This document shows positions 1-64,000 of a stretch of DNA of 64,000 nucleotides, piece by piece. The stretch lies in contig CM000432.1 of the NCBI GenBank assembly GCA_000165345.1, positions 896,001 through 960,000 on the forward strand, in the 5' to 3' direction. The notes beneath the pieces were generated by a model. It did no database searches. It was not told where the DNA came from and worked only from the letters and a program-made list of their open reading frames with translations. The translations under genes were made by a program, and so were the position numbers. Every line of letters begins with the position of its first letter. The first letter of the stretch is position 1.

Positions 1-876
1 CTCTTTCTCAATTTTTTTTTCTATAATTAAATATAAATCTTTACTTTCTCCCCCGCTTTGATTTTCAATTGCACTGTGCATCGTACCCGCCAAACACCGG
101 TACTGAATATATTACATTTTCCACATGTAAAAAAAAAAACTTTTTTTTTCTACATAAAATGATTAACTAAGTAATTATTAAGAAGAATACCTTTTGTTTC
201 TCTTTTTTTTCATACTCAATATTTTATTTGAGCTTGTTTGCAATTGAAAGTATTTAAAGGTACCACTGCTATTTCCCCACAAAAGTGTGAATATAAATAT
301 TATTGAATAAGAACAAAAAATAAATTTTTGTTAATAAATATTATTATTATTCCTAGTATATATCAGGTTTCAAAACTTAGGTAGTAAAAATGAATATAAA
401 TGAGTTCTATTATTGTGATTAGTTTGATATATTATGATAATCATTTGATAAAAGAAAAATTTGTTGAATAGTAATAAAAATCATATATTTGAGTCCAATT
501 CATATAAAAAAAAAGAAAAGTTATTTAAACTAATTTGAAAGAAGTTATAAGAGTAGTAGAATTATTATTATTAATAATTGTTTCTTCTTTATTTCAAATT
601 CATTTCTGACATGACTAATATTTGAGATAAATTGTCTCGATTTTACCGCCCAAAGTTTATATTTTTTCTAAATGCTGTTTTATAGGTGGTTTGACAAAGA
701 AGGGATTGAATAAAAAAAAGTATTTATAATCAAGTGATAAATATTTTTAATAGTAATAGCAGTAGAGATATTAAAGTAAATAAACTAGTTTTAAATGCAA
801 AATTTATATTTCTAATTTAATAATATCTTACTTATAATGAAAAAGAAAAAAACCATTATTAAAACAATTAAAAATA

Positions 877-884
877 TGGCGCCA
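877..884. promoter_or_regulatory. E2F-like palindrome TGGCGCCA
   Basis: aaatatggcgccaatattgcatg lies 440 bp upstream of the 1323 gene. Followed by a GCATGC cluster at 1062-1085 (catgcatgcatgaatgcatgcag). Confidence 0.5.
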
Positions 885-1322
885 ATATTGCATGTTGTTA
901 CCATAAATTAATAAAAGAATAATGATTATATTAAAGTATTGATCTTACAAAAATAAAATAAGAATTAAATAATAAAACAGAAATACTTTTTTCCCCAAAA
1001 GAGATTATTTATATAAAATAATTAATTGATTTTTTTTCATCCCACATTTAAATATCTACAAACATGCATGCATGAATGCATGCAGTATCTTTTGCAGTAA
1101 AGTCTAAGTATAGGCCTATTTTGATAAGATAACTCACTTTTTAGAACTCAAATTAGAGAGAAAAATTCATTAAATAAATTATATGATTAGATAAGAGCAA
1201 AAGATGATAACAAAACATGAAATTGTTAATATCTGTTCTAGTCTGAAAATTATTCTTCTAAATAATCATTAATATCTACTTTAACAAATATTGATAAATA
1301 AGATAATTCTGCTGATTCCATC

Positions 1323-2090
1323 ATGATTACTAATATTAAAGGTAACAATGCAGAACTCTGTGATTTCTATAATGATCCAAAAAGAAGAGAAAGGGAAAAC
1401 GATTACATTAATAAAGAAACATTTCCAACCCTTGATCTTTCTATAGAAGGTATCCAAGAAAGTATATCTAAAGTTTGGGATGAATGCCAACAGGGACAAG
1501 AATTATTAGAAGAAATTGATCGTATTCTTACCATTTTATACTCAAAAATTTCAGCATTTTCATCTTCAAATAATGCTTGCTTTTCATTACAATCAGTTTC
1601 TGAGTTAGATTCTCTCGTTAAAGAATATGAGATTAAAAGATCTCTTATTTATGAAACTTTGAGTGGAAAAATCAATCTAAAGAGTGAGCTGGAACTATTA
1701 TATCTTGATTTTATAAAAAAACAATTCCAAGAAACTCATATTCCATTGGAAGGTGTTCAAGAGACTACCAACATAAATCAATCTTTTTTCTCCAATAATA
1801 TAACTCAAATGTCTTCAAATTCCTGTTCTGATTGGAGTATGATCAATGAAATAGACCAAAATGCTTATTCCAGTGGTTTAGATAGCTTTGAAGATGATGA
1901 TGATCAAGATAATGAATCTATGATACTCGATATGAGCATTTCAGGTAGCCATTCAACAAATTTCGAGTATATTCATCAAACCCAGGAAGATAGGCTTGAA
2001 CAAAATGGGCAAGAGATTCTTAATGTCTTAGAGATTGAACAAGAACGTAGCGATGATGGTTTTATTCCTTCTTTTATCTTCCACTTTTAA
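1323..2090 (+). CDS. hypothetical acidic protein (255 aa), no recognisable domain
   Basis: Uninterrupted ORF from a true ATG at 1323. D/E/S-rich C-terminal half. Upstream region carries E2F-like and GCATGC motifs (877-884, 1062-1085). Confidence 0.45.
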   Translation: MITNIKGNNAELCDFYNDPKRRERENDYINKETFPTLDLSIEGIQESISKVWDECQQGQELLEEIDRILTILYSKISAFSSSNNACFSLQSVSELDSLVKEYEIKRSLIYETLSGKINLKSELELLYLDFIKKQFQETHIPLEGVQETTNINQSFFSNNITQMSSNSCSDWSMINEIDQNAYSSGLDSFEDDDDQDNESMILDMSISGSHSTNFEYIHQTQEDRLEQNGQEILNVLEIEQERSDDGFIPSFIFHF

Positions 2091-2428
2091 TGGCAATCGC
2101 ATACCATTCCAAATCAAAATAAATTATCGGGAGAATGAGAATTCGACTTCTTGCCTTTTCTCTATTTACCCAAATGGTTTTTTTTCTTGTTGATATTGAA
2201 TAAGAGCCAATAACCAAACAAGCATTTTAATGATATTTTATAGTAAAGATAATAACATTTAAACTTATTTAATGATTTACCAAAATTTCCCAAAAGAAAA
2301 CGTTACTTCTTTAATAAAAAACACGATCAGTACTCTTTTTTGTTCTCCTCTTCCTCTTTTTGAGTTAATTTATTACATTACTCGTTACCTAATTATTAAA
2401 TGATCAATATATAAAAATATGTGTTATA

Positions 2429-5400
2429 CTAAATATCTCCTTTTCTGTATGTGGTATTCAATGTATTTACAGAAGGTGGTGATGGGATTGAAACTTCCTT
2501 TACTAGTGAAATATACTGTGATATTGCCAAATTATTTATCATACTCTGATCACAAGATCCTTGTTGCTGAGATGACTGATTTTGATCAACATTTAAGTTC
2601 ACCTTTAGTGCCTCAAATAAGCTATAAAAGAGGAAATTTCCATTTGTCACAATGTTCCACCTCATTGATGAAAGATATATATTCTTTGGTTTTGAGTTAT
2701 ATAAGCCACTTATTGGTATTGTAGATTTAAACAATAACTCCAGTAAAGCTGCTCTATCCTCATCAGTTTGAGTGTTATGTTTCAAATTAGATATCAAATA
2801 ATCATCAGATATTGATGGATGCTTATTTGATATACTCTTTGGTATTTGTTGCATTACATATCTTGAAACTATGCAAGTATCTATAAAAGGATGTGTTAAA
2901 AGCTGATTCACGTTAGGCCTATTTGATGGATCCCATTGCAGTGTCCATTTTAATAAATGCCTTAATGCATCAAACCACAATGATTCATTCTCGGTTTTCT
3001 CTGAAAATGTGATTCCCATTTCTCTTGGAAATGAAATCTTGCTCTGGTCATTCTGTAAAAACATCAATATTTCATGAGGAGCTATATTCGACTTTCCAGA
3101 TGATCCACCTTTCTTGCCTCCAGCAGTTGTACTAGATGAACCTTTACTTGTATTTGATATTGGTTGTTGGAATAAATGCCTTTTGTAAGTTATTCTATAC
3201 AATATGGCACCTAAAGACCAAATATCTGCAGTTCTAGACATGACTTGATGTGGCATCCTTAACTTTGAAGCAACTGCAGCAGCAGCAAATTTACTTTCTG
3301 GTATTGTTACTGGACGAACAGTCTCTGGAGCCATAAATGGTAAAGATCCAACGGCCTTGTCTCTAAATATATGCGTTGTATCATCAGCAATAGGTCTAGA
3401 AATACCAAAATCTATAATCTTGACAGTTTTATTATGCAATTTGGACTTTTCTATACTTGTACTATTACTAGTACTATTTGAAGACGATGAAGAAGAATTA
3501 TCACCTAAAAGCTCTGAAGGAGCAACAGATGAACCACTATTTGGGTGATAAACATTCTCAATATCAAGATTTACCAAACTATCTCTCGTGTTAGGCATTC
3601 CATTTCCTTTCTTTTCCACAAAAACAAAGTTTGCTGGCTTTATATCTCCATGAACTATTCTTAAATCATGTACATTCTTTAGTGCAAGTACCATTTCTGT
3701 CCAAATAGATCTTAACACACTTATACTGGGTAATGGAGTGCTTCCTTGCAAGATCCCATTTAAGTCCTTGACCCCCAATTCCATAATTATGTCAATCGCA
3801 CCACAACTGAGTGCAATTTCCGAATCTATAAGTTGTATTACATGAGGACAACCTCTAAGCTTCTTTAGCAGATTCACTTCCTCTGTAAACATTAATAGCA
3901 ACTGCTGCTCTTCGTTATCATCGTCCTCATCCTCGTCATCTTCTTCTTCATAGACCCCATTGTCATTATTGTTAACAATACTCTTGCGAATACTTTTCCT
4001 GGATCTACCTCCACTTGGAGGACATAAATCTTTCTCCGAGTTCTTCTCTTCTTGTTCCTTGTGAGCATTACTGTGATCATGATTTTTTGTAAATACTCGA
4101 ACGCATTTAAGGGCATATAGTTCTCCCGTTTTTGACTCTTTTACTTTGTAAACCTGAGAAGATCCACCTTTTTGTATGGATGATATAATTTCATAATACT
4201 TTCCATTCACTTCCAACTTATATCCTGGGTATTTCACAGCAGGCTCTAATGAATATTTACAAACAAATGGATTTAGGCTCAAATCATTTTTTTCTGCACC
4301 ATTAGTCATATAAACTTCATTGTCTGTATCCATTCTGACAGCTGAATTATTAACGTTAGTGCAATTACCACCATTAATATTAGTATTATTAGTATTAATG
4401 TTACTGCTAGTATTACTATTTATTATATTTTTCCCACTTTCTTCAATGTTAAAACCGATCCTTCTTCCATACTCCCTTTGTCTGTTTACTTGCTGGTTAA
4501 TATTATTACTATCAATATTCATATGATCACGCATTGAATTTGTGTTATCATTTAACTTTATATGAGGTTCATCAACCCTTTGCCTTCTAATGGGTATTGG
4601 CGTTTTTGGATCGCAATTCATTGAACCATATATATTATCATTCGAGCCAGTAACATTCAACTGAGAGTTCCCAACATTAGAAGACGAATATCCACCATAT
4701 TGAGTAGAATCGTTGATCTTATTTACAGCTGGTGTAGCCGCCATTGTTGAGGATGTTGTAGAACTTAAAGAAAATACATGTGCCCTCCCTCCTAACCTCT
4801 TCGATGGAACATATCTTATTGCAGCACGGTGAGATTCAACCGGTTTAGCTGAAGTACTACTACTGGACGATGAATCCTCAATAGTTGATGTTGTTTCTAC
4901 TCCAGAGGAAGAGTTTCCACTATTTTGATGATTATGATTATGACCTATATTTTGATTCTGAGTCAATGTTACAATTTGTTCCAAATTTATGTCTCTAGGT
5001 GACTTAATAGACCCTCCTGATTTACTTTTTTGCATAATAGATGTAAATTGTGTAGTAACAGCCGTTAATAAAGCTTCAGGTTCAGATTTATAGAATCTTC
5101 CTTGCTCAATCCTTTTCATTCCTTCCTTAGCTGCATTATATATTAAACTACCATTCGAAAAAGTCTCACTTTGTTTTCTGGAGTTGTTAAGAAAGTCCAA
5201 AACTGCCCACAAACCCCATATTCTTGAATCTTTCTGACCTACTGGTTGTAAGGAAATCTCATTTAATAAATCTGTACCTATTTCTAGCTCTCCAAGATCT
5301 GGATCTGAGTTCTCACTCTCATTCTCCGACAGAGAACTCCAACAACTTACAATGGTTGCTTCCAAATACAACTCTACATGCTCTTCTGTCCACTTTATCG

Positions 5401-5668
5401 GTAGTTTTGCATTAGCTGCCTCTACTGCATTACGATAAACATAAGATAAGCTCAATGAAATAGTTGAAGGTACCTCGCTTGGCCTGCATAAACCCCAATT
5501 TGGAGGTCCTGATGACAAATTAAATGGAAATGAACTTCTTACTAATCTGTACAACTTTCCATCACAGGCATCATGATGTAAAAATCCCAATATACTTGTT
5601 ATATCTCCCTTTGATAATTCAGAGAGTCGACGCAAGTCTCTCTCAATAACACTCGTCCAATCCATCAT
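2429..5668 (-). CDS. MPS1: Ser/Thr protein kinase, MPS1/TTK-like, with a long N-terminal extension and S/N-rich low-complexity inserts
   Basis: 1079-aa ORF. Gly-loop IQKGGSSQVYKV, Lys in YALKCV, catalytic loop IVHGDIKPANFVFV (MPS1 has HSDLKPANF), DFG as IIDFGIS. Activation segment DDTTHIFRDKAVGSLPFMAPE and DIWSLGAILY resemble the MPS1 T-T-x-x-x-D-x-x-VGT-x-x-YMPPE pattern. ATG checked at 5668 (rc atgatggattgg). Confidence 0.8.
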   Translation of the reverse strand: MMDWTSVIERDLRRLSELSKGDITSILGFLHHDACDGKLYRLVRSSFPFNLSSGPPNWGLCRPSEVPSTISLSLSYVYRNAVEAANAKLPIKWTEEHVELYLEATIVSCWSSLSENESENSDPDLGELEIGTDLLNEISLQPVGQKDSRIWGLWAVLDFLNNSRKQSETFSNGSLIYNAAKEGMKRIEQGRFYKSEPEALLTAVTTQFTSIMQKSKSGGSIKSPRDINLEQIVTLTQNQNIGHNHNHQNSGNSSSGVETTSTIEDSSSSSSTSAKPVESHRAAIRYVPSKRLGGRAHVFSLSSTTSSTMAATPAVNKINDSTQYGGYSSSNVGNSQLNVTGSNDNIYGSMNCDPKTPIPIRRQRVDEPHIKLNDNTNSMRDHMNIDSNNINQQVNRQREYGRRIGFNIEESGKNIINSNTSSNINTNNTNINGGNCTNVNNSAVRMDTDNEVYMTNGAEKNDLSLNPFVCKYSLEPAVKYPGYKLEVNGKYYEIISSIQKGGSSQVYKVKESKTGELYALKCVRVFTKNHDHSNAHKEQEEKNSEKDLCPPSGGRSRKSIRKSIVNNNDNGVYEEEDDEDEDDDNEEQQLLLMFTEEVNLLKKLRGCPHVIQLIDSEIALSCGAIDIIMELGVKDLNGILQGSTPLPSISVLRSIWTEMVLALKNVHDLRIVHGDIKPANFVFVEKKGNGMPNTRDSLVNLDIENVYHPNSGSSVAPSELLGDNSSSSSSNSTSNSTSIEKSKLHNKTVKIIDFGISRPIADDTTHIFRDKAVGSLPFMAPETVRPVTIPESKFAAAAVASKLRMPHQVMSRTADIWSLGAILYRITYKRHLFQQPISNTSKGSSSTTAGGKKGGSSGKSNIAPHEILMFLQNDQSKISFPREMGITFSEKTENESLWFDALRHLLKWTLQWDPSNRPNVNQLLTHPFIDTCIVSRYVMQQIPKSISNKHPSISDDYLISNLKHNTQTDEDRAALLELLFKSTIPISGLYNSKPKNIYLSSMRWNIVTNGNFLFYSLFEALKVNLNVDQNQSSQQQGSCDQSMINNLAISQYISLVKEVSIPSPPSVNTLNTTYRKGDI

Positions 5669-6734
5669 TCACCTATTATTAAATCCATTAATTTACCAAA
5701 ATTTGCTACCTTAATAATTTATCCAAAAGCAATTAAAAGAATGGATAGGTAATAAAGATAGAATGATAAAAATGTTATACCTATAATTATGGCCTTTGTT
5801 TATTTATTATTTCGCTATGTTTATCTTTGCCACCCCACAAATTCCTTTCTTTTCTTACTTTAGCTGGGAACCTTAGTATTAATAGTTGCTAGTATCACTT
5901 CACTCGGAAATTTAATGAGAAAATGTCTTAATCTTTTATTAGAGTTGCATGAATTATCCTTTTTTATTTACTTTGCTTTTCTTATCCTATTCTTGTTATT
6001 CTTTTTTTTTTTTGATAAAGTTCTTACATTCCCACATTTAATAGAGTTCGCGCCTTTTTACCGCATATTACTTACGTATTTATGATTTAAATATGATATT
6101 ATGGTAAAATAAATATAAATTTAAGTTCCTATTCTTTTTCCTTCTTTCTCGAATATTTATCTTTATATTTAGAATATAGATGGGATATTATAACTAGTTA
6201 TTGTTATTGTAATTTTAAGCAACACTCTGAATTTCTATTCAAAGTTGTAGAAATTAATTTGTTTTCTTGATAGATTCTCAGAATTTCGACTCATTATTGG
6301 CATCTTTCTAATGATATTTTTAAATAAATTCCATTTTTATTCGTATATTCAAAGATAGAAAATATTCTAAAATAGAACAGAAATTGTAATTTTTTATTTT
6401 TTTTTGTTTTTAGAAAATTTAATTCTTGGTTTGAAATTAACTAGATTATTGCTATCTGCTTCCACGTAATTAAATGCATGCATGTGAGCAAATTTTTAAA
6501 AAAATATTCATGTGGAAGGCCGGTATTGAATGAGTGAGTGGCGTAATTACATGCAATTATTGCAAATGAATGCAAAAAAAAATGTGCATGCTGTTTATAT
6601 ATTTTTAATATATAAAAAAAAAAAACAAAATGGAAATAAAGTTGAATAACATTTCTAATTTACAAATATATCAATAATGACTAATTATATTTAAATTTGA
6701 AACAAAGCTAAAGATCATACTCTGAATTTGGAAA

Positions 6735-9700
6735 TTATAATAAAAATGACTGACAAAGCCAATTCAAAGAATCAATATCATATGGAATATCATCCTCAAG
6801 AATTGCATGTTCACCTTGGTAATGACTTGGATTGAGAGCAATACTTAGAGATGCATTAAAAGCTTGAACAGAAATAACTGAATTATTCGAATAAATTGTT
6901 GGACTGATTTCTTTAACAATTGAATTATATCTTTCTCTAAGCTGTAAATATGAAATATCTCCCAATGGAGGAAGAATTGAAGGGCTATTTTCCGCATCAT
7001 CAGAAGTGATTGTAGAAGGAGTATTTTCGCCATTATTTGAATTTATCGCATTTATTTTAAACTTTAGTTTGGTAAAATTATCCTCAACTCTAAACTCAAA
7101 TTCAATACTATCTTGAATTTCAAACATTTTTTGTGGTATCATATGTAATACTGGCTTCCAAAATGTTGTTTTATGATAACAAATCTTTTTATTAAGATCA
7201 TTTTGAATACTTTCCATTGGTATGGTATTTTCAGTTAACTCATTTATTGCAGAATTTACAGAATTTGATGAAGAAGTTGTTGTTGGAGTATTTTCTTCCA
7301 AATAATTAAAAGAGTTGATCCTTTCAGTATTATCAACAAATAATGGGCTTGTTGTAAGCACATTTCCATCATCAATCCAAAGATCAAAGAAAACTACAAC
7401 CGAATTAACTCTTCCTTGCTTAATTATTTTCGAGTTTATCTCCTTCTTCCAATCAGAAAGCTTTAAAAATTCTTCAGAATTCAAATCTAATGTTAAAATA
7501 TGGAAAATTTTGCTCATTTCAGATATGTTATACTTATTATTATTTTTAATAGGAATCCATTGTGAGTTTCCTTCGAATCTATAAGTATCCCAAAAACTTA
7601 TATCAATATTATGTTCATCACATAAATTTGGACCAATTCTCGCAACAAATCCATAAAATGAAATTCTATTTGGTACTGGAATATTTGGAACCTTATTATT
7701 ATTATATTTTCTTACTAATCCATTACTAAATGCAGTTCCCCAAAGTGGAATTATTCCTTCGCTTAGACCATCATGGTCAAAATTCAATCCAGTAAATAAT
7801 CTAACCTTTTCCTCAACAAAGTAATATTGAATATTACTTGTATTTGGACCAATATTTGCAGTTTTTGGTAATATTTGCCTTACATCACAATTAAAAAACG
7901 TTAATCTTTCAGATAGCTTTTTATTTAAGATATGCTTTGCTGAAGAGTTATTCGAAATCCATTGATAATACTTCATCTTTTCTTGGTATTCTTTTTCTTT
8001 ATTCAGATTCTCCAAACCACGACAATCTTCTGAAACTTCACTCATTGGTTTCCAGTATTTTGATTGGTTTGCTTCCAAATTATCATTTAAAGACATATCA
8101 TGATTATATAGTTTTTTTATTTCATTTTCAACAACATCAGAAAGTAAAATATGGAGATTATCTTTAATTATTTTCATATATAAATCTTGAACATTTGGAA
8201 GATTTTCAATACAAGTAAAATGGAAATCAGATTTTTTCCAATTACTATATAAGTTATTTTGTGTTGATTTATTCATTTTAGAGCTTATAAAAAGTAATAT
8301 CATTGGTAATATAGCTCCAGGAGATGTTGAAGTTATTAATCCTTCAAATATTTTACCAGCAGTATTATGTATTATTGAGGATTTGTAATTATTGATTAAA
8401 GCATTGGATAACATTTCTATGGATTTTGTATCCCATAAGTATTCTATAACACTTCTTGGTAATGAAGTTGAGAATTTATTTGGTAATTTGTATTTAATCA
8501 ACTGTTCCTTTTTCAATAGACTTAGAGATTCAGCATTGGGATTAATTACTATTCGAGTTTCTTCAATTTGGAAATCAAACTTAATTTTTACTGCATTATT
8601 CAGATTATCATTTGTAATATTACCTCCAATCCAATTAATTGCTGGAGGAATAATTGACTCCATTCCAATTTGATTAATATCACGAGAAGAATCTATTAAT
8701 AAAATCTCTTCATCATTAAGTTCTTTAATGGCCTTAAAACTGAGTAATATTGAGTTTATTTGAGTATTTGGTTCAAGTAAATAATCTATTGTTCCATTAT
8801 AAGTTTGCTTATCTGCATCATTTTCATCTTTACATTCAATTCTTGAAATGGTAAAATTTTCACTGGAAATTGAATTTAAAGTAAAGTAATTCATTTTATT
8901 CTTATTTAGCATTTCCTCTAATGGTAAATAACCTAATAAAATTGGTTTTGAAATATATTTGATATGTGAATATGCATTATTCACTTTAAATGCTTCCCAA
9001 TAAGGAGACCAAAGGCCTTCATTAAGTCTGCTCATATTAATTTCAGAAATACTTTGATTCTCTAAATTTAATGATGGAATATTTATATCAGAAAATTGAA
9101 TATAAACTTTAATTAAGCTTGGAGTAACAGAAATATTCATTTTTTGTTCATTTCCAACAATATTACTTCTATTAATATTTATTGGTATACTTTTTAAGTT
9201 TGGAATTAAACCATAACCTAGAATTCCTGGCTCGAAAATGCTTGGATCAATTATTATGGAATTTGGATTAAATATATTCCAAAATTCAGACTTCAAATGT
9301 TGAACATTTCCATGAATTATTTTCAAGGATTTATTTTCATTGGATTCTGAACTTAATTCATCAGAAGAGATTTTTTGTGATGATTCAAAATCTTTCAAGA
9401 ATTCTGAATGATACAAGTTAAAGTTTGCGAATTTGACATTATTAGATAATGAAATGTTTGAATATAAACGATGAATTATTGATGAACTGGACTTTGCTTG
9501 GGTTATTGCAATAATATTACTACTCATTCCGAACTTTCTATAATAATTTACTGGTAAAATAAAAGATCCAGTACCAATAAAAACAACATTTTCTGCATTC
9601 AATTTATTCAAAAGATTAATCCAATTGTCTGCATATAAATAATATTGATCAACAAAATTCTCAATAATTCTCTTAAACCATTGTATTTCTGAAGAAATCT

Positions 9701-10664
9701 GAAGTAATCTAGAAATTCCTTTAATATTATCACTTTCGGAATCTTTTGGATCAGATTTAATAAATTTCATGGATGGTTCAAAAATTAATTTGTCACCATA
9801 TTTAGATTTAGCCCTTTTCTTCTTATTTTGGTTTTCTGTATTGCTGTCTAATGGAATTGTTCCTCCCAATGAAAGCTTTAAATTCTCAATTTCTTCTTGG
9901 GAAAGGTCAGGAGAAAGCTCTAATTGAAGATTTTCATGATTTCCAATTGAAGAAGCAAATTCTTCATTTCCAGATAACATGCTACTAAAGTTTGAAGGCA
10001 AATTGATGATATTCTGAGAATTGGGTAGTTCTTCTTGAGAGTTATTTTTTGCATTTTCTGCAAGTTCCTCAAGCTCTAACTCCCTTAAAGCCTCCTCAAA
10101 TCTGGAGTAATCTACTGTAACTCGTTTTAATGCATTGTTGTGGTCAGCCTTCTTTTCGCAAATCTTTATCAGGTTTTCTATTTCTTTAATTGAATTTTCA
10201 TTATTACTCTCATTTTCTCGTTTTAGGGCTGCTTTAAACACAATTACAGCTTTATCAAATATATTAAGATAATATAATGCTTTTCCAGCTCTGTACCATC
10301 CTTTGGACCAGTTTGGATTTAATAAAATACATTCCTTTGCATCTTGAAAAGCTTTACTATAGTTATCTTCTTGCCCTAGTTTTAAGTAGCATTGACTTCT
10401 ATTTGATAATAACTTGGAAAGTTCTATTTTATCTTCATCCTTCAGGTCTATCTTATATCCAGAAATTGCTTGCGTAAATGAATTTATTGCATCAATATAT
10501 TTACCCTTACCAAACTCTATCTTTCCTTGTTCTGTAAATTTACCTAGAGAATATTTTACTATTCCAGGATCTATTCCTTTAAGTGTGGATTGTATTCCTG
10601 ATAAGTTGCCATTCCCAAGCTCGCTCATTAATTTGCAGACCGTGTCCTCAATATTAGGGTTCAT
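6735..10664 (-). CDS. large TPR-repeat protein (1309 aa) with a possible class-I SAM methyltransferase (PRMT-like) fold, PRMT9-like architecture
   Basis: N-terminal TPR-like repeats (AINSFTQAISGYK...GWYRAGKALYYLNIFDKAVIVFKAALK). Downstream segment VVFIGTGSFILPVNYY...NNVKFANFNLYHSE resembles PRMT motif I (VLDIGTGTGLLS) and post-I. ATG checked at 10664. Confidence 0.6.
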   Translation of the reverse strand: MNPNIEDTVCKLMSELGNGNLSGIQSTLKGIDPGIVKYSLGKFTEQGKIEFGKGKYIDAINSFTQAISGYKIDLKDEDKIELSKLLSNRSQCYLKLGQEDNYSKAFQDAKECILLNPNWSKGWYRAGKALYYLNIFDKAVIVFKAALKRENESNNENSIKEIENLIKICEKKADHNNALKRVTVDYSRFEEALRELELEELAENAKNNSQEELPNSQNIINLPSNFSSMLSGNEEFASSIGNHENLQLELSPDLSQEEIENLKLSLGGTIPLDSNTENQNKKKRAKSKYGDKLIFEPSMKFIKSDPKDSESDNIKGISRLLQISSEIQWFKRIIENFVDQYYLYADNWINLLNKLNAENVVFIGTGSFILPVNYYRKFGMSSNIIAITQAKSSSSIIHRLYSNISLSNNVKFANFNLYHSEFLKDFESSQKISSDELSSESNENKSLKIIHGNVQHLKSEFWNIFNPNSIIIDPSIFEPGILGYGLIPNLKSIPININRSNIVGNEQKMNISVTPSLIKVYIQFSDINIPSLNLENQSISEINMSRLNEGLWSPYWEAFKVNNAYSHIKYISKPILLGYLPLEEMLNKNKMNYFTLNSISSENFTISRIECKDENDADKQTYNGTIDYLLEPNTQINSILLSFKAIKELNDEEILLIDSSRDINQIGMESIIPPAINWIGGNITNDNLNNAVKIKFDFQIEETRIVINPNAESLSLLKKEQLIKYKLPNKFSTSLPRSVIEYLWDTKSIEMLSNALINNYKSSIIHNTAGKIFEGLITSTSPGAILPMILLFISSKMNKSTQNNLYSNWKKSDFHFTCIENLPNVQDLYMKIIKDNLHILLSDVVENEIKKLYNHDMSLNDNLEANQSKYWKPMSEVSEDCRGLENLNKEKEYQEKMKYYQWISNNSSAKHILNKKLSERLTFFNCDVRQILPKTANIGPNTSNIQYYFVEEKVRLFTGLNFDHDGLSEGIIPLWGTAFSNGLVRKYNNNKVPNIPVPNRISFYGFVARIGPNLCDEHNIDISFWDTYRFEGNSQWIPIKNNNKYNISEMSKIFHILTLDLNSEEFLKLSDWKKEINSKIIKQGRVNSVVVFFDLWIDDGNVLTTSPLFVDNTERINSFNYLEENTPTTTSSSNSVNSAINELTENTIPMESIQNDLNKKICYHKTTFWKPVLHMIPQKMFEIQDSIEFEFRVEDNFTKLKFKINAINSNNGENTPSTITSDDAENSPSILPPLGDISYLQLRERYNSIVKEISPTIYSNNSVISVQAFNASLSIALNPSHYQGEHAILEDDIPYDIDSLNWLCQSFLL

Positions 10665-11804
10665 TTTCTTATTCTCTTTTTTTTCCCCCTATATTTTCAA
10701 GTAGAATAAAAAAAAAAAGCAAAAACCTAATTTAATTAAAGTTTTTATCAAATTTAAAAAGAACAAAAAAACCTTAATTTTTTTTTCTATAAAAGTAATT
10801 GACATTGCATTTATATTGCAGTTGTGCATAACAATAAGTTACCGGCATTTATAACTAAGTTTCGTGTTATTTTCTATTAATTCCTCTTGTGGGGGCAAAA
10901 AATAAGGAGACTCCTAAACTATTCTATTATTTAAATTAGTACTAAAATTAATAGTTTTACTATTTTTATTTATTAGAAGACGTGAAGTATTATTATTAAT
11001 AAAAAATAATTTATTTAAAATTGACACACATCAGGCGGGCTCTGCCCAACAAATTAATTTAAGAAAATGCAGCTTTAATGTTAGAGCATTTAAATACTTA
11101 TAATTATTTCATAAGAAGACGTCAATTTGAATTGTTGTTTAGCAATATTAATCCTTTATAATTCTCTCTTTATTTTTATTAACTCTGAAGACAACTATTA
11201 ATGGTTTTTTTGTTAAAACCAAATAATTATTATCCTAAATTATATTATCCTCGCATTTTGCTTTATATTACGTAATTACATGTAATAATTACAATTATTT
11301 GCATGCATATTTGTTTTCTGTTAGAGTTTTGTAATGTGGCAATGAAATTATTAAATTACATACCGGTGTTCAAGTTGGAAAATTATGTGTCACAATAACA
11401 TTTATTTACAAAAACTATTAATATTATTTTATTCTTAAATAAAAACATTATGAAATATTTATTTATTATTGATCATTATTTCTTTTCAATTTTTGAAAAA
11501 ACATTGTAATATCTTGATAAATTCTTTCTCTAAATAAATATAATTTGTGTAAAATTAGAAACAATAAAAATCAATAGGTAGAATAATAGCTGTAAGATAA
11601 TAGGAGAAATGAAATAAGGTAATTGTAAGGAAAAAAAAAGTTGAAAAGTTTATATTCTAGATTTATTAGAATAATAATATTAATAGTAGTTTGCGAAATA
11701 TAGGTGAATTCTATGTATTGACAAGAAGGAATTCGCGAAAAGAAAACTTGAAATTCAAGAAATTCCTCCATATAAAAACTCCCATCACTTTGGTGGAGAT
11801 AAAT

Positions 11805-12222
11805 TTAATGTTCTTCAGCTTTGTGGATAGGATTAATGAGTGGAAACATTTGAGAAAGGTAAACGCAAAACCACATAATCCATAGGCAGAAAGTCATCAT
11901 TACTACCACAACAAGTGAAATCCTGAGAAGGCAAAAAAGTTATTAGTAGGTAATTTGCAGTTCTAGCCATCGTTTCAATGCAAAATTGATCTGTTTTGTA
12001 TTACTTTTTGTAAACAAAATCAGCAAATGACCAGAAGAAAATGCATCCTTTGACTAACAAAAGATACATATCCAATAATTAAACTTACTTAGCAGTATCA
12101 GATCTGGAAAGATTCTTACTTCCCTTAATACCAAAATATACTGTTGAAGAAACCGCAGCAATGAAACCCAGTACTCCAAAAATTATTGAACCAAAAATCG
12201 CATTATCATAAGGAGGAGCCAT
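11805..12222 (-). CDS. VMA9: V-type ATPase V0 subunit e (ATP6V0E/Vma9 homolog), 83 aa, two exons: 12089..12222 and 11805..11922, intron 11923..12088
   Basis: Not in the ORF track. Exon 1 encodes MAPPYDNAIFGSIIFGVLGFIAAVSSTVYFGIKGSKNLSRSDTA. The donor GTAAGT overlaps an in-frame TAA. A polypyrimidine acceptor (cttttttgccttctcag) lies 166 nt downstream. Exon 2 continues in frame with KISLVVVVMMTFCLWIMWFCVYLSQMFPLINPIHKAEEH*. The two-helix product aligns with subunit e (human [31 protein letters not shown], yeast MMFLMWAITFLCQLHPLVAP). A G-box GGGCGGGAAAG (12360-12370) sits about 140 bp upstream. Confidence 0.7.
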
Positions 12223-12827
12223 AATTTCTCAAATACTTAATAGTAACTCCAGAATCTCTTATTCTTTATTTTATAAAGCTATTTTCAAGCCTTTAATTTT
12301 ATTTTTTATATTTATTATTTTTTTGTATCTTTATATTAATTTTTTAAATTATTGGCTTTGGGCGGGAAAGTATTTCCATTTAATTACTATGTGACAAATA
12401 ATTACCCATATTATTAAGAGGGAAAGAAGGTAAGCTAAATGTTAATAGAGAAATTGGGAAAATAAAATAAAGTAATATTGGTTAGTGTTAAAAAATAAAA
12501 ATAATATCTATGAAAAAACAAATGTAATGTATAAGAACTAACGTTGTATAGTGGAATTTGATAAAGTTTGATATTTTTCCATTATATGTTGAGTAATGTC
12601 TTGAATAGTATTTTAGATGTAGAAGATTCAATTTCTAAGAAGAAGAAAATAAACTTTTCAATTTATTGTATAGCTAATTATATATTAATCTATTAGTTTA
12701 CAATATATATTCACATTTAATATTAGAAAATTTATTTTGGGATATTATATAATATATAGCGAAATTCAAAATATTTTGATAATTTTTAAAAAAAGACTAT
12801 TTCGAGGTTTATTGGTGTGTGTAAGGT

Positions 12828-13955
12828 ATGGCAACTATTAATAATGCAGTATTTTTGTCAGATGATGAAGAAGATGAATCCTTTCATGGATCTGATGCCT
12901 CTTCTATAATAGAAGGTGAGAGGTAAGTCTTTAATAAATTAGATGGATTTTTTTTTTAAATATATTTAATTTCTACCACTTTAATATTTATGAACATAAA
13001 AGTTCTGAAGAAGAGGTTTCTAGTTCAACAAATAGAAAATCGAAAAAATCATCTTTAAAAGATGTAATTAATGATCGAAAAGTAGAAAAGATATACAAAG
13101 AGTTATTGGAAGAATCTAAAAAGGAATTTCAAGAAAGAGTATCTACTGTAAGTAAAGACCATTTTATGTTGGAATTTCAAAAGAAGTGTTTTGATCCATT
13201 AAGAAAGAAAAATTCGAATTTACATGAATTAAGACATTATGTAGATCTTGGTGTAAGTTTACAATTCCTCAAAACTAATGGAGAAATTGTTTGGAAAGAA
13301 TTATCAGAGAATTCTCAGCATAACAAAATTAATATAAGTTATGAAGCAAAGAGATTATCACAATTCTTACTTACTTAATCTCCATTTGATAATCGATTTT
13401 CTATTCACTAATTTCTTAATCACCTTTTCTTATAAATAGATTTCCAAAGTATTTGAGAATCCAATAAACTTTGATATTTCAAAATTCAAAATTTCGAGCC
13501 GAAATCTGAGCAAAGAATCAGAGAAAGAAACACGTAGGATGATTGAGGAAGCTCTAGGAAGTTTAGAGGAAAAAGGAGTGCGATATATTGATAAGAAAGT
13601 TAAATATGCAGGTGAAACGTACACTATTAAAGAAAAAGTCGACCCGGAGACATTTTCAAGGAAAAAAGCACGAACATCTTCCACAGGAATGCAAGCTCTT
13701 GATGAAATTGTTGCTAATCTTAATAAGGAAATTAACATTAACTCAATACAAAAATCACACTCTGATTGGACTGAATTTAGACAGATGGCGGGCCTCGAAT
13801 CTCAGCTTGAGCGCCAAAGAAAACATGGCTATATTTCAAAGACGGCATTTCTGCAAAAAGCAGATTGGAAATTACATGAAAAAGAACTTGAGATTAAGAG
13901 AAGAAGCGGTGGTAATAACAATATTAGCAGTAGTAGCAATGCAAGCGGTAACTAA
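12828..13955 (+). CDS. SWC5: BCNT-C domain protein (CFDP1/Swc5 homolog), about 287 aa, three exons: 12828..12922, 13003..13252, 13440..13955
   Basis: Acidic N-terminus (MATINNAVFLSDDEEDESFHGSDASS) typical of Swc5/CFDP1. C-terminal KSHSDWTEFRQMAGLESQLERQRKHGYISKTAFLQKADWKLHEKELEIKRR matches the BCNT-C domain. Two GTAAGT...AG introns (12923..13002 and 13253..13439) join three ORF pieces in frame. The ORF track shows them as separate 90-aa and 138-aa ORFs. The second intron is less certain than the first. Confidence 0.65.
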
Positions 13956-14345
13956 AAGATAAAGGTGTTGATTTAAACTTCTCTTTCCCCTCTTTTCCAC
14001 TCCCACAGAACTGATCTCTTTTAAATTCAGTAATTAATCTGAAAAATATGAGAATTGTACTTATTAATGCTATAGAGTAGCAACAACTAATATATTATTC
14101 TAAACAAGTTATATTTTCTTAACTAGCTTTATAATTGGAAAAAAAAATGTGGATGTGCGCGCCTTTTATATTTGCATGCAAATTTTTTCATTTAATACTT
14201 ATTTTCATGTTAATTTGATAATGATTTCAAAATATTGATTTTAATTAGGCGGGAATACTTATAAATAAATTATATATAGATTATTATTGTTAAAATGGAA
14301 TAAACATATAATGATAAATTCGGATATATCTTAGAATGATGATAT

Positions 14346-14357
14346 GGGGGGGGGGGG
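14346..14357. repeat. G12 homopolymer directly abutting the HemK2 stop codon
   Basis: Twelve consecutive G in a roughly 30% GC context. Reads as C12 immediately 3' of TAA on the coding strand. Confidence 0.9.
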
Positions 14358-15122
14358 TTATTTTGGAGTTAACTTGAGAATGTACAGATGTTCTAGCTGA
14401 ACTTTTCGATCAATAATGAACTGAACATTCCAACCAGAATATCTTGGTTCTTTCAAAATTTGCTCAAGTGTGAACTTAGGACAGTTATTTTCTTCTAAAA
14501 GTAAATAACATACTCCTTTTGGAGCTAAAACATCTACCAAAGATGGAAAACTATTAAATTGATCTTCAATTCGAATAATTTCTTCTTCTTGAAATTGGTG
14601 GCTTGTTTCTGATAAAATCAGTCTATTGTCACCGAATAGAAAATAACTCACGAAAAATAGACCATTGACCCCACCAGACCATGCTGAATCAATACCACAA
14701 TTCAAAATTGACTGATTAAGCTCTTTATTTGAACTCGGTACATAAGGAGGGTTGAAAATAATTATTTCAAATAGCCCTCGATTCCTATTCAGACAAGTAA
14801 AAAGACTCATTTTTATTAATTCTATTGGACTGTTTATTTTATTGTTGGAAATCACTTTTTCCGACATTTCCAATGCTTTTGTATTTACATCTACCAAATA
14901 TGAAATAGGCAAAGAAAATTCTGCATCCGATTCTTTAATTATTTTCAATAAACATGCCGTCAAATATCCGCTTCCGCATCCTATTTCACAAATGAGTCTT
15001 GGTTTTGCTTTCAAAATCTCATTCTTTTCTAAAATTAATGCATCCTCCATCAAAAAAGAATCTTCTGAGGGTTCATAAACATTTTCCCAATCACTCTTCT
15101 TTGTGAATGATAGGTCTATCAT
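14358..15122 (-). CDS. MTQ2: eRF1 glutamine N5-methyltransferase (HemK2/N6AMT1/Mtq2 family)
   Basis: 254 aa. VYEPSEDSFLMEDAL matches N6AMT1 VYEPAEDTFLLLDAL. SAM motif EIGCGSGYLTACL. Substrate motif IIIFNPPYVP (NPPY). Confidence 0.85.
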   Translation of the reverse strand: MIDLSFTKKSDWENVYEPSEDSFLMEDALILEKNEILKAKPRLICEIGCGSGYLTACLLKIIKESDAEFSLPISYLVDVNTKALEMSEKVISNNKINSPIELIKMSLFTCLNRNRGLFEIIIFNPPYVPSSNKELNQSILNCGIDSAWSGGVNGLFFVSYFLFGDNRLILSETSHQFQEEEIIRIEDQFNSFPSLVDVLAPKGVCYLLLEENNCPKFTLEQILKEPRYSGWNVQFIIDRKVQLEHLYILKLTPK

Positions 15123-16168
15123 TTCTAAAATTTTTAAATATTATCTCAACTTTTAATCAATTGTTGTACTTGTAACTTAATATATACTTTAAATAATTAC
15201 TTAATCTCTGAATTACTACTTTTTCCATGTAATTTCTGCCTACTCAGCTCTTTGTTATTATTCTACAAATTTGTACTATATTCTTATTTGCATTCTTAAT
15301 TTAAATGACAAATAATCACACTTTGCCAAATTGCCGCCGGCGCCATCAGATTTTTATGCATAACAACCTAGTACCTGCGAGACTAAATGAAATATATATA
15401 CATATATTAATCTATTTAAAAAAATGTTTTAAGAAAATAAGAAGAAATTCATTTTCAAAATAATTAACAAATATTACAAATCTAATTTTGTTAAAAATCC
15501 TGACAATCTTTTCTCCTAATCTTTCGTGATCTCAACTTCTTTGGAAAAAAAAAGCAAAAAGAAACGTTTTTTTAACAGACAAGTTATTAATAACATAACA
15601 AACTTGTCTATACACTTTGATTCATTATCTATAATTAATACCTTCTTATTTCTACTATTAACTAATTATTCACACTACATCTTCCAAAAATTCCCGTCCT
15701 AATCTTATTTACCCCCCCGTTGTTTATTCCGGACTCCGGAGACAAGACGTAGGAGGCTATTGAATTTAATTAATGCCTTTAATAAATATAGTAGAAATAA
15801 GGTGGCGGTATTAATAAAGAAAATGAATAGTTAATAAATAGCAATATTATAGGTATAACGAATATAGAATATGAATCAATTAACAAATAAGTCATAATTG
15901 GATTTTAAGGGGAGTTTAAGGGAAATTAATTAATTAATATATATATTTATTTGTGTATATGTATAAATATTTAAGTACATTTTTATAGTTAAACCGACAC
16001 TGAACAAGTAAATAATAGATTATTGGAACAACTCTAATTATCTATTATTTGACAGGAATTGTCAGTAAAGATTCATTCAAATTAAGTTTTCTATTTGTTC
16101 TTATGTACTCGAGGCACTCAATAATTTATGAGAGTTTGATAAAAAAAATGTTCACTTTGCAAATTTAA

Positions 16169-18109
16169 ATGAGATTGAGAAACTGGTGTATCCTTTCAAT
16201 CTTCATACTTCTGATTAAATCGTTAGATAATATATGTTTTGCTTCTAATGGAGAATTTAATTCGTTAACTATAGCTTCATATACGCAGCAAAATCAACAA
16301 AGAATAGCAACATTAGCAACTTATAAAAAGAAGATCAATGATTCCAATAAAAGGATATTTAAGCTAAAAAAAATCATTTGTAGAATATTACAAGTACAAC
16401 AGGAAAATAATCAAACGGGATTTAATTCAAACTCTAAAGCTACAAGAATTTCAGATAGACATCAAGATGCCATTGTTACTACTAGTGGAAGTAATAATAA
16501 AAGTAGTACTTCCGATAATGATGAACTTGAAAAGAAACTTTCTGAAGTTGTTGTATCTTTATTAGACGAACAGGCTAAATTCGCAAACTTGATATTGAAA
16601 AGAATAATAATATTTTGGAATCCAAGTTTAAACTTTGGAGTTGATATCTCATCTAAAGGAGCATTAGAACGAGGATTTCTTGATATGCTTGGTTTAGGAG
16701 ACAAGCAAATTTGGAGTGGATCTAATTATGGTGGTAAACTTATAAGAGCTACAGACTCTGAGAATAGAATACAAGAGTCTCTATCAAAATTGATTAGTCT
16801 TACTGAATTATATAGATATCTAATGGTACATAACTATCTTCATATTATTGGTTCCATTTATAGACATACAAAAAATTTTGAAAGAACTGTCAGATCAAGA
16901 CTTAGGTTATTTAAAAAAATGAGAGATAGGCTGGTAAGCACAAGAGATTCTTTAGCTTTGATATTAAATACAGATTTACCAGATGACGTTAATTTACCAC
17001 ACCCTATTTCTCCTCCTTGTTATCTTAATATGGGAGAGAATTGTAATGAAGAAATGTATAATCAAATCTTGAATGAAATAGCTTTTTTCAAAACAGTTCA
17101 AGATGAGAATAGAGAGCTTTCAACTAGAATTCGTGATGGATCATGTGGAAACCATGAAGTTACAGGATGTACATTCTGTGAAATCAAGAAAGCAAGGATA
17201 TCTTTGATTGAATGGGCATTTAATGATATTCAATCAGATTTAACTAGACTAGAAAGGGATTTGAAGCTTTGCCAGGAAACAATTAAACGGAATAATGGAA
17301 ATGATTTATCCATTTCCAAATTTAATAGAGGCGGAGGAGGTTTTGAACCAAACTTGGATTATAACATTTCTGATTCTTCAGAAACTATGCTCGGATATGG
17401 ATCTAGCGAGCTAAGCAATGATCAAAATGAAACCAATTCATATGGTAATTTTTCAAGTGAATTTGGAAATAATGCAAGGCCAACAGGAAACATGAATAGA
17501 AGATCACGAACTTGCTCAAGCACGGAGATTAAAAGATATAAAAGAAGATCCTTTCATCATAAAACGTCAAAAAAGACTTCGAAGCGTAGATATCTTAAAT
17601 CAAGGAGGACAAAGACAATTAGGAAATCTAAAGATTGCGATGCTGATCCTTTTTTAGCGGATAACAATAATGATGGTGTATCAAATGTAAGTAGTTCCCA
17701 CAAAAATCAAATTCATTCCACAGATTCTAAAAATAGTAGCTCACCTTCAGGTTTTAAGAGTGATTATAATAACAGAAGAAGATCTATATCAGGAGGAGGC
17801 AAACAAACAACCGAAAATAATGATCTGGGTATATCTTCCCCCTTTCTTAGTACCTCTGAAACTAGTAGTCATTCTTCAGATTGCGAATATGAGTCAGAAA
17901 CAGACGCATCCTCACCTTTTAATGGTGAAACAAATTCTATTACGAATACACCCGAGATTCATAGCTCTGTAAGTCCGAAAAGTACCGTATCACCGGAAAC
18001 CAAAAGGGGCTACTCTTCAGCTCCAAATGATTCCATCCAATCGCTTAAAACTGAAGTTCCACAATCTCTCTCCAACACACAAAACAATAAAAGAAAAAAT
18101 AGGAGGTAA
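16169..18109 (+). CDS. hypothetical secreted protein (646 aa) with signal peptide, coiled-coil middle and basic Ser/Arg/Lys-rich C-terminal tail
   Basis: N-terminus MRLRNWCILSIFILLIKSLDNICFASNG is a signal peptide. Tail has RRSRTCSS, KRYKRRSFHHKTSKKTSKRRYLKSRRTK. True ATG at 16169. Confidence 0.6.
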   Translation: MRLRNWCILSIFILLIKSLDNICFASNGEFNSLTIASYTQQNQQRIATLATYKKKINDSNKRIFKLKKIICRILQVQQENNQTGFNSNSKATRISDRHQDAIVTTSGSNNKSSTSDNDELEKKLSEVVVSLLDEQAKFANLILKRIIIFWNPSLNFGVDISSKGALERGFLDMLGLGDKQIWSGSNYGGKLIRATDSENRIQESLSKLISLTELYRYLMVHNYLHIIGSIYRHTKNFERTVRSRLRLFKKMRDRLVSTRDSLALILNTDLPDDVNLPHPISPPCYLNMGENCNEEMYNQILNEIAFFKTVQDENRELSTRIRDGSCGNHEVTGCTFCEIKKARISLIEWAFNDIQSDLTRLERDLKLCQETIKRNNGNDLSISKFNRGGGGFEPNLDYNISDSSETMLGYGSSELSNDQNETNSYGNFSSEFGNNARPTGNMNRRSRTCSSTEIKRYKRRSFHHKTSKKTSKRRYLKSRRTKTIRKSKDCDADPFLADNNNDGVSNVSSSHKNQIHSTDSKNSSSPSGFKSDYNNRRRSISGGGKQTTENNDLGISSPFLSTSETSSHSSDCEYESETDASSPFNGETNSITNTPEIHSSVSPKSTVSPETKRGYSSAPNDSIQSLKTEVPQSLSNTQNNKRKNRR

Positions 18110-18121
18110 AGACCGACTGCA

Positions 18122-18148
18122 ACGGCGCCGGCGCCGGCCAAGCCCCGC
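18122..18148. promoter_or_regulatory. GC-rich element CGGCGCCGGCGCCGGCC...GCCCCGCC (doubled E2F-like core plus G-box-like) in a 3'-3' intergenic region
   Basis: A 27-bp stretch that is mostly G/C, 13 bp after the stop of the 16169 gene. No nearby 5' end of an annotated gene. Confidence 0.4.
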
Positions 18149-18361
18149 CAACTCTCTATGCATTTTGTTTAGCAGAATTTTATGAGTGAGAAATCCGAAA
18201 GAAAATTGTAATGTATGGAAAAGAAATAACTTTATAAACATCTTGTTATTTGATAGCCCACATTTATTGTAAGGAATTATGATTATTCATGCTATTGGAG
18301 CTAATTGTTAGACTTTGAGAGTTAATACACGATGGTTGTGCAGAGCTACTTTGCAGATGTG

Positions 18362-18390
18362 TATATATATATATATATATATATGTATAT
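18362..18390. repeat. (TA)n microsatellite
   Basis: gtatatatatatatatatatatatgtatat. Confidence 0.85.
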
Positions 18391-18951
18391 TTTACTTCTC
18401 ACTAGAGGATGTTATTTTTTGGTAAATATTGCGAAATATTGAAGATATTAAGATAATGCATAAGAAGAGATAAGAGAGGGATGCATTTTCTTTTTATTTT
18501 CTAATTTGAGAGAAAAAGTTACTTAAATTTATTTTAGAGCTATAGTGTAAGATGTTTTGTAGTATATACTTATGGCATCTTCATTTTATGTTTATGGTTA
18601 CACATGCTGGTATTAGTGGCGGATTAATTTGAAGTTTTCTTAGATTTTTTTTTCTTCCGAATTCAAATAATCACGAGCTCTAATTCTTTTGCTAAATTCC
18701 AGCTAAGTTAGAAAGATGTTTCAGAGGCGTATATAGGGAGAAAAAAGTACTGAATGTGGGGAGTTCATACTGGGGGTAACAAAAAGTTTGGAATGTTTTA
18801 TAATATGGGTCTTTCCCGAATTATATATATTTAGTAATTCACTATCTTTTTACTTAAATCTACAAGGTGGGTTCAGGCTTTGAGGGAGGTATGAATTTGG
18901 ATACTGCATAGAAGAAGTAATATTTTTTGTTTTAATTTTCTTCCCGATCTT

Positions 18952-19378
18952 TCACTCTTGCTTATCAGCTTCACGCTTTTTCTTTTTTTCCTCTCTATTT
19001 TCAGAAGGGAGCCAGTTAACTTTGTTTCTGCAATACATTGGCCAGGAAGGAACACAAACCTGAAATTAAGAATTAAAAATGCAAAATTATTAATTCCCGC
19101 GACTTACTAGAAGAGTGATAGCCAGACCTAATAAAGTTGTCAGTACCGTATAATAGAACTTTTGGTGGTAAAATCCAATAATAAACGACATAATCCCTGT
19201 TAATATAACCAGTCGTTCTTGAATCTTATATGCTAGATCTTGTCCGGAAAAATCCTAATTTTTCAGTAAATGTAAGTGTTTTTAAGTTAAAGTGATCAAT
19301 AATTATTTCTTTTTCTTTTAAACTTACGTGAATATTTTCCTCTAAACAATTTTTGATGTGTAGTATTGTTCCTAACAT
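18952..19378 (-). CDS. SPCS1: signal peptidase complex subunit 1 (SPCS1/Spc12 homolog), 101 aa, three exons: 19328..19378, 19108..19254, 18952..19059
   Basis: Spliced product MLGTILHIKNCLEENIH|DFSGQDLAYKIQERLVILTGIMSFIIGFYHQKFYYTVLTTLLGLAITLL|VCVPSWPMYCRNKVNWLPSENREEKKKKREADKQE*. It aligns along its length with human SPCS1 ([28 protein letters not shown]...[22 protein letters not shown]). Both introns are GTAAGT...AG (19255..19327, 73 bp; 19060..19107, 48 bp) and phase-consistent. Only the last exon appears in the ORF track (18873..19055). Confidence 0.75.
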
Positions 19379-20441
19379 TGTATTTCTTTTAATCTTTTAC
19401 TTTTCTTCAGTTTGTAATATTTGCAGATTTTCAAGAAATAGGTGATATATCTTGAATATATATAAATATATATTTTGTAGTTAGAATAAGTTAAGTTTGA
19501 GTGTACTGTGTGTGGGAAACTGTTTATTTAATTTCTATATTTGAAATTCTTAAGAAGAAAAAAAACTTTAATTTGCTCCTGTAAAAGTTGGTATTATTAT
19601 TTGTTATTTTAGACTCAAAAGAATTTTTCCTATTCGGTACCTTGAGCGTGTAAATTGTATTCTTAAATCTTGTGTTTATTGAAATGAGTGAAGTAATTAA
19701 AAAAAATACTCTCTAATTTTTAATTAATGAGGTATTTTTAATTCTCGCACAGTTTGATTTTTTTTCATTTAGGTTTTTTATTTTTTTTTTACATATTAGG
19801 GTACCTAGTTTAATCTGCCCCCTTAAAACTTGTATACCGGCGAAATTATAATTTAAAAAAAAATGCCGGTATTAAAAATTATAATTGGAAGAGAAAGCCC
19901 GCCCAAATGCCAATTAGGGACAAATAATAAAATTAATTAGAGACGGAAAGTAATAAATGAAATAAAATAATTAGTAAACGGTATTGACATTAATTGAGAT
20001 GCCGGTTGAATGAAGGAAAATTGAGAAAAATTGAAAAAACTTTATTTTCTCTTTTTTTTTTCTATATATATATAAGAAGAAAAACAACAAAGAAAACGCA
20101 GAATAAAGTAGAGCCCTATAAGTGGGAGGTTCTGTGAGAAGTTTGTTGGGTGGAAAAGATCAAGAAAATAAAGAATAAGGTACTACTATTTGAGAGGTTA
20201 GAATAAAGGTTATTGGATAATAATATCTGATTCTTTGGGTTTCAAAGTAATAACTGATTAACTGGATAATACTAGTAAGATTCAGTAGAGCTTATAAAAG
20301 AATCAAAGTTTGATAAGTATAATAATATAAGAGATCATATTATAGGATACCTAAAGATTAATTATTTGATATCCCATTTAAGATTGAATACAATTATTTA
20401 TAGAATAGGAAGATTTGTGTACATATTAGGAAAAAGTAATC

Positions 20442-23400
20442 ATGCAGGGTAAATTTTGGGCAGAAGGCTCAGAGTCTTCTTCAATGGACTCCTCCAATAG
20501 TGAAAGTGAGAGCTCGTCAGACTCCGAGATGGAGATGCAGGCAGCTCGTCGTCGTCAAAGAGAGATGAATAATTCTAGATGGGCAATTGATTCCGACTCT
20601 GATAGCAGTGAAGACGACCGTAGAGTTGTACGAGGAGCTAAAGAGAAATTTCATGATGAATTGAGGATGATTATTAGAAGGGTTAATAACCATGTGAAGG
20701 TGTCTGATTTCAGCTCTCTAAGTGATGAATACGATAAATTATTAAAGTGTATGCAAAAATCTCAAAATGCTATTAAGAATTATGGAATTCCAAAGTTTTT
20801 CATTTCAGTTTTAGTTGAACTGGAAGCATTTCTTGATGAGAAATTTAGAGACAAGGAGGCTATTAAGAAACTTTCAAAGGCAAAGGCTACAAGTTTCAAT
20901 ACTTTAAGGGCTAAATTTAGGAAGTCAGTAGAAGAATATCGTGATCAAATGGATGATTGCAAGAATAATCCTCTTGCCTATCAGGATGATAATTTAAGTG
21001 ACGATGATTCAGATTCTAACTCGTATTCAGATTCAGATTCTGATTCTGATTCAGATTCTGATTCATCTAGCTCATCATCAGGTTCAGACTCAAGATCAGT
21101 ATCAGGATCTGACTCAGATGGTAATGGTAGCGGCTCAGACGAATCGTCATCAGACTCTGATTCATCATCATCTTCTTCTTCTTCAGAATGGTCATCTTAT
21201 GAAGATGAATATGAAGATCGTCACGCATCTGCATTAGCTAAATGGGGAACCAGAACAAAGAGTGTGAAAAAGAAGGAAAGTGGAAAGAAAGCTAATCGTC
21301 AAAAACAAGTTAAGAAAGACTTGCAAGATACTACAGTAAGTGGAGGAGCTAATAATAATATTCCTTCAGGAGATCTTTTGTCATTTGAAGGTGAAGTAAC
21401 TGTAGATATGATTGTGGAAAAAGTTGGTGAAATTGTTGCAGCTAGAGGAAAGAAAGGAACTGATAGACAAGAGCAGATTCGTCTGTTGAAAAAGGCTGCA
21501 GAAATCTCCAGACCACTTTCACTCCAGGCCTATGCAGATGTTCTTACCCACTTAATATCAGCTCAATTTGACACAATTACTGGAGCTTTCCATTGTATAA
21601 CATCTGGAATATGGTCAGAAATATGTGATAACATTAACATTTTACTGGATCTAGTCCTACTCAATAACAAAGACAAGAGAGTGTACATTTCAGGCTTCCA
21701 AAGCTTTATTTCATCCAAAGATAAAAAGAAAAAGGCTTCAGGTGACAGTTCTGGCGCCGGCGCCAATTCTGGAATGGATGCACATGGAAATAGCTTGGAT
21801 GGTGAAAATGCTAATACTGATGAAAACTCTTCTTTAGGTGATATTGTAGATCTAAAGGAGCAAGACAAAAGTACTGTTACTTTCCTTGTTTCATTTATTG
21901 AGAGACTTGATGGAGAGTCTCTCAAGGCACTTCAACTTACTGACGTGCACTCAAGTGAATACAAAGATAGACTTGTTCAGTCACTCCATCTTTTGGCGCT
22001 CTTATGGAGATGCTATAAGATCTGTGAAGAAAGAGGCTATTATGATCTTGTTTCCAGTCTCTCAGTACACTTAATCAATCAACTTCATTTTAAAAATGAT
22101 TCCCTTGCTATAAAAGTTTGGGAATTTGTCAGACAAATACTTGAAAAAACAGTCAATTCATCCCTCAGTTCTGAGGAATTGAGCGCCAACTCTGACTCAT
22201 CCAATACTGATTGTGCAGGAAAAATCCCTGATATACCGGTACCTAAGAAATTTAAACCAAGTGAGCTTATTACGGAATTGGTGGGGAATGTTTACAAATA
22301 TGGGGATTCTAAGGACAAACTGAGGGTTTTGATTCAGCATGTTTATAATATGGCACTTCATGATAATTATAATGAGGCAGTGACTTTATTCCAATCTATA
22401 GGAGTATATGACATGGCATTAGGATCTGATGTAAATATTCAGATCCTCTATAACAGGTCTTTAGTTCAGCTTGGTCTTTCTGCATTTAGACTTGGACAGA
22501 TTTCTGAAGCCCAGCAACTTCTAAGTGAAATTTGTATGCCAAATAGAAATAGAGAGTTGCTTGCTCAGGGTATGAGTAATATGAAATCACAAGAAAGAAC
22601 ACCAGAACAAGAGCGGGCTGAGAAGAGAAGACTTTTACCATATCATATGCATCTTTCACTTGAAGTTATTGATTGTATTTATCTTATTTGCTCTATGCTA
22701 CTGGAAGTACCTTATTTGGCTTATCACAAATCTTTAATTATGCAAAATGAAGCATCAAATAGCCATATTAAGTTAAGACCTATTTCTAAACAGTTTAGGA
22801 GATTATTAGAACAATATGAGCGCCAAGCTATTACTGGTCCTCCTGAGAGTCTTAGGGATACAATCATTGCTGCTACAAGATCTCTTCAACTTGGTAAATG
22901 GAGAGAATGCAGAGACTACGTATTTTCTCTATCTATTTGGGACTATAATCAAGAAGATTTACAACAAACACAAGAAAGATTGGAATTAAATATCAAACAA
23001 GAAGCACTCAGAACATATTTATTTACTTATGGACACCTTTACAGCTCATACTCGGTTAATAATCTAATTGAGATGTTCCAACTTCCTAGAGAAAAGATTC
23101 ATTCACTTCTTTCTAAGATGATGCTCAAGAATGAATTACAAGCCTTATGGGATCAAACCGGAGAGTTTGTTTTATTAAATCATAAGCAAGCAAGTAAGAT
23201 TCAAAATGATTCTTTAATTGTTGCTGATAAGCTCTTACAATTTGTTGATTGTAACGAATCTATGATTTCTTCTAAAGGCAATGCAAGTGGAGGTAAAAAT
23301 CCTAATGTTATTAATAATAGAAACTCTGCAGGAGTAGGAAATCCCAATAATCAAGGAGGAATTGGCCCAGGCTCTGTACAAGGAGGCGGACCAAATAATA

Positions 23401-23564
23401 CAAGCAACACTAATTCATCCGGTACTGGTAACCAATCATTCAATTCTAATTACTATTCAAGAAAAACTAATTCTGGACAGTATAATAAGCACAAAAATAC
23501 TTCATCTTCATCATCGTCAGTACCTTCTTCATCATCTATGAATCTTAGACCAATCCGTGTATGA
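20442..23564 (+). CDS. EIF3C: eukaryotic translation initiation factor 3 subunit C (eIF3c/NIP1), 1040 aa
   Basis: RVVRGAKEKFHDEL, ARGKKGTDRQEQIRLL, QILYNRSLVQLGLSAFRLGQ and PYHMHLSLEVIDCIYLICSMLLEVPYLA match conserved eIF3c blocks. Acidic SD-repeat N-terminal region and PCI-domain C-terminus. Confidence 0.9.
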   Translation: MQGKFWAEGSESSSMDSSNSESESSSDSEMEMQAARRRQREMNNSRWAIDSDSDSSEDDRRVVRGAKEKFHDELRMIIRRVNNHVKVSDFSSLSDEYDKLLKCMQKSQNAIKNYGIPKFFISVLVELEAFLDEKFRDKEAIKKLSKAKATSFNTLRAKFRKSVEEYRDQMDDCKNNPLAYQDDNLSDDDSDSNSYSDSDSDSDSDSDSSSSSSGSDSRSVSGSDSDGNGSGSDESSSDSDSSSSSSSSEWSSYEDEYEDRHASALAKWGTRTKSVKKKESGKKANRQKQVKKDLQDTTVSGGANNNIPSGDLLSFEGEVTVDMIVEKVGEIVAARGKKGTDRQEQIRLLKKAAEISRPLSLQAYADVLTHLISAQFDTITGAFHCITSGIWSEICDNINILLDLVLLNNKDKRVYISGFQSFISSKDKKKKASGDSSGAGANSGMDAHGNSLDGENANTDENSSLGDIVDLKEQDKSTVTFLVSFIERLDGESLKALQLTDVHSSEYKDRLVQSLHLLALLWRCYKICEERGYYDLVSSLSVHLINQLHFKNDSLAIKVWEFVRQILEKTVNSSLSSEELSANSDSSNTDCAGKIPDIPVPKKFKPSELITELVGNVYKYGDSKDKLRVLIQHVYNMALHDNYNEAVTLFQSIGVYDMALGSDVNIQILYNRSLVQLGLSAFRLGQISEAQQLLSEICMPNRNRELLAQGMSNMKSQERTPEQERAEKRRLLPYHMHLSLEVIDCIYLICSMLLEVPYLAYHKSLIMQNEASNSHIKLRPISKQFRRLLEQYERQAITGPPESLRDTIIAATRSLQLGKWRECRDYVFSLSIWDYNQEDLQQTQERLELNIKQEALRTYLFTYGHLYSSYSVNNLIEMFQLPREKIHSLLSKMMLKNELQALWDQTGEFVLLNHKQASKIQNDSLIVADKLLQFVDCNESMISSKGNASGGKNPNVINNRNSAGVGNPNNQGGIGPGSVQGGGPNNTSNTNSSGTGNQSFNSNYYSRKTNSGQYNKHKNTSSSSSSVPSSSSMNLRPIRV
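21010..21075 (+). repeat. in-frame (GATTCW)n Ser-Asp dipeptide repeat inside eIF3c
   Basis: tcagattcagattctgattctgattcagattctgattca encodes DSDSDSDSDSDS within a longer S/D-rich tract. Confidence 0.8.
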
Positions 23565-23760
23565 AGATTTGTATACAAAACTCAAACAGGACGTGAAACA
23601 CTATAAACTAACTGGATAAGCTCCACAATTCAAAAAAGAGGTAACTTGCAAGTACAATAGAGTGCTTAATTCCTCTTATATTTATTCATTGGAACTTAAA
23701 ATAAATCATAAATATTAACTAGAAACTAATTTGAATGATTAACATTCTCTACTGAAGTTA

Positions 23761-24129
23761 CTATGAATGCTTCCACATTATACTTAATGTATCTATATAG
23801 TTGATATTCTGTAATTCACATTTTATACATTCTTTTAAGTATTCTTTACTATTTTCAAGTTTTTGAGTTATTTTTTCCAACTTTATTTTATCCTGGAATT
23901 CTTTAATTCTCTCTAAATCGCTTTCATCTCTAACTGAACTCTCTAGAATATATTCGTAAAACTCTTTCTGATCTTTACATAGAGTCTCTATCTTATTATA
24001 TAGTTTGTCATACTCATTCATAATATTAAACTCTTTATTGCTACTATTTTCCAATATACTATTTCTTGTGATTTCAATTGCAGCCAAAACTCCCATTTCT
24101 AAATTCTTAATCCATTCACAAACCTCCAT
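23761..24129 (-). CDS. hypothetical coiled-coil protein (122 aa). N-terminus may be extended by an upstream exon
   Basis: ORF MEVCEWIKNLEMGVLAAIEI... The reading frame stays open about 90 nt upstream of the ATG without another ATG, so the start is uncertain. Confidence 0.4.
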   Translation of the reverse strand: MEVCEWIKNLEMGVLAAIEITRNSILENSSNKEFNIMNEYDKLYNKIETLCKDQKEFYEYILESSVRDESDLERIKEFQDKIKLEKITQKLENSKEYLKECIKCELQNINYIDTLSIMWKHS

Positions 24130-24395
24130 ATTTTTGTATATTTCACGAGCTCTACCCAGTTTAATGGTAATTTTAAGTAATTTTTCAGGATAATAATTCC
24201 ATACCTTTTATGATCTTATTGTTTTCCTACCTTTTTTCTTCTAGAAAATAAAATATCTCTTGGGTTTTCATCCAAGATATAAACTAGTAGCTATTGAAAA
24301 AAGAGAAACCTTATCCAAGTAATTGATTATAAACTGATTATTTTCTTTTTGATCTAATCACCAATTACTTTTAATATTTATATTACTACTATTAA

Positions 24396-24423
24396 TTGCA
24401 TGTTGGCGCCATTGGCGGGAAAA
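24396..24423. promoter_or_regulatory. composite promoter element TTGCATG-TTGGCGCCATT-GGCGGGAAAA in a divergent promoter
   Basis: GCATG, the E2F-like palindrome TGGCGCCA (24404-24411) and G-box GGCGGGAAAA (24414-24423) lie back to back between divergent genes 23761..24129 (-) and 24935..25936 (+). Confidence 0.6.
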
Positions 24424-24934
24424 TTAGTATTTATTATTTATACATAAGGTAAAGAAATTGAAGTGGGAAAATATTAAGTCAAAGTAAAATTATTTTTAAT
24501 AATTCATCAACTCCAATCAACAAGTAATAAGATTTTTTTAAAAAAGAGACAATAATTTCAACATTTCCAATCAGGAAGTTTGTGAGTGTTAACGCGTATA
24601 ACTAGCCATTTATAGTCGTTATTAACTTTTAAAAAAGATATTAAGTAATAAAGCAAAAGTGAAAACTAGTTTGTTTAGAAAAGAAAGATAAACTTGCACT
24701 AATAAGCTAATGTGAGTGTGAGGGAGTAATTTAGCTTGCTTAGAATCGATTATAAACTCCAAAAATCTTATATTTGGATGAGTATTTAAAAAGCAGGAAA
24801 GTAAATAATAATAATTGAAAAAAAAAGTACATACGTGTAAAAGGATGTATGAACTTGCATGGGTATATAAAAGAACTAAAATAATAATTTAATTATTGGA
24901 ATACAGAAATTGAAATTAATCTAAAGTGGAAATA

Positions 24935-25936
24935 ATGCTTGATATTAACTATAAGAATGTATTAAGTATTGGAGATCAACTATTTCCTGAGTTAGAACTG
25001 AGACCATTTCTAATAAATTTGCCCTTAAACAAGAATGAGAATACTAGGGATGGTATAAAGAAGAAGATTTATAGAAGTTTTTCTTACAAAATTGAAGAAT
25101 ACAGAAAAGAGCTGAATATTTTTATGAATGAGGATAATGTCTTTAACTTAATATTTGATAATATTGAGAGTTTGGATGAAAATATTTTAAGAGGATTTTC
25201 TCAAATAATTGATTTAAATGACAAAGATAGCAATACAGTTGAAGATGTTATAGGACTTTTAAATGATCCAAATATTTGCGGGTTTATATTTATTATAGCA
25301 AAACCAATTCATATTGAGGAACCAGGAAAAACATTAAACTTTAAACCAATTCTGGGAGCAGTGATTGAACTTGTAGATGACAATGAAAGAGCAATCAGAA
25401 TGATGTTTTGTAAGAGAAGATTCCCTTACAGTATATCTGAAATGTTAATTCGGCTTTCAATTGGTAGAGTTTTTATACATGCACTTAAATGGAATTATGA
25501 TGATGGAAGTAAGAAAAGAAAGAGTAGCAATAAACTAGTTTCCATTTTGGACGAACATATTCAATTTTTTCCTATTCCAGCTTATAATATACTGATCAAA
25601 GAAATGAATATGTCACCTCATTGGGAATTATCTACAAAGAAAATTGCACATTCTGATAGCTTTAAAGCAAAATGTCCTTGCTACAAGTTCTCTAAATTGG
25701 AAGAATCCAGAAAATTCTGGGGAATTTCTGAATCACGTTACATATCTACTATTAAATCAAATCCTCAAATTTTCGGGTCTTTAATTAATTTGAGTGACTT
25801 TTCAAATTGTGACCTTTTTAAACATGTACAAAATAATTTAAAACATAACGAAATCATTTCCAATGAATCTTCTTCATCCATTTCAAATATTGATTCACCC
25901 TCCTCATCTATAAGTAAAAAAAGAAGAGTTACCTAG
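24935..25936 (+). CDS. hypothetical protein (about 333 aa)
   Basis: ORF-track start at 24926 is a GTG. First ATG is at 24935 (MLDINYKNVLSIGDQ...). No recognised domain. Confidence 0.5.
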   Translation: MLDINYKNVLSIGDQLFPELELRPFLINLPLNKNENTRDGIKKKIYRSFSYKIEEYRKELNIFMNEDNVFNLIFDNIESLDENILRGFSQIIDLNDKDSNTVEDVIGLLNDPNICGFIFIIAKPIHIEEPGKTLNFKPILGAVIELVDDNERAIRMMFCKRRFPYSISEMLIRLSIGRVFIHALKWNYDDGSKKRKSSNKLVSILDEHIQFFPIPAYNILIKEMNMSPHWELSTKKIAHSDSFKAKCPCYKFSKLEESRKFWGISESRYISTIKSNPQIFGSLINLSDFSNCDLFKHVQNNLKHNEIISNESSSSISNIDSPSSSISKKRRVT

Positions 25937-26316
25937 TTTTTTTTTTTGTCTTCACCTCTAAATGCCTCTATTCAACATGCATTTTCTAGGCGGGAATATT
26001 TGACCGCCCTGGCTATTGGCTATTAATATAAATATAGATGAATTAGAGTATTAAAGTTGGAATAGAGCAGAGTTTTGAGTTTTTTGCTAAATTTGTATTA
26101 TTAAATAATACTTGAATGTAAGGTTTACTTGGTTTGTAATTTTGTTTTTATCAACTGGAGCATAGAATTGGAGTGAAGTCCTTATTATAGTATATTAAAG
26201 AGTATAATTAATCGAAGAGCTTTTAGTGTCGATTAATTTCGAAAAAGAAGTAGGAAAAAAGGTGTAAAAACTAGAGAATTATCCAAATTTTTAGCAAAAG
26301 TGTCTATAACACCATT

Positions 26317-27426
26317 ATGTTGAGTATTAGAAGCAAAAGTCGAAAGTCAATAAAAGGAAAGGAACTTTATAGTGTTAGAAGTATTGGAATTAAGAAACAA
26401 AATGGTATAGAGGTTACTAATCGATCCGGTAATAGTCATACAAATAACTATGGAAATAGCAAAATCATTGGTGATAAAGTTAAGAATACTATAATTAAAG
26501 CTTATAATCAATCAACTAAAAATTCTGGTCCATTAGAAATTGAAGATAGTGGAAACAATATAGTTTCAACCAGACTTCAAGGAAGTTTATTTAGAAAGAT
26601 AAATGAATTTCTTTATACTAGTGATAGTGAAAAAGCATTTAATGAGTATATTAAGGATGGTAATATGTTTGAGAACTACCATAAAGGTTATGAAATCCAA
26701 AAGAGATCTTGGCCTATTGACCCTTTGGATAATATAATTAATTATATTTCAAAAAATAAACATCTTAAAGTTATTGGAGATTTTGGATGTGGAACAGCCA
26801 AAATAGGTCAAACTTTTGGCCATATTAAAGGATATAAAGTTTATTCTTTTGATTTGAACTGTTCCAAAGAAATTTCTGAAAAATATAATATTACTATTTG
26901 TAATATGAAAAATATACCTTTAAATCATAAAGTCTTAGATTTAGCAGTATTTTGTCTAAGCCTTATGGGTACTGACTGGCCTTTATTTATTAAAGAAGCA
27001 TGTAGAACTCTGAAAGATAATGGAATTTTAGTTATCGCAGAAGTATCATCCAGAATTGAAGATTCAAAATCTTTTATATCAAATCTACAAAATCAACTCA
27101 ATCTTGAACTGGTTCAAGATCCTACCAATCTTACTAACTATTTTACTTTATTTATTTTTAGAAAGAAACAGTCAAATTCTAATCAACCTAAAAATTTGCC
27201 CACTTATATACAAAACATATCTTTCAATAATTTCTCAAGAAAAAATAGATATTGTTTTTCAAGCCTCAAATATAAATATGGGCTTAAGCTTTATTGGATT
27301 CGTAAAGTCTCCAAAACCCTCAAGTTTCTTAAACTTACCAATCAATCACTTCCTGATTCTCATCGTGAAAAAATATTTTACATTGATCACAAATTACTTA
27401 AACCTTGCATGTATAAGAAGAGATAA
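26317..27426 (+). CDS. RRP8: ribosomal RNA-processing protein 8 (Rrp8/nucleomethylin-type SAM methyltransferase)
   Basis: VIGDFGCGTAKIG...YKVYSFDL...LDLAVFCLSLMGTDWPLFIKEACRTLKDNGILVIAEVSSRIED matches the Rrp8 signature (ADFGCGD...SFDL...DVAVFCLSLMGTN...EA.RVLK.GG.L.IAEV.SRF). The G-box GGCGGGAA (25989-25996) lies upstream. Confidence 0.8.
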   Translation: MLSIRSKSRKSIKGKELYSVRSIGIKKQNGIEVTNRSGNSHTNNYGNSKIIGDKVKNTIIKAYNQSTKNSGPLEIEDSGNNIVSTRLQGSLFRKINEFLYTSDSEKAFNEYIKDGNMFENYHKGYEIQKRSWPIDPLDNIINYISKNKHLKVIGDFGCGTAKIGQTFGHIKGYKVYSFDLNCSKEISEKYNITICNMKNIPLNHKVLDLAVFCLSLMGTDWPLFIKEACRTLKDNGILVIAEVSSRIEDSKSFISNLQNQLNLELVQDPTNLTNYFTLFIFRKKQSNSNQPKNLPTYIQNISFNNFSRKNRYCFSSLKYKYGLKLYWIRKVSKTLKFLKLTNQSLPDSHREKIFYIDHKLLKPCMYKKR

Positions 27427-27492
27427 CTTAATTTATATTTTCATTTTTACTTTTCCTTGTATATCCCTTCTTATCTAAATATTTTAGCACCG

Positions 27493-27517
27493 TTGGGCGC
27501 CAAATTTGTGGCGCCCA
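27493..27517. promoter_or_regulatory. two adjacent E2F-like sites (GGGCGCCA and TGGCGCCC) upstream of the TFIIE-alpha gene
   Basis: cgTTGGGCGCCAAAtttgTGGCGCCCaggggg, about 400 bp upstream of the ATG at 27912. Confidence 0.6.
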
Positions 27518-27911
27518 GGGGGTATCGAATGTTTAAGATCGCAAAAAAATTAACAAAGCAATTTTTTTTTAAATTGTTATTTTCAAAATAAAGGGGCAGA
27601 AAGAGGAAGGAGAAAGGCGAGGCCATAATACAGGTGAACATTTATAGGTATATCCACTCTACTGGTAGAAATTATTTTTGGTTAACTAATCATATAAATT
27701 ACATTTTTTATAATATATATTAAGGTATTAAATTTATTAGAAGAATAAGTAAAAGTTTAACTAACGACCCTTTTTTGTGAATTCTATTAATGTTGCAATA
27801 ATAATATTAATTGATTTTAACTTTATTGACTTACTTTATACTAATAGCTTCTTATAGCATACTATACATATAAATATATATAAATATATTAAAAGACACT
27901 TTTATTTGTAT

Positions 27912-29426
27912 ATGAATAAGCAAGACTCACATCCAAGCAGAAATAACTACGATACCCAAAAATTCCCCTATAACCCAGAAAATTTTAAAACTTTTGTGCA
28001 GATCCTTCTAAGACTATTTCATGATTCTCCAGCAATTATTGTTGGAGATTGTTTAATCAGAGAGCAAAAATCATTCACAGATAGAGATCTTGCTACTAAA
28101 TTAAACTTATCTGATAGGCAGGTTAGAGAGGCTTTAAGACAATTAGAAGAAGACTTGATTGTTGTTAAGGATCAGAAATCGAACGATGGATCTCAAAGCA
28201 ATAGCTCAAGCTCTGATCAGTTTTCAAATAAAAATAACGGTACTTTAAACTTCTCTACTGATCTTGAAAGTAAATATTCTTCAAACCAAGGAGGATCTGG
28301 ATCAAATTCCGCATATTTTATCAATAATAGTACCGGACTACCCTCTAATAGGATTGGCCCATCTTCTTTCAGGATCAATCCATATTTACCTGCTGTTGTT
28401 GAATGGCAATATAACACAATTATTCGTGAAATTGACCAAGAAATTAAAGATGCTGTGAACCTTGATGAATTAATGTGCAATAGATGCAATGCAAAGTATT
28501 CTTCACTTGAGGCTCTATCACTAGATTTAAATCCTGATGATGGGTTATTCTTATGTAGGTTTTGCAACGAAAAACTTAAATCTGTTGATTCTGCTTCTTT
28601 TAGAAATGCTGCTAAAGATAAAGCTGAAAGAGTCAGATCACAACTTCAAATTCTGTCAAACTCTTTAGAACTTGTAAAAAATATGCATATTCCTGTATTT
28701 CCTCCATATCAAAGCAAGAATGACATCAATTTTAATAAAACAAAACTCCCTAATAGTTTAGAGAATGATGGCAATATTGATAGCAAAATCTCAGATGATC
28801 AAATTACTAAAACCTCTTTATCTAATGAAACCTCAACTCCTATTTCAATAGATAATAATTCTTCCCCTATTAGTAACCAAAGTAATTTCAATATAAACAT
28901 TAATCACCCATCATCTGGTATAAGGAACTCAAACTCAACTTCATCAATTTCATCATCTTCTTCTCCCCAAGTACTTCCTCAAAATACAATTTCCAAAGTC
29001 AAGTTTGGAATAAAGCTTTCTGCCAAGTCAACAAGCTCTATTATCGGAACTTCTAATAGCCATTATTCCAAGCTTTCTGGTAATAATAATGCTATTAAAC
29101 AAGAGAATTCCAGTATTATTTCTTCTTCTAACCTTTCTAATAACTTTACAAATAGTAGTAATATTAAAATTACTAGTATTATTACTGATAATATTAAAAG
29201 TATTGACCAGGAATCTAATCGCCATACACCTACTACAGCTAGCTCCTCTTCAAAGTCTCCTGCTAAAATTGAAGAACCAACTTTTTCTGTCTCTGCTATT
29301 AAGGATAAAGTCTTTAAGATTACTGAAATTGATGATGATATTATTAATCAAATGACTGATACTGAATACTTAAAGTACGATGAACTACTTCAACAGTATC
29401 AAACTCTTGGATTGATTAATACATAA
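27912..29426 (+). CDS. TFA1: general transcription factor TFIIE alpha subunit (winged helix plus zinc ribbon) with long S/N-rich C-terminal tail
   Basis: FVQILLRLFHDSPAIIVGDCLIREQKSFTDRDLATKLNLSDRQVREALRQLEEDLIV is a TFIIE-alpha winged helix. Zinc ribbon CNRCNAKYSSLEALSLDLNPDDGLFLCRFCNEKL is C-x2-C...C-x2-C. ORF-track start 27906 is a TTG. First ATG is at 27912. Confidence 0.7.
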   Translation: MNKQDSHPSRNNYDTQKFPYNPENFKTFVQILLRLFHDSPAIIVGDCLIREQKSFTDRDLATKLNLSDRQVREALRQLEEDLIVVKDQKSNDGSQSNSSSSDQFSNKNNGTLNFSTDLESKYSSNQGGSGSNSAYFINNSTGLPSNRIGPSSFRINPYLPAVVEWQYNTIIREIDQEIKDAVNLDELMCNRCNAKYSSLEALSLDLNPDDGLFLCRFCNEKLKSVDSASFRNAAKDKAERVRSQLQILSNSLELVKNMHIPVFPPYQSKNDINFNKTKLPNSLENDGNIDSKISDDQITKTSLSNETSTPISIDNNSSPISNQSNFNININHPSSGIRNSNSTSSISSSSSPQVLPQNTISKVKFGIKLSAKSTSSIIGTSNSHYSKLSGNNNAIKQENSSIISSSNLSNNFTNSSNIKITSIITDNIKSIDQESNRHTPTTASSSSKSPAKIEEPTFSVSAIKDKVFKITEIDDDIINQMTDTEYLKYDELLQQYQTLGLINT

Positions 29427-29508
29427 TCGTATTTATGATGTTATATTTAGTTATCATTCCCATCTAAAATACAATTTATTCGTTATTTTTGTTAATTTTA
29501 TTACCTTA

Positions 29509-32196
29509 TTATATATTTGTATTGTTGACTATATTAACATTTGATGTTAAATCTTTAGAATTTCCTGTGTAATTACTCCATTCTGTATTTAAATTTGTAT
29601 TATTTTGTATTAAAGAAGGAAATATTGGCATCATAAATGGATTTATGGATGGAATAAATGGTGAATAGGCTTGATATGGTAATTGTGTAGAAGAATATAC
29701 TCTTGCATGATTTTCCATGCTTAATTGATTATATCCTTGATCATTTTGCATATTAGAACTATTATTCATTCCAATACCATAAAATGGAGGATTACAACTA
29801 CCAAATAAAGGAGGTATACAGAAATTCAAAGGTAGAATATTTCCAAAAATAGGAGCATTATTTGAAGCAATACTTCTTGAATTTAAATTTGTATTAAACA
29901 TTTGTATCAAATTGGATCCATGAAATATGTTTGGAATACCATAAATGAAATTAGAAGATGCTAAATCTTCGGTACCATTTTCAATATGACTACTATCATT
30001 GATATTTTTGACCTCAAAACTTAAAGTATTAATAGTGTTATCATTTTCGTTATTTGTTTGTATTCCTTTTTTTTTATTTTCTTCCTGAGTTGATAAGTAA
30101 AAACTATAAGCTTGTTTATACTGTGATTCTCTTTCCATATTTGTGGAATTTAATGAAACCCTGAAAATTTGAGAAAGCTTCTGACCCTGTTTAAAATAAG
30201 TTACTTTCCATCCTCTTGGCTTCTTCCACCACTCAATCTTACTTTTTTGTAAATCTAACTTTTCGTGATCCAACCTTTGAATCTTACTAGCATTTTCAGA
30301 ATCATTATTAGATTTTCTCTTTTTTATCATCTTTTTTTCTAATACTTGATTTTGATTTTCATCAGTATAAAAGTATTTTCTATTATAATTAAGATTTTCA
30401 TTATTATTAAAATCTCCATTATCTTTGTTTTTATCATAATAAACTTTGTTATTTCTTAACATATCGCATAAAATCTCCTTACTTTGTCCCCCCTTAATAC
30501 CATATTTGATATCTAACAAAGTATAAATACCGTTTGACATTTGCATGCAATATTGCCCGCCTTTAGAAGTTTCAATTTGATCTTGATTAAACTCGAGATT
30601 ATCTTTAAGGTTTGAGTTAGATTCCAGTAATTTTGAAGATGAAATACCAGAACACTCACAATTTTCAAGAGTCTGAACTTTACCTTGTAATCTTGTGGCA
30701 ATCCTCCTTTTTTCGTTATAATTGGGGTAAACAGATCTATATCCATTGTCTTGAATATCAGTATGTAGCAAATTCATACAAGACTTTTTGTGGTTAATCA
30801 TTGTATTAAGGCAGACTTTTGAATTAGAATTTAAAACATTCTTAGAATTAAATTGAAAGAATCCATTTCCATAGTTTGTACAGGCAATAGGAGAATGTCC
30901 GGCAAGACCTCCTTCTGATAAGTAATTTAAATCATCATTTATTCTGGATGCATTTTCTATAATTTTATTCCATTGATTCAAATTGAATTCATTCTTTTGA
31001 GTTCCAATTTCTTCTACTCCAGCCATATTGATAATTTGAATGATATCATTTACTGCATAAAGGTGCTGTAATTCTCTTCTCGTTGTTTTATTTAATACTT
31101 CCTTGACAGTTTTCACGCCAAGAATGGAATCAAATATACCCCTAAGCAAAAAATTATAGTCATTGCTCCCAGCCTGATTAACCCCAAGTATCTGGGTAGC
31201 TTGACTAAATAACAAATCATATTCATCAATTGTGAACTTTTTGTTGCTTGTATATTCTAATACCAAGTTTCTTAGTTGTTTTCTACAGCTTGAATGTAAT
31301 TTTTCCCACTCAAAATGCTCACTATTATATTCTTCAAGTTGATTAAAGAAGTCAGAGTCAATGGATGAGAATAATAACATTATCTTTTGAATTAAATCGA
31401 CTGTTTTATGCTCGTGAGAGCTTTGAATTGAACAAAACTTCAAGGAAGGATCACTAAATTTATAGTATTCCGTCTCTTGAACTACCTTTGAGTTTTTATT
31501 TAAATTCTTATTAGAACAATCAGCAGTTTTTCTTTTAGAATAAGTAGATTTACTACTTTCTATAGATCCAATTTCCAAAAGAGTAGAATAAAATCCCTCA
31601 GGTAAACAGTTGATTGTTGCTCCATGTATTTTTTCTAGAAATTGAATTGCTCTTTTTGCAGCTCCTTCTTTACCAAATTTCTTACAACTCCATTGCTTAC
31701 AAGACCATTCATTATTATTTAACCATTCTACAATTACTTTACGTTTTTCCTTGTCTTCTTTAATGACTGAATTAAACTTGTTCATTTTTAAATTGATTGA
31801 ATTTTTATCATTTTCATGAGCTTGTATTTCATTTAAATGTGAATTTGACTCAACATTGGACTTTTTATGCTCTTCAAATTCTCTGATAGGAAAAGCTGGG
31901 TTACAACAATCAATCACTTGATCGCTACTACTAGCTGTTGTTGTTAAATAGTAATTTTTAGAATTTACTTGGTCCATATTATGCGGAGAAAATCCTTGAA
32001 TCTGGTCAAAATTTTGTATTATATTTTCACTATTATTCTTTAACTTATGATAAACCAGTTTACTATGAAATTCATCTTCAATTTCTGATTTAACTCCAGC
32101 TTGTTTGGAATTTTCTACGGTATCACAATATTCTGAAACTATTATAAGTTGTTCTTTTGATACTAATTCATCGTCAATTTTTGACTCACCAATCAT
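29509..32196 (-). CDS. ApiAP2-family transcription factor with two AP2-like domains (895 aa)
   Basis: KIEWWKKPRGWKVTYFKQGQKLSQIFRVS...YKQAYSFY and VIVEWLNNNEWSCKQWSCKKFGKEGAAKRAIQFL follow the apicomplexan AP2 pattern (V-x-W...W-x-A-x-W...K-x-FS...A-x-x-A). Rest is N/S-rich low complexity. A 1.4-kb motif-dense upstream region lies at 32197..33577. Confidence 0.6.
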   Translation of the reverse strand: MIGESKIDDELVSKEQLIIVSEYCDTVENSKQAGVKSEIEDEFHSKLVYHKLKNNSENIIQNFDQIQGFSPHNMDQVNSKNYYLTTTASSSDQVIDCCNPAFPIREFEEHKKSNVESNSHLNEIQAHENDKNSINLKMNKFNSVIKEDKEKRKVIVEWLNNNEWSCKQWSCKKFGKEGAAKRAIQFLEKIHGATINCLPEGFYSTLLEIGSIESSKSTYSKRKTADCSNKNLNKNSKVVQETEYYKFSDPSLKFCSIQSSHEHKTVDLIQKIMLLFSSIDSDFFNQLEEYNSEHFEWEKLHSSCRKQLRNLVLEYTSNKKFTIDEYDLLFSQATQILGVNQAGSNDYNFLLRGIFDSILGVKTVKEVLNKTTRRELQHLYAVNDIIQIINMAGVEEIGTQKNEFNLNQWNKIIENASRINDDLNYLSEGGLAGHSPIACTNYGNGFFQFNSKNVLNSNSKVCLNTMINHKKSCMNLLHTDIQDNGYRSVYPNYNEKRRIATRLQGKVQTLENCECSGISSSKLLESNSNLKDNLEFNQDQIETSKGGQYCMQMSNGIYTLLDIKYGIKGGQSKEILCDMLRNNKVYYDKNKDNGDFNNNENLNYNRKYFYTDENQNQVLEKKMIKKRKSNNDSENASKIQRLDHEKLDLQKSKIEWWKKPRGWKVTYFKQGQKLSQIFRVSLNSTNMERESQYKQAYSFYLSTQEENKKKGIQTNNENDNTINTLSFEVKNINDSSHIENGTEDLASSNFIYGIPNIFHGSNLIQMFNTNLNSRSIASNNAPIFGNILPLNFCIPPLFGSCNPPFYGIGMNNSSNMQNDQGYNQLSMENHARVYSSTQLPYQAYSPFIPSINPFMMPIFPSLIQNNTNLNTEWSNYTGNSKDLTSNVNIVNNTNI

Positions 32197-32879
32197 TTTC
32201 TTCTAATTTTATTTATTAATAATTTGAAGGACCAATTTCGGTATGATTTTTTATTCACCAAAACTTTAAATAGTTAATTATTACTATGTTTATAATTAAT
32301 TATGGTAATAATCTTAGAAAACTCAAAAATCTCGTCAATTTTAATTTCATAATAATTTAGATTAAATATATATTGATATATATTTATTTAAAAACTTAAT
32401 ATTTGAACCCAAAAATCTTGGATTTGTTGATAAAAAAAAATTATTTAGTTAACTCAAATTGTTCTGCTAATATTTGATAAAGAAAATCTGTTTAAAAGAA
32501 AAATGATTTATTATATTATACACTTTAATTCCTTTGCTCTCTTTTTATTTAAACTCAAGCTCTCTTATTCTTAGCCAACTTACGATAAACCTTCCATAGA
32601 AAAAAAAATGTAAATTTCTGTTCCAATATATAATATCTTGATTAATTTAATTTCTCTATTATATATATTTATATGATTTTTTTTTTCCTCAAATTATCCA
32701 CAATTATCTACAGTCTCCTTTACCTTTACCACTGGAAATTGAATCCCTAGTTAGAAGAATTTACTAACTTTTTTTTATTTATTACTTTCTCCTCTTTACT
32801 TCCTCCTTCACCAAATTAAAATTTAAACTTTAATGTTTTTCTTCACCCTTTAAAAGTCTTTTTTCCTATTCTAACTATT

Positions 32880-33070
32880 GCCACCGGTATACTGACCACA
32901 TGCAAAACTTTGTTTTTTTCATGCACTGAGCGCCAACTCTTCCCGCCCAATTGCATGCAAAAATTTGTAGTAAGTGGCAAATTTATGCATGCAAGGTGAA
33001 GAATAATCTACTGCTTGGCGCCAACGTAAATCTCAAAAAAAAAATTAGCATCTAAAATATGAAGGGAGGC
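32880..33070. promoter_or_regulatory. dense cis-motif cluster upstream of the AP2 gene: ACCGGTA, GCATGCA x3, E2F-like GAGCGCCAAC and TTGGCGCCAA, G-box CCCGCCC
   Basis: ccaCCGGTAtactg...catgcactGAGCGCCAActcttCCCGCCCaatTGCATGCAaaa...ttaTGCATGCAagg...gcTTGGCGCCAAcg. A further GCATGCA pair at 33440-33465. Confidence 0.55.
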
Positions 33071-33577
33071 GGTGGGTCTTGAGAAATAGAAAAAAGGTCA
33101 AGGAGCGATAATACTTGGTTATTTTTACTCAAGAAAAAATAAGTGGGGAATATAAATAAAAACTTATGAAGATATTAATTATACAACTAGGGTAGTAAGA
33201 CTATTCAAATACTAACAAAGTTTTAATCTCTTCTCCGCTCAATATAGAGAATATCTACGTAAAATCAATTCACCAATTTGTAGTTGAGTCTGGGCTTATT
33301 AATTACTATATACCATTTTATTTAATATAATTCGTTTACTAAAAAAAAATAGTTTTTTCCAAAAAATTTTTTTTCAAATATATTCATAGGTGCTTTGTTT
33401 ACATTACGTGTCAAAAAATATTTGCATTCGGCTTCATTGCATGCAAAATTGCATGTAAAGCACAATTGTGTTATTCTCCATTTTAGGTGAAATAAAAATT
33501 AAAAATATGATTTCAGGAAACTCTAGGAATTCTTGTTAAATAAGCTATTTAAATTATATTAATTAATTAATTAATGC

Positions 33578-36500
33578 TTAGTAATAATCAAAGTGTAGAA
33601 AAGCATCATGCCTTTTTGCTGATAAAATAGCAACTTCTCTTCTAAGAAATAAGTGGAAAAGTTTGTTATGATAATATGTGTGAAGAATTGAGTTGATTGA
33701 GGAAGAAATACTCTTGGTAATCAAGTTTGTGAGTAGAATAATTATTAATATTAAAGAAATCAATGCCAAAAGCGATATAACAAATGTAAATAAAGTAAAG
33801 AATAGCTGGGATCGAAAAATTAATTGTATCTGCCCTTTTACAATAAAGAAGTGAAGAGCAAAGAAAACCAAGAAGAAGAAATAAGCTGATTTAAAGTATT
33901 TATTGTAAAGGGTGAGCTGAAGAAAGCCATTGTTTCTTGAAATAACATAATTCCAAATTGTTATAAAGAATGTAAGCTCTCTTAATATCAAAGTCTCATT
34001 TATATTTGTAAGCTTACGCTTTTTTCTACGTTTTAAGAGATTATTAATTATATATAAAAAAATACGAAACCTTTGTATAATTAATACCCATAAAAATCCA
34101 AGAGGATTGAGAAATGACCATACAAGAAGAGCAAAATGTGAAGCCAATATTACTTCAAAGAATACTGTAATTATTGTTGATTCTGAAAATCTAATCCATT
34201 TTTCCGGGTATCGAAGAAAGTTAAAGTATAGATTCTTCTTATCAATGTAAGAAAGCGTGTAAAAGGAGAGAGTAATCAACATACAAATTAACCATTGAAT
34301 TATATACCAAATTCTACAATCATTTGGTCTTATGAACTCGGCTTGACAAATTGCAAGAATGTGGCGTTCAATTCTAGAATTCTGCAAATGAAAACTCTGA
34401 ATTTGGCTTGGAAAATTACTCAAAATTGGAGAATATTCCCCTGGGCTTACATTATTCTGGTAACTTATAGGGCTATTATTTGAGTTGGTTATCTGTGAGA
34501 CTGAATTGTTACTATTGTTCTTATTGCTTATTCCCATACTTGCACATAAATTACTGTTCGATGCAATCCCTCCATTATTTACATTAAAAAGAAAGTGCTC
34601 ATCTGAGAGAGTCATACAAGAATTCATTGCCTCAAATGGATTTTGAGAAAACATTGTATTACTATTTGGAGAGTTACTGCTTGAAACAAGATCTATGTCG
34701 TAAATCATATTAAGATTATTACTTTGAGCAATGTTCTGGGATTGAAGCAATCCAGAATGTTTAGTACACATCCAAATTGAGTAATATTCATAAAAAACAT
34801 CCTTCAAAGTCCAATACTTATGAGATGGAAGTTTTTTGTACCAGAACTTTTCATTTATTAATTCAATAATATTTTGGCTAGGTTCAATTTCGTTAAATTG
34901 GTTCATCGGGCTATTGGATTGTAAAGGAGAGTTGTTCATATGAGAATGAATTAACCTGGAAGCTGGAGTTAATAGAGAGTCTGAATATTTATCCAAAATA
35001 TGTACGATCTTTTCATTATACATTGGTGAAACATTTGATGAATCCTGATTGGCATTTAATGATGACGAAAAGCTTATCATATTCTCAGAATTTGTTTCAT
35101 TAAGTTCCAACCCTTCGCCTTGAAATTCATTATCTGGACTTAATAAGCTTAAAAGATCAACACTTGATGGAACAAAAAGATGGAACAATCGATCTCTCTC
35201 GCGAATTGAAATGGTTGCAAGAGATAAAGAAGCGTTTGAAATTGCTGATAGTAAAGAAAGGTAAACTGAAACAATCATTAAATCAATACTCTTGCATAAA
35301 ATAATCCAATACATTGATATGAATAAAATAACTAGACGAATTAATCCAAAAAAAATAAAAGTATTGGTTTTTCTCTGAATCTCTGTGTCTTTGCAATTAA
35401 AGAGCCTTCTGATTCTAAAGAAAATATCTTCAAAAGCATCATAACCAACAAGAGTACATTTCAGTCCAAAAATTAATGCTCTTAAATATGATTTTGATTT
35501 TATTGGAAGGTTATTAGCAAGTAAGAATGTTGGAGAAATCTGTTTTCTTGTACTCAGAAATGATGAAAGCCCTATCATAAAAAGAACATATTTTGACAAG
35601 ATCCAGTTTAATATGAACTTAAAAGGAGCCAATATAAACAATTCTTTTCTCTTCATTATTGAGTTTCGATTTTGGACATTGCTTTGTTCAGCATCACTTA
35701 TATCATTATGTCTGAAGAAATTGCGATTATTACTATTCACTCTTTCGCTTTTACAGCTATTACTGGTATTAATAGTACTATGGACATTTGAATTATCATT
35801 GGCATGAAAGTTCTGGCACTTCTTTCTTTTTAATGAATTTTTGTTTTCTTCTAATAAAGAATTAAGAGAAGATGACGATTTATCACCCTTGGAAGAATTA
35901 TATAAGGGGTTAGTGGTTTTATATTGTTGATAACCAATTAAAGAACCATCAACTGAATCATCAAAAGATTTAATAGAATTATCAGTGTTAGCTCTATCCA
36001 TATTGTTTCTTATATATCTTTTCTTATAAGATGAAGGAGTATCACTTACAATTAATACTGTTAATAAAATCATAATAGCACTTGCAAGAGTTATTATAAT
36101 AATAGCAACAATCTTATTATCAATTGACTGGCTTGATTTAAAAGAAGGATGGCTTATTATAGCTTCTGAAATAACGCTCCTTTTCACGACAAAGTTGTAG
36201 AATGGCTTGGTATCTTCGCTGATTTGATGTTTTCTAAGTACAAACTTTAAAATAGATGGAGAAAAACCTAAATTTTGAAGAACAAATAAAGATAGAGGTT
36301 GAGGTAATTTTGCAGATCTTGGCATTCTTGATCTTAAAAGGAAATCCATAGTTTTACTAAGATGATTTTCCATAACAATTCCATTAGAAAGAAGATCCAT
36401 ACTATCCCAGGTTGAAAACAAAAGCAAATCTACAAATCTTGGAGTACTAACATCACATGTATAATTCAACAAGGACTTTGTGGAAAATTCAAGAGGAGAG

Positions 36501-38788
36501 ATATTATTGATTCGTGTTTCATACGTATGACTTGGAAAAGGAAGGGGAAATGATTCATCGTAAATGCTCCTCTTGAATTGATCGTTGGGATACTTATTAT
36601 TAAGATCAGAAATACGATGTTTCACTGTCGTTTGGGATTTCGGAGTATGTTTTCGGGATTCCATTTTAAGCTTCGAATTAAACAGCTTCTTATTAGAATA
36701 AGACAACTTTGGTAAAAAAACTGAAATCACATATTGTAAAAGTTTAACAGCAATAGCCTCTTCAGACTGCTTACAGTAGTCGAGCTCAACTAAAATATCA
36801 TTAAAAGCTTTCGGTCTATTCTTTAAAAGAGTGAAAAGAGCAAGATCTACACCTTTTTGATAGATAGAATTGGAGTCAGTTGGCTGATGTTGTTTCAGAG
36901 CCAGTTTGAGAGCACCGTGATATGCTTTAGTACAGAGATGTTTGTATTTGGAAAGGCTATTGGTTGTAGTTTGCTCAATACATTGGTTGAACAAATTTGT
37001 GAAAAATATCGTCAATAAATTATTTCCACGAAGAATGCTAATACTAAGGGAATTGGATTCCTCTAAAGAATTTGTCTCACCAATAACTAATAGAGGATAA
37101 AGGAATGGATTCAGTATTTTGTTTCTGGAAAGTTCTTCCAGATTTTCAGTTTTTAATTTGACATCTCTTTTAAAGACCATAGAAATAATCTTTGAAGTTA
37201 ATAGTAAGACAGACTGTTCAAGCTGGTCTTTTTCATTATTGCCTTGGCTAACCAAATTACTATTAATTAAAGTGAAAATATTTGCTTTAATCATTTCACT
37301 GAATCTCTTCATTATTTCACTCTTCTTGATCAAAATCATCATTTGAGTAACACTTTGGAAATTGGAATTAGGTTTATACATTGGAACACCAAACATAACC
37401 TTTGTGAGAGTTTCAATACTTCGATCAGAGTACAGTGCTTGAATCAGAAAAGATCTATTTGAATGTGGATCAACCATAAATAGAAGAACGAATATATTCA
37501 TCAAAACAATATTTGGAGTATTTTTTGACATTAAAGAAGTTCCTTTGAACATTAAATCCATGAACCTTCTTCTAAAAGAAAATCCATATGGTTGTTCTTC
37601 GCTATATAGGCGAGAAATTAAAAGTTCAATTGGCATAATTTGATTATTCCCAGTTTTATGGGGATTACATATATGCCCTTCTGGTAATTTTCTTGCTTGG
37701 ATATAGAATTCTAATAATCTGAAGATTAATTTGGGATAATGCAGTTTACATGCCCACCAGAGAATAGTTAGACCATTTTGATCAGTGGAAGAGCATATTA
37801 CTACATTTTCAAGTGAAATTTCAATCTCGAGTAATTCTAAGAGTATTTGTTCTCTGATGTAGTACTTAATTCCCAATAAAAGTCTTCTAGCAGCAGAATG
37901 ATGGTATTCTGGAATATTCTTTCTAATATCAAACTCTTCAAGCGAATATCTTTTTGAACTAATCAATATTGGAAGAATATCAATTCTATTTTCAAGAACT
38001 GCCAAAGTGACAGGATCAAAGCCAGCATAATTTCTAATCCAAGGAAAAGCTCCAAAAGATAATAGAGCGCTAACAGCTTCTTTGAAATTCACCATTAATG
38101 CATGTATGAGTGGAGTGTTTCCTAGAATATCTCTAAAATTGGGATTTGCTCCTTTTTCAAGCAAGTAATTTACCAATCCTATATCAAGTTGGCTGATTGC
38201 ATAAAACAAGGGAGTTCTTCCATCGGAATCAGTACAATCTAGGTGAGCTTTTCCTTTTTCTATTAATAATCGAACAACTTCTTTGTGTTGATTCTTGCAA
38301 GCTAGAAGAAGTGGGGTGAATCCATATTCACTATAAAGGTCAACAGAAGCTCCTAAAGAAAGAAGGTGGGATACAAAAAAATAGCCAATTTCTCCAGAAA
38401 TTTTGCATGCTGCAGTCAAGGCGGTTTCTGAGTGTTTACTTTTTCCAAATTTATAACCAATTCTTGAAAGAAAGCTGGAAATATTGATAAATCTTCCAAT
38501 ATCTCGTGCAATTATTGATTCTAAGAGTTGTACTGGGGCAGATAAACGATCACCGGAATATCTTGTGAGTATAGATTTGGAATTTTCCATACTTTCCTCA
38601 AATTTTGACCAACTACTCATTGAATAGTATTCCGATTCCGTGATTTTACTACTTTCAGAAATTTTATATCCATATTTTCTTTTCGTTTTTGGACTAACTA
38701 TTTTTCCAGTAAATATTATTAAAATGATAATTAAAGTAAATCCAATGATTCTTGAGAATTTGGAATAAATTCGAATATGATGATTCAT
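33578..38788 (-). CDS. giant ankyrin-repeat polytopic membrane protein A (1736 aa)
   Basis: N-terminal signal/anchor, ankyrin repeats (GFTPLLLACKNQHKEVVRLLIEKGKAHLDCTDSDGRTPLFYAISQLDIGLVNYLLEKGANPNFRDILGNTPLIHAL), 12 or more hydrophobic helices in the C-terminal 900 aa. Paralogous to the adjacent downstream gene. Confidence 0.75.
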   Translation of the reverse strand: MNHHIRIYSKFSRIIGFTLIIILIIFTGKIVSPKTKRKYGYKISESSKITESEYYSMSSWSKFEESMENSKSILTRYSGDRLSAPVQLLESIIARDIGRFINISSFLSRIGYKFGKSKHSETALTAACKISGEIGYFFVSHLLSLGASVDLYSEYGFTPLLLACKNQHKEVVRLLIEKGKAHLDCTDSDGRTPLFYAISQLDIGLVNYLLEKGANPNFRDILGNTPLIHALMVNFKEAVSALLSFGAFPWIRNYAGFDPVTLAVLENRIDILPILISSKRYSLEEFDIRKNIPEYHHSAARRLLLGIKYYIREQILLELLEIEISLENVVICSSTDQNGLTILWWACKLHYPKLIFRLLEFYIQARKLPEGHICNPHKTGNNQIMPIELLISRLYSEEQPYGFSFRRRFMDLMFKGTSLMSKNTPNIVLMNIFVLLFMVDPHSNRSFLIQALYSDRSIETLTKVMFGVPMYKPNSNFQSVTQMMILIKKSEIMKRFSEMIKANIFTLINSNLVSQGNNEKDQLEQSVLLLTSKIISMVFKRDVKLKTENLEELSRNKILNPFLYPLLVIGETNSLEESNSLSISILRGNNLLTIFFTNLFNQCIEQTTTNSLSKYKHLCTKAYHGALKLALKQHQPTDSNSIYQKGVDLALFTLLKNRPKAFNDILVELDYCKQSEEAIAVKLLQYVISVFLPKLSYSNKKLFNSKLKMESRKHTPKSQTTVKHRISDLNNKYPNDQFKRSIYDESFPLPFPSHTYETRINNISPLEFSTKSLLNYTCDVSTPRFVDLLLFSTWDSMDLLSNGIVMENHLSKTMDFLLRSRMPRSAKLPQPLSLFVLQNLGFSPSILKFVLRKHQISEDTKPFYNFVVKRSVISEAIISHPSFKSSQSIDNKIVAIIIITLASAIMILLTVLIVSDTPSSYKKRYIRNNMDRANTDNSIKSFDDSVDGSLIGYQQYKTTNPLYNSSKGDKSSSSLNSLLEENKNSLKRKKCQNFHANDNSNVHSTINTSNSCKSERVNSNNRNFFRHNDISDAEQSNVQNRNSIMKRKELFILAPFKFILNWILSKYVLFMIGLSSFLSTRKQISPTFLLANNLPIKSKSYLRALIFGLKCTLVGYDAFEDIFFRIRRLFNCKDTEIQRKTNTFIFFGLIRLVILFISMYWIILCKSIDLMIVSVYLSLLSAISNASLSLATISIRERDRLFHLFVPSSVDLLSLLSPDNEFQGEGLELNETNSENMISFSSSLNANQDSSNVSPMYNEKIVHILDKYSDSLLTPASRLIHSHMNNSPLQSNSPMNQFNEIEPSQNIIELINEKFWYKKLPSHKYWTLKDVFYEYYSIWMCTKHSGLLQSQNIAQSNNLNMIYDIDLVSSSNSPNSNTMFSQNPFEAMNSCMTLSDEHFLFNVNNGGIASNSNLCASMGISNKNNSNNSVSQITNSNNSPISYQNNVSPGEYSPILSNFPSQIQSFHLQNSRIERHILAICQAEFIRPNDCRIWYIIQWLICMLITLSFYTLSYIDKKNLYFNFLRYPEKWIRFSESTIITVFFEVILASHFALLVWSFLNPLGFLWVLIIQRFRIFLYIINNLLKRRKKRKLTNINETLILRELTFFITIWNYVISRNNGFLQLTLYNKYFKSAYFFFLVFFALHFFIVKGQIQLIFRSQLFFTLFTFVISLLALISLILIIILLTNLITKSISSSINSILHTYYHNKLFHLFLRREVAILSAKRHDAFLHFDYY

Positions 38789-39373
38789 TATTGCAAGTGA
38801 GAGAAGAAGAGCAATATTGAAAAGAAAGGAATTTGAATATGAATTTAAATGGCTTGGGTATCAGTTAAATATTAATAAAGTTAGTATTCCAATTAAAATA
38901 TAACCCAAATACATTTGTATTTTAATTAAAATATTAAATATAATCTAATTAATTAATTCAAATATAAATATTTACATCATGCATGCACCAGAAATACTTG
39001 AAGATTCATCATAAGACTTACAAAAAAGTCAAATCTTTTAAATATATGAATTAGCTTTGCTTTATATTAATCAATAATGGGCAGTTATGAATGTTCAACA
39101 ATGATTTTGGAATTGATCATTCAATTAAGAAATTTCTTCATTTACTTTTTCCAAAGCATAAATATCAAATATGGTGGCAAATTGAATGATAATTTATCCA
39201 GTATTATGAAAATGAACTTTTGAGAAGCAACTCTTTATTGTAAATAAGACAAAATATATTTTTATAAATGAACAAAAATAACTTCCAATAGTAAATTAAT
39301 TATCGTCCAAGCAAGAAGTTAATTTTGTGATTACTATATATAAATGTAATTATATAGTAAACTCTATTTATAT

Positions 39374-39411
39374 AAATAAATAAATAAATATATATATATA
39401 TATATATATAT
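39374..39411. repeat. (ATAA)n followed by (TA)n microsatellite
   Basis: aataaataaataaatatatatatatatatatatata lies in the intergenic region between the two ankyrin-TM genes. Confidence 0.85.
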
Positions 39412-39716
39412 TCGTATTTGTGTATAAATATAAATATATATTTATAAATGTAAATGTATATAAATATGTATGTATATACACATTGATATTTATTTATTTA
39501 TTTAGAAATTGACGTATTATTTAATGATTGAATATAAGAAAAATGTGGGTACTACTCAATTGAAATGCGCGCCAAAAATTATAGTTAAACACACAAAATT
39601 GGGACGGAAATGCATGCAAAATCGAAAAAATAAAGGTACCGAAAAAAATAATAATAAATTTAAAAATTAATGATTTAAAAGTTTTAGTAAATTAATGATT
39701 GAAGTAAAACGTATAA

Positions 39717-42700
39717 TTAACTAAAGTTAACATTGATTAACAATACAAACATTAAAATTGACCCAAAAAGCAAAGGTAACTTTACTGGAGTATTCAGAAT
39801 ATAAAAGGGGGAAGTGAGGAATGGTAAAAGTCTCATTGTAGTTTCAACTGAATTCAGAAGATTTGAACATATTGGAAGAATATCATAAACGTCTGGTACC
39901 CATTGCCAAAATTCAATAGTTAATATATGTATTTCAACCATAATATGCATTATATATAATAATGAAGCAGAAAGTAGTAGTGTTGAAATTGGAACAACAT
40001 TCCATAGTCTTATGGTTTTTATTGGCAGAGAATTAATTTCAACATAGCAGTAAACCAATACAAAAGAGATAGTTACAATTGCCAAAACATCTCTGAAAAG
40101 GTCAATAGGCTTCCAAAAATATTTGCATATTCTATGGGAAGTTCTTCTTGAATCAGCCCAAATAAAGAAAGGATATATTTGTGCTTCAAGGACTTGGTAG
40201 TATGAAGTTTCAGAATTACTTTCAATATTGCATAGATTAGCCTTGGAATAATTAATTTCGAAATGTTCAAAGTCTTGGTACTGAATTTCTGTGGAATAAT
40301 GATTTAATTTAAGGAAATTACTGAGCCTAATTTCTGGGCTCTTACTATTAATGGAATTCACAGGGGTTGTAGAGTTAGAAGGTTGAAGTAAATTTAAAGT
40401 ATTTTGAGGTGGATTTAATGAAAAACTATCAGTTACTTGAGTTGTCTTATTATTCCCAGTTTGAATATTCGCATTTGAGATTTCCAAAGGTCCACCATAT
40501 GCAATTTCTCCTACACTTTGCAATCTAATATTGGGATTACTCTGAGTTTTAAGTGAGTTATTTGAAGAATTCTTGGTTAAATACGCACTTGGTGAATTAT
40601 TTCCATTTGAACTTAATATAGAGTTCTTATCATCAATTATAAAAGACTTATTTGTAGATTTTTTATCTCTTGATTGTTTTTTTTCTCCTGAAAATAATGG
40701 AGTACCAATTGAATTGGCTCTGCTCACTTCCTTTGATGAGTAAGATTGAGAAATTAAAATTTTGCTATTTTTAGCATTTGGAAGTAAAATACTTAAAGGA
40801 GTTGAGAGAGCAGAATTAAAGATACTTGAGAGTGAATGGAAATGATATAAAGCAAGAATTACTGATATGATTGGGGAAGAAATCATTGAAAGTAATTGCC
40901 AATAGTATATAAATGCTGTAAAATGGAGAAATGAAACTGTTAATGGGTAAAATCTTGTAAATTGGAAAAGATGAGGATATTGGAATTGATAAAGCTTTCT
41001 ACATGAGTTTATATTACCAAATATAAATGTTAAATCTGCAGAGCTATATTTCCAGTCTCTAGAAATTGAAAATTCTGGACTACTATAACAATTAAAAGGT
41101 AACTTCATGGTAATTAGAAATGAAAATATGAGACAAATAACTTGAACAATAAATAATAAACGGTAACATTTGAAAGTTTTTTCAACATTATTATAACATA
41201 ATTTTGAAATTTCCAAAAATCCAATTTCTGGAATCTCTGTATAAGTATTTTCTGGAGAAAGATTATTCCTGGAAACTAGAAGCTTTTTAATTTGCTTTGA
41301 AGATATATCTTTCATATCAGTTGTTTGAGAAAGCGTGGCATTTCTAAGATTACTATGAAGATAAATTGCTCTCTTTGCTGTTTTAATTACTTGAGCATTT
41401 GTTTGTTCATAAAGAATCATAATTTCTGGTAATAATAAACTATTATTACATTTAAAACAAGAATTCAATTGGTCATACATATTCTCATCAATTCTAAATC
41501 CATGAAAAGTATAAATGATGATTGCTATACAAGTTAGTAATACAAAGCATACGATTTCTTCGTAAATTTGAGAAATTACAATCCATATAAAGAATGTAAG
41601 AATTGAAATTAGCTTTATAAAATTAAAGGCTTTTGAGAATTTGATAATAAGTGAAATAAGTGAATATTGGAATGACTCATAGAGATTTTCGTGATTACTT
41701 CTATACTTTCTCACTGGGAATTCTGAAACTTTATTAATTAAAAAACAAGCTTTAATGGAATTTAAAAGTCCTAACTTAATATTATTTTTTGAAGGAAATG
41801 GGATATTTAGCATAAAAACCAAGCCAAAATCCATTGTAAAATTACATCCCAAATCAGACAATACAGTTTCTTGGTTTATTTGACTTGAATATTTTATCAG
41901 CTTATTCTTAGCTGGATTACAAATCGAATAAAAACTTAAATTTGAATTGCAGTATATGGAAAAAAGTGTCAAAGCTGTAACGAAGCAAAGGATTACAAAT
42001 ACTATATCAGATTTTGTTAGCTTATTTTCCCAAGGAAGATTGGATATTTCTCTTAATTTCTCTATTAAACTCAGCTTGATTGGACAACCTTCATTAGTTT
42101 TACTTGTTCCGAAACTTTCAATAAACTCCATTTGGCCTTTCTCATTCTCAACATTATACATATTATCGTAATTATTATTGGAATTCCAAAAATGATAATT
42201 TTCGCTCTCCGAATTACCAAAATCTTCTTTAAACCCAAAAATATTCTTTTTATCATCAATTCCTACTGAAGAACCCAAATTATCCTCATCTATAGTATCT
42301 TTTTTATTTGAAGAAAAATTCATCTCCCAGTACCCACTCTTTGAATAATAATGTCTAACATTACCACTTTGAGTACCATAATATAAACAATAACTTGGAA
42401 GTCCACCAAATAGTTCAAGAATACTTGAAGGTTTATAATCTATTAAAGCAAGTAAATTTAAGCTCTCCATCAACTGTTCAGCAGAAAATAATTTTACGAA
42501 TCTTGAGGACAAAAGTGCATGCAATACCGGTAATGTGTCTCTCTGACCTTTATATTTATATAAAATTGTGGCGGCCCTTTGCAGAGGGGAATATGCATGC
42601 TCATCAAATGGCGGGAAATCACTCGGAAGAGCATCCAATAAGGCTAGAACATGAATTGCATCTGATGGAGATTTATAACTAACTCTGGTAAGGATTTCTC

Positions 42701-45700
42701 CGATAGTATCGGGTCTGAGCTTAACAATCGAATAAATTGCATCGGTACTAGCTTCACCAAATGGATATAAGAAATGGCTAGGGATAATACTAGGGTGAGC
42801 ATAAGAAGAAGTTGGTAATGAAGAAGGAGAAGAACCGGAATTGAATCCTGAAGGATTTGAGTTTGGTTGTAAGTTTGAGGAGGAAGAAGATGGGTTACAT
42901 TGTTGTTGGTTTGGATGAGAAGTTGAATATCTAAAAAATTGTGGATTTTCATGCAAATATGATCTTCCTTCAAATGGTTCATTAAAAAGATCTCTTGAGA
43001 CTCCTGGATTTGAGAAATACCTAGCAGATTCATCAGCATATTGATCATAAATATCTGGGCTACTTTTCGTTTTGAAGTTTGACGTTTTATACAAACGAGA
43101 ATTTGAGGATTTGTCATTTAATTCTTGGTAAATTGTGTCATGGAAGTTCATCATGTTATTGAAGCTATGATTTTCAATATGACTATTGCTATTTCTCTTG
43201 CAGTATTTGCAATTATTTCTACAGTTTCTCGTATACTTTAAGGAGTCTCTGTATGCTTTGTAGTCTCTATTCTTTGAGTTAAAGGGATCATTACAAATGG
43301 AATTTTCCATCAAATTTCTATTTTTAGAGAAAAGTTCCGTATTCAGAGCCAAAGAATTATTTGAATTGTATTTGAAGGAGCTGTGAGAATTATCAGAATC
43401 AAGTCCAACAGCGTACTCTAATAGTTTTCTAATATTCTCAATGGATTTATGTGAAGGACCTCTTCCAATAACAATTTTTGCAATGCTTTCAGGACTGTCG
43501 TCAACTTTAACATAATTAATGGAGAAGATTGACCTTAATCTTGGAGGAAGGATAGTTAAAGGAAGATCTTCAGGAGGAATAGTGTTAGAAGGAGTTCTAT
43601 TTTGAGACTCTTCATTCTGAAGGAGAAAATTTATATTTGTCCTCCATTTATTATCAAAGAAATTCTTCGTTCCAGTACCACTATTTGCAAAGAATTCTTT
43701 TGGTTCTCTAAGAATTTTCTTTTCAGTTCGATTTGATAAATCTCTTATTAGTTTCTTCTTCTTAAGCTTGAGAGAAAGAACAATATCATCATTTAAATCA
43801 TTTCCAAATAAATTACCATCTTGATGTTCAAAGTGGGAAAATTGGTTCTCATTAAGCTGTAACATGGATGTAATATCAACATTCTTCACATTCTTTAAAA
43901 TATGGACCGAATTCATCACTCTTCTTCTCCATATTGAAGTGCTTCCCATTGTTTCTTCGGAGTATTTCACTGCTATTTCCAGAAGATAGTAAATAATTCT
44001 TGTGGATAACTTCCTACTGACTGCATAATATATTGGATCAGTCATACTGGATCTATTTGACCAGATATTAATGAAAGAGTATGAAATATTAAACTTTTCT
44101 TTCAAGGTATGAATAATACTCTTTAATGCTCTTAAAGGCTGCTTTGATTTTGCCAAAATCTGTAAAATAAGAGGAGAATTGGTTTTTGGATCTTTAAATT
44201 GAAGCATATCAATAATTAGCTTCTTTGGTATTCTCTGAGCCTTTTTGATGATTAAATTTAATGGATAAATACCATATCTATCATCTCTATGGGGATTACA
44301 ATTCTGATAACCTAACCATCTATTACGTATTGCTCTACTATAAAAGTCAAGAATTATTTGTATTTGCTTAATATTACCATAATAAGCAGACCACCAGAAA
44401 GCTCCTCTTCCTTCTTCATCAGTTACTTGACAAATCATTGCTACCTTCTTTTTGCTTTCCATTTTGAGTAATCTATTCAAAATTGAATCTGAGATTCGGA
44501 TTTTAACAATATCAAGAACGTGTCTCGCCTCTTTTTCATAATCCTTCAGTTGTTTGAAGAAGTGATCACGGTTAAATTGTTTTTTAAAAGTCTTTCCTAT
44601 AAGTTTAAGATCAGATTTATCTTGGAAAGTTACATATTCTAATATAATGGATCTAATATCATTATCAGAGGTATTAATATCATAATTAGCATGATTTACA
44701 ATCCTTTCAATCATTTTACCGTCATTTTCACGAATTGCAAGATCCATTACATCTAGACCAGAGATAGGTGAAATTCTTAATGGATCTCCTCCATTGTCCA
44801 TGATCAAGCTTAGCATTGCTCCATTATGGTTTTCTAAAGCTATCATTAAAGGATTTAAACCAGTTCTTGGATCCCATGTATTAACACAAGCTCCATTTGA
44901 GATTAAGATCTCAGCCATTTCAAGATCATTATTTTCAACAGCATAGAATAGAGAGGTATGATTATAGTTATCAACCATATTTACAAGTTTTTTTTGATCA
45001 CATTCTAAATTATGAGTCAAAAGTTCTGGAAAATGAGAATCTGATTGTGTAGATTGACTCTTGGGTAGTTGAGTATATGTGGAAGAACCATCATTTTGAA
45101 GTTGATTCAAAAAATCAAGATCTAGGTCTTTTTTCTTATTAGAGCAATTAGAATATATGGTTGATCTTGAAGAATTAAAATAGCTTAAGGAAGATGAGGG
45201 AGAAGAAGGTAAAGTTGTGGAATTTGAGAATTTGGGAAAAGATAAAGTGGAATGATTAAGATCAGAAGATGAAATATTGGTAATATTAAAGCCAGAGGAT
45301 GAATAGGAATATGTATCAAAATCTTCCGGAGTATTTGGATCATTTTTGGATGTATCATTAACATTTGAAATTTCAGCAAGAATGAATTTGACAATTGAAT
45401 GGTTGGATTTACTTACAGCTAGAGTAAATAATTGAGGAAACTTTTCAAAAATGTGAATATCGAGACCATATTCAATAAGTTTCTTAAGTATATGCAAAGA
45501 TCCACTCCTTTTACGTCTTATAAGATTATATAGAATATGGTATCCTCCTTCAGTATCTAAGACTTTGCTTTTAATATTATTAAGTTTCTTGCAATAGATA
45601 AGATTTCTTTTTTTATATTCAGTATTATAAGTGGTAATATTAAGCATAAGAGGTTCAATAATATCCAAAATAGCTCTTGAGCTCATATCAGTTTCAAGAA

Positions 45701-46280
45701 AATCTGCAATTAGATATAATGGATGAATGTAATATGTAAGTTTTTCTTCTAACGGTACTTTTTGTACTGGCCTTTTGTAATAAATTGGAATAATTGCATT
45801 TTTTCGAATTCTAGCATTAAATGAAAAAAGCATAGATCCATCATGGTTAATAGCAGAATAGAGCTTGTTATCTGAGATATCCTCATGGTCGTTTTCAAAA
45901 TATACTAAACTCTCAAAGAAATCTTCAGTATCGTCAAGTTTTCCTGTTAACAACAGATTCTTTGTAACCTCAGGAAGTTCAACAAGTTCATTAATAAATT
46001 CAGGAAACATCATTTCCTCTCCACCAAGAATTTTATTATCCTTATATAGCTTATCTTCAGATAACTGTTCTAATCCTGCTCTTTTATAGTAGTAATTATC
46101 ATGAACATTGTTGCAATTAGCAATAGGTCCTCTAATTTCAGATCTTTCGACAAATTGAATACTTTTTAAAGCCTCCAAAAAACTCAGAATTAGGAAACAA
46201 ATTAGAATAGTAAAATTAATTCTCTTGGATTCATTATTTCTTAAGAAGACATTTTTTGTCTTATTTTGTGTGTTTTTCAT
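39717..46280 (-). CDS. giant ankyrin-repeat polytopic membrane protein B (2187 aa), tandem paralog of 33578..38788
   Basis: Same architecture: signal, ankyrin block (NHTSLFYAVENNDLEMAEILISNGACVNTWDPRTGLNPLMIALENHNGAMLSLIMDNGGDP), C-terminal multi-TM region. Shared block VAMICQVTDEEGRGAFWWSAYYGN...FYSRAIRN...CNPHRDDRYGIYPLNLII aligns with VICSSTDQNGLTILWWACKLHYPK...FYIQARKL...CNPHKTGNNQIMPIELLI in gene A. Confidence 0.75.
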   Translation of the reverse strand: MKNTQNKTKNVFLRNNESKRINFTILICFLILSFLEALKSIQFVERSEIRGPIANCNNVHDNYYYKRAGLEQLSEDKLYKDNKILGGEEMMFPEFINELVELPEVTKNLLLTGKLDDTEDFFESLVYFENDHEDISDNKLYSAINHDGSMLFSFNARIRKNAIIPIYYKRPVQKVPLEEKLTYYIHPLYLIADFLETDMSSRAILDIIEPLMLNITTYNTEYKKRNLIYCKKLNNIKSKVLDTEGGYHILYNLIRRKRSGSLHILKKLIEYGLDIHIFEKFPQLFTLAVSKSNHSIVKFILAEISNVNDTSKNDPNTPEDFDTYSYSSSGFNITNISSSDLNHSTLSFPKFSNSTTLPSSPSSSLSYFNSSRSTIYSNCSNKKKDLDLDFLNQLQNDGSSTYTQLPKSQSTQSDSHFPELLTHNLECDQKKLVNMVDNYNHTSLFYAVENNDLEMAEILISNGACVNTWDPRTGLNPLMIALENHNGAMLSLIMDNGGDPLRISPISGLDVMDLAIRENDGKMIERIVNHANYDINTSDNDIRSIILEYVTFQDKSDLKLIGKTFKKQFNRDHFFKQLKDYEKEARHVLDIVKIRISDSILNRLLKMESKKKVAMICQVTDEEGRGAFWWSAYYGNIKQIQIILDFYSRAIRNRWLGYQNCNPHRDDRYGIYPLNLIIKKAQRIPKKLIIDMLQFKDPKTNSPLILQILAKSKQPLRALKSIIHTLKEKFNISYSFINIWSNRSSMTDPIYYAVSRKLSTRIIYYLLEIAVKYSEETMGSTSIWRRRVMNSVHILKNVKNVDITSMLQLNENQFSHFEHQDGNLFGNDLNDDIVLSLKLKKKKLIRDLSNRTEKKILREPKEFFANSGTGTKNFFDNKWRTNINFLLQNEESQNRTPSNTIPPEDLPLTILPPRLRSIFSINYVKVDDSPESIAKIVIGRGPSHKSIENIRKLLEYAVGLDSDNSHSSFKYNSNNSLALNTELFSKNRNLMENSICNDPFNSKNRDYKAYRDSLKYTRNCRNNCKYCKRNSNSHIENHSFNNMMNFHDTIYQELNDKSSNSRLYKTSNFKTKSSPDIYDQYADESARYFSNPGVSRDLFNEPFEGRSYLHENPQFFRYSTSHPNQQQCNPSSSSSNLQPNSNPSGFNSGSSPSSLPTSSYAHPSIIPSHFLYPFGEASTDAIYSIVKLRPDTIGEILTRVSYKSPSDAIHVLALLDALPSDFPPFDEHAYSPLQRAATILYKYKGQRDTLPVLHALLSSRFVKLFSAEQLMESLNLLALIDYKPSSILELFGGLPSYCLYYGTQSGNVRHYYSKSGYWEMNFSSNKKDTIDEDNLGSSVGIDDKKNIFGFKEDFGNSESENYHFWNSNNNYDNMYNVENEKGQMEFIESFGTSKTNEGCPIKLSLIEKLREISNLPWENKLTKSDIVFVILCFVTALTLFSIYCNSNLSFYSICNPAKNKLIKYSSQINQETVLSDLGCNFTMDFGLVFMLNIPFPSKNNIKLGLLNSIKACFLINKVSEFPVRKYRSNHENLYESFQYSLISLIIKFSKAFNFIKLISILTFFIWIVISQIYEEIVCFVLLTCIAIIIYTFHGFRIDENMYDQLNSCFKCNNSLLLPEIMILYEQTNAQVIKTAKRAIYLHSNLRNATLSQTTDMKDISSKQIKKLLVSRNNLSPENTYTEIPEIGFLEISKLCYNNVEKTFKCYRLLFIVQVICLIFSFLITMKLPFNCYSSPEFSISRDWKYSSADLTFIFGNINSCRKLYQFQYPHLFQFTRFYPLTVSFLHFTAFIYYWQLLSMISSPIISVILALYHFHSLSSIFNSALSTPLSILLPNAKNSKILISQSYSSKEVSRANSIGTPLFSGEKKQSRDKKSTNKSFIIDDKNSILSSNGNNSPSAYLTKNSSNNSLKTQSNPNIRLQSVGEIAYGGPLEISNANIQTGNNKTTQVTDSFSLNPPQNTLNLLQPSNSTTPVNSINSKSPEIRLSNFLKLNHYSTEIQYQDFEHFEINYSKANLCNIESNSETSYYQVLEAQIYPFFIWADSRRTSHRICKYFWKPIDLFRDVLAIVTISFVLVYCYVEINSLPIKTIRLWNVVPISTLLLSASLLYIMHIMVEIHILTIEFWQWVPDVYDILPICSNLLNSVETTMRLLPFLTSPFYILNTPVKLPLLFGSILMFVLLINVNFS

Positions 46281-46476
46281 TTTTTGGTCAGTTTTCTGTT
46301 TATCATTGAAACAAATTAATTTGAAGAAATGAAAAAGCCACTATAATCTATAGCAATTAAAGAATTTCTTGAATAGTAACATAAAAATATCTTTTCTTTA
46401 TTCTCACCTTTTCTTTTACTAGTTCTTTTTTTTCTGCCTTATCTTGAAATTTGTACATAATATTTTAAAAATTCAG

Positions 46477-46553
46477 GGTACCGTTTGGCGGGAACATGTC
46501 TCATAATGTGGGCAAAAAAAAATAGTCATGCATGCAATAATGACGTGTCAGGA
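46477..46553. promoter_or_regulatory. promoter motif cluster upstream of ankyrin-TM gene B: GGTACCG, G-box TTTGGCGGGAAC, TCATGCATGCAAT
   Basis: gGGTACCGtttGGCGGGAAcatg...agTCATGCATGCAataatgacgtg, about 200 to 270 bp upstream of the ATG at 46280. A second GGCGGGCTCT (46730-46739) repeats the element GGCGGGCTCT seen at 11034. Confidence 0.55.
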
Positions 46554-46784
46554 AGGAATAATAATTTAAAAAGAAAGGAAAGACATTTCCTTAAGATATT
46601 AAAATATAAAAGAAATATTTTAAATAAAAAATAAGAAAGGTAACAAATAAGTGATAGAACTTAAAGATTATAGAATAACTCTAAATAATTATAGATGAGT
46701 TTTCCAGCTCTTTGTTTTCCCAGAAAGTGGCGGGCTCTTGGGAATAGAAACGTGTAACATGCAAAGCGTAAAAAAAACAAAAGT

Positions 46785-48458
46785 TTAACCGTCCCTAGAG
46801 TCACCAAAAGACTCCATATTTGGATTTTGCTCAATATTGTTCTGAACAGGATCTTTTTTCTTAGATACAGAGCTAAGAACATCGTCTATTCTGAGGAGCA
46901 TAAGAGTGGCTTCTACAGCAGTCTTATAGACTTGTTGCTTGACAGCAAGTGTATCCCAGATGCCGAGTTCCGTAACATTTGTAATAGCGCCAGTACATCC
47001 ATTAATTCCATGAACAGGTTTCTGCCCCCTGGTTGCAGATGAAGGTAGATAATGAGATTTTAATAAAGTCAAAGTCTTCATTACATTAGCTCCACAATTT
47101 TGAGCTAGAGTCTTTGGTATAATTTCCAGAGCTTGGGCGAAAGCTTTGTAGGCCCATACTTGGGTATCATCAATAGAAAATGACTTTTCATTCAAGTAAC
47201 AAGAAATGGCCATTTCTGTACCACCTCCGCCAGGAAGTAGAGCTGGATCAAGAAGGATATTTCTTGCAACAGCAAGAGCGTCATGGAGATTTCTCTCGAG
47301 CTCATTTAAGACGTCCTTGGATCCTCCTCGTAAAAGAATGGAGCATGCCTTTGGAGTTTTTGATTCGGTCAGGAAGCAAAAGTATTCATCTCCAATCTTC
47401 TTGACCTCGAATCTTCCGCAGCAAGTACCTACATCATTTGGTGTAAGCTCTTCTGTTCTGCTAGCAATAGTAGCTCCAGTGACTCTAGCGATTCTATTAT
47501 TATCGCTCTTCCTGACCCTTCTAATTACAGAAATTCCTGCCTTAACAAGGAAGTGTTGAGCAAGATCAGAAACACCTTTTTCTGTGAATACAACATTGCA
47601 ACCAGTTGCAATAATATCCTTACACATAGCTTCAACTTCTTCCTCCTCCTGTCTTAATAGAGCCTCCCAGTCTGCCTCCTTAGTGATTTCTACATTTGTC
47701 TGACTTTCGCCTTTCTTGTATTCAAGAGTACAGTCCAATAACAAAACCTTTGGATTAATGATCAATCTCTTCATTCGCGGGTGGACTACATCCTTGTTAA
47801 CAACTACACCATCTAAAACATAGCTATCCTCAATCTCACCTCCTGGAATCTTTTCAATTCTTACATATCTCTTAATATCAATTTCTTTTGGTGAACCTGA
47901 ATTAGCAATTGAGACAGTCTCAGCTGCTTTTAATGCCATAGAACTAATTAAACTACCCCATCTTCCAGAAAATTTAGTTTTTAAACAGGAGTCAACTACA
48001 CTAACCAAAGATTCTTTGTTATTTACATCCAATTTAACGCTCATTTCCTCCATGAACTTTATAGAGTCATCTAGTGCTCTTAAATAACCCTTTGCTATAA
48101 TTGTTGGATGTATGTTTTTCTGTAAGAGTGGCTCTGCACAAGCCAAGAACTCTCCTGCTAGAACTACAACACTTGTTGTTCCATCTCCTACTTCTTCATC
48201 TATAGTTCTTGAGAGTTCAATTATAGACTTTGCTCCTGGATGAGCAACATCAACCTCTCTCAAAATACTGTTTCCATCATTTGTAAGAACTATTCCACCC
48301 AAAGGATCTAAAAGCATTTTTAACATTGCTTTTGGGCCCAAAGTTGTTCTAACAACATCTGCAACAGTTTTTCCAGCTTGAATATTTCTTAACTGGGCTT
48401 TTCTTCCTTGATCTCTTTGAGAAGGTTGTTGTACAACCAAAACTTGATTTGGCATCAT
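46785..48458 (-). CDS. CCT3: T-complex protein 1 subunit gamma (CCT3)
   Basis: 557 aa. [43 protein letters not shown]...[17 protein letters not shown]...[16 protein letters not shown]...[14 protein letters not shown]...[16 protein letters not shown]...[19 protein letters not shown] matches CCT-gamma blocks. Confidence 0.92.
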
Positions 48459-48917
48459 CTTTAATTAATTCAAGTTAATATCCTTCTCTTAATAAGATTT
48501 CTTCCCCACTTAGCGATACTAAGGACTAGCTGATCGACTTTCCTTCAAATTGAGAATTAAATGATGAGTATTAATTAATTTTTTTTTGATAAAAGAGTTT
48601 TAATTAATATTTCACCATATAAAACCTTATTTTAGTGCTTAAACTTATTAGCTTCTTTTCCCCACCTTTTTCCCTCTATTATTTTATTTATTTTCTACTT
48701 ACTCAAACTGTCTATTTAGACTTTTTAATCCTATTAAATAGACGAATTGCTTTATTATTCTTTAAAATTAGACTATATATGTAATTTACTAGCTATGCTA
48801 ATTTTATTATTTATTTAATAGACAATCTGTTCTAGTTATATTATTTTAATTTATTAACTTATTCACATAAATAGCATATATAATAAATAAATTTAATATA
48901 TATGATATATATAAATT

Positions 48918-48925
48918 TGGCGCCA
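48918..48925. promoter_or_regulatory. E2F-like TGGCGCCA in the shared CCT3/CCT7 divergent promoter
   Basis: aaatTTGGCGCCAAgtg lies between divergent genes. GGCGGG at 49206 and its complement CCCGCC at 49145 are in the same 1.3-kb region. Confidence 0.55.
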
Positions 48926-49774
48926 AGTGTGCTTTATTCATGATCACTAAATAATCAAGAATAATTGATTTAATTTAAAAATAAATATCAAAAAGTTTAT
49001 CCTAGTAAATTAGATATTGGAATCAATAATTGGATTCCATATTGTTTACTGTTATATTTTCTTAATTGTCTGTATTAATTTACTCATCTTTCTCTCACCT
49101 CCTTTTTTATCGGTACCCATTATTAAAAAATTATTTTTTGTTGCCCGCCTAAATGTTTTATTAATTAATTTATATTTTGTATTAATTTCAAGTAATTATA
49201 AGTTTTGGCGGGTAATTGATTAAATAATTAAATATAAATTATCAACAATTGTTAAATTAAATTTTAATTAAGAATTAATAAATAAATTTCGAGACGTAAA
49301 ATGTAATAAATATAAATAAAGTTTGACCCCACGGGAATAAGAATTAAATAAAGGTAGAAAAAAAAGTGAATAAAAGGCTTTGGGGGGAAAATAGAAAGTA
49401 AGTCCAAGCTAAATAGTAAATTGCCGATTTTGGAATATACGGGAAGCACTACAACCAAAAACCAGAATTTAAGAGGAGATTTTTCAGAATTAGACCTTTA
49501 CAGGGAAGATTTGAATTTATTTAGCCTTGTAGGAAAAGCTATTTCTGATTATTTTTTTTCTTAATAACAGAAAAACATATATTAATATTGGTAAATTAAT
49601 TAGTATATATAAGCATATATATTTATATAGATTTAATATTTGAGTTACTGCATAACTAAGTAAAAGCTAGTTTGGGTCATAATATTGGAAGAAATATAAA
49701 TATATAGACTTTAATATAGAATCATATTATAATAGATAATTGGTAATAAGAAAAAAAAAAGTAGTATTGAAGAA

Positions 49775-51448
49775 ATGTTGAGAGCTCCAATAATTCTTTT
49801 GAAAGAAGGATCAGATACATCCCAAGGTAAAGGTCAAATCTTGAGTAATATCACAGCATGCCAAGCAATTGTTGATATTGTCAAGACGACTTTGGGTCCA
49901 TATGGCATGGATAAACTTATTCATAGCGGTAACTCTCCAGATGATGTAACAATTACCAATGATGGAGCAACAGTCTTGAATTTACTTGGAATTGTGCATC
50001 CTGCAGCAAAACTATTAGTAGAGATAGCAAAGGCACAAGATGATGAGGTTGGAGATGGTACTACAAGTGTAGTAATTTTAGCAGGCGAATTCTTAAAAGA
50101 AGCAAAGGGCTTTATTGAAGATGGAATGTCTCCACAAGTAATAATATCAGGTTTTAGAAAAGCAAGCCAAATAGCAATAGACAAGGTAAATAGTATGAAG
50201 ATCAGCCTTTCCGAGGAGACTCCAGAAAAGAGACGAAGTATGTTAATAAAATGTGCTGAGACAACTTTGAACTCAAAGTTATTAGCTCATTATAAGACTC
50301 ATTTTGCAGAAGTTGTAGTCGATGCTGTTTCATACTTGGATAATGAAATGGATAAAGACCTCATTGGGATTAAGAAGATTAATGGAGGGTCAGTTATGGA
50401 TAGTTTTCTAGTAAAGGGAGTAGCATTTAAGAAGACATTTTCATACGCAGGTTTTGAACAACAGCCAAAACATTTTGTGAATCCTAGAATCCTCTTATTA
50501 AATCTTGAATTGGAACTTAAGGCAGAGAAGGATAATGCTGAAGTTAGAATCTCTGACCCCACTGCCTACCAAAGTATTGTAGATGCAGAGTGGAAGATTA
50601 TCTTTGAGAAATTGGATCTCATTGCCAATTCAGGAGTAAATGTGGTTTTAAGCAGACTTGCAATTGGAGATTTGGCTACTCAGTACTTTGCTGATAGAAA
50701 TATCTTTTGTGCTGGAAGAGTTGAGGAGCAGGACCTTAAGAGAACCTCTTTGGCAACAGGAGCCATTGTGCAAACAACAGTTTATGGCTTAAACAAAGAT
50801 AGTGGAGTATTTGGTACTTGTTCTGAATTCGAAGAGGTTCAAATTGGAGCTGAGAGATATAATATCTTCAGAGACTGTGCAAAGACAAAGTCATCCACAA
50901 TGATCTTGCGTGGTGGTGCTCAGCAATTTATTGATGAAGCTGAGAGATCCTTGAATGATGCAATTATGATTGTAAGAAGAGCAATGAAATCATCATATAT
51001 TGTTCCTGGAGGAGGAGCTATTGAAATGGCTGTTTCTAAGACTATTAGAGATCACGCTAGAACAATTCTTGGTAAGGAGCAATTAGTCATGAATTCTTAT
51101 GCAAGAGCTCTAGAAGCAATTCCTAGATCCTTAGCAACAAACTCTGGGTTTGACTCCATTGATATCTTAAACAGACTTAGACAAAAGCACTCACAAAACA
51201 CCGAAGATTGTAGTAATTATGGTGTAGATTGCAGCAACGGAGGGATTTGCGATACTTTTAACTCATTCATTTGGGAGCCAGCTGTGAATAAGCTTAGTGC
51301 TTATTCAAGCGCAACAGAAGCTGCATGCTCTATTCTTTCTATTGATGAGACTGTTAAAAACAAGTCCAGTGAGGAGGATAGAATGCAGGGTCCTCTACCT
51401 GGAATGGGTGGTATCCCTCCAGGTATGATGGGCGGAGCAAGGAGATAA
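49775..51448 (+). CDS. CCT7: T-complex protein 1 subunit eta (CCT7)
   Basis: 557 aa. [44 protein letters not shown]...[54 protein letters not shown] closely matches CCT-eta. Gly/Met-rich C-terminal tail ([15 protein letters not shown]) is typical of CCT subunits. Confidence 0.92.
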
Positions 51449-52119
51449 ATAAAGTGTTGGTAGAGATTGGGTATTGGAAACCCCATCCTCTCATACGGTT
51501 TCTACAAATATTATTGTTACTGTCTTTTATCCTTCATTTATCTCTAACTGATACTAGTTACTATCAATCAAATCAAATTACATTTATTATTTTATTATTA
51601 ATATTACTAGAACCCCTTCCCATTATAATTAATTCTATTATTATTTTATAAATATCTTGTCCACATTATTAGCTTTTTATTCTTGCATGCAAATGCCGGT
51701 ATGTAGTAGGTAGTGAAATTGACAAGGCGGTAAAATTTTGTTGTTAAACATAATTAATACGTGTAAATTAATAATACCGGTATAAAGATAGTGCGCATGC
51801 ATACAGAAAAACAATAATTGGAGCCAAATTATATACTGACTGGCAGCCCCACGAAGATAACATGAAAAAAAAAACTAAAATTAATTTACCTGACATAAAT
51901 TATTAAAGCATAAAATCTTAAATTAATAAGTAATTAGAATAAAATCGAGTGAAATTAATTGTTTGTCATTATCTGTTAATAAAGTTTATTGACATTTTTT
52001 ATGTATTAATATTTCGAAAAAAACAATTCAAGTAAATAATTAAGTTAGCTATAAATAAATCATTATTCACGAATTAATGAATGTGGAATTAATTTCTTGA
52101 AAAAGGAAAGAAAAAGAAA

Positions 52120-55100
52120 ATGAATAGAAGAATTTTTAAAGAAACAAAGTTATTTTGGATTTTAATTCCAATTATAATATGTATAATATCACTTTCAACG
52201 AATATTTTTGATATTAATTCAATTGAAAAGAATAACAAAATATTTAAACTATGGAATGGAATATTAGAGAATGGAGATAAATTTTTAACAATAAGAAAGC
52301 TGGTAGGATTATCAAGAAATAAAGAATATAATCATAAGAAATATCCAATATTACGCCCAAAATATAATATTAGAGAAAAAAACAAGGTAAAAAATTGGAA
52401 TGACTTAGGGGTAGTATTGCAAAGTAAATGGCCACAAGTACCGTTAGAAGCTTCATTGATAGAATTTCTATCAGAGTTTTACCTAGGAATAGGAAGTACA
52501 TTTGAAGACTTAGTGAGAGATTTAATTAATATAAATAACCACGAAGATGGAAATAAAATTATTACAGCAAGGTTAGCAAGTGAATTGGTTGATAATAATC
52601 TAGGGATCAAATTAATGGAGACTATGGTAATTAATAAATACTATTCTCCTAGAATTGAGTCAATTCGAACATTAGAAAGAAATCAAAGAAGTGTTTTTGG
52701 AATAATATGCAAAAAGGCTAGTTGGTTTATTGTTATATATCAAGAAGAGACTGTTGATACATTTTGTAATTCCAATGATCTTTATAATAGTGTAATAAAA
52801 GGGAGATCTAAAGGATTTGAGAATGTAGAAAAATATGATTTAAGCTTCTCAAAATTTGATTTAGCAAAAGAACATATAATTGAAAATACTTATATCAATA
52901 TAGAAGAAAACAATAAAGTGAAAAAAATTGATATTTACGCATATGTCGATTTTTCAGAAGATAATTCTATAGAAATTTTGAATAACTTATTGAATATTTG
53001 GGATATATTAAAAGATCAAGGTCATGTAAGAATAAAAATTAGACATTGTGATAATGCTGATCTGAATGGTGAGATTGAATATTTATCTGGATTTGGAGTT
53101 TCAGTGAATAAACTATCAGAAAAATCGAATTCAGTAAATAATTCAAGTTCAGCTAAAAATGATATTTTTCAAAATGAGTTTAAATTCTCCCAACATAATC
53201 ATGATGAATTGGAATATTCTCACAAGGATGAAGAGTATAAAAACTTGACCGCAATGTGCGATAAAGCTGTGAATATGGAAAATGTATTAAATTCTGATGG
53301 GGATTTATCTATTGAATGTATGAAAGATATTGGAGCATTTCTAGTATCATTATCCAAAAGATTTGAGGACCAATTAGGTGCAATGGTACATTATTTAGAG
53401 AATTTTGGGACTTATCAAGTAGCATTGTGTAATGGATTAAGAGAAAACACTACTTTATCGGGCTATAATCAATTGCATGATCGTGTTTCAGAAGGATCCA
53501 CATTCTTTACTCTTAATGGAAGATTATTTTCCCCAACCGAAACAAATTTTTTTAATTTGGTTACTTTATTAAAGAGTTTAATTTTCTCAAAAATCAGATT
53601 AATGAAAAATAAGATCGATGATGAAGTTGTTATTATAGATTCTTTATCAATAACCGGAGTAAATGAGAAGGAAGAACTAAATCTATTTATGGAAAGTATT
53701 AATGGCCAATTGAATGATTCAAGAATTAATAACAAGTATAATAATGTAATAAAAGATAAGGGGTTAAAAAACCTAATAGAGAGAGGAGAAGTTCTTGATT
53801 TTGGCTCAATACTTGAATTTGAGAAGGATTTAGAAGAAGATCCAACTTTAATGGACGATACAGATTGGCTTGGGAAAAGAGAATATGTATTATCAAGCTC
53901 ATCTCCATGGCTGAAGAATTCTCCAAGAACTGATTGGAGAGTATCAAATATTCTTCCTTTGAAATCACGTCATTTTTACAAGGATATTACTAATATTGGT
54001 GATTCTCAATGGGGTGTGACTCCTAGTATTTTTGAAAAGGTATGGTTTCATAGAAACATTACTGAAAATAATGAAGATCAAGAGGATATTATTAATGATC
54101 TTGAAGAAAATAACTCCACTGAAGCGAAGATTTTACAAGAAATTGAATATTCACCATGGATAATGTACAGGATATATTTTTCAAATCAGGTTAAAAATTC
54201 GAGATTAATTCAAGATTATCCAATATATGATATTATGAAGGAACCAGAAAATACACTGGGTCAGTATTTATATCCATTAGAGAGTTTGCCAGAATTATTT
54301 GAAAAATATCCTGAAAATGTAGGGATTTATCCAGTCAAGGCTACAATTCTCGAAATAATAATAATGTGTGATCCATTTGATATAGAATGTATTACAGTGA
54401 CCATTGAAATGATTAATAAGAAGTGGCCAATAAAGTTAAACTTGTTATTAATAGACCCAGAATGGGTTAATTCCAGAAAGCCGGATTATTCTAGACCATT
54501 TTCATACAAAAATGTGACTTCAGAAGATGATTTTGAAGCTAAGTTTAGAGATATTTATGAAACTCAGAGAGAAATAGAAATTAATAAGGAAGGAAATCAA
54601 ACATACTGTAATAAAAATTATGGAGAGGAAAATGTTCAGAATTGCCCAAAGTGGATGAATAAGAAAAGAGGATTAAATTCTAGGAGGATATTGGATTACT
54701 ATGAGAAATTTGACAATAATTCAAAAGGAGAATATGCCTTGAAATTGGCAATTTCAGAAGTTTTTGGATTCTTGGTTTCTTCTTCTACAATTCAAGGAAT
54801 GTTTCTTGCAAGAGGTTTTATTGAAATGGTTGCAAAGAATTTACCATTAATATTAGAAGAAGAATTTACTTTAAGTCAGTTTCAAGAGTTTTTGAGTAAA
54901 TTCTTTGCTCATTTTAGTATCAATGCAGAATTAACCAAAGTTTGGGAGATTATTTATTCCAATAATCCAAATGATATATCTTACGTGAATAAGGTGGTAT
55001 CGTATTGTAGACTTAAAGGATTCACAACTCCTGGAGCTTTAGTTAATGGTTACTTTGTGGAAATTACTGATTTAATATTGGAAGAAGTAATCTATGGAAT

Positions 55101-58100
55101 AGCTAAAAAAGAACAGAGAATTATTTTGGAAGGTGTTAAACAAGGTCAAATCACCAGTAGTGATGATATTTATCATTATATATTTAATAATACATTAACT
55201 GGAATTAATTCAGTACCTATTGTTTTTCCACCATTCACAAAGTCGATGAAGTTTGAGAATTGGCCATTTATTGGAATACAAAATGAATGGAAACATATTG
55301 AAAAAGAAATCAATTATAAGCTTCATGAAAAATATGATATTGATAATTTGAAAGAAAATAGTAAGAAAAATGAAAATAATTCAATTTCTTACAAAGAAGA
55401 TAAAAGTGAATATCAAATCACCATTTTGGAAGAAAATGATAATGAGGAAAGGATTTTATTTGATTTTGAAGAATTATCAAGTTTGGAATATTCAACATTA
55501 TGGGATATTAATCCTGAATTAAAGCAAAATATGGAAAGTATTGAAAATAAGAGTCAATCAACTCCATGGATTACATTTATTGTATTAGTAAGATCATCGA
55601 GAACAGGATTATTAGGACTTTTAACTTTGATTGATTATTGGATTTCTACATTATCTTATCAAGCATCTATGCATCTGAATCAGTATAATGAATTATTATA
55701 TAATAGAAGATTCAGATTAATGTTTATTCCACCAAATGAAGTTCAACATAATTCAGATTTCTCACTGATTTTAGAAAAATGTATTGATGATATCTTATAT
55801 TTGAAAAAATATAACAAGGAAGGAAGAAAGATTTCATCTTTTGTTCCAATTTTGGAAAAGTTAAGGTTTATTAAATGGTTTGTCAAAGTAATCTTAGAGA
55901 ATATGGATGATTATATGGATTCTAGTCATTCTAAAATTAAAAGTGAGTTATTTGGAGAAAGAATTATTGAGATTTATGAGTCCCTTTCTTTTAGCTTTTT
56001 TGGAAAGTCTGGAAATGGGAGATTTAACGAAGAGAATTTAGAAGATATTTATTTAATTGAGTCTCAGAATAGAGTCAAAAACAAGTTGGTAAGTAAATTC
56101 TCATCTAGAAAAGAAAAAGAGGTAATATCTTTTCCATATTCTTCAGTGGGAAATGCTAAGTTAAAGGGTTTTCCAAAGTATACAAATTATAATTTAAATA
56201 AAGAAAAGTCTGATCCAAATTATGGAAGAGGAAGTTTCCAAGATACTGAATTATCAAATAAGGATTGTTTTGAAACTTTCACAATGGGAATTGTTATAAA
56301 TGGTGTCTATTTAAGAATTTGTCCAAATACATATCCTGTTTATTTGAGAAATGATATTAAAGTAAATTATTGGTCTTCTCCAATTCATTCTGTACATTTT
56401 AAACTATTGGAAACTGCAGTAACGAATAGAATGAGGCATTTGGTTTTATTTGGAGAGTTTAAGAGGACAGGAAAAAAGGAAGATCTTCTTTATAGAAGAA
56501 AATGGTCAAATATGGATCCAAACCAATTTTTTATGTTATTTAGTGAGCATTTACATGTTTCAAATTTATTCAAATCTGAATCTTTAATACAATTGGACGA
56601 CATTTTTGCTTCTTCAAGTTCACTTATTAAGCTTCATTTACCGACTGTTAATACAGGGAAAAGTTCAAATTTTAAAAATAATGCTTTGATTGGATTAGTG
56701 GCTGTAGTGAATCCCATTACACCTTATAGTACCAATATATTGAGATTATTTGATATTTTACATCAATTATTGGAAGCCGATGTAAAGCTGGTGTATAATC
56801 CTGTGATAAGTTATCAGAATATTAATGAGATTAATTTGATTGATACGTGGAGAAGGTATGTTTTTAATTATCCAAAGCTCAAATCATATAGGAAAGATAC
56901 TCCATATCAAGTAGTGACAAGCTTAAAGGAGCTAATGTATTCCAAAGGAGATCCAAGTGAATTTAAGATAGGTAAAGATGATTTATACTATTATAATTCT
57001 CAATTCATTGCAAAGTTCGATATACAAACAGAAAAGAGACTCAATATTAATATAGAAAAAAGTAATGATTGGAGTATAAGTTACTTAAAAACTATTTTTC
57101 GTCAATCAACAATTAGTAAAGAAAATGATTATTTTATTGTACCTGGTAATATTTCCAATGCAAAAGGAGAGTTATTGGTTTATGAACTTAAAGGTAAAGA
57201 GTTTGAAGCAACATTAATAGATAAATTGTCATCAGAAGTTGGGAATCTCAAGAATAATATAAAAGAAATTCAATTAATATTGCCATCAAGTAATTTCAAA
57301 TTTGAAATTGAATCTAAAAAAGTGTCACCAATACAAAAGATTTATTCAATAACTGATTTTAATAGTTTCTTTGGTTATCTTGGGATTGGAACTAATGATT
57401 TGGTACTAACTTTTGGTAGTGATATTAATAATAATACTACTAAGAAAGAAAATTTATCTATGAGTTTTCCAATTCAAGTATTTAATCAGAGATTATTTGA
57501 AACCAATCAATTTGTTGTACACCTTTCAAAATTATCAAAGATAAATAAAGAAAAAGTAAATTATGTAGAATTTAAAGAAAATTCAAGAAGATTATTTAGA
57601 GAGTTACATATTTTCTGTTTATCAACTCATATATTGAAAAAAGATGTTGAAGGAGATATAATAGATAAATTAATTGATCTAATTGATAAAGGATTTACAG
57701 GAAAAGCTGGAAATTACTATAATAAATTTATTATTTATTTTGATAGTAAAGATATTAGTCAAACAATAAGAGATTATTTCAACTACAAGTTATTTTGGAA
57801 ATATTATATAAATATAGAATATTTGGAAATTACAAGACCAAAATGGATACCTAGATTATCAAGTCAAAATAATAATTCAATGATGGATATTTTATTAACA
57901 TTAGAACATTGGATACCAACAAGAGTTAATAAATTGTTATTATTGGATCCATTTTTGTTGAATAGTAATACTTTTGATTTGGATGATTATTTTGGTCTAG
58001 TAAGTACAAATAAGACAATAAGTAATAATAAGATAAAAATAGGAGATTCAGCAATGACATTTATTAAAAAAAATGATAAAAGTGGATCAATAAGTACAAA

Positions 58101-58326
58101 AATGGGATTAATTTTGGTGAATAATTACAAGAAAATTGGGAGTTATTTAAAAAGAGCTTATTTTGAAATGTATTATGATTTTGAAGTTAGTAAGAAATTA
58201 AGACAAAATGAAGAAAATAATCAAAGTATGATGGATTTATTTATTTCTTATTTGAGAAGTAATAAAGAACTCAAGATTGAAGATGATACATATGAAAAAG
58301 ATCAAAACAAAATCCCAATTACTTAA
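52120..58326 (+). CDS. UDP-glucose:glycoprotein glucosyltransferase (UGGT)-like ER lumenal protein, 2068 aa, with apparently degenerate catalytic DxD
   Basis: Signal peptide MNRRIFKETKLFWILIPIIICIISLST. N-terminal LEASLIEFLSEF resembles UGGT LLEASEFLAEDS and MVINKYYSPRIESIR resembles UGGT LSLRSYSATIQAFQ. C-terminal GT24-like region has LHIFCLSTHILKKD (UGGT INIFSVASGHLYER), KFIIYFDSKD, YLEITRPKWIPRL (UGGT YKWPRWL), ILLTLEHWIPTRVNKLLLLDPFLL (UGGT ILFLDVLFPLVVDKFLFVDADQIV) and TFDLDDYFGLV (UGGT DFNLDGAPYGY). The catalytic DAD is replaced by D-P-F. Confidence 0.55.
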   Translation: MNRRIFKETKLFWILIPIIICIISLSTNIFDINSIEKNNKIFKLWNGILENGDKFLTIRKLVGLSRNKEYNHKKYPILRPKYNIREKNKVKNWNDLGVVLQSKWPQVPLEASLIEFLSEFYLGIGSTFEDLVRDLININNHEDGNKIITARLASELVDNNLGIKLMETMVINKYYSPRIESIRTLERNQRSVFGIICKKASWFIVIYQEETVDTFCNSNDLYNSVIKGRSKGFENVEKYDLSFSKFDLAKEHIIENTYINIEENNKVKKIDIYAYVDFSEDNSIEILNNLLNIWDILKDQGHVRIKIRHCDNADLNGEIEYLSGFGVSVNKLSEKSNSVNNSSSAKNDIFQNEFKFSQHNHDELEYSHKDEEYKNLTAMCDKAVNMENVLNSDGDLSIECMKDIGAFLVSLSKRFEDQLGAMVHYLENFGTYQVALCNGLRENTTLSGYNQLHDRVSEGSTFFTLNGRLFSPTETNFFNLVTLLKSLIFSKIRLMKNKIDDEVVIIDSLSITGVNEKEELNLFMESINGQLNDSRINNKYNNVIKDKGLKNLIERGEVLDFGSILEFEKDLEEDPTLMDDTDWLGKREYVLSSSSPWLKNSPRTDWRVSNILPLKSRHFYKDITNIGDSQWGVTPSIFEKVWFHRNITENNEDQEDIINDLEENNSTEAKILQEIEYSPWIMYRIYFSNQVKNSRLIQDYPIYDIMKEPENTLGQYLYPLESLPELFEKYPENVGIYPVKATILEIIIMCDPFDIECITVTIEMINKKWPIKLNLLLIDPEWVNSRKPDYSRPFSYKNVTSEDDFEAKFRDIYETQREIEINKEGNQTYCNKNYGEENVQNCPKWMNKKRGLNSRRILDYYEKFDNNSKGEYALKLAISEVFGFLVSSSTIQGMFLARGFIEMVAKNLPLILEEEFTLSQFQEFLSKFFAHFSINAELTKVWEIIYSNNPNDISYVNKVVSYCRLKGFTTPGALVNGYFVEITDLILEEVIYGIAKKEQRIILEGVKQGQITSSDDIYHYIFNNTLTGINSVPIVFPPFTKSMKFENWPFIGIQNEWKHIEKEINYKLHEKYDIDNLKENSKKNENNSISYKEDKSEYQITILEENDNEERILFDFEELSSLEYSTLWDINPELKQNMESIENKSQSTPWITFIVLVRSSRTGLLGLLTLIDYWISTLSYQASMHLNQYNELLYNRRFRLMFIPPNEVQHNSDFSLILEKCIDDILYLKKYNKEGRKISSFVPILEKLRFIKWFVKVILENMDDYMDSSHSKIKSELFGERIIEIYESLSFSFFGKSGNGRFNEENLEDIYLIESQNRVKNKLVSKFSSRKEKEVISFPYSSVGNAKLKGFPKYTNYNLNKEKSDPNYGRGSFQDTELSNKDCFETFTMGIVINGVYLRICPNTYPVYLRNDIKVNYWSSPIHSVHFKLLETAVTNRMRHLVLFGEFKRTGKKEDLLYRRKWSNMDPNQFFMLFSEHLHVSNLFKSESLIQLDDIFASSSSLIKLHLPTVNTGKSSNFKNNALIGLVAVVNPITPYSTNILRLFDILHQLLEADVKLVYNPVISYQNINEINLIDTWRRYVFNYPKLKSYRKDTPYQVVTSLKELMYSKGDPSEFKIGKDDLYYYNSQFIAKFDIQTEKRLNINIEKSNDWSISYLKTIFRQSTISKENDYFIVPGNISNAKGELLVYELKGKEFEATLIDKLSSEVGNLKNNIKEIQLILPSSNFKFEIESKKVSPIQKIYSITDFNSFFGYLGIGTNDLVLTFGSDINNNTTKKENLSMSFPIQVFNQRLFETNQFVVHLSKLSKINKEKVNYVEFKENSRRLFRELHIFCLSTHILKKDVEGDIIDKLIDLIDKGFTGKAGNYYNKFIIYFDSKDISQTIRDYFNYKLFWKYYINIEYLEITRPKWIPRLSSQNNNSMMDILLTLEHWIPTRVNKLLLLDPFLLNSNTFDLDDYFGLVSTNKTISNNKIKIGDSAMTFIKKNDKSGSISTKMGLILVNNYKKIGSYLKRAYFEMYYDFEVSKKLRQNEENNQSMMDLFISYLRSNKELKIEDDTYEKDQNKIPIT

Positions 58327-58374
58327 TAATACTTACTTATTATGATTTGAATTTTATTTTCCTAAGATACAATT

Positions 58375-59583
58375 TTAGCTAAGCTTACCATGAATAAGAT
58401 TCTTGTTTTCAACGAAAACAGGACCTGCAGAAGTCATCATTGTAGATTCTTTAAATCTACAAAGTAAATCACTACTAACATTATAATTTGGTTGAACAGC
58501 AGCAAATGGATCTTTTCCTGTTTTTGTATTTAAAACAACATCAGGTTCTCCTTTAAAGTCATTATAGAAAATAAGTTCTCCAACTTTAGCATCTTTTGGA
58601 ACAGAAACAGGCTCACAATATTCTTTGGATGATTGATTTTGACTATTATTATTATTATTATCTCCAGAAGGAGCACTACTGGCACATAAAAGCATTCCAT
58701 TAGATGTAATACCTCTCATTGCTCTTGGTTTTAAGTTTGAAACAATGACAACAAGTTTATTAATTTTCTGAGTTAGATCATAAACTCCAACAAGTCCTGA
58801 TAAAATAGTACGTGGCTCATCTTCTCCAACATCAATTTTTTCAAGATAAAGTTTATCAGCAGTGGGATGTTTCTCAACAGAAAGAATTCTACCAACTCTA
58901 AGAGCAATTCTAGTTGGATCGTCAAGTGGTCTTTCTTCTTGTTTATTATTATTACTATTATTTCCATGTTCGCCAGTATTCTTTTTTTCTTTCTTTACAA
59001 GTTTCTTCTTAAAGAATGGTAAATCTAAATAATTAATACCTTCAGGACAAGATTGTCTTATTAGAGTAACAATTTGTATTTGTTCAAAGAATGTTGAAAG
59101 ATTTGGATATTCTGGAATATAGTCTTGATTTTGATCTTTGAGAGATTCAAAATAAGAGTACAATGATATATAAATAACAAGATCTACAATGGTTAAACTT
59201 CTTCCTAGAAAGAAACTTTTACCTTTAATCATTTCATTAAATTCAGACATTTCAGTTCCTTTAGAGAAGTTAAAGTTAATTTTGATAAGTTTCTCAATGA
59301 TTTCTTTGGATTCATTAATTAAACTAGAATCTTTTCCTAAAAGATTTTTACCAAAAGATCCAAGATAAATTAATATATCAACAATACTTTCTAATTGATC
59401 ATTGCAATTCTCTTTATCTTTAATTAAAACAACTTGGTTAATATTTTTTTCATTTGTTGAATTTTCATCAATTATTGACTCTTCAATTTTTAGCTCAGTA
59501 TTTTGTTTAAGTAAATAGTTTACAAGTAAAGATACAACTTTTCCTATATTACTAGTTTTTGAGTACTTTACTAGAATCACCAT
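58375..59583 (-). CDS. tRNA-binding aminoacyl-tRNA-synthetase cofactor, Arc1p/AIMP1/tRip-like (GST-like N-terminus plus EMAPII/Myf tRNA-binding domain)
   Basis: RILSVEKHPTADKLYLEKIDVGEDEPRTILSGLVGVYDLTQKINKLVVIVSNLKPRAMRGITSNGMLLCAS matches the OB-fold tRNA-binding domain of Arc1p/p43/Trbp111. N-terminal half has GST-C-like helices. N-rich insert present. Confidence 0.75.
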   Translation of the reverse strand: MVILVKYSKTSNIGKVVSLLVNYLLKQNTELKIEESIIDENSTNEKNINQVVLIKDKENCNDQLESIVDILIYLGSFGKNLLGKDSSLINESKEIIEKLIKINFNFSKGTEMSEFNEMIKGKSFFLGRSLTIVDLVIYISLYSYFESLKDQNQDYIPEYPNLSTFFEQIQIVTLIRQSCPEGINYLDLPFFKKKLVKKEKKNTGEHGNNSNNNKQEERPLDDPTRIALRVGRILSVEKHPTADKLYLEKIDVGEDEPRTILSGLVGVYDLTQKINKLVVIVSNLKPRAMRGITSNGMLLCASSAPSGDNNNNNSQNQSSKEYCEPVSVPKDAKVGELIFYNDFKGEPDVVLNTKTGKDPFAAVQPNYNVSSDLLCRFKESTMMTSAGPVFVENKNLIHGKLS

Positions 59584-59596
59584 TATTTTTTTTTCT

Positions 59597-59613
59597 CTCT
59601 CTCTCTCTTATAA
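59597..59613. repeat. (CT)8 / GAGA-type dinucleotide tract in the 5' leader of the tRip-like gene
   Basis: tttctctctctctctctcttata lies 14 bp upstream of the ATG on the minus strand. An E2F-like TGGCGCCA is at 59695-59702 and ACCGGT motifs at 59747 and 59773. Confidence 0.6.
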
Positions 59614-60182
59614 ATGTAAAATTTAGTCTTTAAATTCGATTAGAATTTCTTTATTTAAGTAATTATTTTATAATTTATAAAAAAATTTGTGTTTTGGCGC
59701 CACATTTTTTTTAATCAAAAAAAAAGTACCGATAATTTTTTCTATACCGGTTACACGTAATTAAGTTATAAACCGGTATTTTTTTTTTTTTTTTTAATTT
59801 AAACAAAAATAAAAATTTGAAATTATGATATAATTGAACAATTATTAAATAAATCAATATATTCTGAAGATTAGCACTAATAAAATATTTTGAATTTAAC
59901 ATTTAAATAGTAAATGAAAGTACAAATTCAATAAACTTAGAACCCAAAGGAATATACAAAAACTCCGCCCCACACTATCATCTTTTGGATCTATTAACAA
60001 TATTAAACATAAATTGAATTAATTATTTTTGTGTGTATTGATAAAGAGATATTTTTTCTTTGTTATTATTATTATTTAATACATAAACAAAAAAAAAAAA
60101 AAGAAAAAGAAAGTGCATAAAAAAGAATTCAGAGTTGAAATTAAATATAATATAACAAACATTAACATTTTACTAATAAATT

Positions 60183-60893
60183 ATGTCTTCATTTATTCCA
60201 GGTATAAGAAAAGAACATTTGGAGGAAAGTTTGGAAGATTCAGTTGAAAATTCAATAGAAGATGACTTATTGAGTGAATATTTTCAAGAATTGTCATCTT
60301 TGATTGAAGAATTAAAACAAGGAAAAGAAATATTTCAACAAAATAAGGCAAAATATACAGAACAAGAAAAAGCAAAGTATCAAGCATTAATACTTTCATC
60401 TCAAAAATTACTGGAAATTATTTACTTTGAAATTCATTTTAGTGAATCAAATACAAGAAATTATCAAGATTTTCAGAATTATATCAAATATAAAGAGAAT
60501 CTTTCAAAATTATATCAAGATTTCTCCAAATTTGTAGTTTTTGTTGAATCTGATAATAAAAATGAAGAAATCTTAATTTCAAATTCATCATCAAAAGAAG
60601 ATACTAATTTTGATTCATCCTTAAACAATAATGATTTATTATTAGAAAAAAATAAAGAATATATCTTTGAAGAAAATATCAAAGAAAAAACTTCAAAAGA
60701 TTATTATTTACTTCAAAGTAAAAGATTATTAGAAGAAACAAATCAATATAGTCAACAAATACTTTTAAATCTAAATACACAAAAAGAACAATTAATAAGT
60801 ACCGATAATAAAATGGGTAATATATCAAAAAGTTTACAAGATTCATCATTATTAATAGACAAAATGACAAGATGGTGGCATCAACTTATCTAA
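60183..60893 (+). CDS. coiled-coil protein with C-terminal Q-SNARE-like heptad motif (Vti1/GOSR-like), no C-terminal TM anchor detected
   Basis: C-terminus LLEETNQYSQQILLNLNTQKEQLISTDNKMGNISKSLQDSSLLIDKMTRWW has SNARE heptad spacing with a central Q. Compare Vti1 LLDNTERLE...IGQEMLENLSHDREKIQ...LGKSSRILTGMLRRI. ORF stops at WHQLI* with no hydrophobic tail. Confidence 0.35.
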   Translation: MSSFIPGIRKEHLEESLEDSVENSIEDDLLSEYFQELSSLIEELKQGKEIFQQNKAKYTEQEKAKYQALILSSQKLLEIIYFEIHFSESNTRNYQDFQNYIKYKENLSKLYQDFSKFVVFVESDNKNEEILISNSSSKEDTNFDSSLNNNDLLLEKNKEYIFEENIKEKTSKDYYLLQSKRLLEETNQYSQQILLNLNTQKEQLISTDNKMGNISKSLQDSSLLIDKMTRWWHQLI

Positions 60894-60899
60894 TTATTA

Positions 60900-62456
60900 T
60901 TAAATGTTAAAATAAGGATGAAATGAAGAAGGAAATTCATCCATATCCTCAAATCTACTGATTACTATATATCTCTTTAATAAATGAGAAGAAGAAAACT
61001 CTTGAAATTTTGAATTATTGAAAATATTATTTATCATACTACTTTTTTGTATTTCTTTCTCTATATTAATTTCATCTTGATCCTGATCTGCATCTTCATC
61101 TTTAAATCCATTATTACTTGTATTAAAATTTGTATTCAATTCTAAATTCTTATATTTTATATAAATTTTTTGTATTATATATTCCGATACCTTTAGATCA
61201 CGAGACATATTTAATAAGGTATCGATTTCATTAATATTCATTAAAATTTCTTTTGATCTGTTTCTAACAAATTCAAGAATATGAGTATTTAAATTAAATT
61301 TCTCAAATTTATAATCTTTGAAAATTATACATAATAAAGATAAAGCAATTTTATAAACTGTAATGTTAAAATTCTTGCTTGGATCATGAATTATTATATT
61401 ATCTAAAATTAGTATTGAATTTATTGCATATTCTGTATCAGCAATATCATAAGTAAATAATGTAAGAAACCATTGTATTGCAAAAAGTTCTGAAGTTATT
61501 TCTATTTCATTTTCTTTATTATTAAAAATATTATCATATATTTCTGGTAGATATTCTTTAATTAGTTCATTAAATACAAAACACATTTCTCTAAGTTTAA
61601 TTAAACCTTTATTATATATTTCTTGATATTCCCAATTTATTAATATTGACATTACTGATGAATAAACTTGTTCAACATTAAAATCTAAAGCATATAAAAA
61701 GATTCCAACCAAATAATTCATTCCTTGACAGTAACCAACATTAGGTAATGCATAAGAAATCTTGAAAAGTATTTCAATCATTTTATTTTGATTTTCATTT
61801 ATTTGAAATTCTTTTAATTTAGGAAAAGTTCTTGATATATCTCTTAATATTTCATCGTGATTATTTAACATTGTATCTAATTCACTTTCATATGATAATA
61901 CAAAATCATTTTTACTTTCTTTTTTTAATCTTATTTCTTCAATCTTCTTATTATCTTCAATACAAAGTTCATATTTATCTTCACCAATAAGTATACATTT
62001 CCATATCCATTTTCTTTGATTTTTATTGAATTTATTTAATTGTATTGGATATCTTTCTTGTAGAGTTTTAATAGAGTTAGCTTCAGCAAGCCATAATTTA
62101 CATACTAAAGAGGCTTCTTTTATATCATCTTCATCTAAGAATGTAAACAAACCAGAATTTAATACTGATCTACAATTTTTACTAAATATTTTATTAATTA
62201 TTTAAAATAAAATTATTATTATTATTTTTTTTCATTTTATTACTTACCTATTATTATGATTCACTAATAACTTTCTTATAAATCCATCTTTTAATTGATT
62301 GTTCATATTGTTATATCCATTATTTTTACCTTTTTCAATATTTACTAGATTAGTTTTTTCATTTGGTTCATTTTCTTTGATTTTCAATTCTAATTCTGCC
62401 AAACATAACTTGTCAACATTTTTAAAATTCTTGTCTTTTTTTCTTTTTCTAATCAT
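60900..62456 (-). CDS. F-box plus TBC-domain Rab GTPase-activating protein, two exons: 62248..62456 and 60900..62181, intron 62182..62247
   Basis: TBC signatures: arginine finger ILRDISRTFP and glutamine finger GYCQGMNYL. The ORF-track M at 62150 is a TTG. The frame stays open upstream to an AG acceptor (aaatatttag|t). A GTAAGT donor ends the upstream ORF 62244..62459 (MIRKRKKDKNFKNV...LLVNHNN) in compatible phase, and the junction codon is AGT. The joined sequence LFTFLDEDDIKEASLVCKLW fits the F-box consensus (L..IF.YLD..DL...VCK.W). Confidence 0.6.
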
Positions 62457-62571
62457 CACAATAAAATAATTTTTAAATATTTTAATATCTTAATAATATA
62501 TTTACGCGAATGCATGCATGCATGCATATATGTATTACTAATAAAACAGAGATATAGATAATTAATTACAA

Positions 62572-62649
<78 letters not shown>

Positions 62650-64000
62650 TACTTTTTCCTTTCTTATAATAAAAAAGAAAAAAAAGACTTCTATTCACTT
62701 ATTTACTTCTAAGGAAAAGAAAACAATGTAATTATGCATGTAATGTATAATACTACACAAATCCATTAATCCAGTTTATTAAAGACTTCCAATATACAAT
62801 TAATTATTCCAAATTCAAATTTTTTCTCTATTCAATTTTTTTTTTCAAATTCTTTTTTTTTACCCTTTTATTATATATTTAAAAAAAAAAAAAAAAATCC
62901 CACTCTTTACAAAATTTTCTTTTCATGATCCAACCCACCCGCCAAATCTATTTTACCGTTTCTCGGTACCAAAAATGGCGGGAAGCATGTTTCACACGTA
63001 ATATAGAAATTAATGTAAAACAACAAGATTAAAAATATGAACAATTTAAATCAATAAATAGATAAACATATATAAATATAGAGGAATATTCGGTTAGTAA
63101 TAATAATAATCTATACGGTTTTCTTTAGTTACTCAGAAATCTAAAAAAAAAAGAAAATCAAAATCAGAAATGATAAAATCTCGTTTTTTAACTATCTGGT
63201 TTTCTTTTTTTTTTTTCTTTTCTCCTACTTATCCACGGTCTTCTTATTTATCATTTAAATATACATTTAACAACTAGTAAATGCTATTCTATTATTTATT
63301 TATTATTATCATTGAATAAATTAATAAGAAGTTGAACCTTATGCATATATACATAACTCTCCATATTTAAAAAAAAAAAAATAAACCAGTTAGAAATGGT
63401 TGTTTAATTTTTTTTTGTGATAAATTTTTGAAATATTCATGGTACAAAGAATCTTAATAACAGGTATCATCAACCAATTATCTTCTATTGTATATTATTC
63501 TGTATTTGTACTATGCCAATTATAAAATAAGTGAAGAGAAAAAAGAATTATTATTATTATTATTATTTTGAAATTAAATTTTGTATCATCAATGTAAAAA
63601 AAAAAAAAAGAAAAGAAAATGAATAAATTATTCATATGTCACCATCTTTTGTTCTTTATTATATAGATTGAAAATTTACCAATTAACTCTTGTTTTACTT
63701 TTCCTCTGTAAAGAAATAAAACAGCATAATCTTTGCATGTATAACACATATACATTTGATAATTATATCAACAGTTAAAAAAAGGAAAAAAAGATGGTAT
63801 ATATTATATTTCAATTGTTCAAGTCATCTCAATAAAATATAAGAAATTGTGTAATTTTTAGCTTAAATTAGTAGACTAATTAACAAATAATAAATAGCTA
63901 AAATTACATAATTGCATACTCTCCACAATAAAGCTCATAAATATTTGTGATTTTTCTTCATTCTTATATCTTCTTGTTTTTGTTACAGATTCAGTAATTA

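What the first reader, a model, noticed from the sequence alone, without database searches (positions are those of the whole stretch)
11805..12222. Unannotated two-exon gene for V-ATPase subunit e, hidden by a stop-overlapping splice donor
No ORF of 60 aa or more exists here, so the six-frame track misses it. A 44-codon ORF (MAPPYDNAIFGSIIFGVLGFIAAVSSTVYFGIKGSKNLSRSDTA) ends at AAG-TAA, where the TAA is part of a perfect GTAAGT donor. A strong polypyrimidine acceptor lies 166 nt downstream. Splicing restores a frame encoding a second TM helix plus the subunit-e C-terminal signature (MMTFCLWIMWFCVYLSQMFPLINP versus yeast MMFLMWAITFLCQLHPLVAP and human [17 protein letters not shown]). Subunit e is often missing from annotations of compact parasite genomes.
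Basis: partly seen in the sequence, partly recalled or inferred. Interest (0 to 1): 0.7.

Follow-up and report, generated by a model that had tools for sequence, protein, structure and literature searches.

The report
Known two-exon V-ATPase subunit e gene

Summary
On the minus strand, an ATG at 12222 opens a 134-nt exon. A 166-nt intron follows (12088..11923, GTAAGT...polypyrimidine-CAG), then a 118-nt exon ending in TAA at 11807..11805. The spliced CDS encodes 83 aa. It scores 48.8 bits on Pfam PF05493 (cut-off 25), which is V-ATPase V0 subunit e, and the match runs across the exon junction. In the PDB it matches only subunit e chains.

Nine Cryptosporidium orthologous loci keep both exons under purifying selection: 57 of 73 variable sites are third codon positions. 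The intron diverges to 35-40% identity and varies in length (155-278 nt). The GTAAGTTTA donor and the AG acceptor never change.

The "unannotated" claim fails. The exact 83-aa protein is in NCBI and UniProt for C. parvum, C. hominis and relatives, with a gene span of the same 418 nt. Isaza et al. 2015 list it as new gene cgd4_new_06, the only PF05493 gene added in the re-annotation. A stop inside the donor is simply what a phase-2 intron with a GTAAGT donor gives. The neighbouring BCNT gene appears to show the same arrangement.

One by-product: the public C. ryanae model (57 aa) has a wrong second exon.

Novelty: already known. Interest: low.

The parts
12089..12222 (-). Exon 1 (134 nt). ATG at 12222. 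Encodes MAPPYDNAIFGSIIFGVLGFIAAVSSTVYFGIKGSKNLSRSDTA plus the first two bases (AA) of Lys45. Contains TM helix 1 and the hydrophilic loop.
   Evidence: Sequence and translation. 80-99% identical across seven species with mostly synonymous change. Hydropathy peak of 2.13 centred at residue 17. AF2 helix at residues 4-34.
11923..12088 (-). Spliceosomal intron, 166 nt, phase 2. Donor GTAAGTTTA (12088..12080), pyrimidine tract, and acceptor CAG ending at 11923. The in-frame TAA (12087..12085) lies inside the donor.
   Evidence: Stops in all three frames. Identity falls to 35-40% in C. felis and C. xiaoi while the exons stay at 80-82%. Length is 155/166/172/180/228/278 nt in different species, with all three residues mod 3. 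Donor 9-mer and AG are invariant.
11942..11948 (-). TACTAAT, a likely branch-point sequence 19-25 nt upstream of the acceptor AG (inferred).
   Evidence: Read. One mismatch from the yeast UACUAAC consensus (established knowledge). Related TAAC/CTAAT strings occur at the same place in the other species. Not tested.
11805..11922 (-). Exon 2 (118 nt including TAA at 11807..11805). Supplies the G of Lys45, then ISLVVVVMMTFCLWIMWFCVYLSQMFPLINPIHKAEEH. Contains TM helix 2 and the subunit-e C-terminal motif Q-M-x-P-L-I-x-P.
   Evidence: Alone it scores 41.1 bits on PF05493, profile positions 31-60. Protein sequence from M53 to H83 is invariant in nine Cryptosporidium loci. Q69, P72 and P76 are invariant in 22 family members. 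Hydropathy peak of 2.44 at residue 55.
12360..12368 (-). TTCCCGCCC (GGGCGGGAA on the + strand), a GC-rich motif 138-146 nt upstream of the ATG, in the 605-nt spacer shared with the divergent BCNT gene. Probable promoter element, E2F-like (inferred).
   Evidence: It is the only block conserved in the upstream alignment. It sits at -131 to -146 in 8 of 9 species. TTCCCGCC occurs 8 times in the window against 0.16 expected. The link to E2F-type motifs of Cryptosporidium promoters is my recollection of the literature and was not tested.

Best explanation
The locus is the single-copy Cryptosporidium gene for V-ATPase V0 subunit e, the orthologue of yeast Vma9p, plant VHA-e and mammalian ATP6V0E1/2. 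The window is 99.8% identical to a C. parvum-type chromosome 4 assembly.

Shown:
- It lies on the minus strand, and a 605-nt spacer separates its ATG from that of a divergent BCNT gene.
- The primary transcript would carry one 166-nt phase-2 GT-AG intron.
- Joining 12089 to 11922 gives an 83-codon mRNA.
- The product has two hydrophobic helices (about residues 8-31 and 46-68), joined by a short basic loop and followed by the conserved QMxPLIxP tail.
- By sequence it is a member of PF05493.

Inferred from what is established for the family:
- It inserts into the ER membrane and joins the V0 proton-translocating sector beside subunit a and the c-ring.
- It is needed for assembly or stability of a working pump, as shown by the Vma- phenotype in yeast. 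Its exact role is still called elusive.

The stop codon inside the donor is a by-product of intron phase and donor consensus. Its practical effect is that ORF-based scans see only a 45-codon and a 34-codon fragment.
For: Family membership:
- Spliced product scores 48.8 bits on PF05493, E 1e-12, cut-off 25. The match covers residues 9-78 and profile positions 3-60 of 62, so it runs continuously across the junction.
- PDB phmmer gives subunit e2 36qu_e at 5e-9 and e1 7uw9_e at 3e-6, with weaker hits to yeast Vma9 and mammalian e.
- A profile of 22 relatives hits only subunit e chains in the PDB (9 distinct sequences, best 1.4e-13).
- There are 60 relatives at E<=1e-3 among 1.84 billion representatives. 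Most are 70-90 aa and colinear over residues 8-81.
- The alignment has no gap at K45|I46, and G11, Q69, P72 and P76 are invariant.
- All 22 aligned proteins hit PF05493.

Splicing, from comparative evidence:
- Variable sites by codon position are 10/6/57.
- 50 variable codons carry only synonymous changes, against 15 with an amino-acid change.
- Intron identity is 35-64% in distant species, against 80-93% for the exons.
- Intron length varies and is not held to multiples of 3.
- The donor GTAAGTTTA, the AG and the in-frame TAA are invariant.
- The decoy donor GTAAGA at 12119 is GCAAGA in the other species examined (ubiquitum, felis, xiaoi; C. ryanae and the Logan contig).

Prior annotation:
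- The exact protein is in public databases.
- The gene span is the same 418 nt in 12 assemblies.
- Isaza et al. 2015 list PF05493 under cgd4_new_06, with parvum/hominis identity 1, dN 0 and dS 0.0447. They state that new models required TopHat read mapping plus a Cufflinks or MAKER prediction.
- My own count of 2 synonymous and 0 non-synonymous differences from the hominis-type locus agrees with those values.

Topology and function:
- Two hydropathy peaks above 2.0.
- AF2 helices at 4-34 and 40-74.
- Family function as reviewed in PMC9280200.
Against: - I saw no transcript. The protein collection holds no intron-less (cDNA-derived) contig for this product, so the junction rests on comparative evidence and on the published re-annotation criteria.
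- The Foldseek search of the single-sequence model against the PDB was uninformative (best E 1.8).
- Nothing here shows that the protein is part of a Cryptosporidium V-ATPase, or what it does there.
Confidence: 0.95

Rival explanations
1. The two ORFs are not joined. The 45-codon ORF is a stand-alone one-helix micropeptide or non-coding, and the downstream frame is an independent 34-codon GTG-initiated ORF or a relic.
For: Both fragments appear as separate ORFs in the mechanical list. Prokaryote-style gene calling on a metagenomic contig produced only the 45-aa product (P0005). No spliced transcript was seen here.
Against: - Full-length relatives from other eukaryotes are colinear with the spliced product and show no gap at the junction.
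- The Pfam match spans both exons.
- The residues just after the acceptor, upstream of the GTG, are conserved as coding sequence.
- The intervening 166 nt behaves as an intron in nine loci.
- The 2015 re-annotation required transcript support for new models.
Confidence: 0.02
2. The gene is spliced, but at a different donor or acceptor from 12088/11923.
For: Twelve other GT..AG combinations keep an open frame from the same ATG to the same stop, including one using GTAAGA at 12119.
Against: - All twelve remove sequence that is conserved at the codon level.
- Their acceptors lie inside exon 2 and have no pyrimidine tract.
- GTAAGA at 12119 is GCAAGA in the other species examined.
- All cross-species insertions and deletions fall between GTAAGTTTA and the AG.
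- Only the 12088/11923 model yields the 83-aa product held in the public databases.
Confidence: 0.02
3. It is a decaying pseudogene or a chance resemblance in AT-rich DNA.
For: It is small, and several deposits name it only 'hypothetical protein'.
Against: - Strong purifying selection across nine loci. The C-terminal 31 residues are invariant and changes are overwhelmingly synonymous.
- Pfam E-value of 1e-12.
- Synteny is conserved in all species examined where flanking sequence is held: BCNT upstream, a TPR protein downstream and, where the stretch reaches it, an MTS methyltransferase.
Confidence: 0.01

Closest known systems
Annotated Cryptosporidium V0 subunit e: cgd4_new_06 of Isaza et al. 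2015; CUV05815.1 / UniProt A0A0S4TFK7_CRYHO; C. parvum CPHLJ_4g3725; C. felis KAF7455850.1; C. ubiquitum XP_028873771.1
   Same: For the parvum/hominis-type entries the 83-aa sequence is identical, the gene span is 418 nt as here, and the neighbours are the same. C. felis, C. ubiquitum and C. xiaoi encode 83-aa orthologues with a few substitutions (93% identity for C. felis) and gene spans of 407-480 nt. The same PF05493 assignment was reported in 2015.
   Different: Nothing of substance. Several deposits still name it 'hypothetical protein', and one calls it 'hydrogen-transporting ATP synthase'.
Plant VHA-e1/e2: PDB 36qu_e 'V-type proton ATPase subunit e2' and 7uw9_e 'subunit e1', 70 aa
   Same: The closest solved relatives (E 5e-9 and 3e-6). 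The two-helix hairpin and the tail motif AQMNPLIVPI versus SQMFPLINPI align end to end.
   Different: The Cryptosporidium loop is 7 residues longer than in the plant chains. That loop length is shared with many other relatives in the metagenome and genome set.
Yeast Vma9p (PDB 5vox_c, 6o7t and others; 73 aa)
   Same: Same Pfam family, same size class and same C-terminal Q-x-x-P-L-x-x-P motif. The functional reference for the family is its Vma- phenotype, its interaction with Vma21p and its status as an integral V0 subunit (PMC9280200).
   Different: Pairwise similarity is weak (E 0.038 with the single sequence, 1e-4 with the profile). Function in Cryptosporidium is untested.
Mammalian ATP6V0E1 / ATP6V0E2 (PDB 6wm2, 6vq6; 81 aa)
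   Same: TM2 and the C-terminal motif align (profile E 1.6e-5 to 2e-4).
   Different: Only the second half aligns significantly. The mammalian proteins have a longer C-terminal tail.

Membership tests
V-ATPase V0 subunit e (Pfam PF05493 ATP_synt_H; Vma9p / VHA-e / ATP6V0E) | Sequence scores above the curated Pfam gathering threshold over most of the model. | tested here: met
   48.8 bits against a cut-off of 25, E 1e-12, profile positions 3-60 of 62.
V-ATPase V0 subunit e (Pfam PF05493 ATP_synt_H; Vma9p / VHA-e / ATP6V0E) | Small protein (about 70-90 aa) made of two transmembrane helices joined by a short polar loop. | tested here: met
   83 aa. Kyte-Doolittle peaks of 2.13 (centre at residue 17) and 2.44 (centre at residue 55), with a trough at residues 32-42. 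AF2 helices at 4-34 and 40-74, pLDDT 69.6.
V-ATPase V0 subunit e (Pfam PF05493 ATP_synt_H; Vma9p / VHA-e / ATP6V0E) | Conserved tail motif after TM2: Q-[ML]-x-P-[LIM]-x-x-P. | tested here: met
   SQMFPLINP here. Q69, P72 and P76 are invariant in 22 members. It aligns to AQMNPLIVP in plant and CQLHPLVAP in yeast.
V-ATPase V0 subunit e (Pfam PF05493 ATP_synt_H; Vma9p / VHA-e / ATP6V0E) | Experimentally defined subunit e chains are the specific best matches among solved structures. | tested here: met
   With the family profile, all 9 PDB sequences at E<=1e-3 are V-ATPase subunit e. With the single sequence, the top 7 are subunit e.
V-ATPase V0 subunit e (Pfam PF05493 ATP_synt_H; Vma9p / VHA-e / ATP6V0E) | Predicted fold superimposes on solved subunit e. 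| tested here: inconclusive
   Foldseek of the single-sequence AF2 model against the PDB gave no match below E 1.8. A bare helical hairpin carries too little 3D information.
V-ATPase V0 subunit e (Pfam PF05493 ATP_synt_H; Vma9p / VHA-e / ATP6V0E) | Physically part of the V0 sector and needed for V-ATPase assembly or function. | not testable with these tools
   Needs purification, tagging or knock-down in the parasite. Known for yeast (PMC9280200).
Spliceosomal GT-AG intron | GT donor, AG acceptor, pyrimidine tract and branch-like sequence, with stops in all frames. | tested here: met
   GTAAGT...TACTAAT...TTTTTTGCCTTCTCAG, with stops in all three frames.
Spliceosomal GT-AG intron | Across species the interior evolves freely in sequence and length while splice sites and flanking coding frames are kept. 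| tested here: met
   Six intron lengths between 155 and 278 nt. Interior identity is 35-64% in distant species against 80-93% for the exons. Donor 9-mer and AG are invariant.
Spliceosomal GT-AG intron | Spliced junction observed in RNA. | not tested
   No RNA reads are available here, and no intron-less contig was found in the collection. The 2015 re-annotation states that new gene models needed RNA-seq or cDNA support, but I did not see the reads for this gene.

The most novel reading that the evidence does not exclude
The invariant 9-nt donor with its built-in TAA might be more than consensus. Regulated intron retention would then yield a 45-residue single-helix peptide (exon 1 only) that competes with, or substitutes for, full-length subunit e during V0 assembly at some life-cycle stages. 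Nothing here supports this beyond the conservation of the donor, which ordinary splicing already explains. The neighbouring BCNT gene appears to have the same arrangement.
Probability: 0.02. Interest if true: 0.35.

Novelty: already known. Interest (0 to 1): 0.08.

Why it matters
It matters little for biology. The gene completes the expected V0 subunit set of the Cryptosporidium proton pump, and databases have held it since 2015.

Its value is methodological:
- It shows that reading raw sequence can recover a tiny split gene exactly.
- It illustrates why ORF-length filters and prokaryote-style gene callers miss such genes. The original annotation lacked it, Logan/ENA contigs yield only the 45-aa fragment, and the C. 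ryanae model has a wrong second exon.
- The one actionable item is to correct the C. ryanae model FG386_003319 and to give the 'hypothetical protein' entries a proper name.

Tried and rejected
- Foldseek of the AF2 model against the PDB gave only chance-level helical-hairpin matches.
- Literature searches for 'cgd4_3725' and for Cryptosporidium + V-ATPase + 'subunit e' found nothing. The gene turned up instead under its 2015 provisional name in a supplementary table.
- I looked for an intron-less (cDNA) contig encoding the exact protein as direct proof of splicing. All 12 contigs are genomic.
- I tested other explanations of the local ORFs. The antisense 64-aa ORF, the downstream 66-aa ORF and the intron-internal 45-aa ORF have no Pfam match.
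- I looked for another hidden gene or RNA in the unusually long 1.14-kb spacer downstream. Across species there is no coding-like conservation. The whole window has no tRNA and no Rfam family.
- I enumerated alternative splice models and rejected them.
- Word-indexed protein search found only 3 relatives. The exhaustive HMMER search was needed to see the family.

Full report
**Observation**

Reading the minus strand and translating it confirms every coordinate in the finding.
- The ATG is at 12222.
- The ORF runs to ...GCT AAG TAA, with AAG at 12090..12088 and TAA at 12087..12085.
- GTAAGT occupies 12088..12083, so the stop codon sits inside a consensus splice donor.
- The acceptor TTTTTTGCCTTCTCAG ends at 11923.
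- Removing 12088..11923 (166 nt) rebuilds the split Lys codon (AA|G) and opens a frame that ends at TAA 11807..11805.
- The spliced CDS is 252 nt and encodes MAPPYDNAIFGSIIFGVLGFIAAVSSTVYFGIKGSKNLSRSDTAKISLVVVVMMTFCLWIMWFCVYLSQMFPLINPIHKAEEH (83 aa).
- The mechanical ORF list shows only the fragments: 45 aa at 12085..12222 and 34 aa at 11805..11909.
- One detail differs from the finding. A 64-aa TTG-initiated ORF on the opposite strand (11691..11885) overlaps the end of the region. It has no family match.

**Identity**

- The spliced protein scores 48.8 bits (E 1e-12, curated cut-off 25) on Pfam PF05493, the V-ATPase V0 subunit e family. The match covers residues 9-78 and profile positions 3-60 of 62, so it runs across the junction.
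- Exon 2 alone scores 41.1 bits. Exon 1 alone scores nothing.
- Against all PDB sequences the best matches are plant subunit e2 (36qu_e, 5e-9) and e1 (7uw9_e, 3e-6), then yeast Vma9p and mammalian e chains.
- An exhaustive HMMER search of 1.84 billion representatives found 60 relatives at E<=1e-3. Most are 70-90 aa and colinear with residues 8-81.
- Twenty-one of them align with the query without any gap at K45|I46. G11, Q69, P72 and P76 are invariant.
- All 22 sequences hit PF05493.
- Their profile hits nothing in the PDB except subunit e chains.
- Hydropathy shows two peaks above 2.0 separated by a polar loop. AlphaFold predicts helices at 4-34 and 40-74.
- A Foldseek search with that model was uninformative, as expected for a bare hairpin.

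**Is it spliced as proposed?**

I could not see RNA. The comparative evidence is strong.
- I fetched orthologous loci from hominis-type, meleagridis-like and tyzzeri-like assemblies. Those species names are my recollection of the accession prefixes.
- I also fetched loci from C. ubiquitum, C. felis, C. xiaoi and C. ryanae, plus a Logan contig from an unnamed Cryptosporidium.
- Exons stay 80-99% identical, while the intron falls to 35-64% in the distant species.
- Intron lengths are 166, 172, 155, 228, 278 and 180 nt, covering all three residues mod 3.
- The donor GTAAGTTTA, the AG and the in-frame TAA are invariant.
- Variable sites fall 10/6/57 on codon positions 1/2/3.
- 50 variable codons change only synonymously, against 15 with an amino-acid change.
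- Of 13 GT..AG pairs that keep one frame open, only 12088/11923 has a consensus donor and a pyrimidine tract and keeps all conserved coding sequence.
- The decoy GTAAGA at 12119 is GCAAGA in the other species examined.

**Already annotated**

- An exact-sequence look-up finds the 83-aa protein in NCBI, UniProt and EukProt. Entries include CUV05815.1 / A0A0S4TFK7_CRYHO 'ATPase V0 complex subunit e1/e2', C. parvum CPHLJ_4g3725 and C. hominis ChTU502y2012_408g0095.
- The same 90%-identity cluster holds the C. felis, C. ubiquitum and C. xiaoi orthologues.
- The gene is called over exactly 418 nt in 12 assemblies.
- The window is 99.8% identical over 6.4 kb to one of them (CM109964.1) and about 97% identical to the hominis-type ones.
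- Isaza et al. 2015 (PMC4637869) re-annotated C. parvum Iowa with cDNA and RNA-seq and added 74 genes.
- Their dN/dS table gives CHUDEA4_new_06/cgd4_new_06 identity 1, dS 0.0447 and dN 0. This agrees with the two synonymous and zero non-synonymous differences I count between the window and the hominis-type locus.

**The 'stop-overlapping donor'**

A GTAAGT donor that follows two bases of a codon (phase 2) always reads xxG TAA. The divergent neighbour, a BCNT-domain gene starting at 12828, shows the same thing. Its first ORF ends GAG AGG TAA with GTAAGT at 12923, and its annotated product is far longer than that ORF. The arrangement is generic. Its only consequence is that ORF scans truncate the gene.

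**Surroundings**

- Oriented with the gene, the order in all species examined is BCNT (divergent, ATG 605 nt upstream), subunit e, then a roughly 1300-aa protein with only faint TPR-repeat matches. An MTS methyltransferase lies beyond BCNT wherever the held flank reaches it.
- The only conserved block in the upstream spacer is TTCCCGCCC at 12360..12368. It sits 131-146 nt before the ATG in 8 of 9 species.
- The 8-mer TTCCCGCC occurs 8 times in the window against 0.16 expected. I read it as a promoter element of the E2F-like class described for Cryptosporidium. That link is from memory and is untested.
- The 1.14-kb spacer downstream shows no coding-like conservation.
- The window has no tRNA and no Rfam match.

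**Mechanism**

Shown: the gene structure, the family membership and the two-helix topology.

Inferred from the family (review PMC9280200): the 9-kDa protein inserts in the ER membrane, joins the V0 sector with the help of Vma21-type factors, and is needed for a functional pump. Its precise role remains unresolved in all organisms.

**By-product**

The public C. ryanae model FG386_003319 (57 aa, 'hypothetical protein') keeps exon 1 but joins it to a wrong second exon (...SETAK|VFIGSISILPAP). The true exon 2 lies 278 nt after the donor and gives an 83-aa orthologue.

**Verdict**

Novelty: already known. Interest: low.

Noticed in passing
L011:2001-2630 (C. ryanae GCA_009792415.2, VHLK02000081.1): The deposited orthologue FG386_003319 is a 57-aa 'hypothetical protein' with no Pfam hit. 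Exon 1 is right but it is spliced to a wrong second exon (VFIGSISILPAP). The real exon 2 follows a 278-nt GTAAGTTTA...AACAG intron and restores an 83-aa subunit e ending ...MMTFCLWIMWFCVYLSQMFPLINPIHKAEEH.
   Followed up: yes
window 12361, 14248, 24414, 25989, 32940, 42610, 46487, 62977: The GC-rich 8-mer TTCCCGCC occurs 8 times in this 29%-GC window against 0.16 expected from shuffles. The copy at 12361-12368 is conserved in position upstream of the subunit e gene in 8 of 9 species. It is probably a recurrent promoter motif (E2F-like, from memory). The other seven copies were not examined. The one at 42610 lies inside a long ORF.
   Followed up: partly
window 12828-12928 (+): The first ORF of the divergent BCNT-domain gene also ends in a TAA embedded in a GTAAGT donor (GAG AGG TAA, G of the donor at 12923). 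The same arrangement therefore occurs twice within 1 kb. The full exon structure of this gene was not worked out.
   Followed up: partly
window 10665-11804: The spacer between the subunit e stop and the ATG of the next gene (a ~1300-aa protein with faint TPR matches, ORF 6735..10664 on the minus strand) is 1.14 kb. That is about twice the genome's mean intergenic length of 552-589 bp (PMC4637869). It diverges quickly between species, except for short islands (TGCATGCA, GAGCCCGCC, CACGTCTTCTAATA) shared from C. parvum to C. ubiquitum. No coding-like signal was found.
   Followed up: partly
L012:1265-1696 (Logan SRR31860995_512428) and L013 (ENA ERZ27280756): Short contigs from sequencing runs carry the same gene from a Cryptosporidium that matches none of the named species fetched here. 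Exon 1 is 91% identical at the protein level and the intron is 180 nt. Prokaryote-style calling recorded only the 45-aa exon-1 ORF. The upstream motif is TTGCCGCC instead of TTCCCGCC.
   Followed up: partly
window 13253, 42869, 45736 (+); 27338, 19327 (-): The extended donor string GTAAGTTT of this intron occurs five more times in the window. Some copies may mark other introns, and 13253 lies inside the BCNT gene. They were not examined.
   Followed up: no

What the first reader, a model, noticed from the sequence alone, without database searches (positions are those of the whole stretch)
18952..19378. Three-exon SPCS1 (signal peptidase 12-kDa subunit) gene largely invisible to ORF scanning
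Exons of 51, 147 and 108 nt, separated by 73-bp and 48-bp GTAAGT...AG introns, give a 101-aa protein. It aligns along its full length with human SPCS1, including the diagnostic PxWPxY-R-x-x-x-x-WLP motif (VPSWPMYCRNKVNWLP). Only the last exon appears as a 60-aa ORF with a spurious start. A 48-bp intron is at the low end and worth confirming.
Basis: partly seen in the sequence, partly recalled or inferred. Interest (0 to 1): 0.65.

Follow-up and report, generated by a model that had tools for sequence, protein, structure and literature searches.

The report
Known spliced SPCS1 gene of Cryptosporidium

Summary
On the minus strand, exons 19378..19328, 19254..19108 and 19059..18952 are separated by GTAAGT...AG introns of 73 and 48 nt. 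They encode a 101-aa protein that matches Pfam SPC12 (PF06645) at 88.9 bits against a cutoff of 23.6. It carries every invariant or near-invariant residue seen in 109 aligned homologues. Its predicted fold matches human SPCS1 (7P2P chain D).

The window is C. parvum chromosome 4, with 0 mismatches over 6.4 kb to CP029783.1. The exact 101-aa protein is already deposited for C. parvum and C. hominis (cgd4_3760 / CHUDEA4_3760 / CUV05819.1).

Both introns sit at the same position and phase in orthologous loci from seven further sources. Exon 1 and 2 lengths are fixed, intron lengths vary, and substitutions concentrate at third codon positions. Of 220 possible GT...AG models, the 48-nt junction scores far best against a profile built without Cryptosporidium sequences.

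One side claim is wrong. The 60-aa ORF is not exon 3 with a spurious start. It is a different reading frame, the same one used by the faulty old Iowa II model XP_001388079.1. No transcript reads could be examined here.

The parts
19328..19378 (-). CDS exon 1 (51 nt, residues 1-17, MLGTILHIKNCLEENIH). The start ATG is at 19378..19376.
   Evidence: This is the first in-frame ATG after an upstream stop. A 51-nt exon encoding M....(I/V/L)K(N/K)CLE(E/D)N(I/V)H, followed by GTAAGT, is found in all 9 orthologous loci. It lies outside the Pfam domain, so its support comes from comparison and from the need for a start codon: exon 2 is preceded by an in-frame TAG.
19255..19327 (-). Intron 1 (73 nt, phase 0, GTAAGT...TTAG, 19% GC)
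   Evidence: It has the same position and phase in all loci, with lengths 73/74/68/72/73/59/175/124 nt, always GTAAGT...AG. The read-through reading frame ends at a stop codon. An internal AACTTAAAA element is conserved.
19108..19254 (-). CDS exon 2 (147 nt, residues 18-66): the DFSGQ motif, TM helix 1 and most of TM helix 2
   Evidence: On its own it matches Pfam SPC12 profile positions 2-50 (45.4 bits). It is 147 nt in every species. It carries D18, G21, Q22 and G44, which are invariant or at least 96% conserved across 109 homologues.
19060..19107 (-). Intron 2 (48 nt, phase 0, GTAAGT...TCAG, 27% GC). It interrupts TM helix 2.
   Evidence: Read-through gives ...LLVSRGN**. Lengths are 48/48/48/48/49/89/416 nt across species, always GTAAGT...CAG. 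It is the best of 220 GT..AG models: 120.7 bits against 78.1 for the next best and 58.7 unspliced.
18952..19059 (-). CDS exon 3 (108 nt, residues 67-101 plus the TGA at 18954..18952): the end of TM2, the P-x-W-P...W-L-P motif and a lysine/glutamate-rich tail
   Evidence: On its own it matches Pfam SPC12 profile positions 51-70 (28.5 bits), exactly continuing exon 2. It carries P70, W72, P73 and W82.
19165..19212 (-). Predicted transmembrane helix 1 (about residues 32-47)
   Evidence: Hydropathy maximum. AlphaFold2 helix 19-47, with pLDDT 97-98 across the TM region. It aligns to TM1 of human SPCS1.
19051..19155 (-). Predicted transmembrane helix 2 (about residues 51-69), split by intron 2
   Evidence: Hydropathy maximum. 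AlphaFold2 helix 50-68.
19006..19050 (-). Family signature PSWPMYCRNKVNWLP (residues 70-84)
   Evidence: Conservation among 109 homologues: P70 105/109, W72 109/109, P73 100/109, W82 103/109. Y75, R77, L83 and P84 are only majority residues.

Best explanation
[quoted passage not shown] It is a 427-nt, three-exon nuclear gene on the minus strand of chromosome 4. Two short U2-type GT-AG introns of 73 and 48 nt are removed to give a 306-nt CDS and a 101-aa protein. Shown here: the exon/intron anatomy, family membership, purifying selection in the proposed frames, and a confident predicted two-helix membrane hairpin that superposes on human SPCS1. Inferred from the human and yeast complexes: the hairpin sits in the ER membrane with both termini in the cytosol. 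It packs against the TM helix of SPCS3 (SPC22/23) and contacts SPCS2 (SPC25) on the cytosolic face. In this way it helps frame the lipid-filled 'TM window' through which signal peptides reach the Sec11 active site. It has no catalytic role. By analogy with yeast Spc1, it most likely sharpens substrate selection by shielding signal-anchor and TM segments from cleavage.
For: Anatomy and translation. Pfam PF06645 scores 88.9 bits against a cutoff of 23.6, covering profile positions 2-70 of 71. Exon 2 alone covers positions 2-50 and exon 3 alone covers 51-70, so the join is seamless. Human SPCS1 7p2p_D gives E = 9.4e-13. The exact 101-aa sequence is already deposited (CUV05819.1, PPS96374.1, KAL3128526.1, KAL5369059.1, CPHLJ_4g3760), with 99% identity in C. 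tyzzeri, a 101-aa orthologue in C. meleagridis and an 82%-identical orthologue in C. canis. Public gene calls give the same 427-nt span next to eIF3c. The window is identical to CP029783.1 over 6.4 kb. All 9 orthologous loci have three exons, with exon 1 = 51 nt, exon 2 = 147 nt, variable intron lengths, and always GTAAGT...AG. Differences by codon position 1/2/3 against parvum are 0/0/7 (hominis), 13/4/56 (canis) and 20/8/53 (xiaoi). Introns fall to 49% identity in canis and are unalignable in xiaoi. The published dN = 0 and dS = 0.096 for CHUDEA4_3760/cgd4_3760 agree (PMC4637869). All invariant and near-invariant family residues are present. The AF2 model has pLDDT 94.1 with helices 19-47 and 50-68. 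The top Foldseek hits are human and chicken SPCS1, TM-score 0.53-0.61. The mechanistic background comes from the human SPC structure paper (bioRxiv 10.1101/2020.11.11.378711) and the yeast Spc1 study (PMC8277137).
Against: No transcript or peptide evidence for this particular gene could be examined here. A scan for the spliced junction in metagenome contigs found nothing, which is uninformative. The locus tag appears in no searchable main text. Support for the N-terminal 16 residues comes only from within the genus. The function within a Cryptosporidium signal peptidase complex is entirely by analogy, and no partner subunit was examined. SPCS1 is dispensable for catalysis in yeast and human, so its importance in the parasite is unknown.
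Confidence: 0.96

Rival explanations
1. The old C. parvum Iowa II model (XP_001388079.1 / EAZ51267.1, 111 aa, 'partial') is the true gene. In that model there is no exon 1, exon 2 is joined to an exon starting at 19061, and the reading frame runs on to 18873, the frame of the 60-aa ORF.
For: It is a deposited RefSeq model. Its exon-3 frame is the only ORF of at least 60 aa on this strand.
Against: Reproducing it requires a 46-nt 'intron' GTAAGT...AATTTC with a non-AG acceptor. It has no start codon. It replaces the family-invariant P-x-W-P...W segment with RFVFLPGQCIAE..., so only about 60 bits of the profile remain against 120.7. Later annotations of C. parvum, C. hominis, C. tyzzeri, C. meleagridis and C. 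canis all use the 101/99-aa model.
Confidence: 0.01
2. The introns, or at least the 48-nt intron 2, are mostly retained. The main product would then be a truncated protein ending ...ITLLVSRGN* that lacks the P-x-W-P motif.
For: Intron 2 is short and a multiple of three. Prokaryote-style gene calls on related contigs produce just such read-through proteins (P0004, P0005).
Against: Exon 3 is under clear purifying selection in the spliced frame in every species where it could be checked (L009 ends before it). Read-through hits stops in most species. Donor GTAAGT and acceptor CAG are invariant. The read-through 'proteins' are artefacts of ORF callers, and one is an annotation error in C. xiaoi.
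Confidence: 0.02
3. It is a decaying pseudogene or a chance similarity, not an expressed gene.
Against: E-values run from 1e-25 to 1e-37. dN/dS = 0 between parvum and hominis. The CDS is intact, with conserved synteny next to eIF3c, in at least 7 species.
Confidence: 0.01

Closest known systems
C. parvum cgd4_3760 / C. hominis CHUDEA4_3760 (CUV05819.1, 'Microsomal signal peptidase subunit (SPC12)'; also PPS96374.1, KAL3128526.1, KAL5369059.1, CPHLJ_4g3760)
   Same: It has the identical 101-aa sequence, the same 427-nt gene span and the same neighbours. This is the same gene.
   Different: Nothing.
Human SPCS1 (SPC12; PDB 7P2P chain D) and yeast Spc1
   Same: It belongs to Pfam PF06645. It shares the D-(F/Y)-x-G-Q motif, two TM helices joined by a loop of 2-3 residues, P-x-W-P-x-(Y/F)...W after TM2, a small size and a charged C-terminal tail. 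Identity is 32% over residues 17-94, and the predicted fold superposes.
   Different: The N-terminal 16 residues are genus-specific and predicted helical. Several majority residues differ: C76 where the family has N/R, K79 where it has P, and H17 where it has M/I. The long human isoform has an N-terminal extension of about 65 residues that is absent here.
C. parvum Iowa II XP_001388079.1 (2004-2007 annotation)
   Same: It is at the same locus and has the same exon 2.
   Different: It lacks exon 1 and uses an acceptor shifted by 2 nt (non-AG), so exon 3 is read in the wrong frame. It is an annotation error that later models supersede.

Membership tests
SPCS1 / SPC12 / Spc1 (Pfam PF06645) | Profile match above the curated gathering score over essentially the whole domain | tested here: met
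   88.9 bits against 23.6, profile positions 2-70 of 71, residues 18-86. 120.7 bits against a profile built from 107 non-Cryptosporidium homologues.
SPCS1 / SPC12 / Spc1 (Pfam PF06645) | Family-invariant residues: D-(F/Y)-x-G-Q before TM1, G in TM1, P-x-W-P after TM2, and a distal W | tested here: met
   D18, G21, Q22, G44, P70, W72, P73 and W82 are all present. Each is conserved in 100-109 of 109 aligned homologues.
SPCS1 / SPC12 / Spc1 (Pfam PF06645) | Small protein forming a two-TM helical hairpin with a very short connecting loop | tested here: met
   101 aa. Hydropathy peaks at residues 32-46 and 54-69. AF2 helices 19-47 and 50-68, pLDDT 94. The best PDB fold matches are 7p2p_D and 6wve, both SPCS1. 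This is a prediction, not an experiment.
SPCS1 / SPC12 / Spc1 (Pfam PF06645) | ER membrane localisation with both termini cytosolic | not testable with these tools
   Inferred from the human structure. The charged KKKKRE tail after TM2 is consistent with a cytosolic C-terminus.
SPCS1 / SPC12 / Spc1 (Pfam PF06645) | Stoichiometric subunit of the Sec11-SPCS2-SPCS3 complex | not testable with these tools
   No interaction data exist. The Cryptosporidium partner subunits were not examined. The structure paper states that the accessory subunits occur in essentially all eukaryotes.
U2-type spliceosomal GT-AG introns | GT donor and AG acceptor with a consensus-like donor | tested here: met
   Both introns are GTAAGT...AG in the window, and so are all 17 orthologous introns examined.
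U2-type spliceosomal GT-AG introns | Position and phase conserved among orthologues, while length and sequence drift freely | tested here: met
   Intron 1 is 59-175 nt and intron 2 is 48-416 nt, with length differences that are not multiples of 3. Exons stay at 51 and 147 nt.
U2-type spliceosomal GT-AG introns | Length within the range the organism's spliceosome handles | tested here: met
   C. parvum IOWA-ATCC has 1,364 CDS introns, mean 87 bp, shortest 31 bp and longest 2,223 bp (PMC13125899 Table S1). 48 and 73 bp lie inside this range.
U2-type spliceosomal GT-AG introns | Junction-spanning transcript reads | not testable with these tools
   No RNA-seq was available. Baptista et al. state that introns in the IOWA-ATCC annotation are 100% RNA-seq supported, but this gene is not named there. 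The junction scan of metagenome contigs was empty.

The most novel reading that the evidence does not exclude
The most novel reading that the evidence does not exclude concerns the genus-specific, strongly conserved exon-1 peptide (M....IKNCLEENIH, predicted helical with high confidence). It might give Cryptosporidium SPC12 a lineage-specific cytosolic interaction. Alternatively, intron 2, which is 48-49 nt in five intestinal species, might be used for regulated retention. Either would make this more than a plain housekeeping orthologue.
Probability: 0.04. Interest if true: 0.3.

Novelty: already known. Interest (0 to 1): 0.08.

Why it matters
It matters little for biology, because the gene and this exact model are already public. 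Its value is methodological. It shows that the first-stage reader can reconstruct a tiny multi-exon gene from raw sequence, one that no ORF scan at 60 aa or more shows in the right frame. It also shows that the only visible ORF there is a decoy frame, which misled the original Iowa II annotation. Two practical by-products follow. RefSeq XP_001388079.1 (C. parvum Iowa II) and C. xiaoi RS030_192905 are mis-modelled at this locus and could be corrected. SPCS1 is a host factor for flaviviruses and a modulator of substrate selection by signal peptidase. In a parasite that depends on secreted effectors, its role is untested.

Tried and rejected
(1) A literature search for the locus tag cgd4_3760 in main texts gave 0 papers. 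The tag is found only in a supplementary dN/dS table. (2) Literature searches for the signal peptidase complex in Cryptosporidium found nothing relevant. (3) A scan of metagenome contigs for the spliced exon 2/exon 3 junction, as a proxy for cDNA, gave 0 matches, which is uninformative. The junction sequence is also absent from the window, as expected. (4) tRNA and Rfam scans of the whole window found nothing, so no RNA gene competes for this locus. (5) Plus-strand ORFs over the locus are at most 50 aa and were not pursued further. (6) I considered the 60-aa ORF frame as an alternative exon 3 and rejected it, because it needs a non-AG acceptor and loses the family motif. (7) I considered a start at M39 without exon 1 and rejected it, because it would delete the conserved D-F-x-G-Q motif and half of TM1, and because exon 1 is conserved in all nine loci.

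Full report
OBSERVATION. The gene lies on the minus strand.
- Exon 1: 19378..19328 (51 nt).
- Intron 1: 19327..19255 (73 nt, GTAAGT...TTAG).
- Exon 2: 19254..19108 (147 nt).
- Intron 2: 19107..19060 (48 nt, GTAAGT...TCAG).
- Exon 3: 19059..18952 (108 nt including the TGA).

The CDS is 306 nt. The product is MLGTILHIKNCLEENIHDFSGQDLAYKIQERLVILTGIMSFIIGFYHQKFYYTVLTTLLGLAITLLVCVPSWPMYCRNKVNWLPSENREEKKKKREADKQE, 101 aa. The ATG at 19378 is the first in-frame ATG after a stop six codons upstream. Exon 2 cannot be extended upstream, because the acceptor TAG is an in-frame stop. The window is 28.8% G+C.

The 60-aa ORF 18873..19055 reads MFLPGQCIAETKL..., a different frame from exon 3. The true exon-3 frame shows only as a 28-aa ORF (18952..19038). 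Exon 1 opens a 50-aa ORF that runs on into intron 1. Part of exon 2 shows as a 33-aa ORF. At a 60-aa threshold the real gene is therefore entirely invisible, and the one visible ORF is a decoy.

FAMILY. The spliced product matches Pfam SPC12 (PF06645) at 88.9 bits against a gathering score of 23.6, E = 2.3e-25, covering profile positions 2-70 of 71. Exon 2 alone covers profile positions 2-50 and exon 3 alone covers 51-70. The exon 2/exon 3 join is therefore seamless in profile coordinates.

Against the PDB, the best hits are human SPCS1 (7p2p_D, E = 9.4e-13), chicken SPCS1 and a second human entry. Identity to human is 25/78 = 32% over residues 17-94. The first 16 residues do not align, so 'full length' is a slight overstatement.

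An exhaustive HMMER search found 535 cluster representatives at E <= 0.001. In an alignment of 109 of them, the window protein carries every invariant or near-invariant residue:
- D18: 105/108
- G21: 105/109
- Q22: 109/109
- G44: 106/109
- P70: 105/109
- W72: 109/109
- P73: 100/109
- W82: 103/109

Y75, R77, L83 and P84 are majority residues only.

Hydropathy shows two hydrophobic segments, residues 32-46 and 54-69. An AlphaFold2 model built from the family alignment is confident (pLDDT 94.1) and has helices at 2-14, 19-47, 50-68 and 88-100. Its only meaningful Foldseek hits in the PDB are human and chicken SPCS1, with probability 1.00 and TM-score 0.53-0.61.

IDENTITY OF THE LOCUS. The protein search shows the window is Cryptosporidium. 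The exact 101-aa sequence is already in NCBI and UniRef: CUV05819.1 'Microsomal signal peptidase subunit (SPC12)' [C. hominis], PPS96374.1, KAL3128526.1, KAL5369059.1 and 'CPHLJ_4g3760 [C. parvum]'. C. tyzzeri TRY52017.1 differs by one residue. C. meleagridis has a 101-aa orthologue and C. canis a 99-aa one.

On public chromosome-4 records the gene call spans 427 nt in C. parvum and 428 nt in C. hominis. It lies between eIF3c (1040 aa) and a 646-aa protein, exactly as in the window. The 6.4 kb centred on the gene is identical to CP029783.1 (0 mismatches), differs at 5 positions from CM109964.1, and is about 96% identical to C. hominis. The window is therefore C. parvum chromosome 4 and the gene is cgd4_3760.

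SPLICE JUNCTIONS, COMPARATIVE TEST. I fetched orthologous loci from C. hominis, C. tyzzeri, C. meleagridis, C. canis, C. xiaoi, an unnamed Cryptosporidium in a Logan assembly (SRR31860986) and an ENA contig. All three exons are found in each by tblastn, except in the ENA contig, which ends before exon 3.
- Exon 1 is always 51 nt and exon 2 always 147 nt.
- Intron 1 is 73, 74, 68, 72, 73, 59, 175 and 124 nt.
- Intron 2 is 48, 48, 48, 48, 49, 89 and 416 nt.
- Every donor is GTAAGT and every acceptor is AG.

Differences from C. parvum fall overwhelmingly on third codon positions. By position 1/2/3 they are 0/0/7 for C. hominis, 1/0/5 for C. tyzzeri, 8/2/16 for C. meleagridis, 13/4/56 for C. canis and 20/8/53 for C. 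xiaoi. Meanwhile the introns fall to 49% identity in C. canis and cannot be aligned in C. xiaoi. The seven synonymous and zero non-synonymous differences from C. hominis match the published values for CHUDEA4_3760 | cgd4_3760: identity 1, dS 0.0959, dN 0 (supplement of PMC4637869).

Exon 1 lies outside the Pfam domain, so it rests on this comparison. Its peptide is conserved as M....(I/V/L)K(N/K)CLE(E/D)N(I/V)H in all nine loci.

SPLICE JUNCTIONS, EXHAUSTIVE TEST. I built a profile from the 107 non-Cryptosporidium rows of the family alignment. I then scored all 220 models that join any GT in the donor region to any AG downstream, with introns of 20-300 nt. The next best scores 78.1 bits, and the unspliced reading scores 58.7 bits.

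IS 48 BP TOO SHORT? No. The C. parvum IOWA-ATCC annotation has 1,364 CDS introns with mean 87 bp, shortest 31 bp and longest 2,223 bp. C. hominis UdeA01 has 682, with mean 99 bp and shortest 36 bp (Table S1 of PMC13125899). Isaza et al. report 688 introns of mean 99 bp and 22% G+C after an RNA-seq/cDNA-guided re-annotation that raised intron-bearing genes from 4.3% to 10.8%. Intron G+C here is 19% and 27%. Baptista et al. state that introns in their C. parvum/hominis/tyzzeri annotation are 100% supported by RNA-seq. That is general support, since this gene is not named there.

THE OLD MODEL. RefSeq XP_001388079.1 / EAZ51267.1 (C. parvum Iowa II, 111 aa, 'partial') starts at exon 2 and continues ...ITLLRFVFLPGQCIAETKL.... 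It is reproduced exactly if exon 3 starts at 19061. That implies a 46-nt GTAAGT...AATTTC 'intron' with no AG, and a reading frame that ends at 18873, the frame of the 60-aa decoy ORF. It lacks the family's P-x-W-P...W segment and is an annotation error.

MECHANISM. This part is inferred, not tested here. In the human complex, SPC12 contributes two TM helices. Together with the TM helix of SPC22/23 they form one of two three-helix bundles that frame a lipid-filled TM window. With SPC25, SPC12 forms a cytosolic clamp. [quoted passage not shown] In yeast, loss of Spc1 increases cleavage of signal-anchor and TM segments, and overexpression decreases it. This suggests the subunit shields TM segments and sharpens substrate selection. 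The Cryptosporidium protein has all the structural elements needed for the same role. Its localisation, partners and phenotype are untested.

WHAT WAS NOT POSSIBLE. No RNA-seq reads could be consulted. A scan of metagenome contigs for the spliced junction sequence found nothing, which is uninformative. The locus tag occurs in no searchable main text.

VERDICT. The feature is a real, conserved, purifying-selected three-exon SPCS1 gene, and it is already annotated with exactly this model. Interest is low.

Noticed in passing
window 18873..19061 (-): The RefSeq model XP_001388079.1 (C. parvum Iowa II) for this gene is wrong. It lacks exon 1 and uses a non-AG acceptor 2 nt upstream, so exon 3 is read in the frame of the 60-aa decoy ORF.
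   Followed up: yes
L007 1281..2160 (C. xiaoi JAWDEY010000010.1): The C. xiaoi annotation RS030_192905 (95 aa) is mis-modelled. It starts at an ATG in the tail of intron 1 and reads through the 416-nt intron 2. A three-exon model (exons at 1281..1331, 1507..1653 and from 2070) gives a 97-aa protein with the full SPC12 motif.
   Followed up: yes
window 19255..19327 (-), intron 1: An AACTTAAAA element about 25-35 nt upstream of the acceptor is conserved in six sources, including C. canis and the SRR31860986 species, although the rest of the intron has diverged. It might be the branch-point region.
   Followed up: partly
window 13106..13955 (+): A 138-aa ORF (13539..13955) carries a BCNT domain (PF07572, 70.5 bits). 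A 90-aa ORF just upstream (13106..13378) has no Pfam hit and may be an upstream exon of the same gene.
   Followed up: partly
window 10700..13100: About 2.4 kb has no ORF longer than 66 aa, no tRNA and no Rfam match. That is unusually long for a genome that is about 75% coding. It could hide an intron-rich gene or a long non-coding RNA.
   Followed up: no
window 24926..25936 (+), 27906..29426 (+), 60900..62150 (-): Three long ORFs have mechanical GTG/TTG starts. One is a RabGAP-TBC protein, one matches TFIIE-alpha weakly and below the cutoff, and one has no Pfam hit. Their true starts may be internal ATGs or upstream exons.
   Followed up: no
window 16169..18109 (+): The neighbouring 646-aa protein has a hydrophobic N-terminus, serine/asparagine-rich low-complexity stretches and no Pfam hit. 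It is conserved in position in all intestinal species examined.
   Followed up: no
L008 (Logan SRR31860986) and L009 (ENA ERZ11448883): Two contigs from unnamed Cryptosporidium-like organisms carry the same three-exon gene with different intron lengths (59/89 nt, and 124 nt for intron 1). Prokaryote-style gene calls on them produced intron read-through 'proteins'.
   Followed up: partly

Follow-up and report, generated by a model that had tools for sequence, protein, structure and literature searches.

What reads the short CCGG-centered words that recur between genes in this part of the Cryptosporidium parvum genome, and are they promoter elements at all? Cryptosporidium gene regulation is poorly understood, and a handful of upstream motif families have been catalogued. 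The window analyzed here is a 64-kb stretch of C. parvum chromosome 4 (cgd4_37xx-39xx) that contains 16.8 kb of intergenic DNA and 47.2 kb of genes; this window and its orthologous loci in related species make up the evidence base.

A palindromic CCGG motif enriched in intergenic DNA

The first-pass annotation of the window listed eleven occurrences of a CCGGT-containing word and proposed that it is a promoter element. All eleven are present, ten of them within 4 bases of the coordinate given, the exception being the aggCCGGTATtgaatg site, which had been placed at 6511 and lies at 6520. The list omitted an intergenic TTACCGGCAT at 10839-10848, with which the intergenic sites number 12 (Table 1). 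The impression that the word recurs beyond chance holds, as both strands of the window carry 32 matches to CCGGT, compared to 8.9 ± 3.2 in dinucleotide shuffles (maximum 18). The heptamer CCGGTAT/ATACCGG is found 10 times in intergenic DNA, where an order-2 Markov model applied to the refined gene map predicts 1.0 (P = 1.3e-7, or about 1e-3 once corrected for 8192 heptamers), and twice in genes, which corresponds to an intergenic/genic density ratio of 14 (Fisher 6e-5). The annotation passed over coding CCGGTA/TACCGG at 22236, 23419, 26426, 28333, and 42527 and a coding AACCGGTT at 4840.

The longer form AYRCCGGYRT has four intergenic matches, compared to 0.08 expected, and none in genes. The heptamer and the decamer stay significant under order-1 to order-3 Markov models, whereas the bare hexamer CCGGTA is marginal under the order-3 model (12 vs 7.2, P = 0.06). 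The companion words to which the annotation had drawn attention (TGCATGCA, E2F-like, and other promoter words) are likewise strongly enriched in intergenic DNA, as seen for TGCATGCA, GGCGCCA, GGCGGGA, and G-rich words. Because the hypothesis was formed on the same 64-kb window, the in-window P values are post hoc, and the conservation test described below is the independent part of the evidence.

The recurring word, which in rough form reads ATRCCGGYAT, is best described as the degenerate palindrome AYRCCGGYRT. A dyad-symmetric A-Y-R-CCGG-Y-R-T fits the 12 intergenic sites, and the optimum of this symmetric sequence is ATACCGGTAT. The base immediately 5′ of CCGG, given as G or C in the original consensus, is in fact a purine (A or G) at 12 of 12 sites; the Y-R rule is obeyed by 10 of 12 sites on each flank of CCGG, and ACCGGT is contained in six of the 12. 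The CCGGs at 15337, 18128, 18134, and 21757 belong to a separate class, GGCGCCGGCGCC, formed at the junctions of tandem E2F palindromes. Only the 19834 site overlaps a GC-rich extension (TACCGGCG) among the 12. As the flanks of different CCGG sites are unrelated, a dispersed repeat family was rejected.

Table 1. CCGG sites of the window and the module that contains three of them
Position	Sequence	Setting	Other Cryptosporidium genomes
94-103	ACACCGGTAC	1226 bp upstream of the 1323-2090(+) gene; CCGCC E2F-like word at a distance of 11 bp	Kept in C. meleagridis; TACCGGagtgtggcgg in chipmunk genotype I (L010:21213)
6517-6526	AGGCCGGTAT	852 bp upstream of kinase gene 2429-5668(-); 215 bp past the TPR gene 3′ end	C. 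meleagridis; chipmunk genotype I as TTACCGGTAT despite diverged flanks
10839-10848	TTACCGGCAT	178 bp upstream of TPR gene 6735-10664(-)	Kept in meleagridis, chipmunk, ubiquitum; lost in canis
11360-11369	ATACCGGTGT	Matches AYRCCGGYRT in full; TPR gene starts 699 bp downstream	Kept in meleagridis, chipmunk; strong half-site on the other side in ubiquitum (ACACCGGTAT)
19834-19843	ATACCGGCGA	Divergent SPC12(-)/eIF3c(+) promoter region	Kept in meleagridis, chipmunk, ubiquitum
19863-19872	ATGCCGGTAT	Full palindrome match; 31 bp from E2F-like GCCCGCCC at 19897-19904	Meleagridis, chipmunk, ubiquitum, canis (ATACCGGCAC), L012 (AATGCCGGTATAG)
19999-20008	ATGCCGGTTG (variant)	eIF3c ATG 440 bp downstream; conserved block, probably the 5′ UTR exon, ~65 bp downstream	CCGG core kept; ATGCCGGTAT in chipmunk and L012, ATGCCGGTGT in ubiquitum
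32881-32890	CCACCGGTAT	688 bp upstream of AP2 gene cgd4_3820 (29509-32196, -); within a ~38-nt block that shows no differences among three species; CATGCA, E2F-like, and TGCATGCA words flank the block	Identical in ubiquitum and canis
51693-51702	ATGCCGGTAT	Immediately 3′ of TGCATGCAA; 424 bp upstream of cgd4_3870; 30 bp from GGCGG	Meleagridis, ubiquitum (ATACCGGTAT); half-site swapped in chipmunk and felis (ATACCGGTGT)
51774-51783	ATACCGGTAT (perfect palindrome)	343 bp upstream of cgd4_3870; TACGTGTA 12 bp away	Meleagridis, ubiquitum (ATGCCGGTAT), felis (ACGTGTAATACCGGTAT); degraded in chipmunk
59744-59760	ATACCGGTTACACGTAA (composite)	Divergent emap(-)/SNARE(+) promoter; CCGG site adjoins an ACACGT word	Block kept in meleagridis, chipmunk, ubiquitum; ACGTGTCACCGGTA in the same intergenic region of felis
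59770-59779	AAACCGGTAT	Sole intergenic site confined to C. parvum	Missing from the aligned sequence of meleagridis, chipmunk, ubiquitum, felis
19830-20010	Three CCGG sites, E2F-like GCCCGCCC (19897-19904), GAGACGGAA (19940-19948)	Multi-motif promoter module (180 bp) between SPC12(-) and eIF3c(+)	Conserved; the words are islands of identity in a four-species alignment

Positional conservation across Cryptosporidium

Between C. parvum and C. ubiquitum, 7 of 10 site hexamers are unchanged, compared to 12.3% of all intergenic hexamers (binomial P = 3.6e-5) and to 15.8% of hexamers with four G/C (Fisher P = 2.5e-4), so that conservation is five-fold above the GC-matched background. Similar proportions are kept over the same distance for TGCATG (15/20), GGCGCC (6/9), and GGCGGG (7/12). 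The corresponding values are 4/4 against a background of 18% in chipmunk genotype I and 10/11 against 44% in C. meleagridis, and the group of meleagridis, chipmunk, and ubiquitum retains 10 of the 12. Several sites are kept in C. canis, C. felis, and a species with 46% GC (L012), where the surrounding intergenic identity is only 36–48%. Functional cis-regulatory elements are expected to hold their positions in related species more often than neutral DNA does, as the CCGG sites do. This conservation, on a par with that of TGCATGCA and E2F elements, and the intergenic enrichment support the initial reading of the word as a promoter cis-element.

Sites scored as "lost" are mostly those in which the strong half-site has moved across the CCGG. 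At 11363, 51696, and 19866, the perfect TA half switches from one side of the CCGG to the other between species. Such a switch is neutral for a reader of dyad-symmetric DNA, but not for an RNA or a directional element, and it therefore favors a symmetric DNA reader.

[quoted passage not shown] Among the GC-containing intergenic heptamers found de novo in C. felis, ACCGGTA ranks third, behind AGGCGGG and GCATGCA. Conservation in C. felis is partial, and its eIF3c/TPR contig (L009, 50% GC) has no strict sites upstream of eIF3c or TPR. Isolated further instances are found within a few kb of locus flanks (L006:25909, L008:17527, L011:23690). No CCGGTAT or RCCGGY is present in 6.6 kb of C. muris intergenic DNA, a sample that is too small for a true absence to be called with confidence, whereas E2F words are enriched in this locus.

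Placement of the sites and what may read them

All 12 sites are located in intergenic regions with at least one gene 5′ end, five of them in divergent promoters. Convergent 3′/3′ spacers have zero sites, which is not significant as these spacers total only ~1.9 kb. Start codons are 160–1230 bp downstream of the sites, which occur in either orientation, often as pairs, and often in two or three copies that are 26–165 bp apart. An E2F-like word is found at a median of 56 bp from the sites, compared to 229 bp when intergenic positions are drawn at random (permutation P = 0.002); no significant closeness was seen to TGCATG (permutation P = 0.67) or, in general, to ACACGT (P = 0.55). Sporozoite ATAC-seq shows open-chromatin peaks at 5′ ends that are marked by E2F motifs (bioRxiv 10.1101/2025.01.17.633476).

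We propose, with a probability of roughly 0.7, that the CCGG motif is a candidate duplex-DNA site of a dyad-symmetric, likely dimeric transcription regulator and that it belongs to multi-motif promoter modules. The regulator would read 5′-A-Y-R-C-C-G-G-Y-R-T-3′, with ATACCGGTAT as the optimum, most likely as a dimer. The site would be one part of compact promoter modules that carry E2F-like and often TGCATGCA words, and it would act independently of orientation. Protein binding, the dimeric state, and the transcriptional effect are what we infer for the motif. A more far-reaching version, which we regard as improbable, makes AYRCCGGYRT a fourth major promoter element of intestinal Cryptosporidium species. 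Its dimeric factor would be missing from the gastric C. muris lineage or have another specificity there, and the element would work with E2F to open promoters in general or to form boundaries in this very compact genome, and not as a stage-specific switch; the factor could be a Cryptosporidium-specific AP2 protein that gave no array motif.

The genes associated with the sites are functionally mixed and largely housekeeping (eIF3c, SPC12, TPR/Sti1-like, Arc1p/EMAP-like tRNA-binding, SNARE, AP2 cgd4_3820, and cgd4_3870), which, with E2F-like words close by, would also suit a chromatin-organizing or boundary factor similar to yeast Reb1 or Drosophila DREF/BEAF that keeps promoters nucleosome-free or blocks read-through between closely packed genes, and that is no gene-specific activator. 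The motif bears a resemblance to the Myb-like sites of Reb1 (TTACCCGG) and DMP1 (CCCGTATGT) and to the palindromic housekeeping DRE (TATCGATA), and sites in head-to-tail spacers are often closer to the 3′ end of the upstream gene than to the downstream ATG (those at 97, 6520, 11363, 51696, and 51777 are 215–450 bp past a stop codon). However, the relative position of the sites in tandem spacers is scattered between 0.2 and 0.84 of the spacer and defines no fixed boundary, and we consider such a factor an unlikely reader compared to the symmetric transcription regulator.

Less likely still, the motif could be a core-promoter element, in which a TFIIB-recognition-like GC box is followed by a TATA-like TAT(A/T) (CCGGTATAAAG at 51777, for example), and which would set the transcription start ~30 bp downstream in one direction. 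TAT is the 3′ flank of CCGG in 10 of 12 sites, TATA follows in four (32884, 51777 and, on the reverse strand, 19837 and 59747), and the block downstream of the 20002 site resembles an eIF3c 5′ UTR exon. A T-rich flank is, however, weak evidence in an AT-rich spacer, and a directional element would be flipped by the half-site swap between species. The 6520 and 32884 sites face the 3′ end of a neighboring gene and not a 5′ end, and both the multiple copies per promoter and the wide range of distances to the ATG are at odds with a fixed start-setting role. There is no orientation bias toward the nearest 5′ end (4 of 6 tandem-spacer sites face the gene), which again argues against a directional core element.

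A signal at the RNA level, acting from 5′ or 3′ untranslated regions in translation, stability, or 3′-end processing, could be envisaged for the sites located downstream of stop codons and for those with translation-related neighbors (eIF3c, the EMAP-like protein). We regard it as very improbable: relative to the genes nearest to them, the sites face both ways, the five in divergent promoters have no 3′ end near, half-site swapping keeps the symmetry of the duplex and not the sequence of a strand, and neither tRNAs nor Rfam matches at gathering score are present in the window. By the same token, the location of the highly conserved 32884 site within a non-coding RNA or tRNA was rejected. A chance or compositional artefact, or a dispersed-repeat remnant, is the least credible reading of all, as the small number of sites (12 in one 64-kb window), the post hoc choice of the word, and the marginal hexamer are outweighed by the significance of the heptamer and decamer across Markov orders, the five-fold excess in conservation, the unrelated flanks, and the recurrence of the motif in C. 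felis and L012, where spacers are barely alignable.

As a conserved element with a clear consensus and named promoters (eIF3c/SPC12, cgd4_3870, EMAP/SNARE, and the AP2 gene cgd4_3820), the putative regulator site provides a concrete probe of Cryptosporidium gene regulation. It may serve as bait for an unassigned DNA-binding protein and aid in the construction of minimal transgene promoters, and its apparent absence from C. muris would offer a handle on how gastric and intestinal species came to differ in regulatory repertoire. The element adds incrementally to what is known and introduces no new principle.

Comparison with known motifs and DNA-binding families

Bankier et al. are said to have listed overrepresented non-coding words of chromosome 6 in 2003. 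Beyond that list, the C. parvum motif papers examined contain no description of the CCGG motif, which is probably, judging by its recurrence in promoter regions and its fixed positions in related species, the docking site of a gene regulator. The Oberstaller 2013 catalogue comprises 25 C. parvum upstream motifs in 11 families; CCGG, CGGTA, and TACCG are absent from all 25 IUPAC consensuses, and in the catalogue supplement these strings occur just in E2F variants such as GGCGGTAA. Table 3 of a 2025 review gives only AP2_1, AP2_2, G-box, E2F, GAGA, and CAAT-box motifs. The CCGG motif is not reported by three genome-wide searches of co-expression clusters (MEME, AlignACE, and FIRE) or by MEME on ATAC-seq peaks, and the literature matches to CCGGTA or CCGGT in connection with Cryptosporidium or ApiAP2 are primer sequences only.

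The Drosophila DRE is bound by DREF/BEAF-32 and is found in housekeeping promoters beside E2F sites. The CCGG motif shares with it an 8-bp TA-NNNN-TA palindrome, the housekeeping promoters, and the E2F neighbors, but the analogy is functional only, as the core is CCGG and not TCGA, the organism is unrelated, and we know of no factor homologous to DREF/BEAF-32 in Apicomplexa. The Grainyhead/CP2 site AACCGGTT, which is bound by a dimer of a family described from fungi to animals (PMC5829564), has the same dyad-symmetric CCGG center, and some instances of the motif contain AACCGG or CCGGTT. The motif, however, prefers T-A/T-G outer bases to A-A. The resemblance is one of the DNA word only, and published lists of C. 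parvum transcription factor families do not include Grainyhead/CP2.

Several DNA-binding Myb proteins are encoded by C. parvum (cgd6_4510, cgd3_2510, and cgd6_2250 among them), and the CCGGTT variants at 20002, 59747, and 4840 fit CNGTTR, the reverse complement of the c-Myb site YAACNG. The dominant CCGGTAT/ATACCGG, in contrast, has T where the Myb core requires A, and both of its flanks are constrained symmetrically, which is not typical of single Myb sites. The canonical Myb site is not matched, as 9 of the 12 intergenic sites have the TACCGG or CCGGTA form, and only those at 20002 and 59747 have AACCGG on one strand. The sites of C. parvum E2F/DP, [A/T][C/G]GCGC[G/C][A/T] and GGCGGG, are similar to the motif in being GC-containing palindromic promoter words of an AT-rich genome, co-localize with it, and show similar conservation. 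They differ from it in their core, which is GCGC/GCGG, and in their TTT/AAA flanks, where the motif has TA/TG. With a CCGG core in 12 of 12 sites, and with GGCGCCGGCGCC-type CCGGs being a separate class, identity with E2F/DP sites was rejected.

ApiAP2 proteins are the dominant transcription factor family of the phylum (PMC4117751, PMC12246861). The published primary motifs of C. parvum AP2 domains are TGCAT-like, CACACA/GTGTGT, G-box, GCGTGCA, GGTGCACC, and AAAA. On the arrays, no motif was obtained for four proteins; the AP2 domains that lack one include those of cgd3_2970, cgd6_5320, cgd3_1980, and cgd6_1140. The authors of the AP2 survey note many overrepresented motifs without a known factor. 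Set against these specificities, as the first-pass annotation had proposed, the CCGG motif resembles none of the primary motifs published from protein-binding microarrays of C. parvum AP2 domains, nor does it match the 25 catalogued motifs. As palindromes of 6–8 bp are the characteristic targets of ApiAP2 domains, our first guess for its reader is an ApiAP2 domain to which no specificity is assigned, with a Myb-like or zinc-finger protein as the alternative. Known AP2 palindromes include TGCATGCA for cgd2_3490/PF14_0633 and GGTGCACC for cgd4_3820. Like ApiAP2 motifs, which are short palindromes upstream of genes, the dyad-symmetric AYRCCGGYRT is a short 8–10 bp palindrome with a 4-bp symmetric core that is restricted to intergenic DNA, occurs in either orientation, and is often multicopy, and its conservation rate in the window is the same as that of TGCATG.

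Enrichment and anatomy of the CCGG motif

Exact matches of encoded proteins assign the window to Cryptosporidium parvum chromosome 4. Counted on both strands of the window, CCGGT occurs 32 times, compared to 8.9 ± 3.2 times in dinucleotide-preserving shuffles (shuffle maximum, 18). As a plain open reading frame list misses five small or intron-containing genes, these were recovered by mapping gene calls from orthologous loci back onto the window with blastn; the refined gene map comprises 47.2 kb of genic and 16.8 kb of intergenic DNA. The intergenic part contains 10 copies of CCGGTAT/ATACCGG, whereas an order-2 Markov model of intergenic DNA predicts 1.0, and the genic part contains two, a 14-fold difference in density (Fisher P = 6e-5). 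The excess of this heptamer is present under order-1 to order-3 Markov models. The first-pass annotation had considered the recurrence of a CCGGT core near 5′ ends unlikely by chance. All occurrences listed in that annotation exist, one of them nine nucleotides away (6520, not 6511), but the list omitted an intergenic site at 10842 and five or six coding occurrences. CCGGTAT ranks about 15th in an unbiased list of heptamers, below TGCATGC, GGCGCCA, GGCGGG-type words, G-runs and simple AT repeats; its placing alongside the known elements is thus fair, albeit as the weakest of the four.

Genes and conserved words in the window
Feature	Position	Strand	Basis
V-ATPase subunit	11805-12222	-	orthologous-locus gene call mapped by blastn
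BCNT	12828-13955	+	orthologous-locus gene call mapped by blastn
SPC12	18952-19378	-	orthologous-locus gene call mapped by blastn
eIF3 subunit C (eIF3c), downstream of flagged stretch	20442-23564	+	
127-aa gene	23761-24129	-	orthologous-locus gene call mapped by blastn
AP2 protein cgd4_3820	29509-32196	-	exact protein look-up
cgd4_3870	52120-58326	+	exact protein look-up
EMAP/tRNA-binding protein	58375-59583	-	exact protein look-up
SNARE (cgd4_3890)	60183-60893	+	exact protein look-up
Full TBC gene	60900-62456	-	orthologous-locus gene call mapped by blastn
GCCCGCCC, GAGACGGAA	within flagged stretch, 19830-20010		conserved words
CATGCA, GCGCCA, TGCATGCA	around site 32884		conserved words
TGCATGCAA	conserved word adjoining site 51696		
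TGGCGCCA	conserved word 50 bp from site 59747		

The base directly 5′ of CCGG is a purine in all 12 aligned intergenic sites, and CCGGTA is followed by T in 10. The flanks are constrained symmetrically, with Y-R on the left in 10/12 and on the right in 10/12 sites. The degenerate palindrome AYRCCGGYRT is found four times in intergenic DNA (0.08 expected) and is absent from the 47 kb of genic DNA; every other site combines one perfect half (ATACC/GGTAT) with an imperfect one. The sites are frequently grouped (19837/19866/20002, 51696/51777 and 59747/59773). Four further CCGGs, at 15337, 18128, 18134 and 21757, are of another kind: joins of back-to-back E2F palindromes, GGCGCCGGCGCC. These palindromes (18120-18140, 15334-15345 and 21750-21765) include one located 19 bp past the stop of the gene at 16169-18109, in a convergent spacer, and a perfect TGGCGCCGGCGCCA within the eIF3c coding sequence. 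In C. canis, CGCCGGC belongs to the most enriched intergenic heptamers.

Conservation and half-site swapping

The window gave rise to the hypothesis and its orthologues were used to test it; sample size is the chief limit on the verdict. Conservation served as an independent test, for which orthologous spacers were aligned pairwise from C. ubiquitum (loci L001, L002), C. meleagridis (L006, L007), chipmunk genotype I (L005, L010, L011), C. canis (L003), C. felis (L008, L009), C. muris (L004) and a further Cryptosporidium (L012). The spacers of C. parvum and C. ubiquitum are 50-70% identical, and 7/10 CCGGTA/TACCGG hexamers are perfectly kept; the background rate among intergenic hexamers is 12.3% overall (binomial P = 3.6e-5) and 15.8% at equal G+C count (Fisher P = 2.5e-4). 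Accepted elements score alike in the same alignments (TGCATG 15/20, GGCGCC 6/9, GGCGGG 7/12), and other enriched words are near background (e.g. AACTAG 2/14, G6 0/10). Chipmunk genotype I keeps 4/4 hexamers (background 18%) and C. meleagridis 10/11 (background 44%). Over the group formed by these two and C. ubiquitum, 10 of the 12 sites are kept, 59773 being the only one specific to C. parvum.

The more distant, GC-richer species have spacers of 36-48% identity that are scarcely alignable. C. canis nevertheless retains site 19866 and the entire 38-nt block around 32884; L012 retains 19866 and 20002, each as ATGCCGGTAT; and C. felis retains both cgd4_3870 upstream sites and the composite element that precedes the EMAP gene, but not the eIF3c and TPR upstream sites. 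De novo, ACCGGTA is the third-best GC-containing intergenic heptamer of C. felis. The 6.6 kb of C. muris spacers contain no CCGG-motif site, whereas E2F words remain enriched there. Gene order in L003, L009 and L012 (run SRR31860986) is identical to that of the window, and their G+C content is 46-50% (L003, 47%; L012, 46%) compared to ~29%; against so large a compositional shift inside the genus, the AT-flanked motifs that were retained are conspicuous.

At sites that no longer carry the strict hexamer, CCGG is mostly in the same alignment columns and the perfect TA half is now on the opposite side: ATACCGGTG of C. parvum is ACACCGGTAT in C. ubiquitum (site 11363), and ATGCCGGTAT is ATACCGGTGT in the chipmunk genotype and C. 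felis (51696) or ATACCGGCAC in C. canis (19866). Exchanges of this kind are neutral only for a reader that treats both duplex halves equivalently, which favours a dimeric DNA-binding protein.

Promoter context and neighbouring words

All CCGG sites are in spacers with at least one gene 5′ end, 164-1226 bp from the nearest start codon; divergent promoters hold five of them, and convergent 3′/3′ spacers, which total less than 2 kb, hold none. Given the calls and strands of SPC12 and eIF3c, the flagged stretch lies in the divergent promoter between them. The sites sit in blocks with other recognised words that are likewise conserved. The median CCGG site is 56 bp away from an E2F-like word, compared to 229 bp for positions drawn at random from intergenic DNA (permutation P = 0.002); the same test in the window found no overall proximity to TGCATG or ACACGT. 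As sporozoite open-chromatin peaks reportedly coincide with 5′ ends and contain predominantly E2F motifs (2025 preprint, bioRxiv 10.1101/2025.01.17.633476), the CCGG sites are plausibly within the accessible promoter core.

A dense module (32850-33060) is found ~650-850 bp upstream of cgd4_3820. It carries a 38-nt block identical in C. parvum, C. ubiquitum and C. canis, together with three words each of the TGCATGCA/CATGCA and GGCGCC types, and is kept in C. canis despite a G+C content of 47% there. Within an ankyrin ORF (39717-46280, minus strand), TGCATGCAATACCGGTAA at 42514-42533 repeats the arrangement of TGCATGCAA and a CCGG site seen at 51683-51702. This copy is also kept at L002:425-445 of C. 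ubiquitum, which may reflect an intragenic promoter, e.g. for an antisense transcript, or plain coding conservation. Upstream of eIF3c, a block conserved in four species (~20067-20179) ends in AAG|GTAC, and a TAG acceptor is near 20403, which suggests a 5′ UTR exon and an intron of ~224 nt, with transcription putatively starting near 20060, just 3′ of the TATATATATA run. The eIF3c ORF encodes 1040 aa in the window and is annotated with 1007 aa in C. hominis.

A second uncatalogued intergenic word, ACACGT/ACGTGT, mostly TACGTGT(A/C), occurs at 24833, 33406, 46543, 46750, 51759, 59753 and 62994 (7-8 intergenic copies vs one in ORFs); C. ubiquitum spacers contain 10 (1.7 expected), and 4/5 are kept in that species. 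A composite, ACGTGT-N2-CCGGTA, precedes the EMAP gene in C. parvum, C. meleagridis, the chipmunk genotype, C. ubiquitum and C. felis. GAGACGGAA (19940-19948) and AGACGTG (~10990-11000), invariant in 4/4 aligned species, fit the poorly characterised GACG-type 'Unknown set 1' motifs (Oberstaller 2013). AATGTGGG/CCCACATT, with six intergenic copies in the window (0.43 expected) and none in ORFs, is probably the catalogued G-box-like motif DTGTGGGG; pure G6 runs, by contrast, show 0/10 positional conservation.

Candidate function and comparison with known systems

The CCGG motif is real and conserved, a candidate cis-regulatory element that appears to be uncatalogued. From its enrichment, symmetry, conservation and E2F proximity we infer binding, dimerisation and a transcriptional effect: with a probability of roughly 0.7, it is a binding site of a sequence-specific, probably dimeric transcription regulator, which would read both halves of the duplex site and act inside multi-motif promoter modules. 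A Reb1- or DREF-like chromatin or boundary factor, a special case of protein binding toward which the position data are neutral, is an unlikely alternative. A directional BRE/TATA-like core element is less likely still, considering that half-sites swap between species, orientation is mixed and a promoter may hold several copies. Swapping similarly argues against an RNA-level signal, which the use of both strands and the sites in divergent promoters render improbable. Conservation leaves very little room for chance or a repeat remnant.

The motif is absent from the genome-wide survey of C. parvum upstream motifs (Oberstaller 2013; 25 consensus patterns and supplement), the 2007 and 2010 motif papers, the lncRNA promoter and ATAC-seq motif analyses, and the table of motifs in a 2025 review, although an earlier passing mention in the literature is possible. 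It is not an E2F site, as the core is wrong, nor a canonical Myb site, one of the two assignments initially proposed, since YAACNG is fitted by CCGGTT variants only. The Grainyhead site AACCGGTT, of a family described from fungi to animals, has only the CCGG centre in common with it. As to the other proposal, an ApiAP2 site, none of the main specificities in the AP2 array survey (TGCAT, CACACA and G-box; GGTGCACC for cgd4_3820) is CCGG-like; the 2025 review adds GCGTGCA, GTGTGT and AAAA for other AP2 proteins, likewise not CCGG-like, and lists four without a motif. While the word matches none of these measured specificities, the one membership feature checked, it resembles ApiAP2 palindromes in its length and symmetry, in the number of copies and in conservation.

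Follow-up and report, generated by a model that had tools for sequence, protein, structure and literature searches.

The intergenic spacer upstream of the Cryptosporidium parvum ApiAP2 gene cgd4_3820 contains a 146-bp putative promoter module that is built from known TGCATGCA and E2F motifs and conserved genus-wide. Regulation of the gene by other factors is a reasonable inference from this arrangement, while self-regulation is not supported by anything in the spacer. Our preferred model, to which we assign a probability of about 0.62, is a conserved promoter module followed by a leader of ~680 nt, with inputs from TGCAT-binding ApiAP2 proteins and E2F/DP. The module contains four TGCATG-type sites, three E2F-like GC boxes, a conserved TTTGCCACTT and a near-invariant 33-nt element. 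The window, meaning the whole stretch of 64,000 nucleotides that was analysed, belongs to C. parvum chromosome 4, and the features discussed below are listed in Table 1.

Table 1. Features of the cgd4_3820 locus, in window coordinates.
Feature	Position	Strand	Basis
cgd4_3820 coding ORF, published ApiAP2, 895 aa	29509-32196	-	ORF list and 100% identity
Probable 51-nt in-frame intron, GTGAGT...ATAATAG	32139-32189	-	splice sites read off the sequence
AT-rich, purine-rich leader, putative ~680-nt 5' UTR; GA-rich tract at 32785-32812	32197-32878	-	composition
Putative conserved cis-regulatory module, about -683 to -828 from ATG	32879-33024		eight-species alignment
Near-invariant 33-nt element AAAGTTTTGCATGTGGTCAGTATACCGGTGGCA	32879-32911	-	alignment
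Site 3, TGCATG-type (sense GTGCATGA), 21 nt upstream of anchor ATG	32920-32925		motif scan
Adjacent E2F-like GC boxes: GCGCCAA (32930-32936) and TTCCCGCC (32940-32947)	32930-32947		motif scan
Site 2, TGCATGCA, 55 nt upstream of anchor ATG	32952-32959		motif scan
Conserved TTTGCCACTT	32972-32981	-	7 species; TTTACCACTT in C. felis
Site 1, TGCATGCA, 89 nt upstream of anchor ATG of ATGTGGTCA	32986-32993		motif scan
Palindromic E2F site TTGGCGCCAA, distal edge of module	33015-33024		motif scan
G-box match GTGGGG (G[T/C]GGGG), one copy	33143-33148	+	motif scan
Distal motif cluster: TGCATTC, TGCATGCA (33438-33445), TGCATG (33450-33455)	33423-33455		motif scan
Upstream neighbour, ankyrin-repeat and transmembrane protein	33578-38788	-	ORF list

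The gene is 100% identical to cgd4_3820 (XP_625957.1, 895 aa), which bears out its preliminary description as an ApiAP2 gene. The published protein is a putative orthologue of domain 2 of P. falciparum PFF0200c and is named among the ApiAP2 proteins with an array motif (PMC4117751). The spacer (32197-33577) lies between its ATG and the stop codon of the ankyrin-repeat gene, both genes being co-directional on the minus strand, and synteny with this neighbour is kept in six species. At 1,381 bp it ranks third of the 19 spacers in the window (median 599 bp), so that calling it unusually long was fair. The orthologous spacer measures 1,392 bp in C. meleagridis, 1,268 bp in C. ubiquitum, 1,131 bp in C. 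bovis and 1,109 bp in C. ryanae, whereas it is 573 bp in C. muris. A mis-called start or N-terminal extension behind the long spacer was ruled out: an in-frame TAG lies 9 nt upstream of the ATG, 12 orthologues have homologous N-termini and the start codon is shared by both annotations. The newer annotation (cpbgf_4003820, 878 aa) has the N-terminus MIVSEY, and the probable intron would directly follow ATGATTG, leaving the start codon the same. The spacer would have three parts. The distal ~550 bp (roughly 33025-33577) would hold the 3' end of the ankyrin gene, whose 3' UTR must be placed here, and a clade-specific TGCATGCA cluster; the middle part would be the promoter module, and the proximal part a leader transcribed as a long 5' UTR.

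Conservation is concentrated in the module. The four TGCATG(CA) sites are separated by about 31-34, 34-36 and 18-21 bp with the GC boxes interleaved, and both order and spacing are kept in seven species and partly in C. muris. The TGCATG of site 3 is invariant in all eight aligned species; at site 2, five species have TGCATGCA, whereas C. bovis and C. ryanae have TGTATGCA, and site 1 appears in other species as xATGCA at -85 to -89 of the anchor. The number of perfect octamers in the upstream region as a whole varies, from three in C. parvum to two in C. ubiquitum, one in C. meleagridis and none in C. bovis or C. ryanae. A blastn comparison of C. parvum with C. bovis aligned 116 nt of the module at 76% identity (E=8e-17), while the next-best match among six other syntenic spacers had E=1.4e-6 over 55 nt; the longest exact match was 24 nt in this spacer and at most 12 nt in the others. 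The cgd4_3820 spacer is therefore by far the most strongly conserved between these species among the seven syntenic spacers. Three-way identity has its maximum (0.66-0.80) within the module. The distance from module to ATG is 680 nt in C. parvum and only ~180 nt in C. muris, consistent with a single promoter whose leader varies in length.

The preliminary description had mentioned two E2F-like sites, and we located TTGGCGCCAA, GCGCCAA and TTCCCGCC. The spacer has four matches to E2F-type heptamers and octamers against 0.04 expected, a number reached in none of 2,000 dinucleotide shuffles of the spacer. TTGGCGCCAA has the symmetric [C/G]GCGC[G/C] core with T-/A-rich flanks and is an exact match to the C. 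parvum E2F/DP consensus ([A/T][C/G]GCGC[G/C][A/T]; TGGCGCCA), and TTCCCGCC corresponds to the canonical E2F variant of plants and animals to which PMC3734150 refers. The homologous position of TTGGCGCCAA is occupied by GCGCCAA, GGCGCC or GGCGCT in six species. More generally, the GC boxes hold the same module positions across species and differ in the exact variant; compared with known E2F/DP sites, the three putative boxes are distinguished by a shifting variant (GGCGCC, GGCGGG, CCCGCC) at a constant position. The other two sites described earlier fared unequally. ACCGGT is present at 32883-32888 and is weakly above chance (83/2,000 shuffles). The single G-box does exist, but it is individually unconvincing, since 237 of the 2,000 shuffles also matched and it is therefore not above chance. 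It was not found at the homologous position in C. meleagridis, so this match is neither enriched nor conserved as an ApiAP2 G-box should be.

The 33-nt element, of pattern ATGTGGTCA-N(7)-CGGTGGCA, contains TGCATG site 4 (32899-32904) together with the ACCGGT site. C. parvum, C. ubiquitum, C. canis and C. felis share exactly the same sequence, and C. meleagridis, C. bovis and C. ryanae each carry a single substitution; C. muris keeps ATGTGGTCA..ATACC. No other copy exists in the window at up to three mismatches, and exact scans of metagenome and prokaryotic genome collections gave zero matches; AAAGTTTTGCATGTGGTCAGTATACCGGTGGCA is neither a contaminant nor a widespread repeat. A possible, though doubtful, reading is that AAAGTTTTGCATGTGGTCAGTATACCGGTGGCA is an undescribed regulatory element specific to this SIP2-like AP2 gene and that it, rather than TGCATGCA, is the reason for the deep conservation. 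The element may combine a core promoter with an initiator, be bound by an unknown factor or encode a tiny upstream ORF (uORF). Such a factor may recognise GTGGTCA and ACCGGTGGCA, plus an inverted GCCAC upstream.

The preliminary description called the gene two-domain and suggested that it could belong to an auto- or cross-regulatory AP2 circuit. A single AP2 domain is detectable by sequence (aa 142-195), and at least one such DNA-binding domain defines an ApiAP2 protein. The Pfam AP2 match to cgd4_3820 (aa 156-192, E=2.5e-4) is under the curated cut-off, and all eight orthologue segments match the same family (best E=5.9e-7). A profile of aa 142-195 matches the AP2 structure of P. falciparum SIP2 (6SY0) with E=1.7e-15, and both AP2 repeats of that structure are matched. 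A second conserved block (aa 652-705) is AP2-like by predicted fold only; at the sequence level, no second AP2 domain was detected by Pfam, by a profile search of the PDB or by hhalign with the first domain. A tandem construct of SIP2 (PFF0200c) binds the same GGTGCACC-type motif as cgd4_3820 (PMC4117751). Unlike SIP2, which has an adjacent tandem pair, cgd4_3820 has one sequence-detectable AP2 domain, with the predicted second fold ~460 residues further on. The cgd4_3820 promoter also differs from SIP2 and its SPE2 target element in having neither an SPE2-like nor a GTGCAC site.

These properties bear on an autoregulatory loop, in which cgd4_3820 would bind the TGCATGCA or TGCATG sites of its own promoter and which we consider improbable. 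The protein-binding-microarray motif of its domain is GGTGCACC (PMC4117751), so the product probably does not act on its own promoter. GTGCAC, the core of this motif, is missing upstream of the gene in all nine species surveyed (C. parvum and eight others) and occurs once in the 64-kb window, within a coding region. It is true that GGTGCACC and TGCATGCA share a central TGCA, that a 2025 review labels the cgd4_3820 motif 'AP2_1-like' (PMC12246861), that the module of C. parvum and C. ubiquitum has one GTGCATG (32919-32926) and that a second AP2-like fold is predicted at aa 652-705. However, this lone GTGCA core is unconserved, reading AATGCATG or CATGCATG in five species, and cgd4_3820 is not among the four TGCAT-binding domains of PMC4117751. 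The same review calls its expression 'not stage-specific' (PMC12246861). An unrelated motif together with constitutive expression, which the preliminary description named as refuting its idea, is thus largely, though not cleanly, what is found as regards self-regulation. Plasmodium ap2-g is an example of a self-activating ApiAP2 promoter with its own binding motifs upstream. Like ap2-g, cgd4_3820 has a long upstream region with several ApiAP2-type motifs; unlike in ap2-g, the factor's own motif was looked for in this promoter and not found. Of the suggested circuit, then, the autoregulatory half is not supported, and control by other factors remains reasonable in view of the conserved block.

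The motif counts raise the possibility that the sites are generic C. parvum intergenic background with no particular role at cgd4_3820. At least five GCATGCA copies had been counted before; the six matches are three palindromes scored on both strands, namely TGCATGCA octamers at 32952-32959, 32986-32993 and 33438-33445, at -763, -797 and -1249 relative to the ATG. Hexamer half-sites add CATGCA at 32899 and 32920 and TGCATG at 33450. These are exact palindromic sites in upstream non-coding DNA, as in the AP2_1 family, and three TGCATGCA compare with 0.008 expected, which none of the 2,000 shuffles reached. The window as a whole has 39 GCATGCA matches against 3.1 expected, and 15 of its 17 TGCATGCA start positions (16 non-overlapping copies) fall outside ORFs. 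The density of TGCATGCA in the spacer (2.17 per kb) is typical of the C. parvum genome, neighbouring spacers having 2.16, 1.98 and 2.49 per kb, and three or more copies at the rate of the window's other spacers have a Poisson P of 0.07, which is not significant. The region is therefore motif-dense compared with random sequence, but not compared with the genome. Indeed, TGCATGCA (AP2_1) and E2F are the main over-represented upstream motifs of C. parvum (PMC3734150), standard elements and no special property of cgd4_3820. We nevertheless give little credence to a generic background, because the site order, spacing and flanks are kept across species with just 34-50% protein identity.

The locus shares with the AP2_1 family the same palindromic octamer, non-coding and strongly over-represented (PMC3734150; PMC4117751), and its co-occurrence with E2F motifs, which is also known from several co-expression clusters (PMC3734150). 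It differs from the family in a four-site array whose order and spacing are kept across the genus and which lies 680-830 bp from the ATG; in other genes of the window the nearest TGCATGCA is mostly 190-440 bp from the ATG, with two at ~640 and 810 bp. The third perfect copy, at -1249, is beyond the 1-kb upstream limit of published scans. It belongs to the distal motif cluster, which sits 120-155 nt past the stop of the ankyrin gene, is kept only in the clade of C. parvum, C. meleagridis and C. ubiquitum and is missing from C. bovis, C. ryanae, C. felis and C. muris.

Between module and gene, the leader of C. parvum has two ATG against 7.7 expected (P about 0.007), and ATG is similarly depleted in C. 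meleagridis (3 vs 8.9), C. ubiquitum (2 vs 7.5) and C. canis (3 vs 10.1). C. bovis, C. ryanae, C. felis and C. muris show little or no such depletion. CAT is not depleted in the leader, nor is ATG in the distal spacer. This ATG depletion suggests a long 5' UTR, and the module is probably followed by a long untranslated leader, the start site and 5' UTR being deduced from composition. At the near-invariant element, all eight species show an abrupt change in both GC skew and purine content. GC skew was demoted from proof of transcription to supporting evidence: it is an unreliable marker of the sense strand here, as the neighbouring minus-strand ankyrin genes are opposite in sign. A Logan contig bearing cgd4_3820 ends 30 nt upstream of the ATG and says nothing on the 5' end of the transcript.

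The near-invariant element could encode a short conserved uORF controlling translation of the AP2 mRNA (ATG TGG TCA GTA TAC CGG TGG CAA TAG, encoding MWSVYRW(Q/H)), although we judge this to be rather improbable. The uORF is intact across seven species, the change from TAC to TAT seen in C. bovis and C. ryanae leaves the amino acid the same, C. felis has a stop at the same codon (TAG to TGA) and C. muris retains MWS.Y. On the other hand, the 10 nt upstream of its ATG are equally conserved, which points to constraint at the nucleotide level; the stop is gone in C. bovis and C. ryanae, and three of the five residues following MWS are changed in C. muris (V to K, R to H, W to H). Moreover, the uORF ATG belongs to a TGCATG site, and a transcript beginning at GGTCA would leave this ATG upstream of its start.

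The same compositional boundary bears on whether the spacer is the internal UTR of a dicistronic transcript of the ankyrin gene and cgd4_3820, with the E2F sites as an internal start. The two genes are co-directional, and internal UTRs of reported C. parvum polycistrons mostly have E2F motifs (bioRxiv 10.1101/2025.01.17.633476). The spacer is long (1.38 kb), however, composition switches and ATG depletion sets in mid-spacer rather than at the ankyrin stop, and nothing pointing to this particular pair of genes was found, making a dicistron very improbable. Least probable of all is that the conserved block holds a gene for a small structured non-coding RNA, or some other unannotated gene: the conservation is unusually deep for non-coding DNA and inverted repeats TTGCCAC / GTGGCAA lie ~90 nt apart, but Rfam gave no match at gathering score on the whole window and chance-level matches only at E up to 10 on the region, conservation falls in motif-sized blocks with variable spacers, and no ATG-initiated ORF in the spacer exceeds 25 aa or is conserved. 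A structured RNA in the eight-species block was dropped for lack of covariation, since RNAalifold scored covariation as a penalty (+1.51): nearly every pair was invariant, C. felis broke one, and 1 of 24 showed compensatory change; neither a curated family nor supporting covariation was thus found. The supplement of the C. parvum lncRNA catalogue has no entry naming cgd4_3810, cgd4_3820 or cgd4_3830.

In the promoter model that we prefer, control of the module by TGCAT-binding ApiAP2 proteins and E2F/DP is plausible. Some ApiAP2 domains do bind TGCATGCA or TGCAT, in line with the preliminary description, and four of them (cgd2_3490, cgd1_3520, cgd5_4250 and cgd8_3230) are reported to bind TGCAT, with at least one TGCAT-binding ApiAP2 at maximal expression at each surveyed time point (PMC4117751). 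These four would be the candidates for occupying the module together with E2F/DP heterodimers. Transcription would be driven jointly and start within the near-invariant element or shortly after it. A TGCAT binder expressed at every stage, combined with E2F/DP expressed in asexual stages, would give a broad rather than stage-restricted expression of cgd4_3820. Open chromatin of sporozoites is dominated by E2F motifs, and AP2 motifs are not reported in it by ATAC-seq (bioRxiv 10.1101/2025.01.17.633476); thus, the role of TGCATGCA may be limited to other stages, or may not be that of an activator.

The cgd4_3820 gene, the DNA preference of its product and the motifs have all been published before, and current understanding is left unchanged. 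Cryptosporidium promoters are almost wholly uncharacterised by experiment. The module combines the parasite's two dominant motif classes, TGCATGCA and E2F, in a fixed arrangement, and it lies upstream of the gene for a regulator whose DNA specificity has already been measured. The locus is therefore a convenient test case for promoter dissection, for the combination of ApiAP2 and E2F/DP inputs and for the question of whether long 5' UTRs are common to regulatory genes of this compact genome.

The cgd4_3820 ORF has orthologues genus-wide, from 87% identity in C. meleagridis to ~30% in C. muris. The older gene model gives 895 aa, whereas the newer annotation (cpbgf_4003820) gives 878 aa with the N-terminus MIVSEY, probably because a 51-nt in-frame intron lies directly after ATGATTG. 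The ATG at 32194-32196, read from the sequence, is common to both models and precedes this intron; therefore, the boundary of the upstream region at 32197 holds. Since cgd4_3820 and its right-hand neighbour, an ankyrin gene, are both on the minus strand, 32197-33577 is a head-to-tail spacer of 1,381 bp. This length ranks third of the 19 spacers in the window (median 599 bp), in agreement with the preliminary description of an unusually long upstream region, and is conserved in the intestinal species (1,109-1,392 bp); the C. muris spacer has 573 bp. In C. felis (L005, 1-3258), the annotated upstream neighbour of the AP2 orthologue runs in the opposite direction, encodes a 3,582-aa product with no ankyrin Pfam hit on record, and leaves a spacer of just 742 bp, which may reflect a rearrangement or differing annotation. 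Three independent assemblies are broken inside the upstream region, at 636 (chipmunk genotype I, L002), 740 (C. canis, L004) and 30 nt (Logan ERR14760746, L011) before the ATG. The AT-rich, low-complexity sequence between the conserved module described below and the ATG (the leader, 32197-32878) may be hard to assemble.

Features of the cgd4_3820 locus and its upstream spacer
Feature	Position	Strand	Remarks
cgd4_3820 ORF	29509-32196	minus	895 aa, 100% identity to C. parvum Iowa II XP_625957.1
Probable in-frame intron (GTGAGT...ATAATAG)	32139-32189	minus	51 nt; read from sequence
Ankyrin-repeat and transmembrane protein gene	33578-38788	minus	ORF
TGCATGCA octamers	32952, 32986, 33438	palindromic	exact matches
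Hexamer half-sites (three)	32899, 32920, 33450		sequence match
E2F-like site TTGGCGCCAA	33015-33024		sequence match
E2F-like site GCGCCAA	32930		sequence match
E2F-like site TTCCCGCC	32940		sequence match
ACCGGT	32883		single sequence match
G-box GTGGGG	33143		single sequence match

Residues 142-195 of cgd4_3820 match Pfam AP2 with E=2.5e-4, under Pfam's curated cut-off. AP2 is matched by all eight orthologue segments, and a profile of these residues aligns with both AP2 repeats of PfSIP2 (structure 6SY0; E=1.7e-15), indicating at the sequence level a bona fide AP2 domain. Its protein-binding-microarray motif is GGTGCACC, and the gene was proposed as the orthologue of PFF0200c domain 2 (PMC4117751). 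According to a 2025 review, the gene is 'not stage-specific' and its motif is 'AP2_1-like' (PMC12246861). The upstream region has no GTGCAC in C. parvum or in eight other species; the one copy in the 64-kb window is within a coding region. Therefore, self-regulation through the measured motif, as in the autoregulatory circuit suggested earlier, is unsupported.

The motifs of the spacer are those classically over-represented upstream of C. parvum genes, TGCATGCA (AP2_1), E2F and the G-box (PMC3734150), together with ACCGGT. All four types had been recognized in the preliminary description, but its 'at least five GCATGCA copies' is an over-count: the six matches are three palindromic TGCATGCA octamers, each scored on both strands, and three hexamer half-sites stand beside them. 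In 2,000 dinucleotide shuffles of the region, the observed numbers of TGCATGCA (three; expected 0.008) and E2F-type words (four; expected 0.04) were never reached, while the single G-box (expected 0.125) and ACCGGT (expected 0.043) were reached in 237 and 83 shuffles, respectively. The region is thus motif-dense against shuffled sequence, but not against its neighbours: TGCATGCA density is 2.17 per kb here vs 2.16, 1.98 and 2.49 per kb in neighbouring spacers (Poisson P=0.07 for the count against other spacers). TGCATGCA is enriched in non-coding DNA across this window of ~25-35% G+C, with 15 of 17 start positions (16 non-overlapping copies) outside ORFs. One of the only two octamers inside ORFs is in the cgd4_3820 coding sequence (30542-30549). 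A further octamer, outside ORFs (14173-14180), faces both 3' ends in a 402-bp spacer between convergent ORFs, an unusual position for a promoter motif that may point to an unannotated transcript or a problem in a gene model. A tandem (TGCA)4 run, TGCATGCATGCATGCA (62511-62526), is ~360 bp upstream of the ORF 60900-62150(-), and GGCGCCGGCGCCGG (18124-18137) directly follows the stop of the ORF 16169-18109. Two gaps, 10665-13538 (2.9 kb) and 18110-20441 (2.3 kb), have no ORF of at least 120 aa (largest 60-102 aa) and could harbour non-coding RNAs or genes with introns.

We fetched the orthologous loci from other Cryptosporidium species and aligned their upstream regions. A sharply conserved block spans window positions 32879-33024 (-683 to -828 relative to the ATG), forming a genus-wide conserved footprint upstream of cgd4_3820. 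From its distal edge towards the ATG, this module comprises an E2F site, TGCATGCA (site 1), TTTGCCACTT, TGCATGCA (site 2), two GC boxes, TGCATG site 3, an A-rich spacer and the 33-nt element AAAGTTTTGCATGTGGTCAGTATACCGGTGGCA, which contains TGCATG site 4 and ACCGGT. Four species, C. parvum, C. ubiquitum, C. canis and C. felis, share the same sequence of this element; C. meleagridis, C. bovis and C. ryanae each show one substitution. Its remnant in C. muris, ATGTGGTCAAAATACC, adjoins TTGCATGCAA and GGCGCC. Counted from the ATG within site 4 (the anchor), the four TGCATG-type sites are fixed at -85 to -89, -52 to -57, -18 to -21 and 0 in seven species. GC box positions are also maintained, with the form alternating between GGCGCC, GGCGGG and CCCGCC. 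For calibration, we compared C. parvum with C. bovis over seven syntenic spacers. Only the cgd4_3820 spacer gives a strong match (116 nt, 76% identity, E=8e-17; longest exact match 24 nt). The second-best block (55 nt, 78%, E=1.4e-6) is in a divergent promoter, and the other spacers have exact matches of at most 12 nt. This second-best block corresponds to a 39-nt exact C. parvum/C. ubiquitum match, AATTTTCCCGCCAATGGCGCCAACATGCAATTAATAGTA (24387-24425), with two E2F boxes and CATGCA. Perfect octamers in the upstream region number three in C. parvum, one in C. meleagridis, two in C. ubiquitum and none in C. bovis and C. ryanae; the TGCATGCA richness thus peaks in C. parvum, on a scaffold of TGCATG cores that is itself conserved. 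A distal cluster (33423-33455), 120-155 nt past the ankyrin stop codon, is conserved only in the C. parvum/C. meleagridis/C. ubiquitum clade.

The distance from module to ATG differs between species: C. meleagridis, 690 nt; C. parvum, ~680 nt; C. ubiquitum, 660 nt; C. canis, 635 nt; C. ryanae, 545 nt; C. bovis, 515 nt; C. felis, 320 nt; and C. muris, 180 nt. Sense-strand ATG is depleted in the leaders of C. parvum (2 observed, 7.7 expected; P about 0.007), C. meleagridis (3 and 8.9), C. ubiquitum (2 and 7.5) and C. canis (3 and 10.1), and at most weakly so in the four most distant species. Neither CAT, its reverse complement, in the leader nor ATG in the distal half of the spacer is depleted. 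Within 100 nt past the anchor, purine content rises and GC skew, which is no universal marker of the sense strand in this window, goes from zero or negative values to between +0.4 and +0.66 in all eight species. The ATG depletion and this switch suggest a long 5' UTR beginning at or near the near-invariant element.

Alternatively, the element might be conserved for an eight-codon upstream ORF, kept intact in seven species, that starts at the ATG of site 4. Against this reading, the bases before this ATG are equally conserved, C. bovis and C. ryanae lack the stop, and the peptide is mostly different in C. muris. A dicistronic transcript of the ankyrin gene and cgd4_3820 fits poorly, being at odds with the mid-spacer compositional switch. 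A structured RNA at the module found no support (no Rfam match at gathering score; RNAalifold gave only invariant, palindrome-derived pairs and a penalising covariation term), and no conserved small ORF was found in the spacer.

In the promoter reading, the module of fixed architecture would be occupied by TGCAT-binding ApiAP2s and E2F/DP, which would drive transcription of a long-leader mRNA from a start near the element. TGCAT binders are cgd2_3490, cgd1_3520, cgd5_4250 and cgd8_3230, at least one of which is at its peak at every sampled time point (PMC4117751), and E2F/DP peaks in asexual stages (PMC12246861; bioRxiv 10.1101/2025.01.17.633476). Taken together, these expression patterns agree with the listing of cgd4_3820 as not stage-specific. 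The cross-regulation by AP2 factors proposed earlier is plausible for these known factors, and the conserved footprint strengthens it. The cgd4_3820 upstream region adds a new and well-conserved example to an already known type of promoter.

What the first reader, a model, noticed from the sequence alone, without database searches (positions are those of the whole stretch)
33578..46280. Tandem pair of paralogous giant ankyrin-repeat polytopic membrane proteins of unknown family
Two head-to-tail minus-strand genes of 1736 and 2187 aa share a complex architecture. Each has an N-terminal signal/anchor, an ankyrin-repeat block, a long middle region and a C-terminal domain with roughly 12 or more TM helices. 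They also share a colinear block (TD-x-x-G-x-x-x-WW-x-A...FY-x-x-A...CNPH...I-P-x-x-L-I). Ankyrin repeats fused to a large multi-pass membrane domain suggest a channel or transporter scaffold, but none of the TRP, KAP or ZDHHC signatures is evident. Such lineage-specific tandem duplicates in a compact parasite genome are candidates for parasite-specific membrane biology.
Basis: seen in the sequence. Interest (0 to 1): 0.7.

Follow-up and report, generated by a model that had tools for sequence, protein, structure and literature searches.

The report
Cryptosporidium-only ankyrin membrane protein pair
Two neighbouring Cryptosporidium parvum genes encode giant proteins that combine a signal-peptide-like start, an ankyrin-repeat domain and 8-10 membrane helices; they are real, ancient and found only in this genus, but they are already annotated and their function is still unknown.

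Summary
The window is Cryptosporidium parvum Iowa II. Both ORFs exist exactly as described (1736 aa and 2187 aa) and are already in GenBank as uncharacterised Ank proteins (EAK87747, EAK87746).

**Confirmed**
- An N-terminal hydrophobic segment that looks like a signal peptide.
- Ankyrin repeats.
- A long all-helical middle region.
- A C-terminal multi-pass region.
- The shared WW...FY..A...CNPH block.

**Corrected**
- There are 8-10 conserved membrane helices, not 12 or more.
- The shared block is a family-specific, degenerate extension of the ankyrin stack. It scores 38-55 bits between the two families and 8 bits or less against about 100 generic ankyrin proteins.
- Beyond that module, only one short middle-region motif is modestly supported (E 0.002). 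The membrane regions are not detectably homologous.

The tandem pair, with its flanking genes, is conserved as far as C. serpentis, so it predates the radiation of the genus. A profile of protein A's membrane region, searched against 1.84 billion proteins, found only Cryptosporidium. Pfam and PDB searches found nothing outside the ankyrin repeats. There is no TRP, DHHC, KAP, PGG or Sushi signature.

The most likely reading is a pair of secretory-pathway or surface membrane scaffolds with an ankyrin domain outside the cytosol. This mechanism is inferred, not shown.

The parts
33578..38788 (-). Gene A, 1736 aa (GenBank EAK87747 / XP_625958 / UniProt Q5CQP4, 'Ank repeat protein with possible signal peptide')
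   Evidence: ORF. It is 100% identical to the C. parvum Iowa II protein. Orthologs at 91-42% identity occur in 7 further Cryptosporidium species or lineages.
38693..38788 (-). A residues 1-32: N-terminal signal-peptide-like segment
   Evidence: Hydropathy peak at 14-32. All orthologs have a short basic n-region followed by a 10-15 residue hydrophobic core, although the sequence itself diverges. Invariant Y39-G-Y-K42 lies upstream of the alternative start M57, which supports the 1736-aa gene model.
37904..38548 (-). A residues about 81-295: canonical ankyrin-repeat stack (about 5 repeats plus cap)
37589..37903 (-). A residues 296-400: family-specific Ank-extension block (D..G....WW...FY..A...CNPH...P)
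   Evidence: AF2 shows a helix pair at the WW repeat; the CNPH part has low confidence.
36104..37588 (-). A residues 401-895: conserved all-alpha middle region. It contains motif A650-693 (window 36710-36841), which weakly matches B1181-1224.
   Evidence: AF2 predicts only helices, pLDDT 55-82. There are no Pfam hits. hhalign E 0.0019, above the reversed-profile nulls.
36047..36103 (-). A residues 896-914: first transmembrane helix
   Evidence: Ortholog-averaged hydropathy 3.13.
33581..35671 (-). A residues 1040-1736: polytopic region. It has a TM hairpin at 1145-1188, an S/N-rich loop, and a cluster of 5-6 TMs at 1491-1690 with many invariant polar residues.
   Evidence: The exhaustive profile search found only Cryptosporidium A-family proteins. 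No PDB or Pfam hit. AF2 failed, pLDDT 34.
39717..46280 (-). Gene B, 2187 aa (GenBank EAK87746, 'Ank, ankyrin repeats containing protein with 9 transmembrane domains at C-terminus')
   Evidence: ORF. Orthologs at 97-42% identity. The C. serpentis ortholog is 38% identical.
46158..46280 (-). B residues 1-41: N-terminal signal-peptide-like segment
   Evidence: Hydropathy peak at 20-38. Distant orthologs start directly with a classic short signal peptide.
44544..45563 (-). B residues 240-579: ankyrin domain, split by a poorly conserved S/N-rich insert (residues 311-425, window 45006-45350)
   Evidence: Pfam Ank_2 E 2.5e-13 at 444-539. Weak Ank_2 hit at 259-310. Conservation and composition profile.
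44223..44543 (-). B residues 580-686: family-specific Ank-extension block shared with A
42609..42740 (-). B residues 1181-1224: middle-region motif weakly matching A650-693
   Evidence: (low-scoring HSP).
39720..42083 (-). B residues 1400-2187: polytopic region with TMs near 1426, 1551, 1576, 1709, 1796, 2065, 2095 and 2166. It contains a stretch at 2123-2159 (window 39804-39914) that is invariant among the eight intestinal-clade sequences and nearly so in C. serpentis.
   Evidence: No PDB or Pfam hit.

Best explanation
A and B are two ancient tandem genes found only in Cryptosporidium. Each encodes a membrane protein built from four parts: a signal-peptide-like N-terminus, a large all-helical domain led by an ankyrin-repeat stack, a first transmembrane helix, and a further multi-pass region. 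The multi-pass region is interrupted by long S/N-rich loops.

The two proteins descend from a common ancestor at least in a derived ankyrin-extension module. That module is the defining signature of this small family.

Inferred mechanism: the N-terminal signal directs the protein into the secretory pathway. The ankyrin/helical domain then faces the lumen of a secretory compartment or the outside of the parasite and acts as a protein-binding platform. The conserved polytopic region anchors it and probably does more than anchor, because it carries many invariant polar residues and B has a ~37-residue near-invariant stretch. Candidate roles are signalling, transport or assembly with partner subunits, and the two proteins may work together as a pair.

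Shown: gene structure, domains, conservation, synteny, specific shared module, absence of known-family signatures. Inferred: topology, partner binding, and any activity of the membrane domain.
For: - ORFs and architecture.
- Specific shared module: hhalign E 1.3e-17; invariant motif across 12 sequences; 38-55 bits between families against 8.1 bits or less for generic Ank proteins.
- Genus-wide synteny, TCP1-TCP1-B-A-AP2-like-..., in C. serpentis. The C. ryanae orthologs carry consecutive locus tags, FG386_002299 and FG386_002300.
- Signal-peptide-like N-termini in every ortholog of both families, despite sequence divergence.
- Strong conservation of the Ank domain (about 85-91% of the aligned sequences match C. 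parvum at a typical position) and of the TM clusters.
- Precedent for signal peptide plus Ank proteins in apicomplexan secretory organelles: TgRON9 and C. parvum cgd4_2420 (PMC3299665; PMC13432881).
Against: - Ankyrin repeats are overwhelmingly cytosolic in eukaryotes.
- Charge counts flanking TM1 are balanced in both families, so the positive-inside rule gives no independent support for the topology.
- A's putative ectodomain is poor in N-glycosylation sequons.
- In C. parvum B, the hydrophobic core is preceded by a 22-residue basic stretch, which could make it a signal anchor.
- No localisation, expression or interaction data were found.
- The membrane-domain structure could not be predicted.
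- Homology of the two membrane regions is not demonstrable.
Confidence: 0.5

Rival explanations
1. The Ank repeats are cytosolic, with the N-terminal hydrophobic segment acting as a reverse signal anchor or first TM. The C-terminal helices form a channel or transporter that is gated or tethered by the Ank domain, TRP-like in logic.
For: - Ank repeats are normally cytosolic.
- A has 5 K/R in the 15 residues after the first hydrophobic segment, against 3 before it.
- A's last cluster has about 6 hydrophobic segments (1491-1690).
- Many invariant polar or charged residues lie in or near TM helices.
Against: - No ion-transport, TRP or transporter Pfam hit even at E up to 10.
- No PDB sequence-profile hit, although many TRP structures are in the PDB.
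- No TRP box.
- The K/R-rich stretch after the signal is not conserved in C. serpentis, and the N-termini of distant orthologs look like ordinary cleavable signal peptides.
- Three or more TM helices and more than 1000 residues separate the Ank domain from the terminal TM cluster.
Confidence: 0.25
2. A and B are not whole-gene duplicates. Only the ankyrin module, with its special extension, is shared, through partial duplication or domain shuffling. The middle and membrane regions are unrelated, and the similar architecture is coincidental or convergent.
For: - Outside A179-392 / B426-676, profile-profile comparison finds nothing significant for the TM regions. The score of 24.7 is within the null range of 13.6-26.8.
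- The exhaustive profile search with A's TM region did not retrieve B-family proteins.
- TM spacing differs between the two proteins.
Against: - Both have the same order of parts: signal, Ank, long helical region, single TM, loop, TM hairpin, further TMs.
- A colinear middle-region motif scores above all nulls (35.5, E 0.0019).
- The tandem head-to-tail arrangement is conserved across the genus, which is what a whole-gene tandem duplication produces.
- Orthologs themselves fall to 38-42% identity within the genus, so an older duplicate could easily have diverged beyond detection.
Confidence: 0.3
3. They are rhoptry or other secretory-organelle membrane proteins, functionally analogous to RON9. 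On this reading the Ank domain is delivered to, or exposed at, the host-parasite interface, where it binds host proteins.
For: - RON9 shows that signal peptide plus Ank proteins reside in the apicomplexan rhoptry neck. Its C. parvum ortholog cgd4_2420 is a hyperLOPIT rhoptry candidate.
- A and B have a signal-peptide-like start.
Against: - There is no Sushi domain.
- In A and B the Ank domain is N-terminal and followed by 8-10 TMs, whereas RON9 has C-terminal Ank plus Sushi and one TM.
- CpRON9 is a different gene (cgd4_2420).
- No proteomic evidence for A or B was found in the searchable literature.
Confidence: 0.15

Closest known systems
Generic ankyrin-repeat domains (Pfam clan Ank; e.g. 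IkB, gankyrin, DARPins, ankyrin-R/B)
   Different: The stack continues into a family-specific degenerate extension (LWWA in place of LH.A, then FY..A and CNPH) that generic Ank proteins do not match (8 bits or less). The domain follows a signal-peptide-like N-terminus and is fused to a polytopic membrane region.
RON9 (Toxoplasma TgRON9; C. parvum ortholog cgd4_2420), a rhoptry-neck signal peptide + Ank + Sushi protein
   Same: An apicomplexan protein that combines an N-terminal signal peptide with ankyrin repeats and a membrane anchor. It shows that Ank repeats can travel through the secretory pathway in this phylum (PMC3299665).
   Different: RON9 has a Sushi domain, its Ank repeats are in the C-terminal part, and it has a single C-terminal TM. 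A and B have no Sushi domain, an N-terminal Ank domain and 8-10 TMs. CpRON9 is a different gene.
TRP channels (TRPA/TRPV/TRPN-NOMPC)
   Same: Ank repeats in the same polypeptide as a multi-helix membrane domain. A's terminal cluster has about 6 hydrophobic segments.
   Different: No ion-transport or TRP Pfam match, no TRP box and no PDB profile match. A and B also have a signal-peptide-like N-terminus, and extra TM helices and more than 1000 residues lie between the Ank domain and the terminal cluster.
Ank-containing zDHHC palmitoyltransferases (zDHHC13/17, Akr1) and KAP NTPase Kidins220
   Same: Ank repeats fused to 4-6 TM helices.
   Different: No DH[HY]C motif, no Walker A motif and no matching Pfam family.
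Apicomplexan CRMPs (cysteine repeat modular proteins): giant signal-peptide proteins with a large ectodomain and about 9 C-terminal TMs (from my own knowledge, not tested here)
   Same: The overall layout is the same: signal peptide, very large extracytosolic region, multi-pass C-terminus. CRMPs also act in paralogous pairs in Toxoplasma.
   Different: CRMP ectodomains are Cys-rich (EGF/Kringle-like), not ankyrin. No sequence relationship was detected in any search here.

Membership tests
Ankyrin-repeat superfamily | Tandem 33-residue helix-turn-helix repeats that match Ank profiles and fold as an Ank stack | tested here: met
A/B common family (paralogy) | A specific shared derived module that generic Ank proteins do not have | tested here: met
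   hhalign E 1.3e-17. Invariant C..D..G....WW...L.FY..A...G..CNPH....P. Reciprocal block profiles score 38-55 bits, against 8.1 bits or less for generic Ank proteins.
A/B common family (paralogy) | Homology of the middle and membrane regions | tested here: inconclusive
   The middle motif has E 0.0019 and scores above all 9 reversed-profile nulls. The TM regions score 24.7, within the null range of 13.6-26.8. A's TM profile did not retrieve B in the exhaustive search.
TRP channels | 6-TM ion-transport domain (Pfam Ion_trans or TRP families) with a pore loop and TRP box | tested here: not met
   No Pfam hit at E up to 10 on the TM regions. No PDB profile hit. No TRP-box pattern.
zDHHC-Ank palmitoyltransferases | DHHC cysteine-rich domain between TM helices | tested here: not met
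   No DH[HY]C motif. No DHHC Pfam hit.
KAP NTPases / Kidins220 | P-loop NTPase (Walker A) with inserted TM helices after the Ank repeats | tested here: not met
   No G....GK[ST] motif. No KAP_NTPase Pfam hit.
Plant-type Ank-PGG membrane proteins (ACD6/ITN1) | PGG domain (PF13962) following the Ank repeats | tested here: not met
   No PF13962 hit for A or B.
RON9 | Signal peptide + Ank repeats + Sushi/CCP domain + single C-terminal TM; orthology to TgRON9 | tested here: not met
   A signal-peptide-like N-terminus and Ank repeats are present, but there is no Sushi hit and there are 8-10 TMs. The published C. parvum ortholog is another gene, cgd4_2420.
Secretory-pathway (signal-peptide) proteins | Cleavable N-terminal signal peptide; N-terminal domain translocated into the ER lumen | not testable with these tools
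   The n-region, h-region and polar c-region features are visible in all orthologs. No SignalP or DeepTMHMM is available, and the flank charges at TM1 are uninformative.

The most novel reading that the evidence does not exclude
A and B are subunits of a Cryptosporidium-specific membrane complex. Its ankyrin solenoids sit outside the cytosol, in a secretory organelle or at the parasite-host interface such as the feeder organelle or attachment zone. Its polytopic domain has an undescribed fold with transport, channel or signalling activity. That would be a new class of ankyrin-coupled membrane machine restricted to this genus.
Probability: 0.12. Interest if true: 0.75.

Novelty: new variant of a known kind. 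Interest (0 to 1): 0.4.

Why it matters
Cryptosporidium has a very reduced genome, yet every species examined, gastric and intestinal alike, keeps two genes of about 5-6.5 kb with a strongly conserved ankyrin domain and membrane core. This implies an important genus-specific function.

Extracytosolic ankyrin repeats are rare. If the predicted topology holds, these proteins would be unusual receptors or scaffolds, possibly at the unique host-parasite interface. Because no homolog was detected outside the genus, and so none in the host, they could also serve as parasite-specific targets or markers.

For now they are an annotated but uncharacterised orphan family. The value of this finding is as a well-delimited candidate for tagging and knock-down. 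It is not a discovery of a new mechanism.

Tried and rejected
1. **AF2 of A's membrane half (residues 880-1736, 8-sequence MSA).** Mean pLDDT was 34, which is unusable, so I ran no fold search on it.
3. **Profile of the shared block against the 5.8-billion-protein index.** It returned nothing, not even the family's own members, although these score above 180 bits locally. The positive control failed, so I treat this search as uninformative and not as evidence of absence.
4. **Full-length A search.** It was swamped by generic Ank proteins, so I moved to Ank-free sub-regions.
5. **Pfam at E up to 10 and PDB profile searches on all non-Ank sub-regions.** The only hits were chance-level: Prenyltransf 0.1, Radical_SAM 0.5, and an 'apfi' chain at 0.33.
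6. **Positive-inside analysis of TM1 flanks across orthologs.** The charges are balanced, so it gives no topology signal. Sequon and Cys density was also not decisive.
7. **Literature.** I could not map A or B to cgd4_ identifiers. Searches by accession, product name and guessed neighbouring IDs found no paper on these genes.
8. **Identity with CpRON9 (cgd4_2420).** I considered this and rejected it because A and B have no Sushi domain and a different architecture.
Full report
**Identity of the window and the genes**

ORF listing confirms two minus-strand ORFs at exactly the stated coordinates: A at 33578-38788 (1736 aa) and B at 39717-46280 (2187 aa). They are separated by a 928-bp AT-rich spacer containing TA-rich tandem repeats.

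A is 100% identical to C. parvum Iowa II EAK87747/XP_625958 ('Ank repeat protein with possible signal peptide'). B is EAK87746 ('Ank, ankyrin repeats containing protein with 9 transmembrane domains at C-terminus'). The genes are therefore publicly annotated but uncharacterised. I found no paper that deals with them.

**Architecture**

- Pfam detects only ankyrin families: A 138-220 and beyond, E 3e-26; B 426-540, E 2.5e-13. A weak extra Ank hit at B 259-310 shows that B's Ank domain is split by a poorly conserved S/N-rich insert at 311-425.
- Hydropathy, both on the single sequences and averaged over orthologs, gives the following.
  - A: an N-terminal hydrophobic segment, a strong TM at 896-914, a hairpin at 1145-1188, and a cluster of 5-6 segments at 1491-1690.
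  - B: the N-terminal segment, then TMs near 1426, 1551, 1576, 1709, 1796, 2065, 2095 and 2166.
  - This is 8-10 helices, not 12 or more, and the spacing differs between A and B.
- AF2 of A33-900 (mean pLDDT 60.5) gives a confident Ank stack (protein residues about 82-282, pLDDT 80-94). Next comes a helix pair at the 'WW' repeat, then an all-helical middle region with pLDDT 55-82.
- AF2 of A880-1736 failed with pLDDT 34.

**Is the pair paralogous?**

BLASTP gives a single significant HSP: E 2e-16, 27% identity, A180-393 / B430-680. Profile-profile comparison of the two ortholog alignments gives the same region at E 1.3e-17.

Ankyrin repeats are ubiquitous, so I tested specificity.

| Profile | Other family | Generic Ank-rich proteins |
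|---|---|---|
| A block (296-400), A orthologs only | B family, 43-55 bits | 103 proteins, 7.4 bits or less |
| B block (reciprocal) | A family, 38-44 bits | 8.1 bits or less |
| A canonical Ank part (120-295) | B family, 22-27 bits | up to 82 bits |

The block is therefore the informative, family-defining character, and the canonical repeats are not.

In a 12-sequence alignment of both families, C..D..G....WW...L.FY..A...G..CNPH....P is invariant. By inspection it reads as a degenerate Ank repeat (D..G.T.L-WW-A in place of D..G.TPLH.A) followed by the start of another (N....G..P..L). This is consistent with the AF2 helix pair.

Outside this module:
- A colinear middle-region motif (A650-693 / B1181-1224) scores 35.5 (E 0.0019). 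This is above all nine reversed-profile nulls, whose maximum is 26.8.
- The membrane regions score 24.7 (E 0.08-0.09), which is inside the null range.

Common ancestry is firm for the Ank-extension module, plausible for the middle region, and undemonstrated for the membrane regions.

**Phylogenetic distribution and synteny**

- A orthologs occur in C. hominis, C. tyzzeri, C. meleagridis, the chipmunk genotype, C. ubiquitum, C. canis, C. bovis, C. ryanae and C. serpentis, at 91-42% identity.
- B orthologs occur in C. hominis, C. tyzzeri, C. meleagridis, the chipmunk genotype, C. ubiquitum, C. ryanae and C. xiaoi.
- The C. serpentis contig (gastric clade) carries TCP1(-), TCP1(+), a 1999-aa B ortholog (38% identity), the A ortholog, and then the same downstream genes as the window: the counterpart of the window's AP2-like ORF, a methyltransferase and eIF3c.
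- The tandem pair therefore predates the radiation of the genus and has been kept in place.
- An exhaustive HMMER search with an 8-sequence profile of A's membrane region, against 1.84 billion cluster representatives, found only the two Cryptosporidium A-family representatives. It found neither B nor anything outside the genus.
- The word-indexed search with full-length B found only Cryptosporidium.
- PDB sequence-profile searches with both membrane regions, and Pfam at E up to 10 on all non-Ank parts, were empty apart from chance-level hits.
- There are no DHHC, Walker A or TRP-box motifs.

**Topology and likely mechanism**

In every ortholog of both families, the N-terminus keeps the properties of a signal peptide: a short basic n-region, a 10-15 residue hydrophobic core and a polar c-region. 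The sequence itself is free to vary. Examples are MNTILLITKCILLFVHAT... and MLVSKLTRKWLIIVFVIFFVICES....

Invariant residues upstream of the alternative start M57 (Y39-G-Y-K42) show that the 1736-aa model of A, which includes this segment, is the correct one.

This favours insertion into the secretory pathway with the Ank/helical domain on the lumenal or extracellular side, followed by TM1 and the polytopic region. TM1 flank charges are balanced and give no independent support, so I put this topology at roughly 55-60%.

A precedent exists. TgRON9 and its C. parvum ortholog cgd4_2420 combine a signal peptide with Ank repeats and reside in, or are predicted for, the rhoptry (PMC3299665; PMC13432881). 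That protein has a Sushi domain and one TM, and it is a different gene.

The Ank domain is the best conserved part of both proteins. The TM clusters carry many invariant polar residues, and B has a ~37-residue stretch (EFWQWVPDVYDILPICSNLL.SVE.TMRLLP...) that is invariant among the intestinal-clade orthologs and nearly so in C. serpentis.

I therefore infer a membrane scaffold or receptor whose Ank solenoid binds protein partners and whose membrane domain has a function beyond anchoring. The two proteins possibly act as a pair. None of this functional part is shown.

**Rivals**

- A TRP-like channel with cytosolic Ank repeats has no positive sequence or structure support, but it is not excluded.
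- Module-only sharing (domain shuffling) is disfavoured by the colinear architecture, the middle motif and the conserved tandem arrangement. It cannot be excluded, because the TM regions show no detectable similarity.

**Verdict**

It is not a new discovery of genes, no mechanism can be established with these tools, and the TM count and full-length paralogy were overstated.

Interest is moderate. It is a clean, well-bounded candidate for parasite-specific membrane biology, with an unusual predicted extracytosolic ankyrin domain.

Noticed in passing
window 46785-48458 (-) and 49775-51448 (+): Two head-to-head TCP-1/CCT chaperonin genes, both 557 aa but only 29% identical, so they are different CCT subunits. 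The same divergent pair sits next to the B ortholog in C. serpentis (L001 1-753 and 1470-3140).
   Followed up: yes
window 29509-32196 (-): An 895-aa low-complexity ORF immediately downstream of A has a sub-threshold AP2 domain hit (E 2.5e-4, 21.7 bits against a cut-off of 33.3). It may be a divergent ApiAP2 factor. A syntenic 866-aa gene exists in C. serpentis.
   Followed up: partly
window 52120-58326 (+): A 2068-aa ORF has no Pfam hit at E <= 0.001. It is another giant orphan protein, and it lies in a region of strong positive GC skew (0.23-0.27).
   Followed up: no
window 38789-39716, especially 39335-39478: The intergenic spacer between A and B contains TA-rich tandem repeats with periods of 4, 6, 16 and 36 (TRF scores 52-111).
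   Followed up: no
window 38620-38788 (A residues 1-56): Some public annotations of A are 1680 aa, starting at M57 and so lacking the signal-like segment. Residues Y39-G-Y-K42 and Y55 are invariant across 8 species, which shows that the longer 1736-aa model is correct.
   Followed up: yes
window 45006-45350 (B residues 311-425): A poorly conserved insert, rich in S/N/T and in N-x-S/T sequons, splits B's ankyrin domain. A has no counterpart to it.
   Followed up: partly
window 60001-64000: GC content drops to 0.20-0.21, against about 0.26-0.35 elsewhere in the window.
   Followed up: no
tool result: The indexed homology search with the shared-block alignment returned no hits at E <= 0.1, not even the family's own proteins, which score above 180 bits with a local HMM. 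That negative result should not be used.
   Followed up: yes
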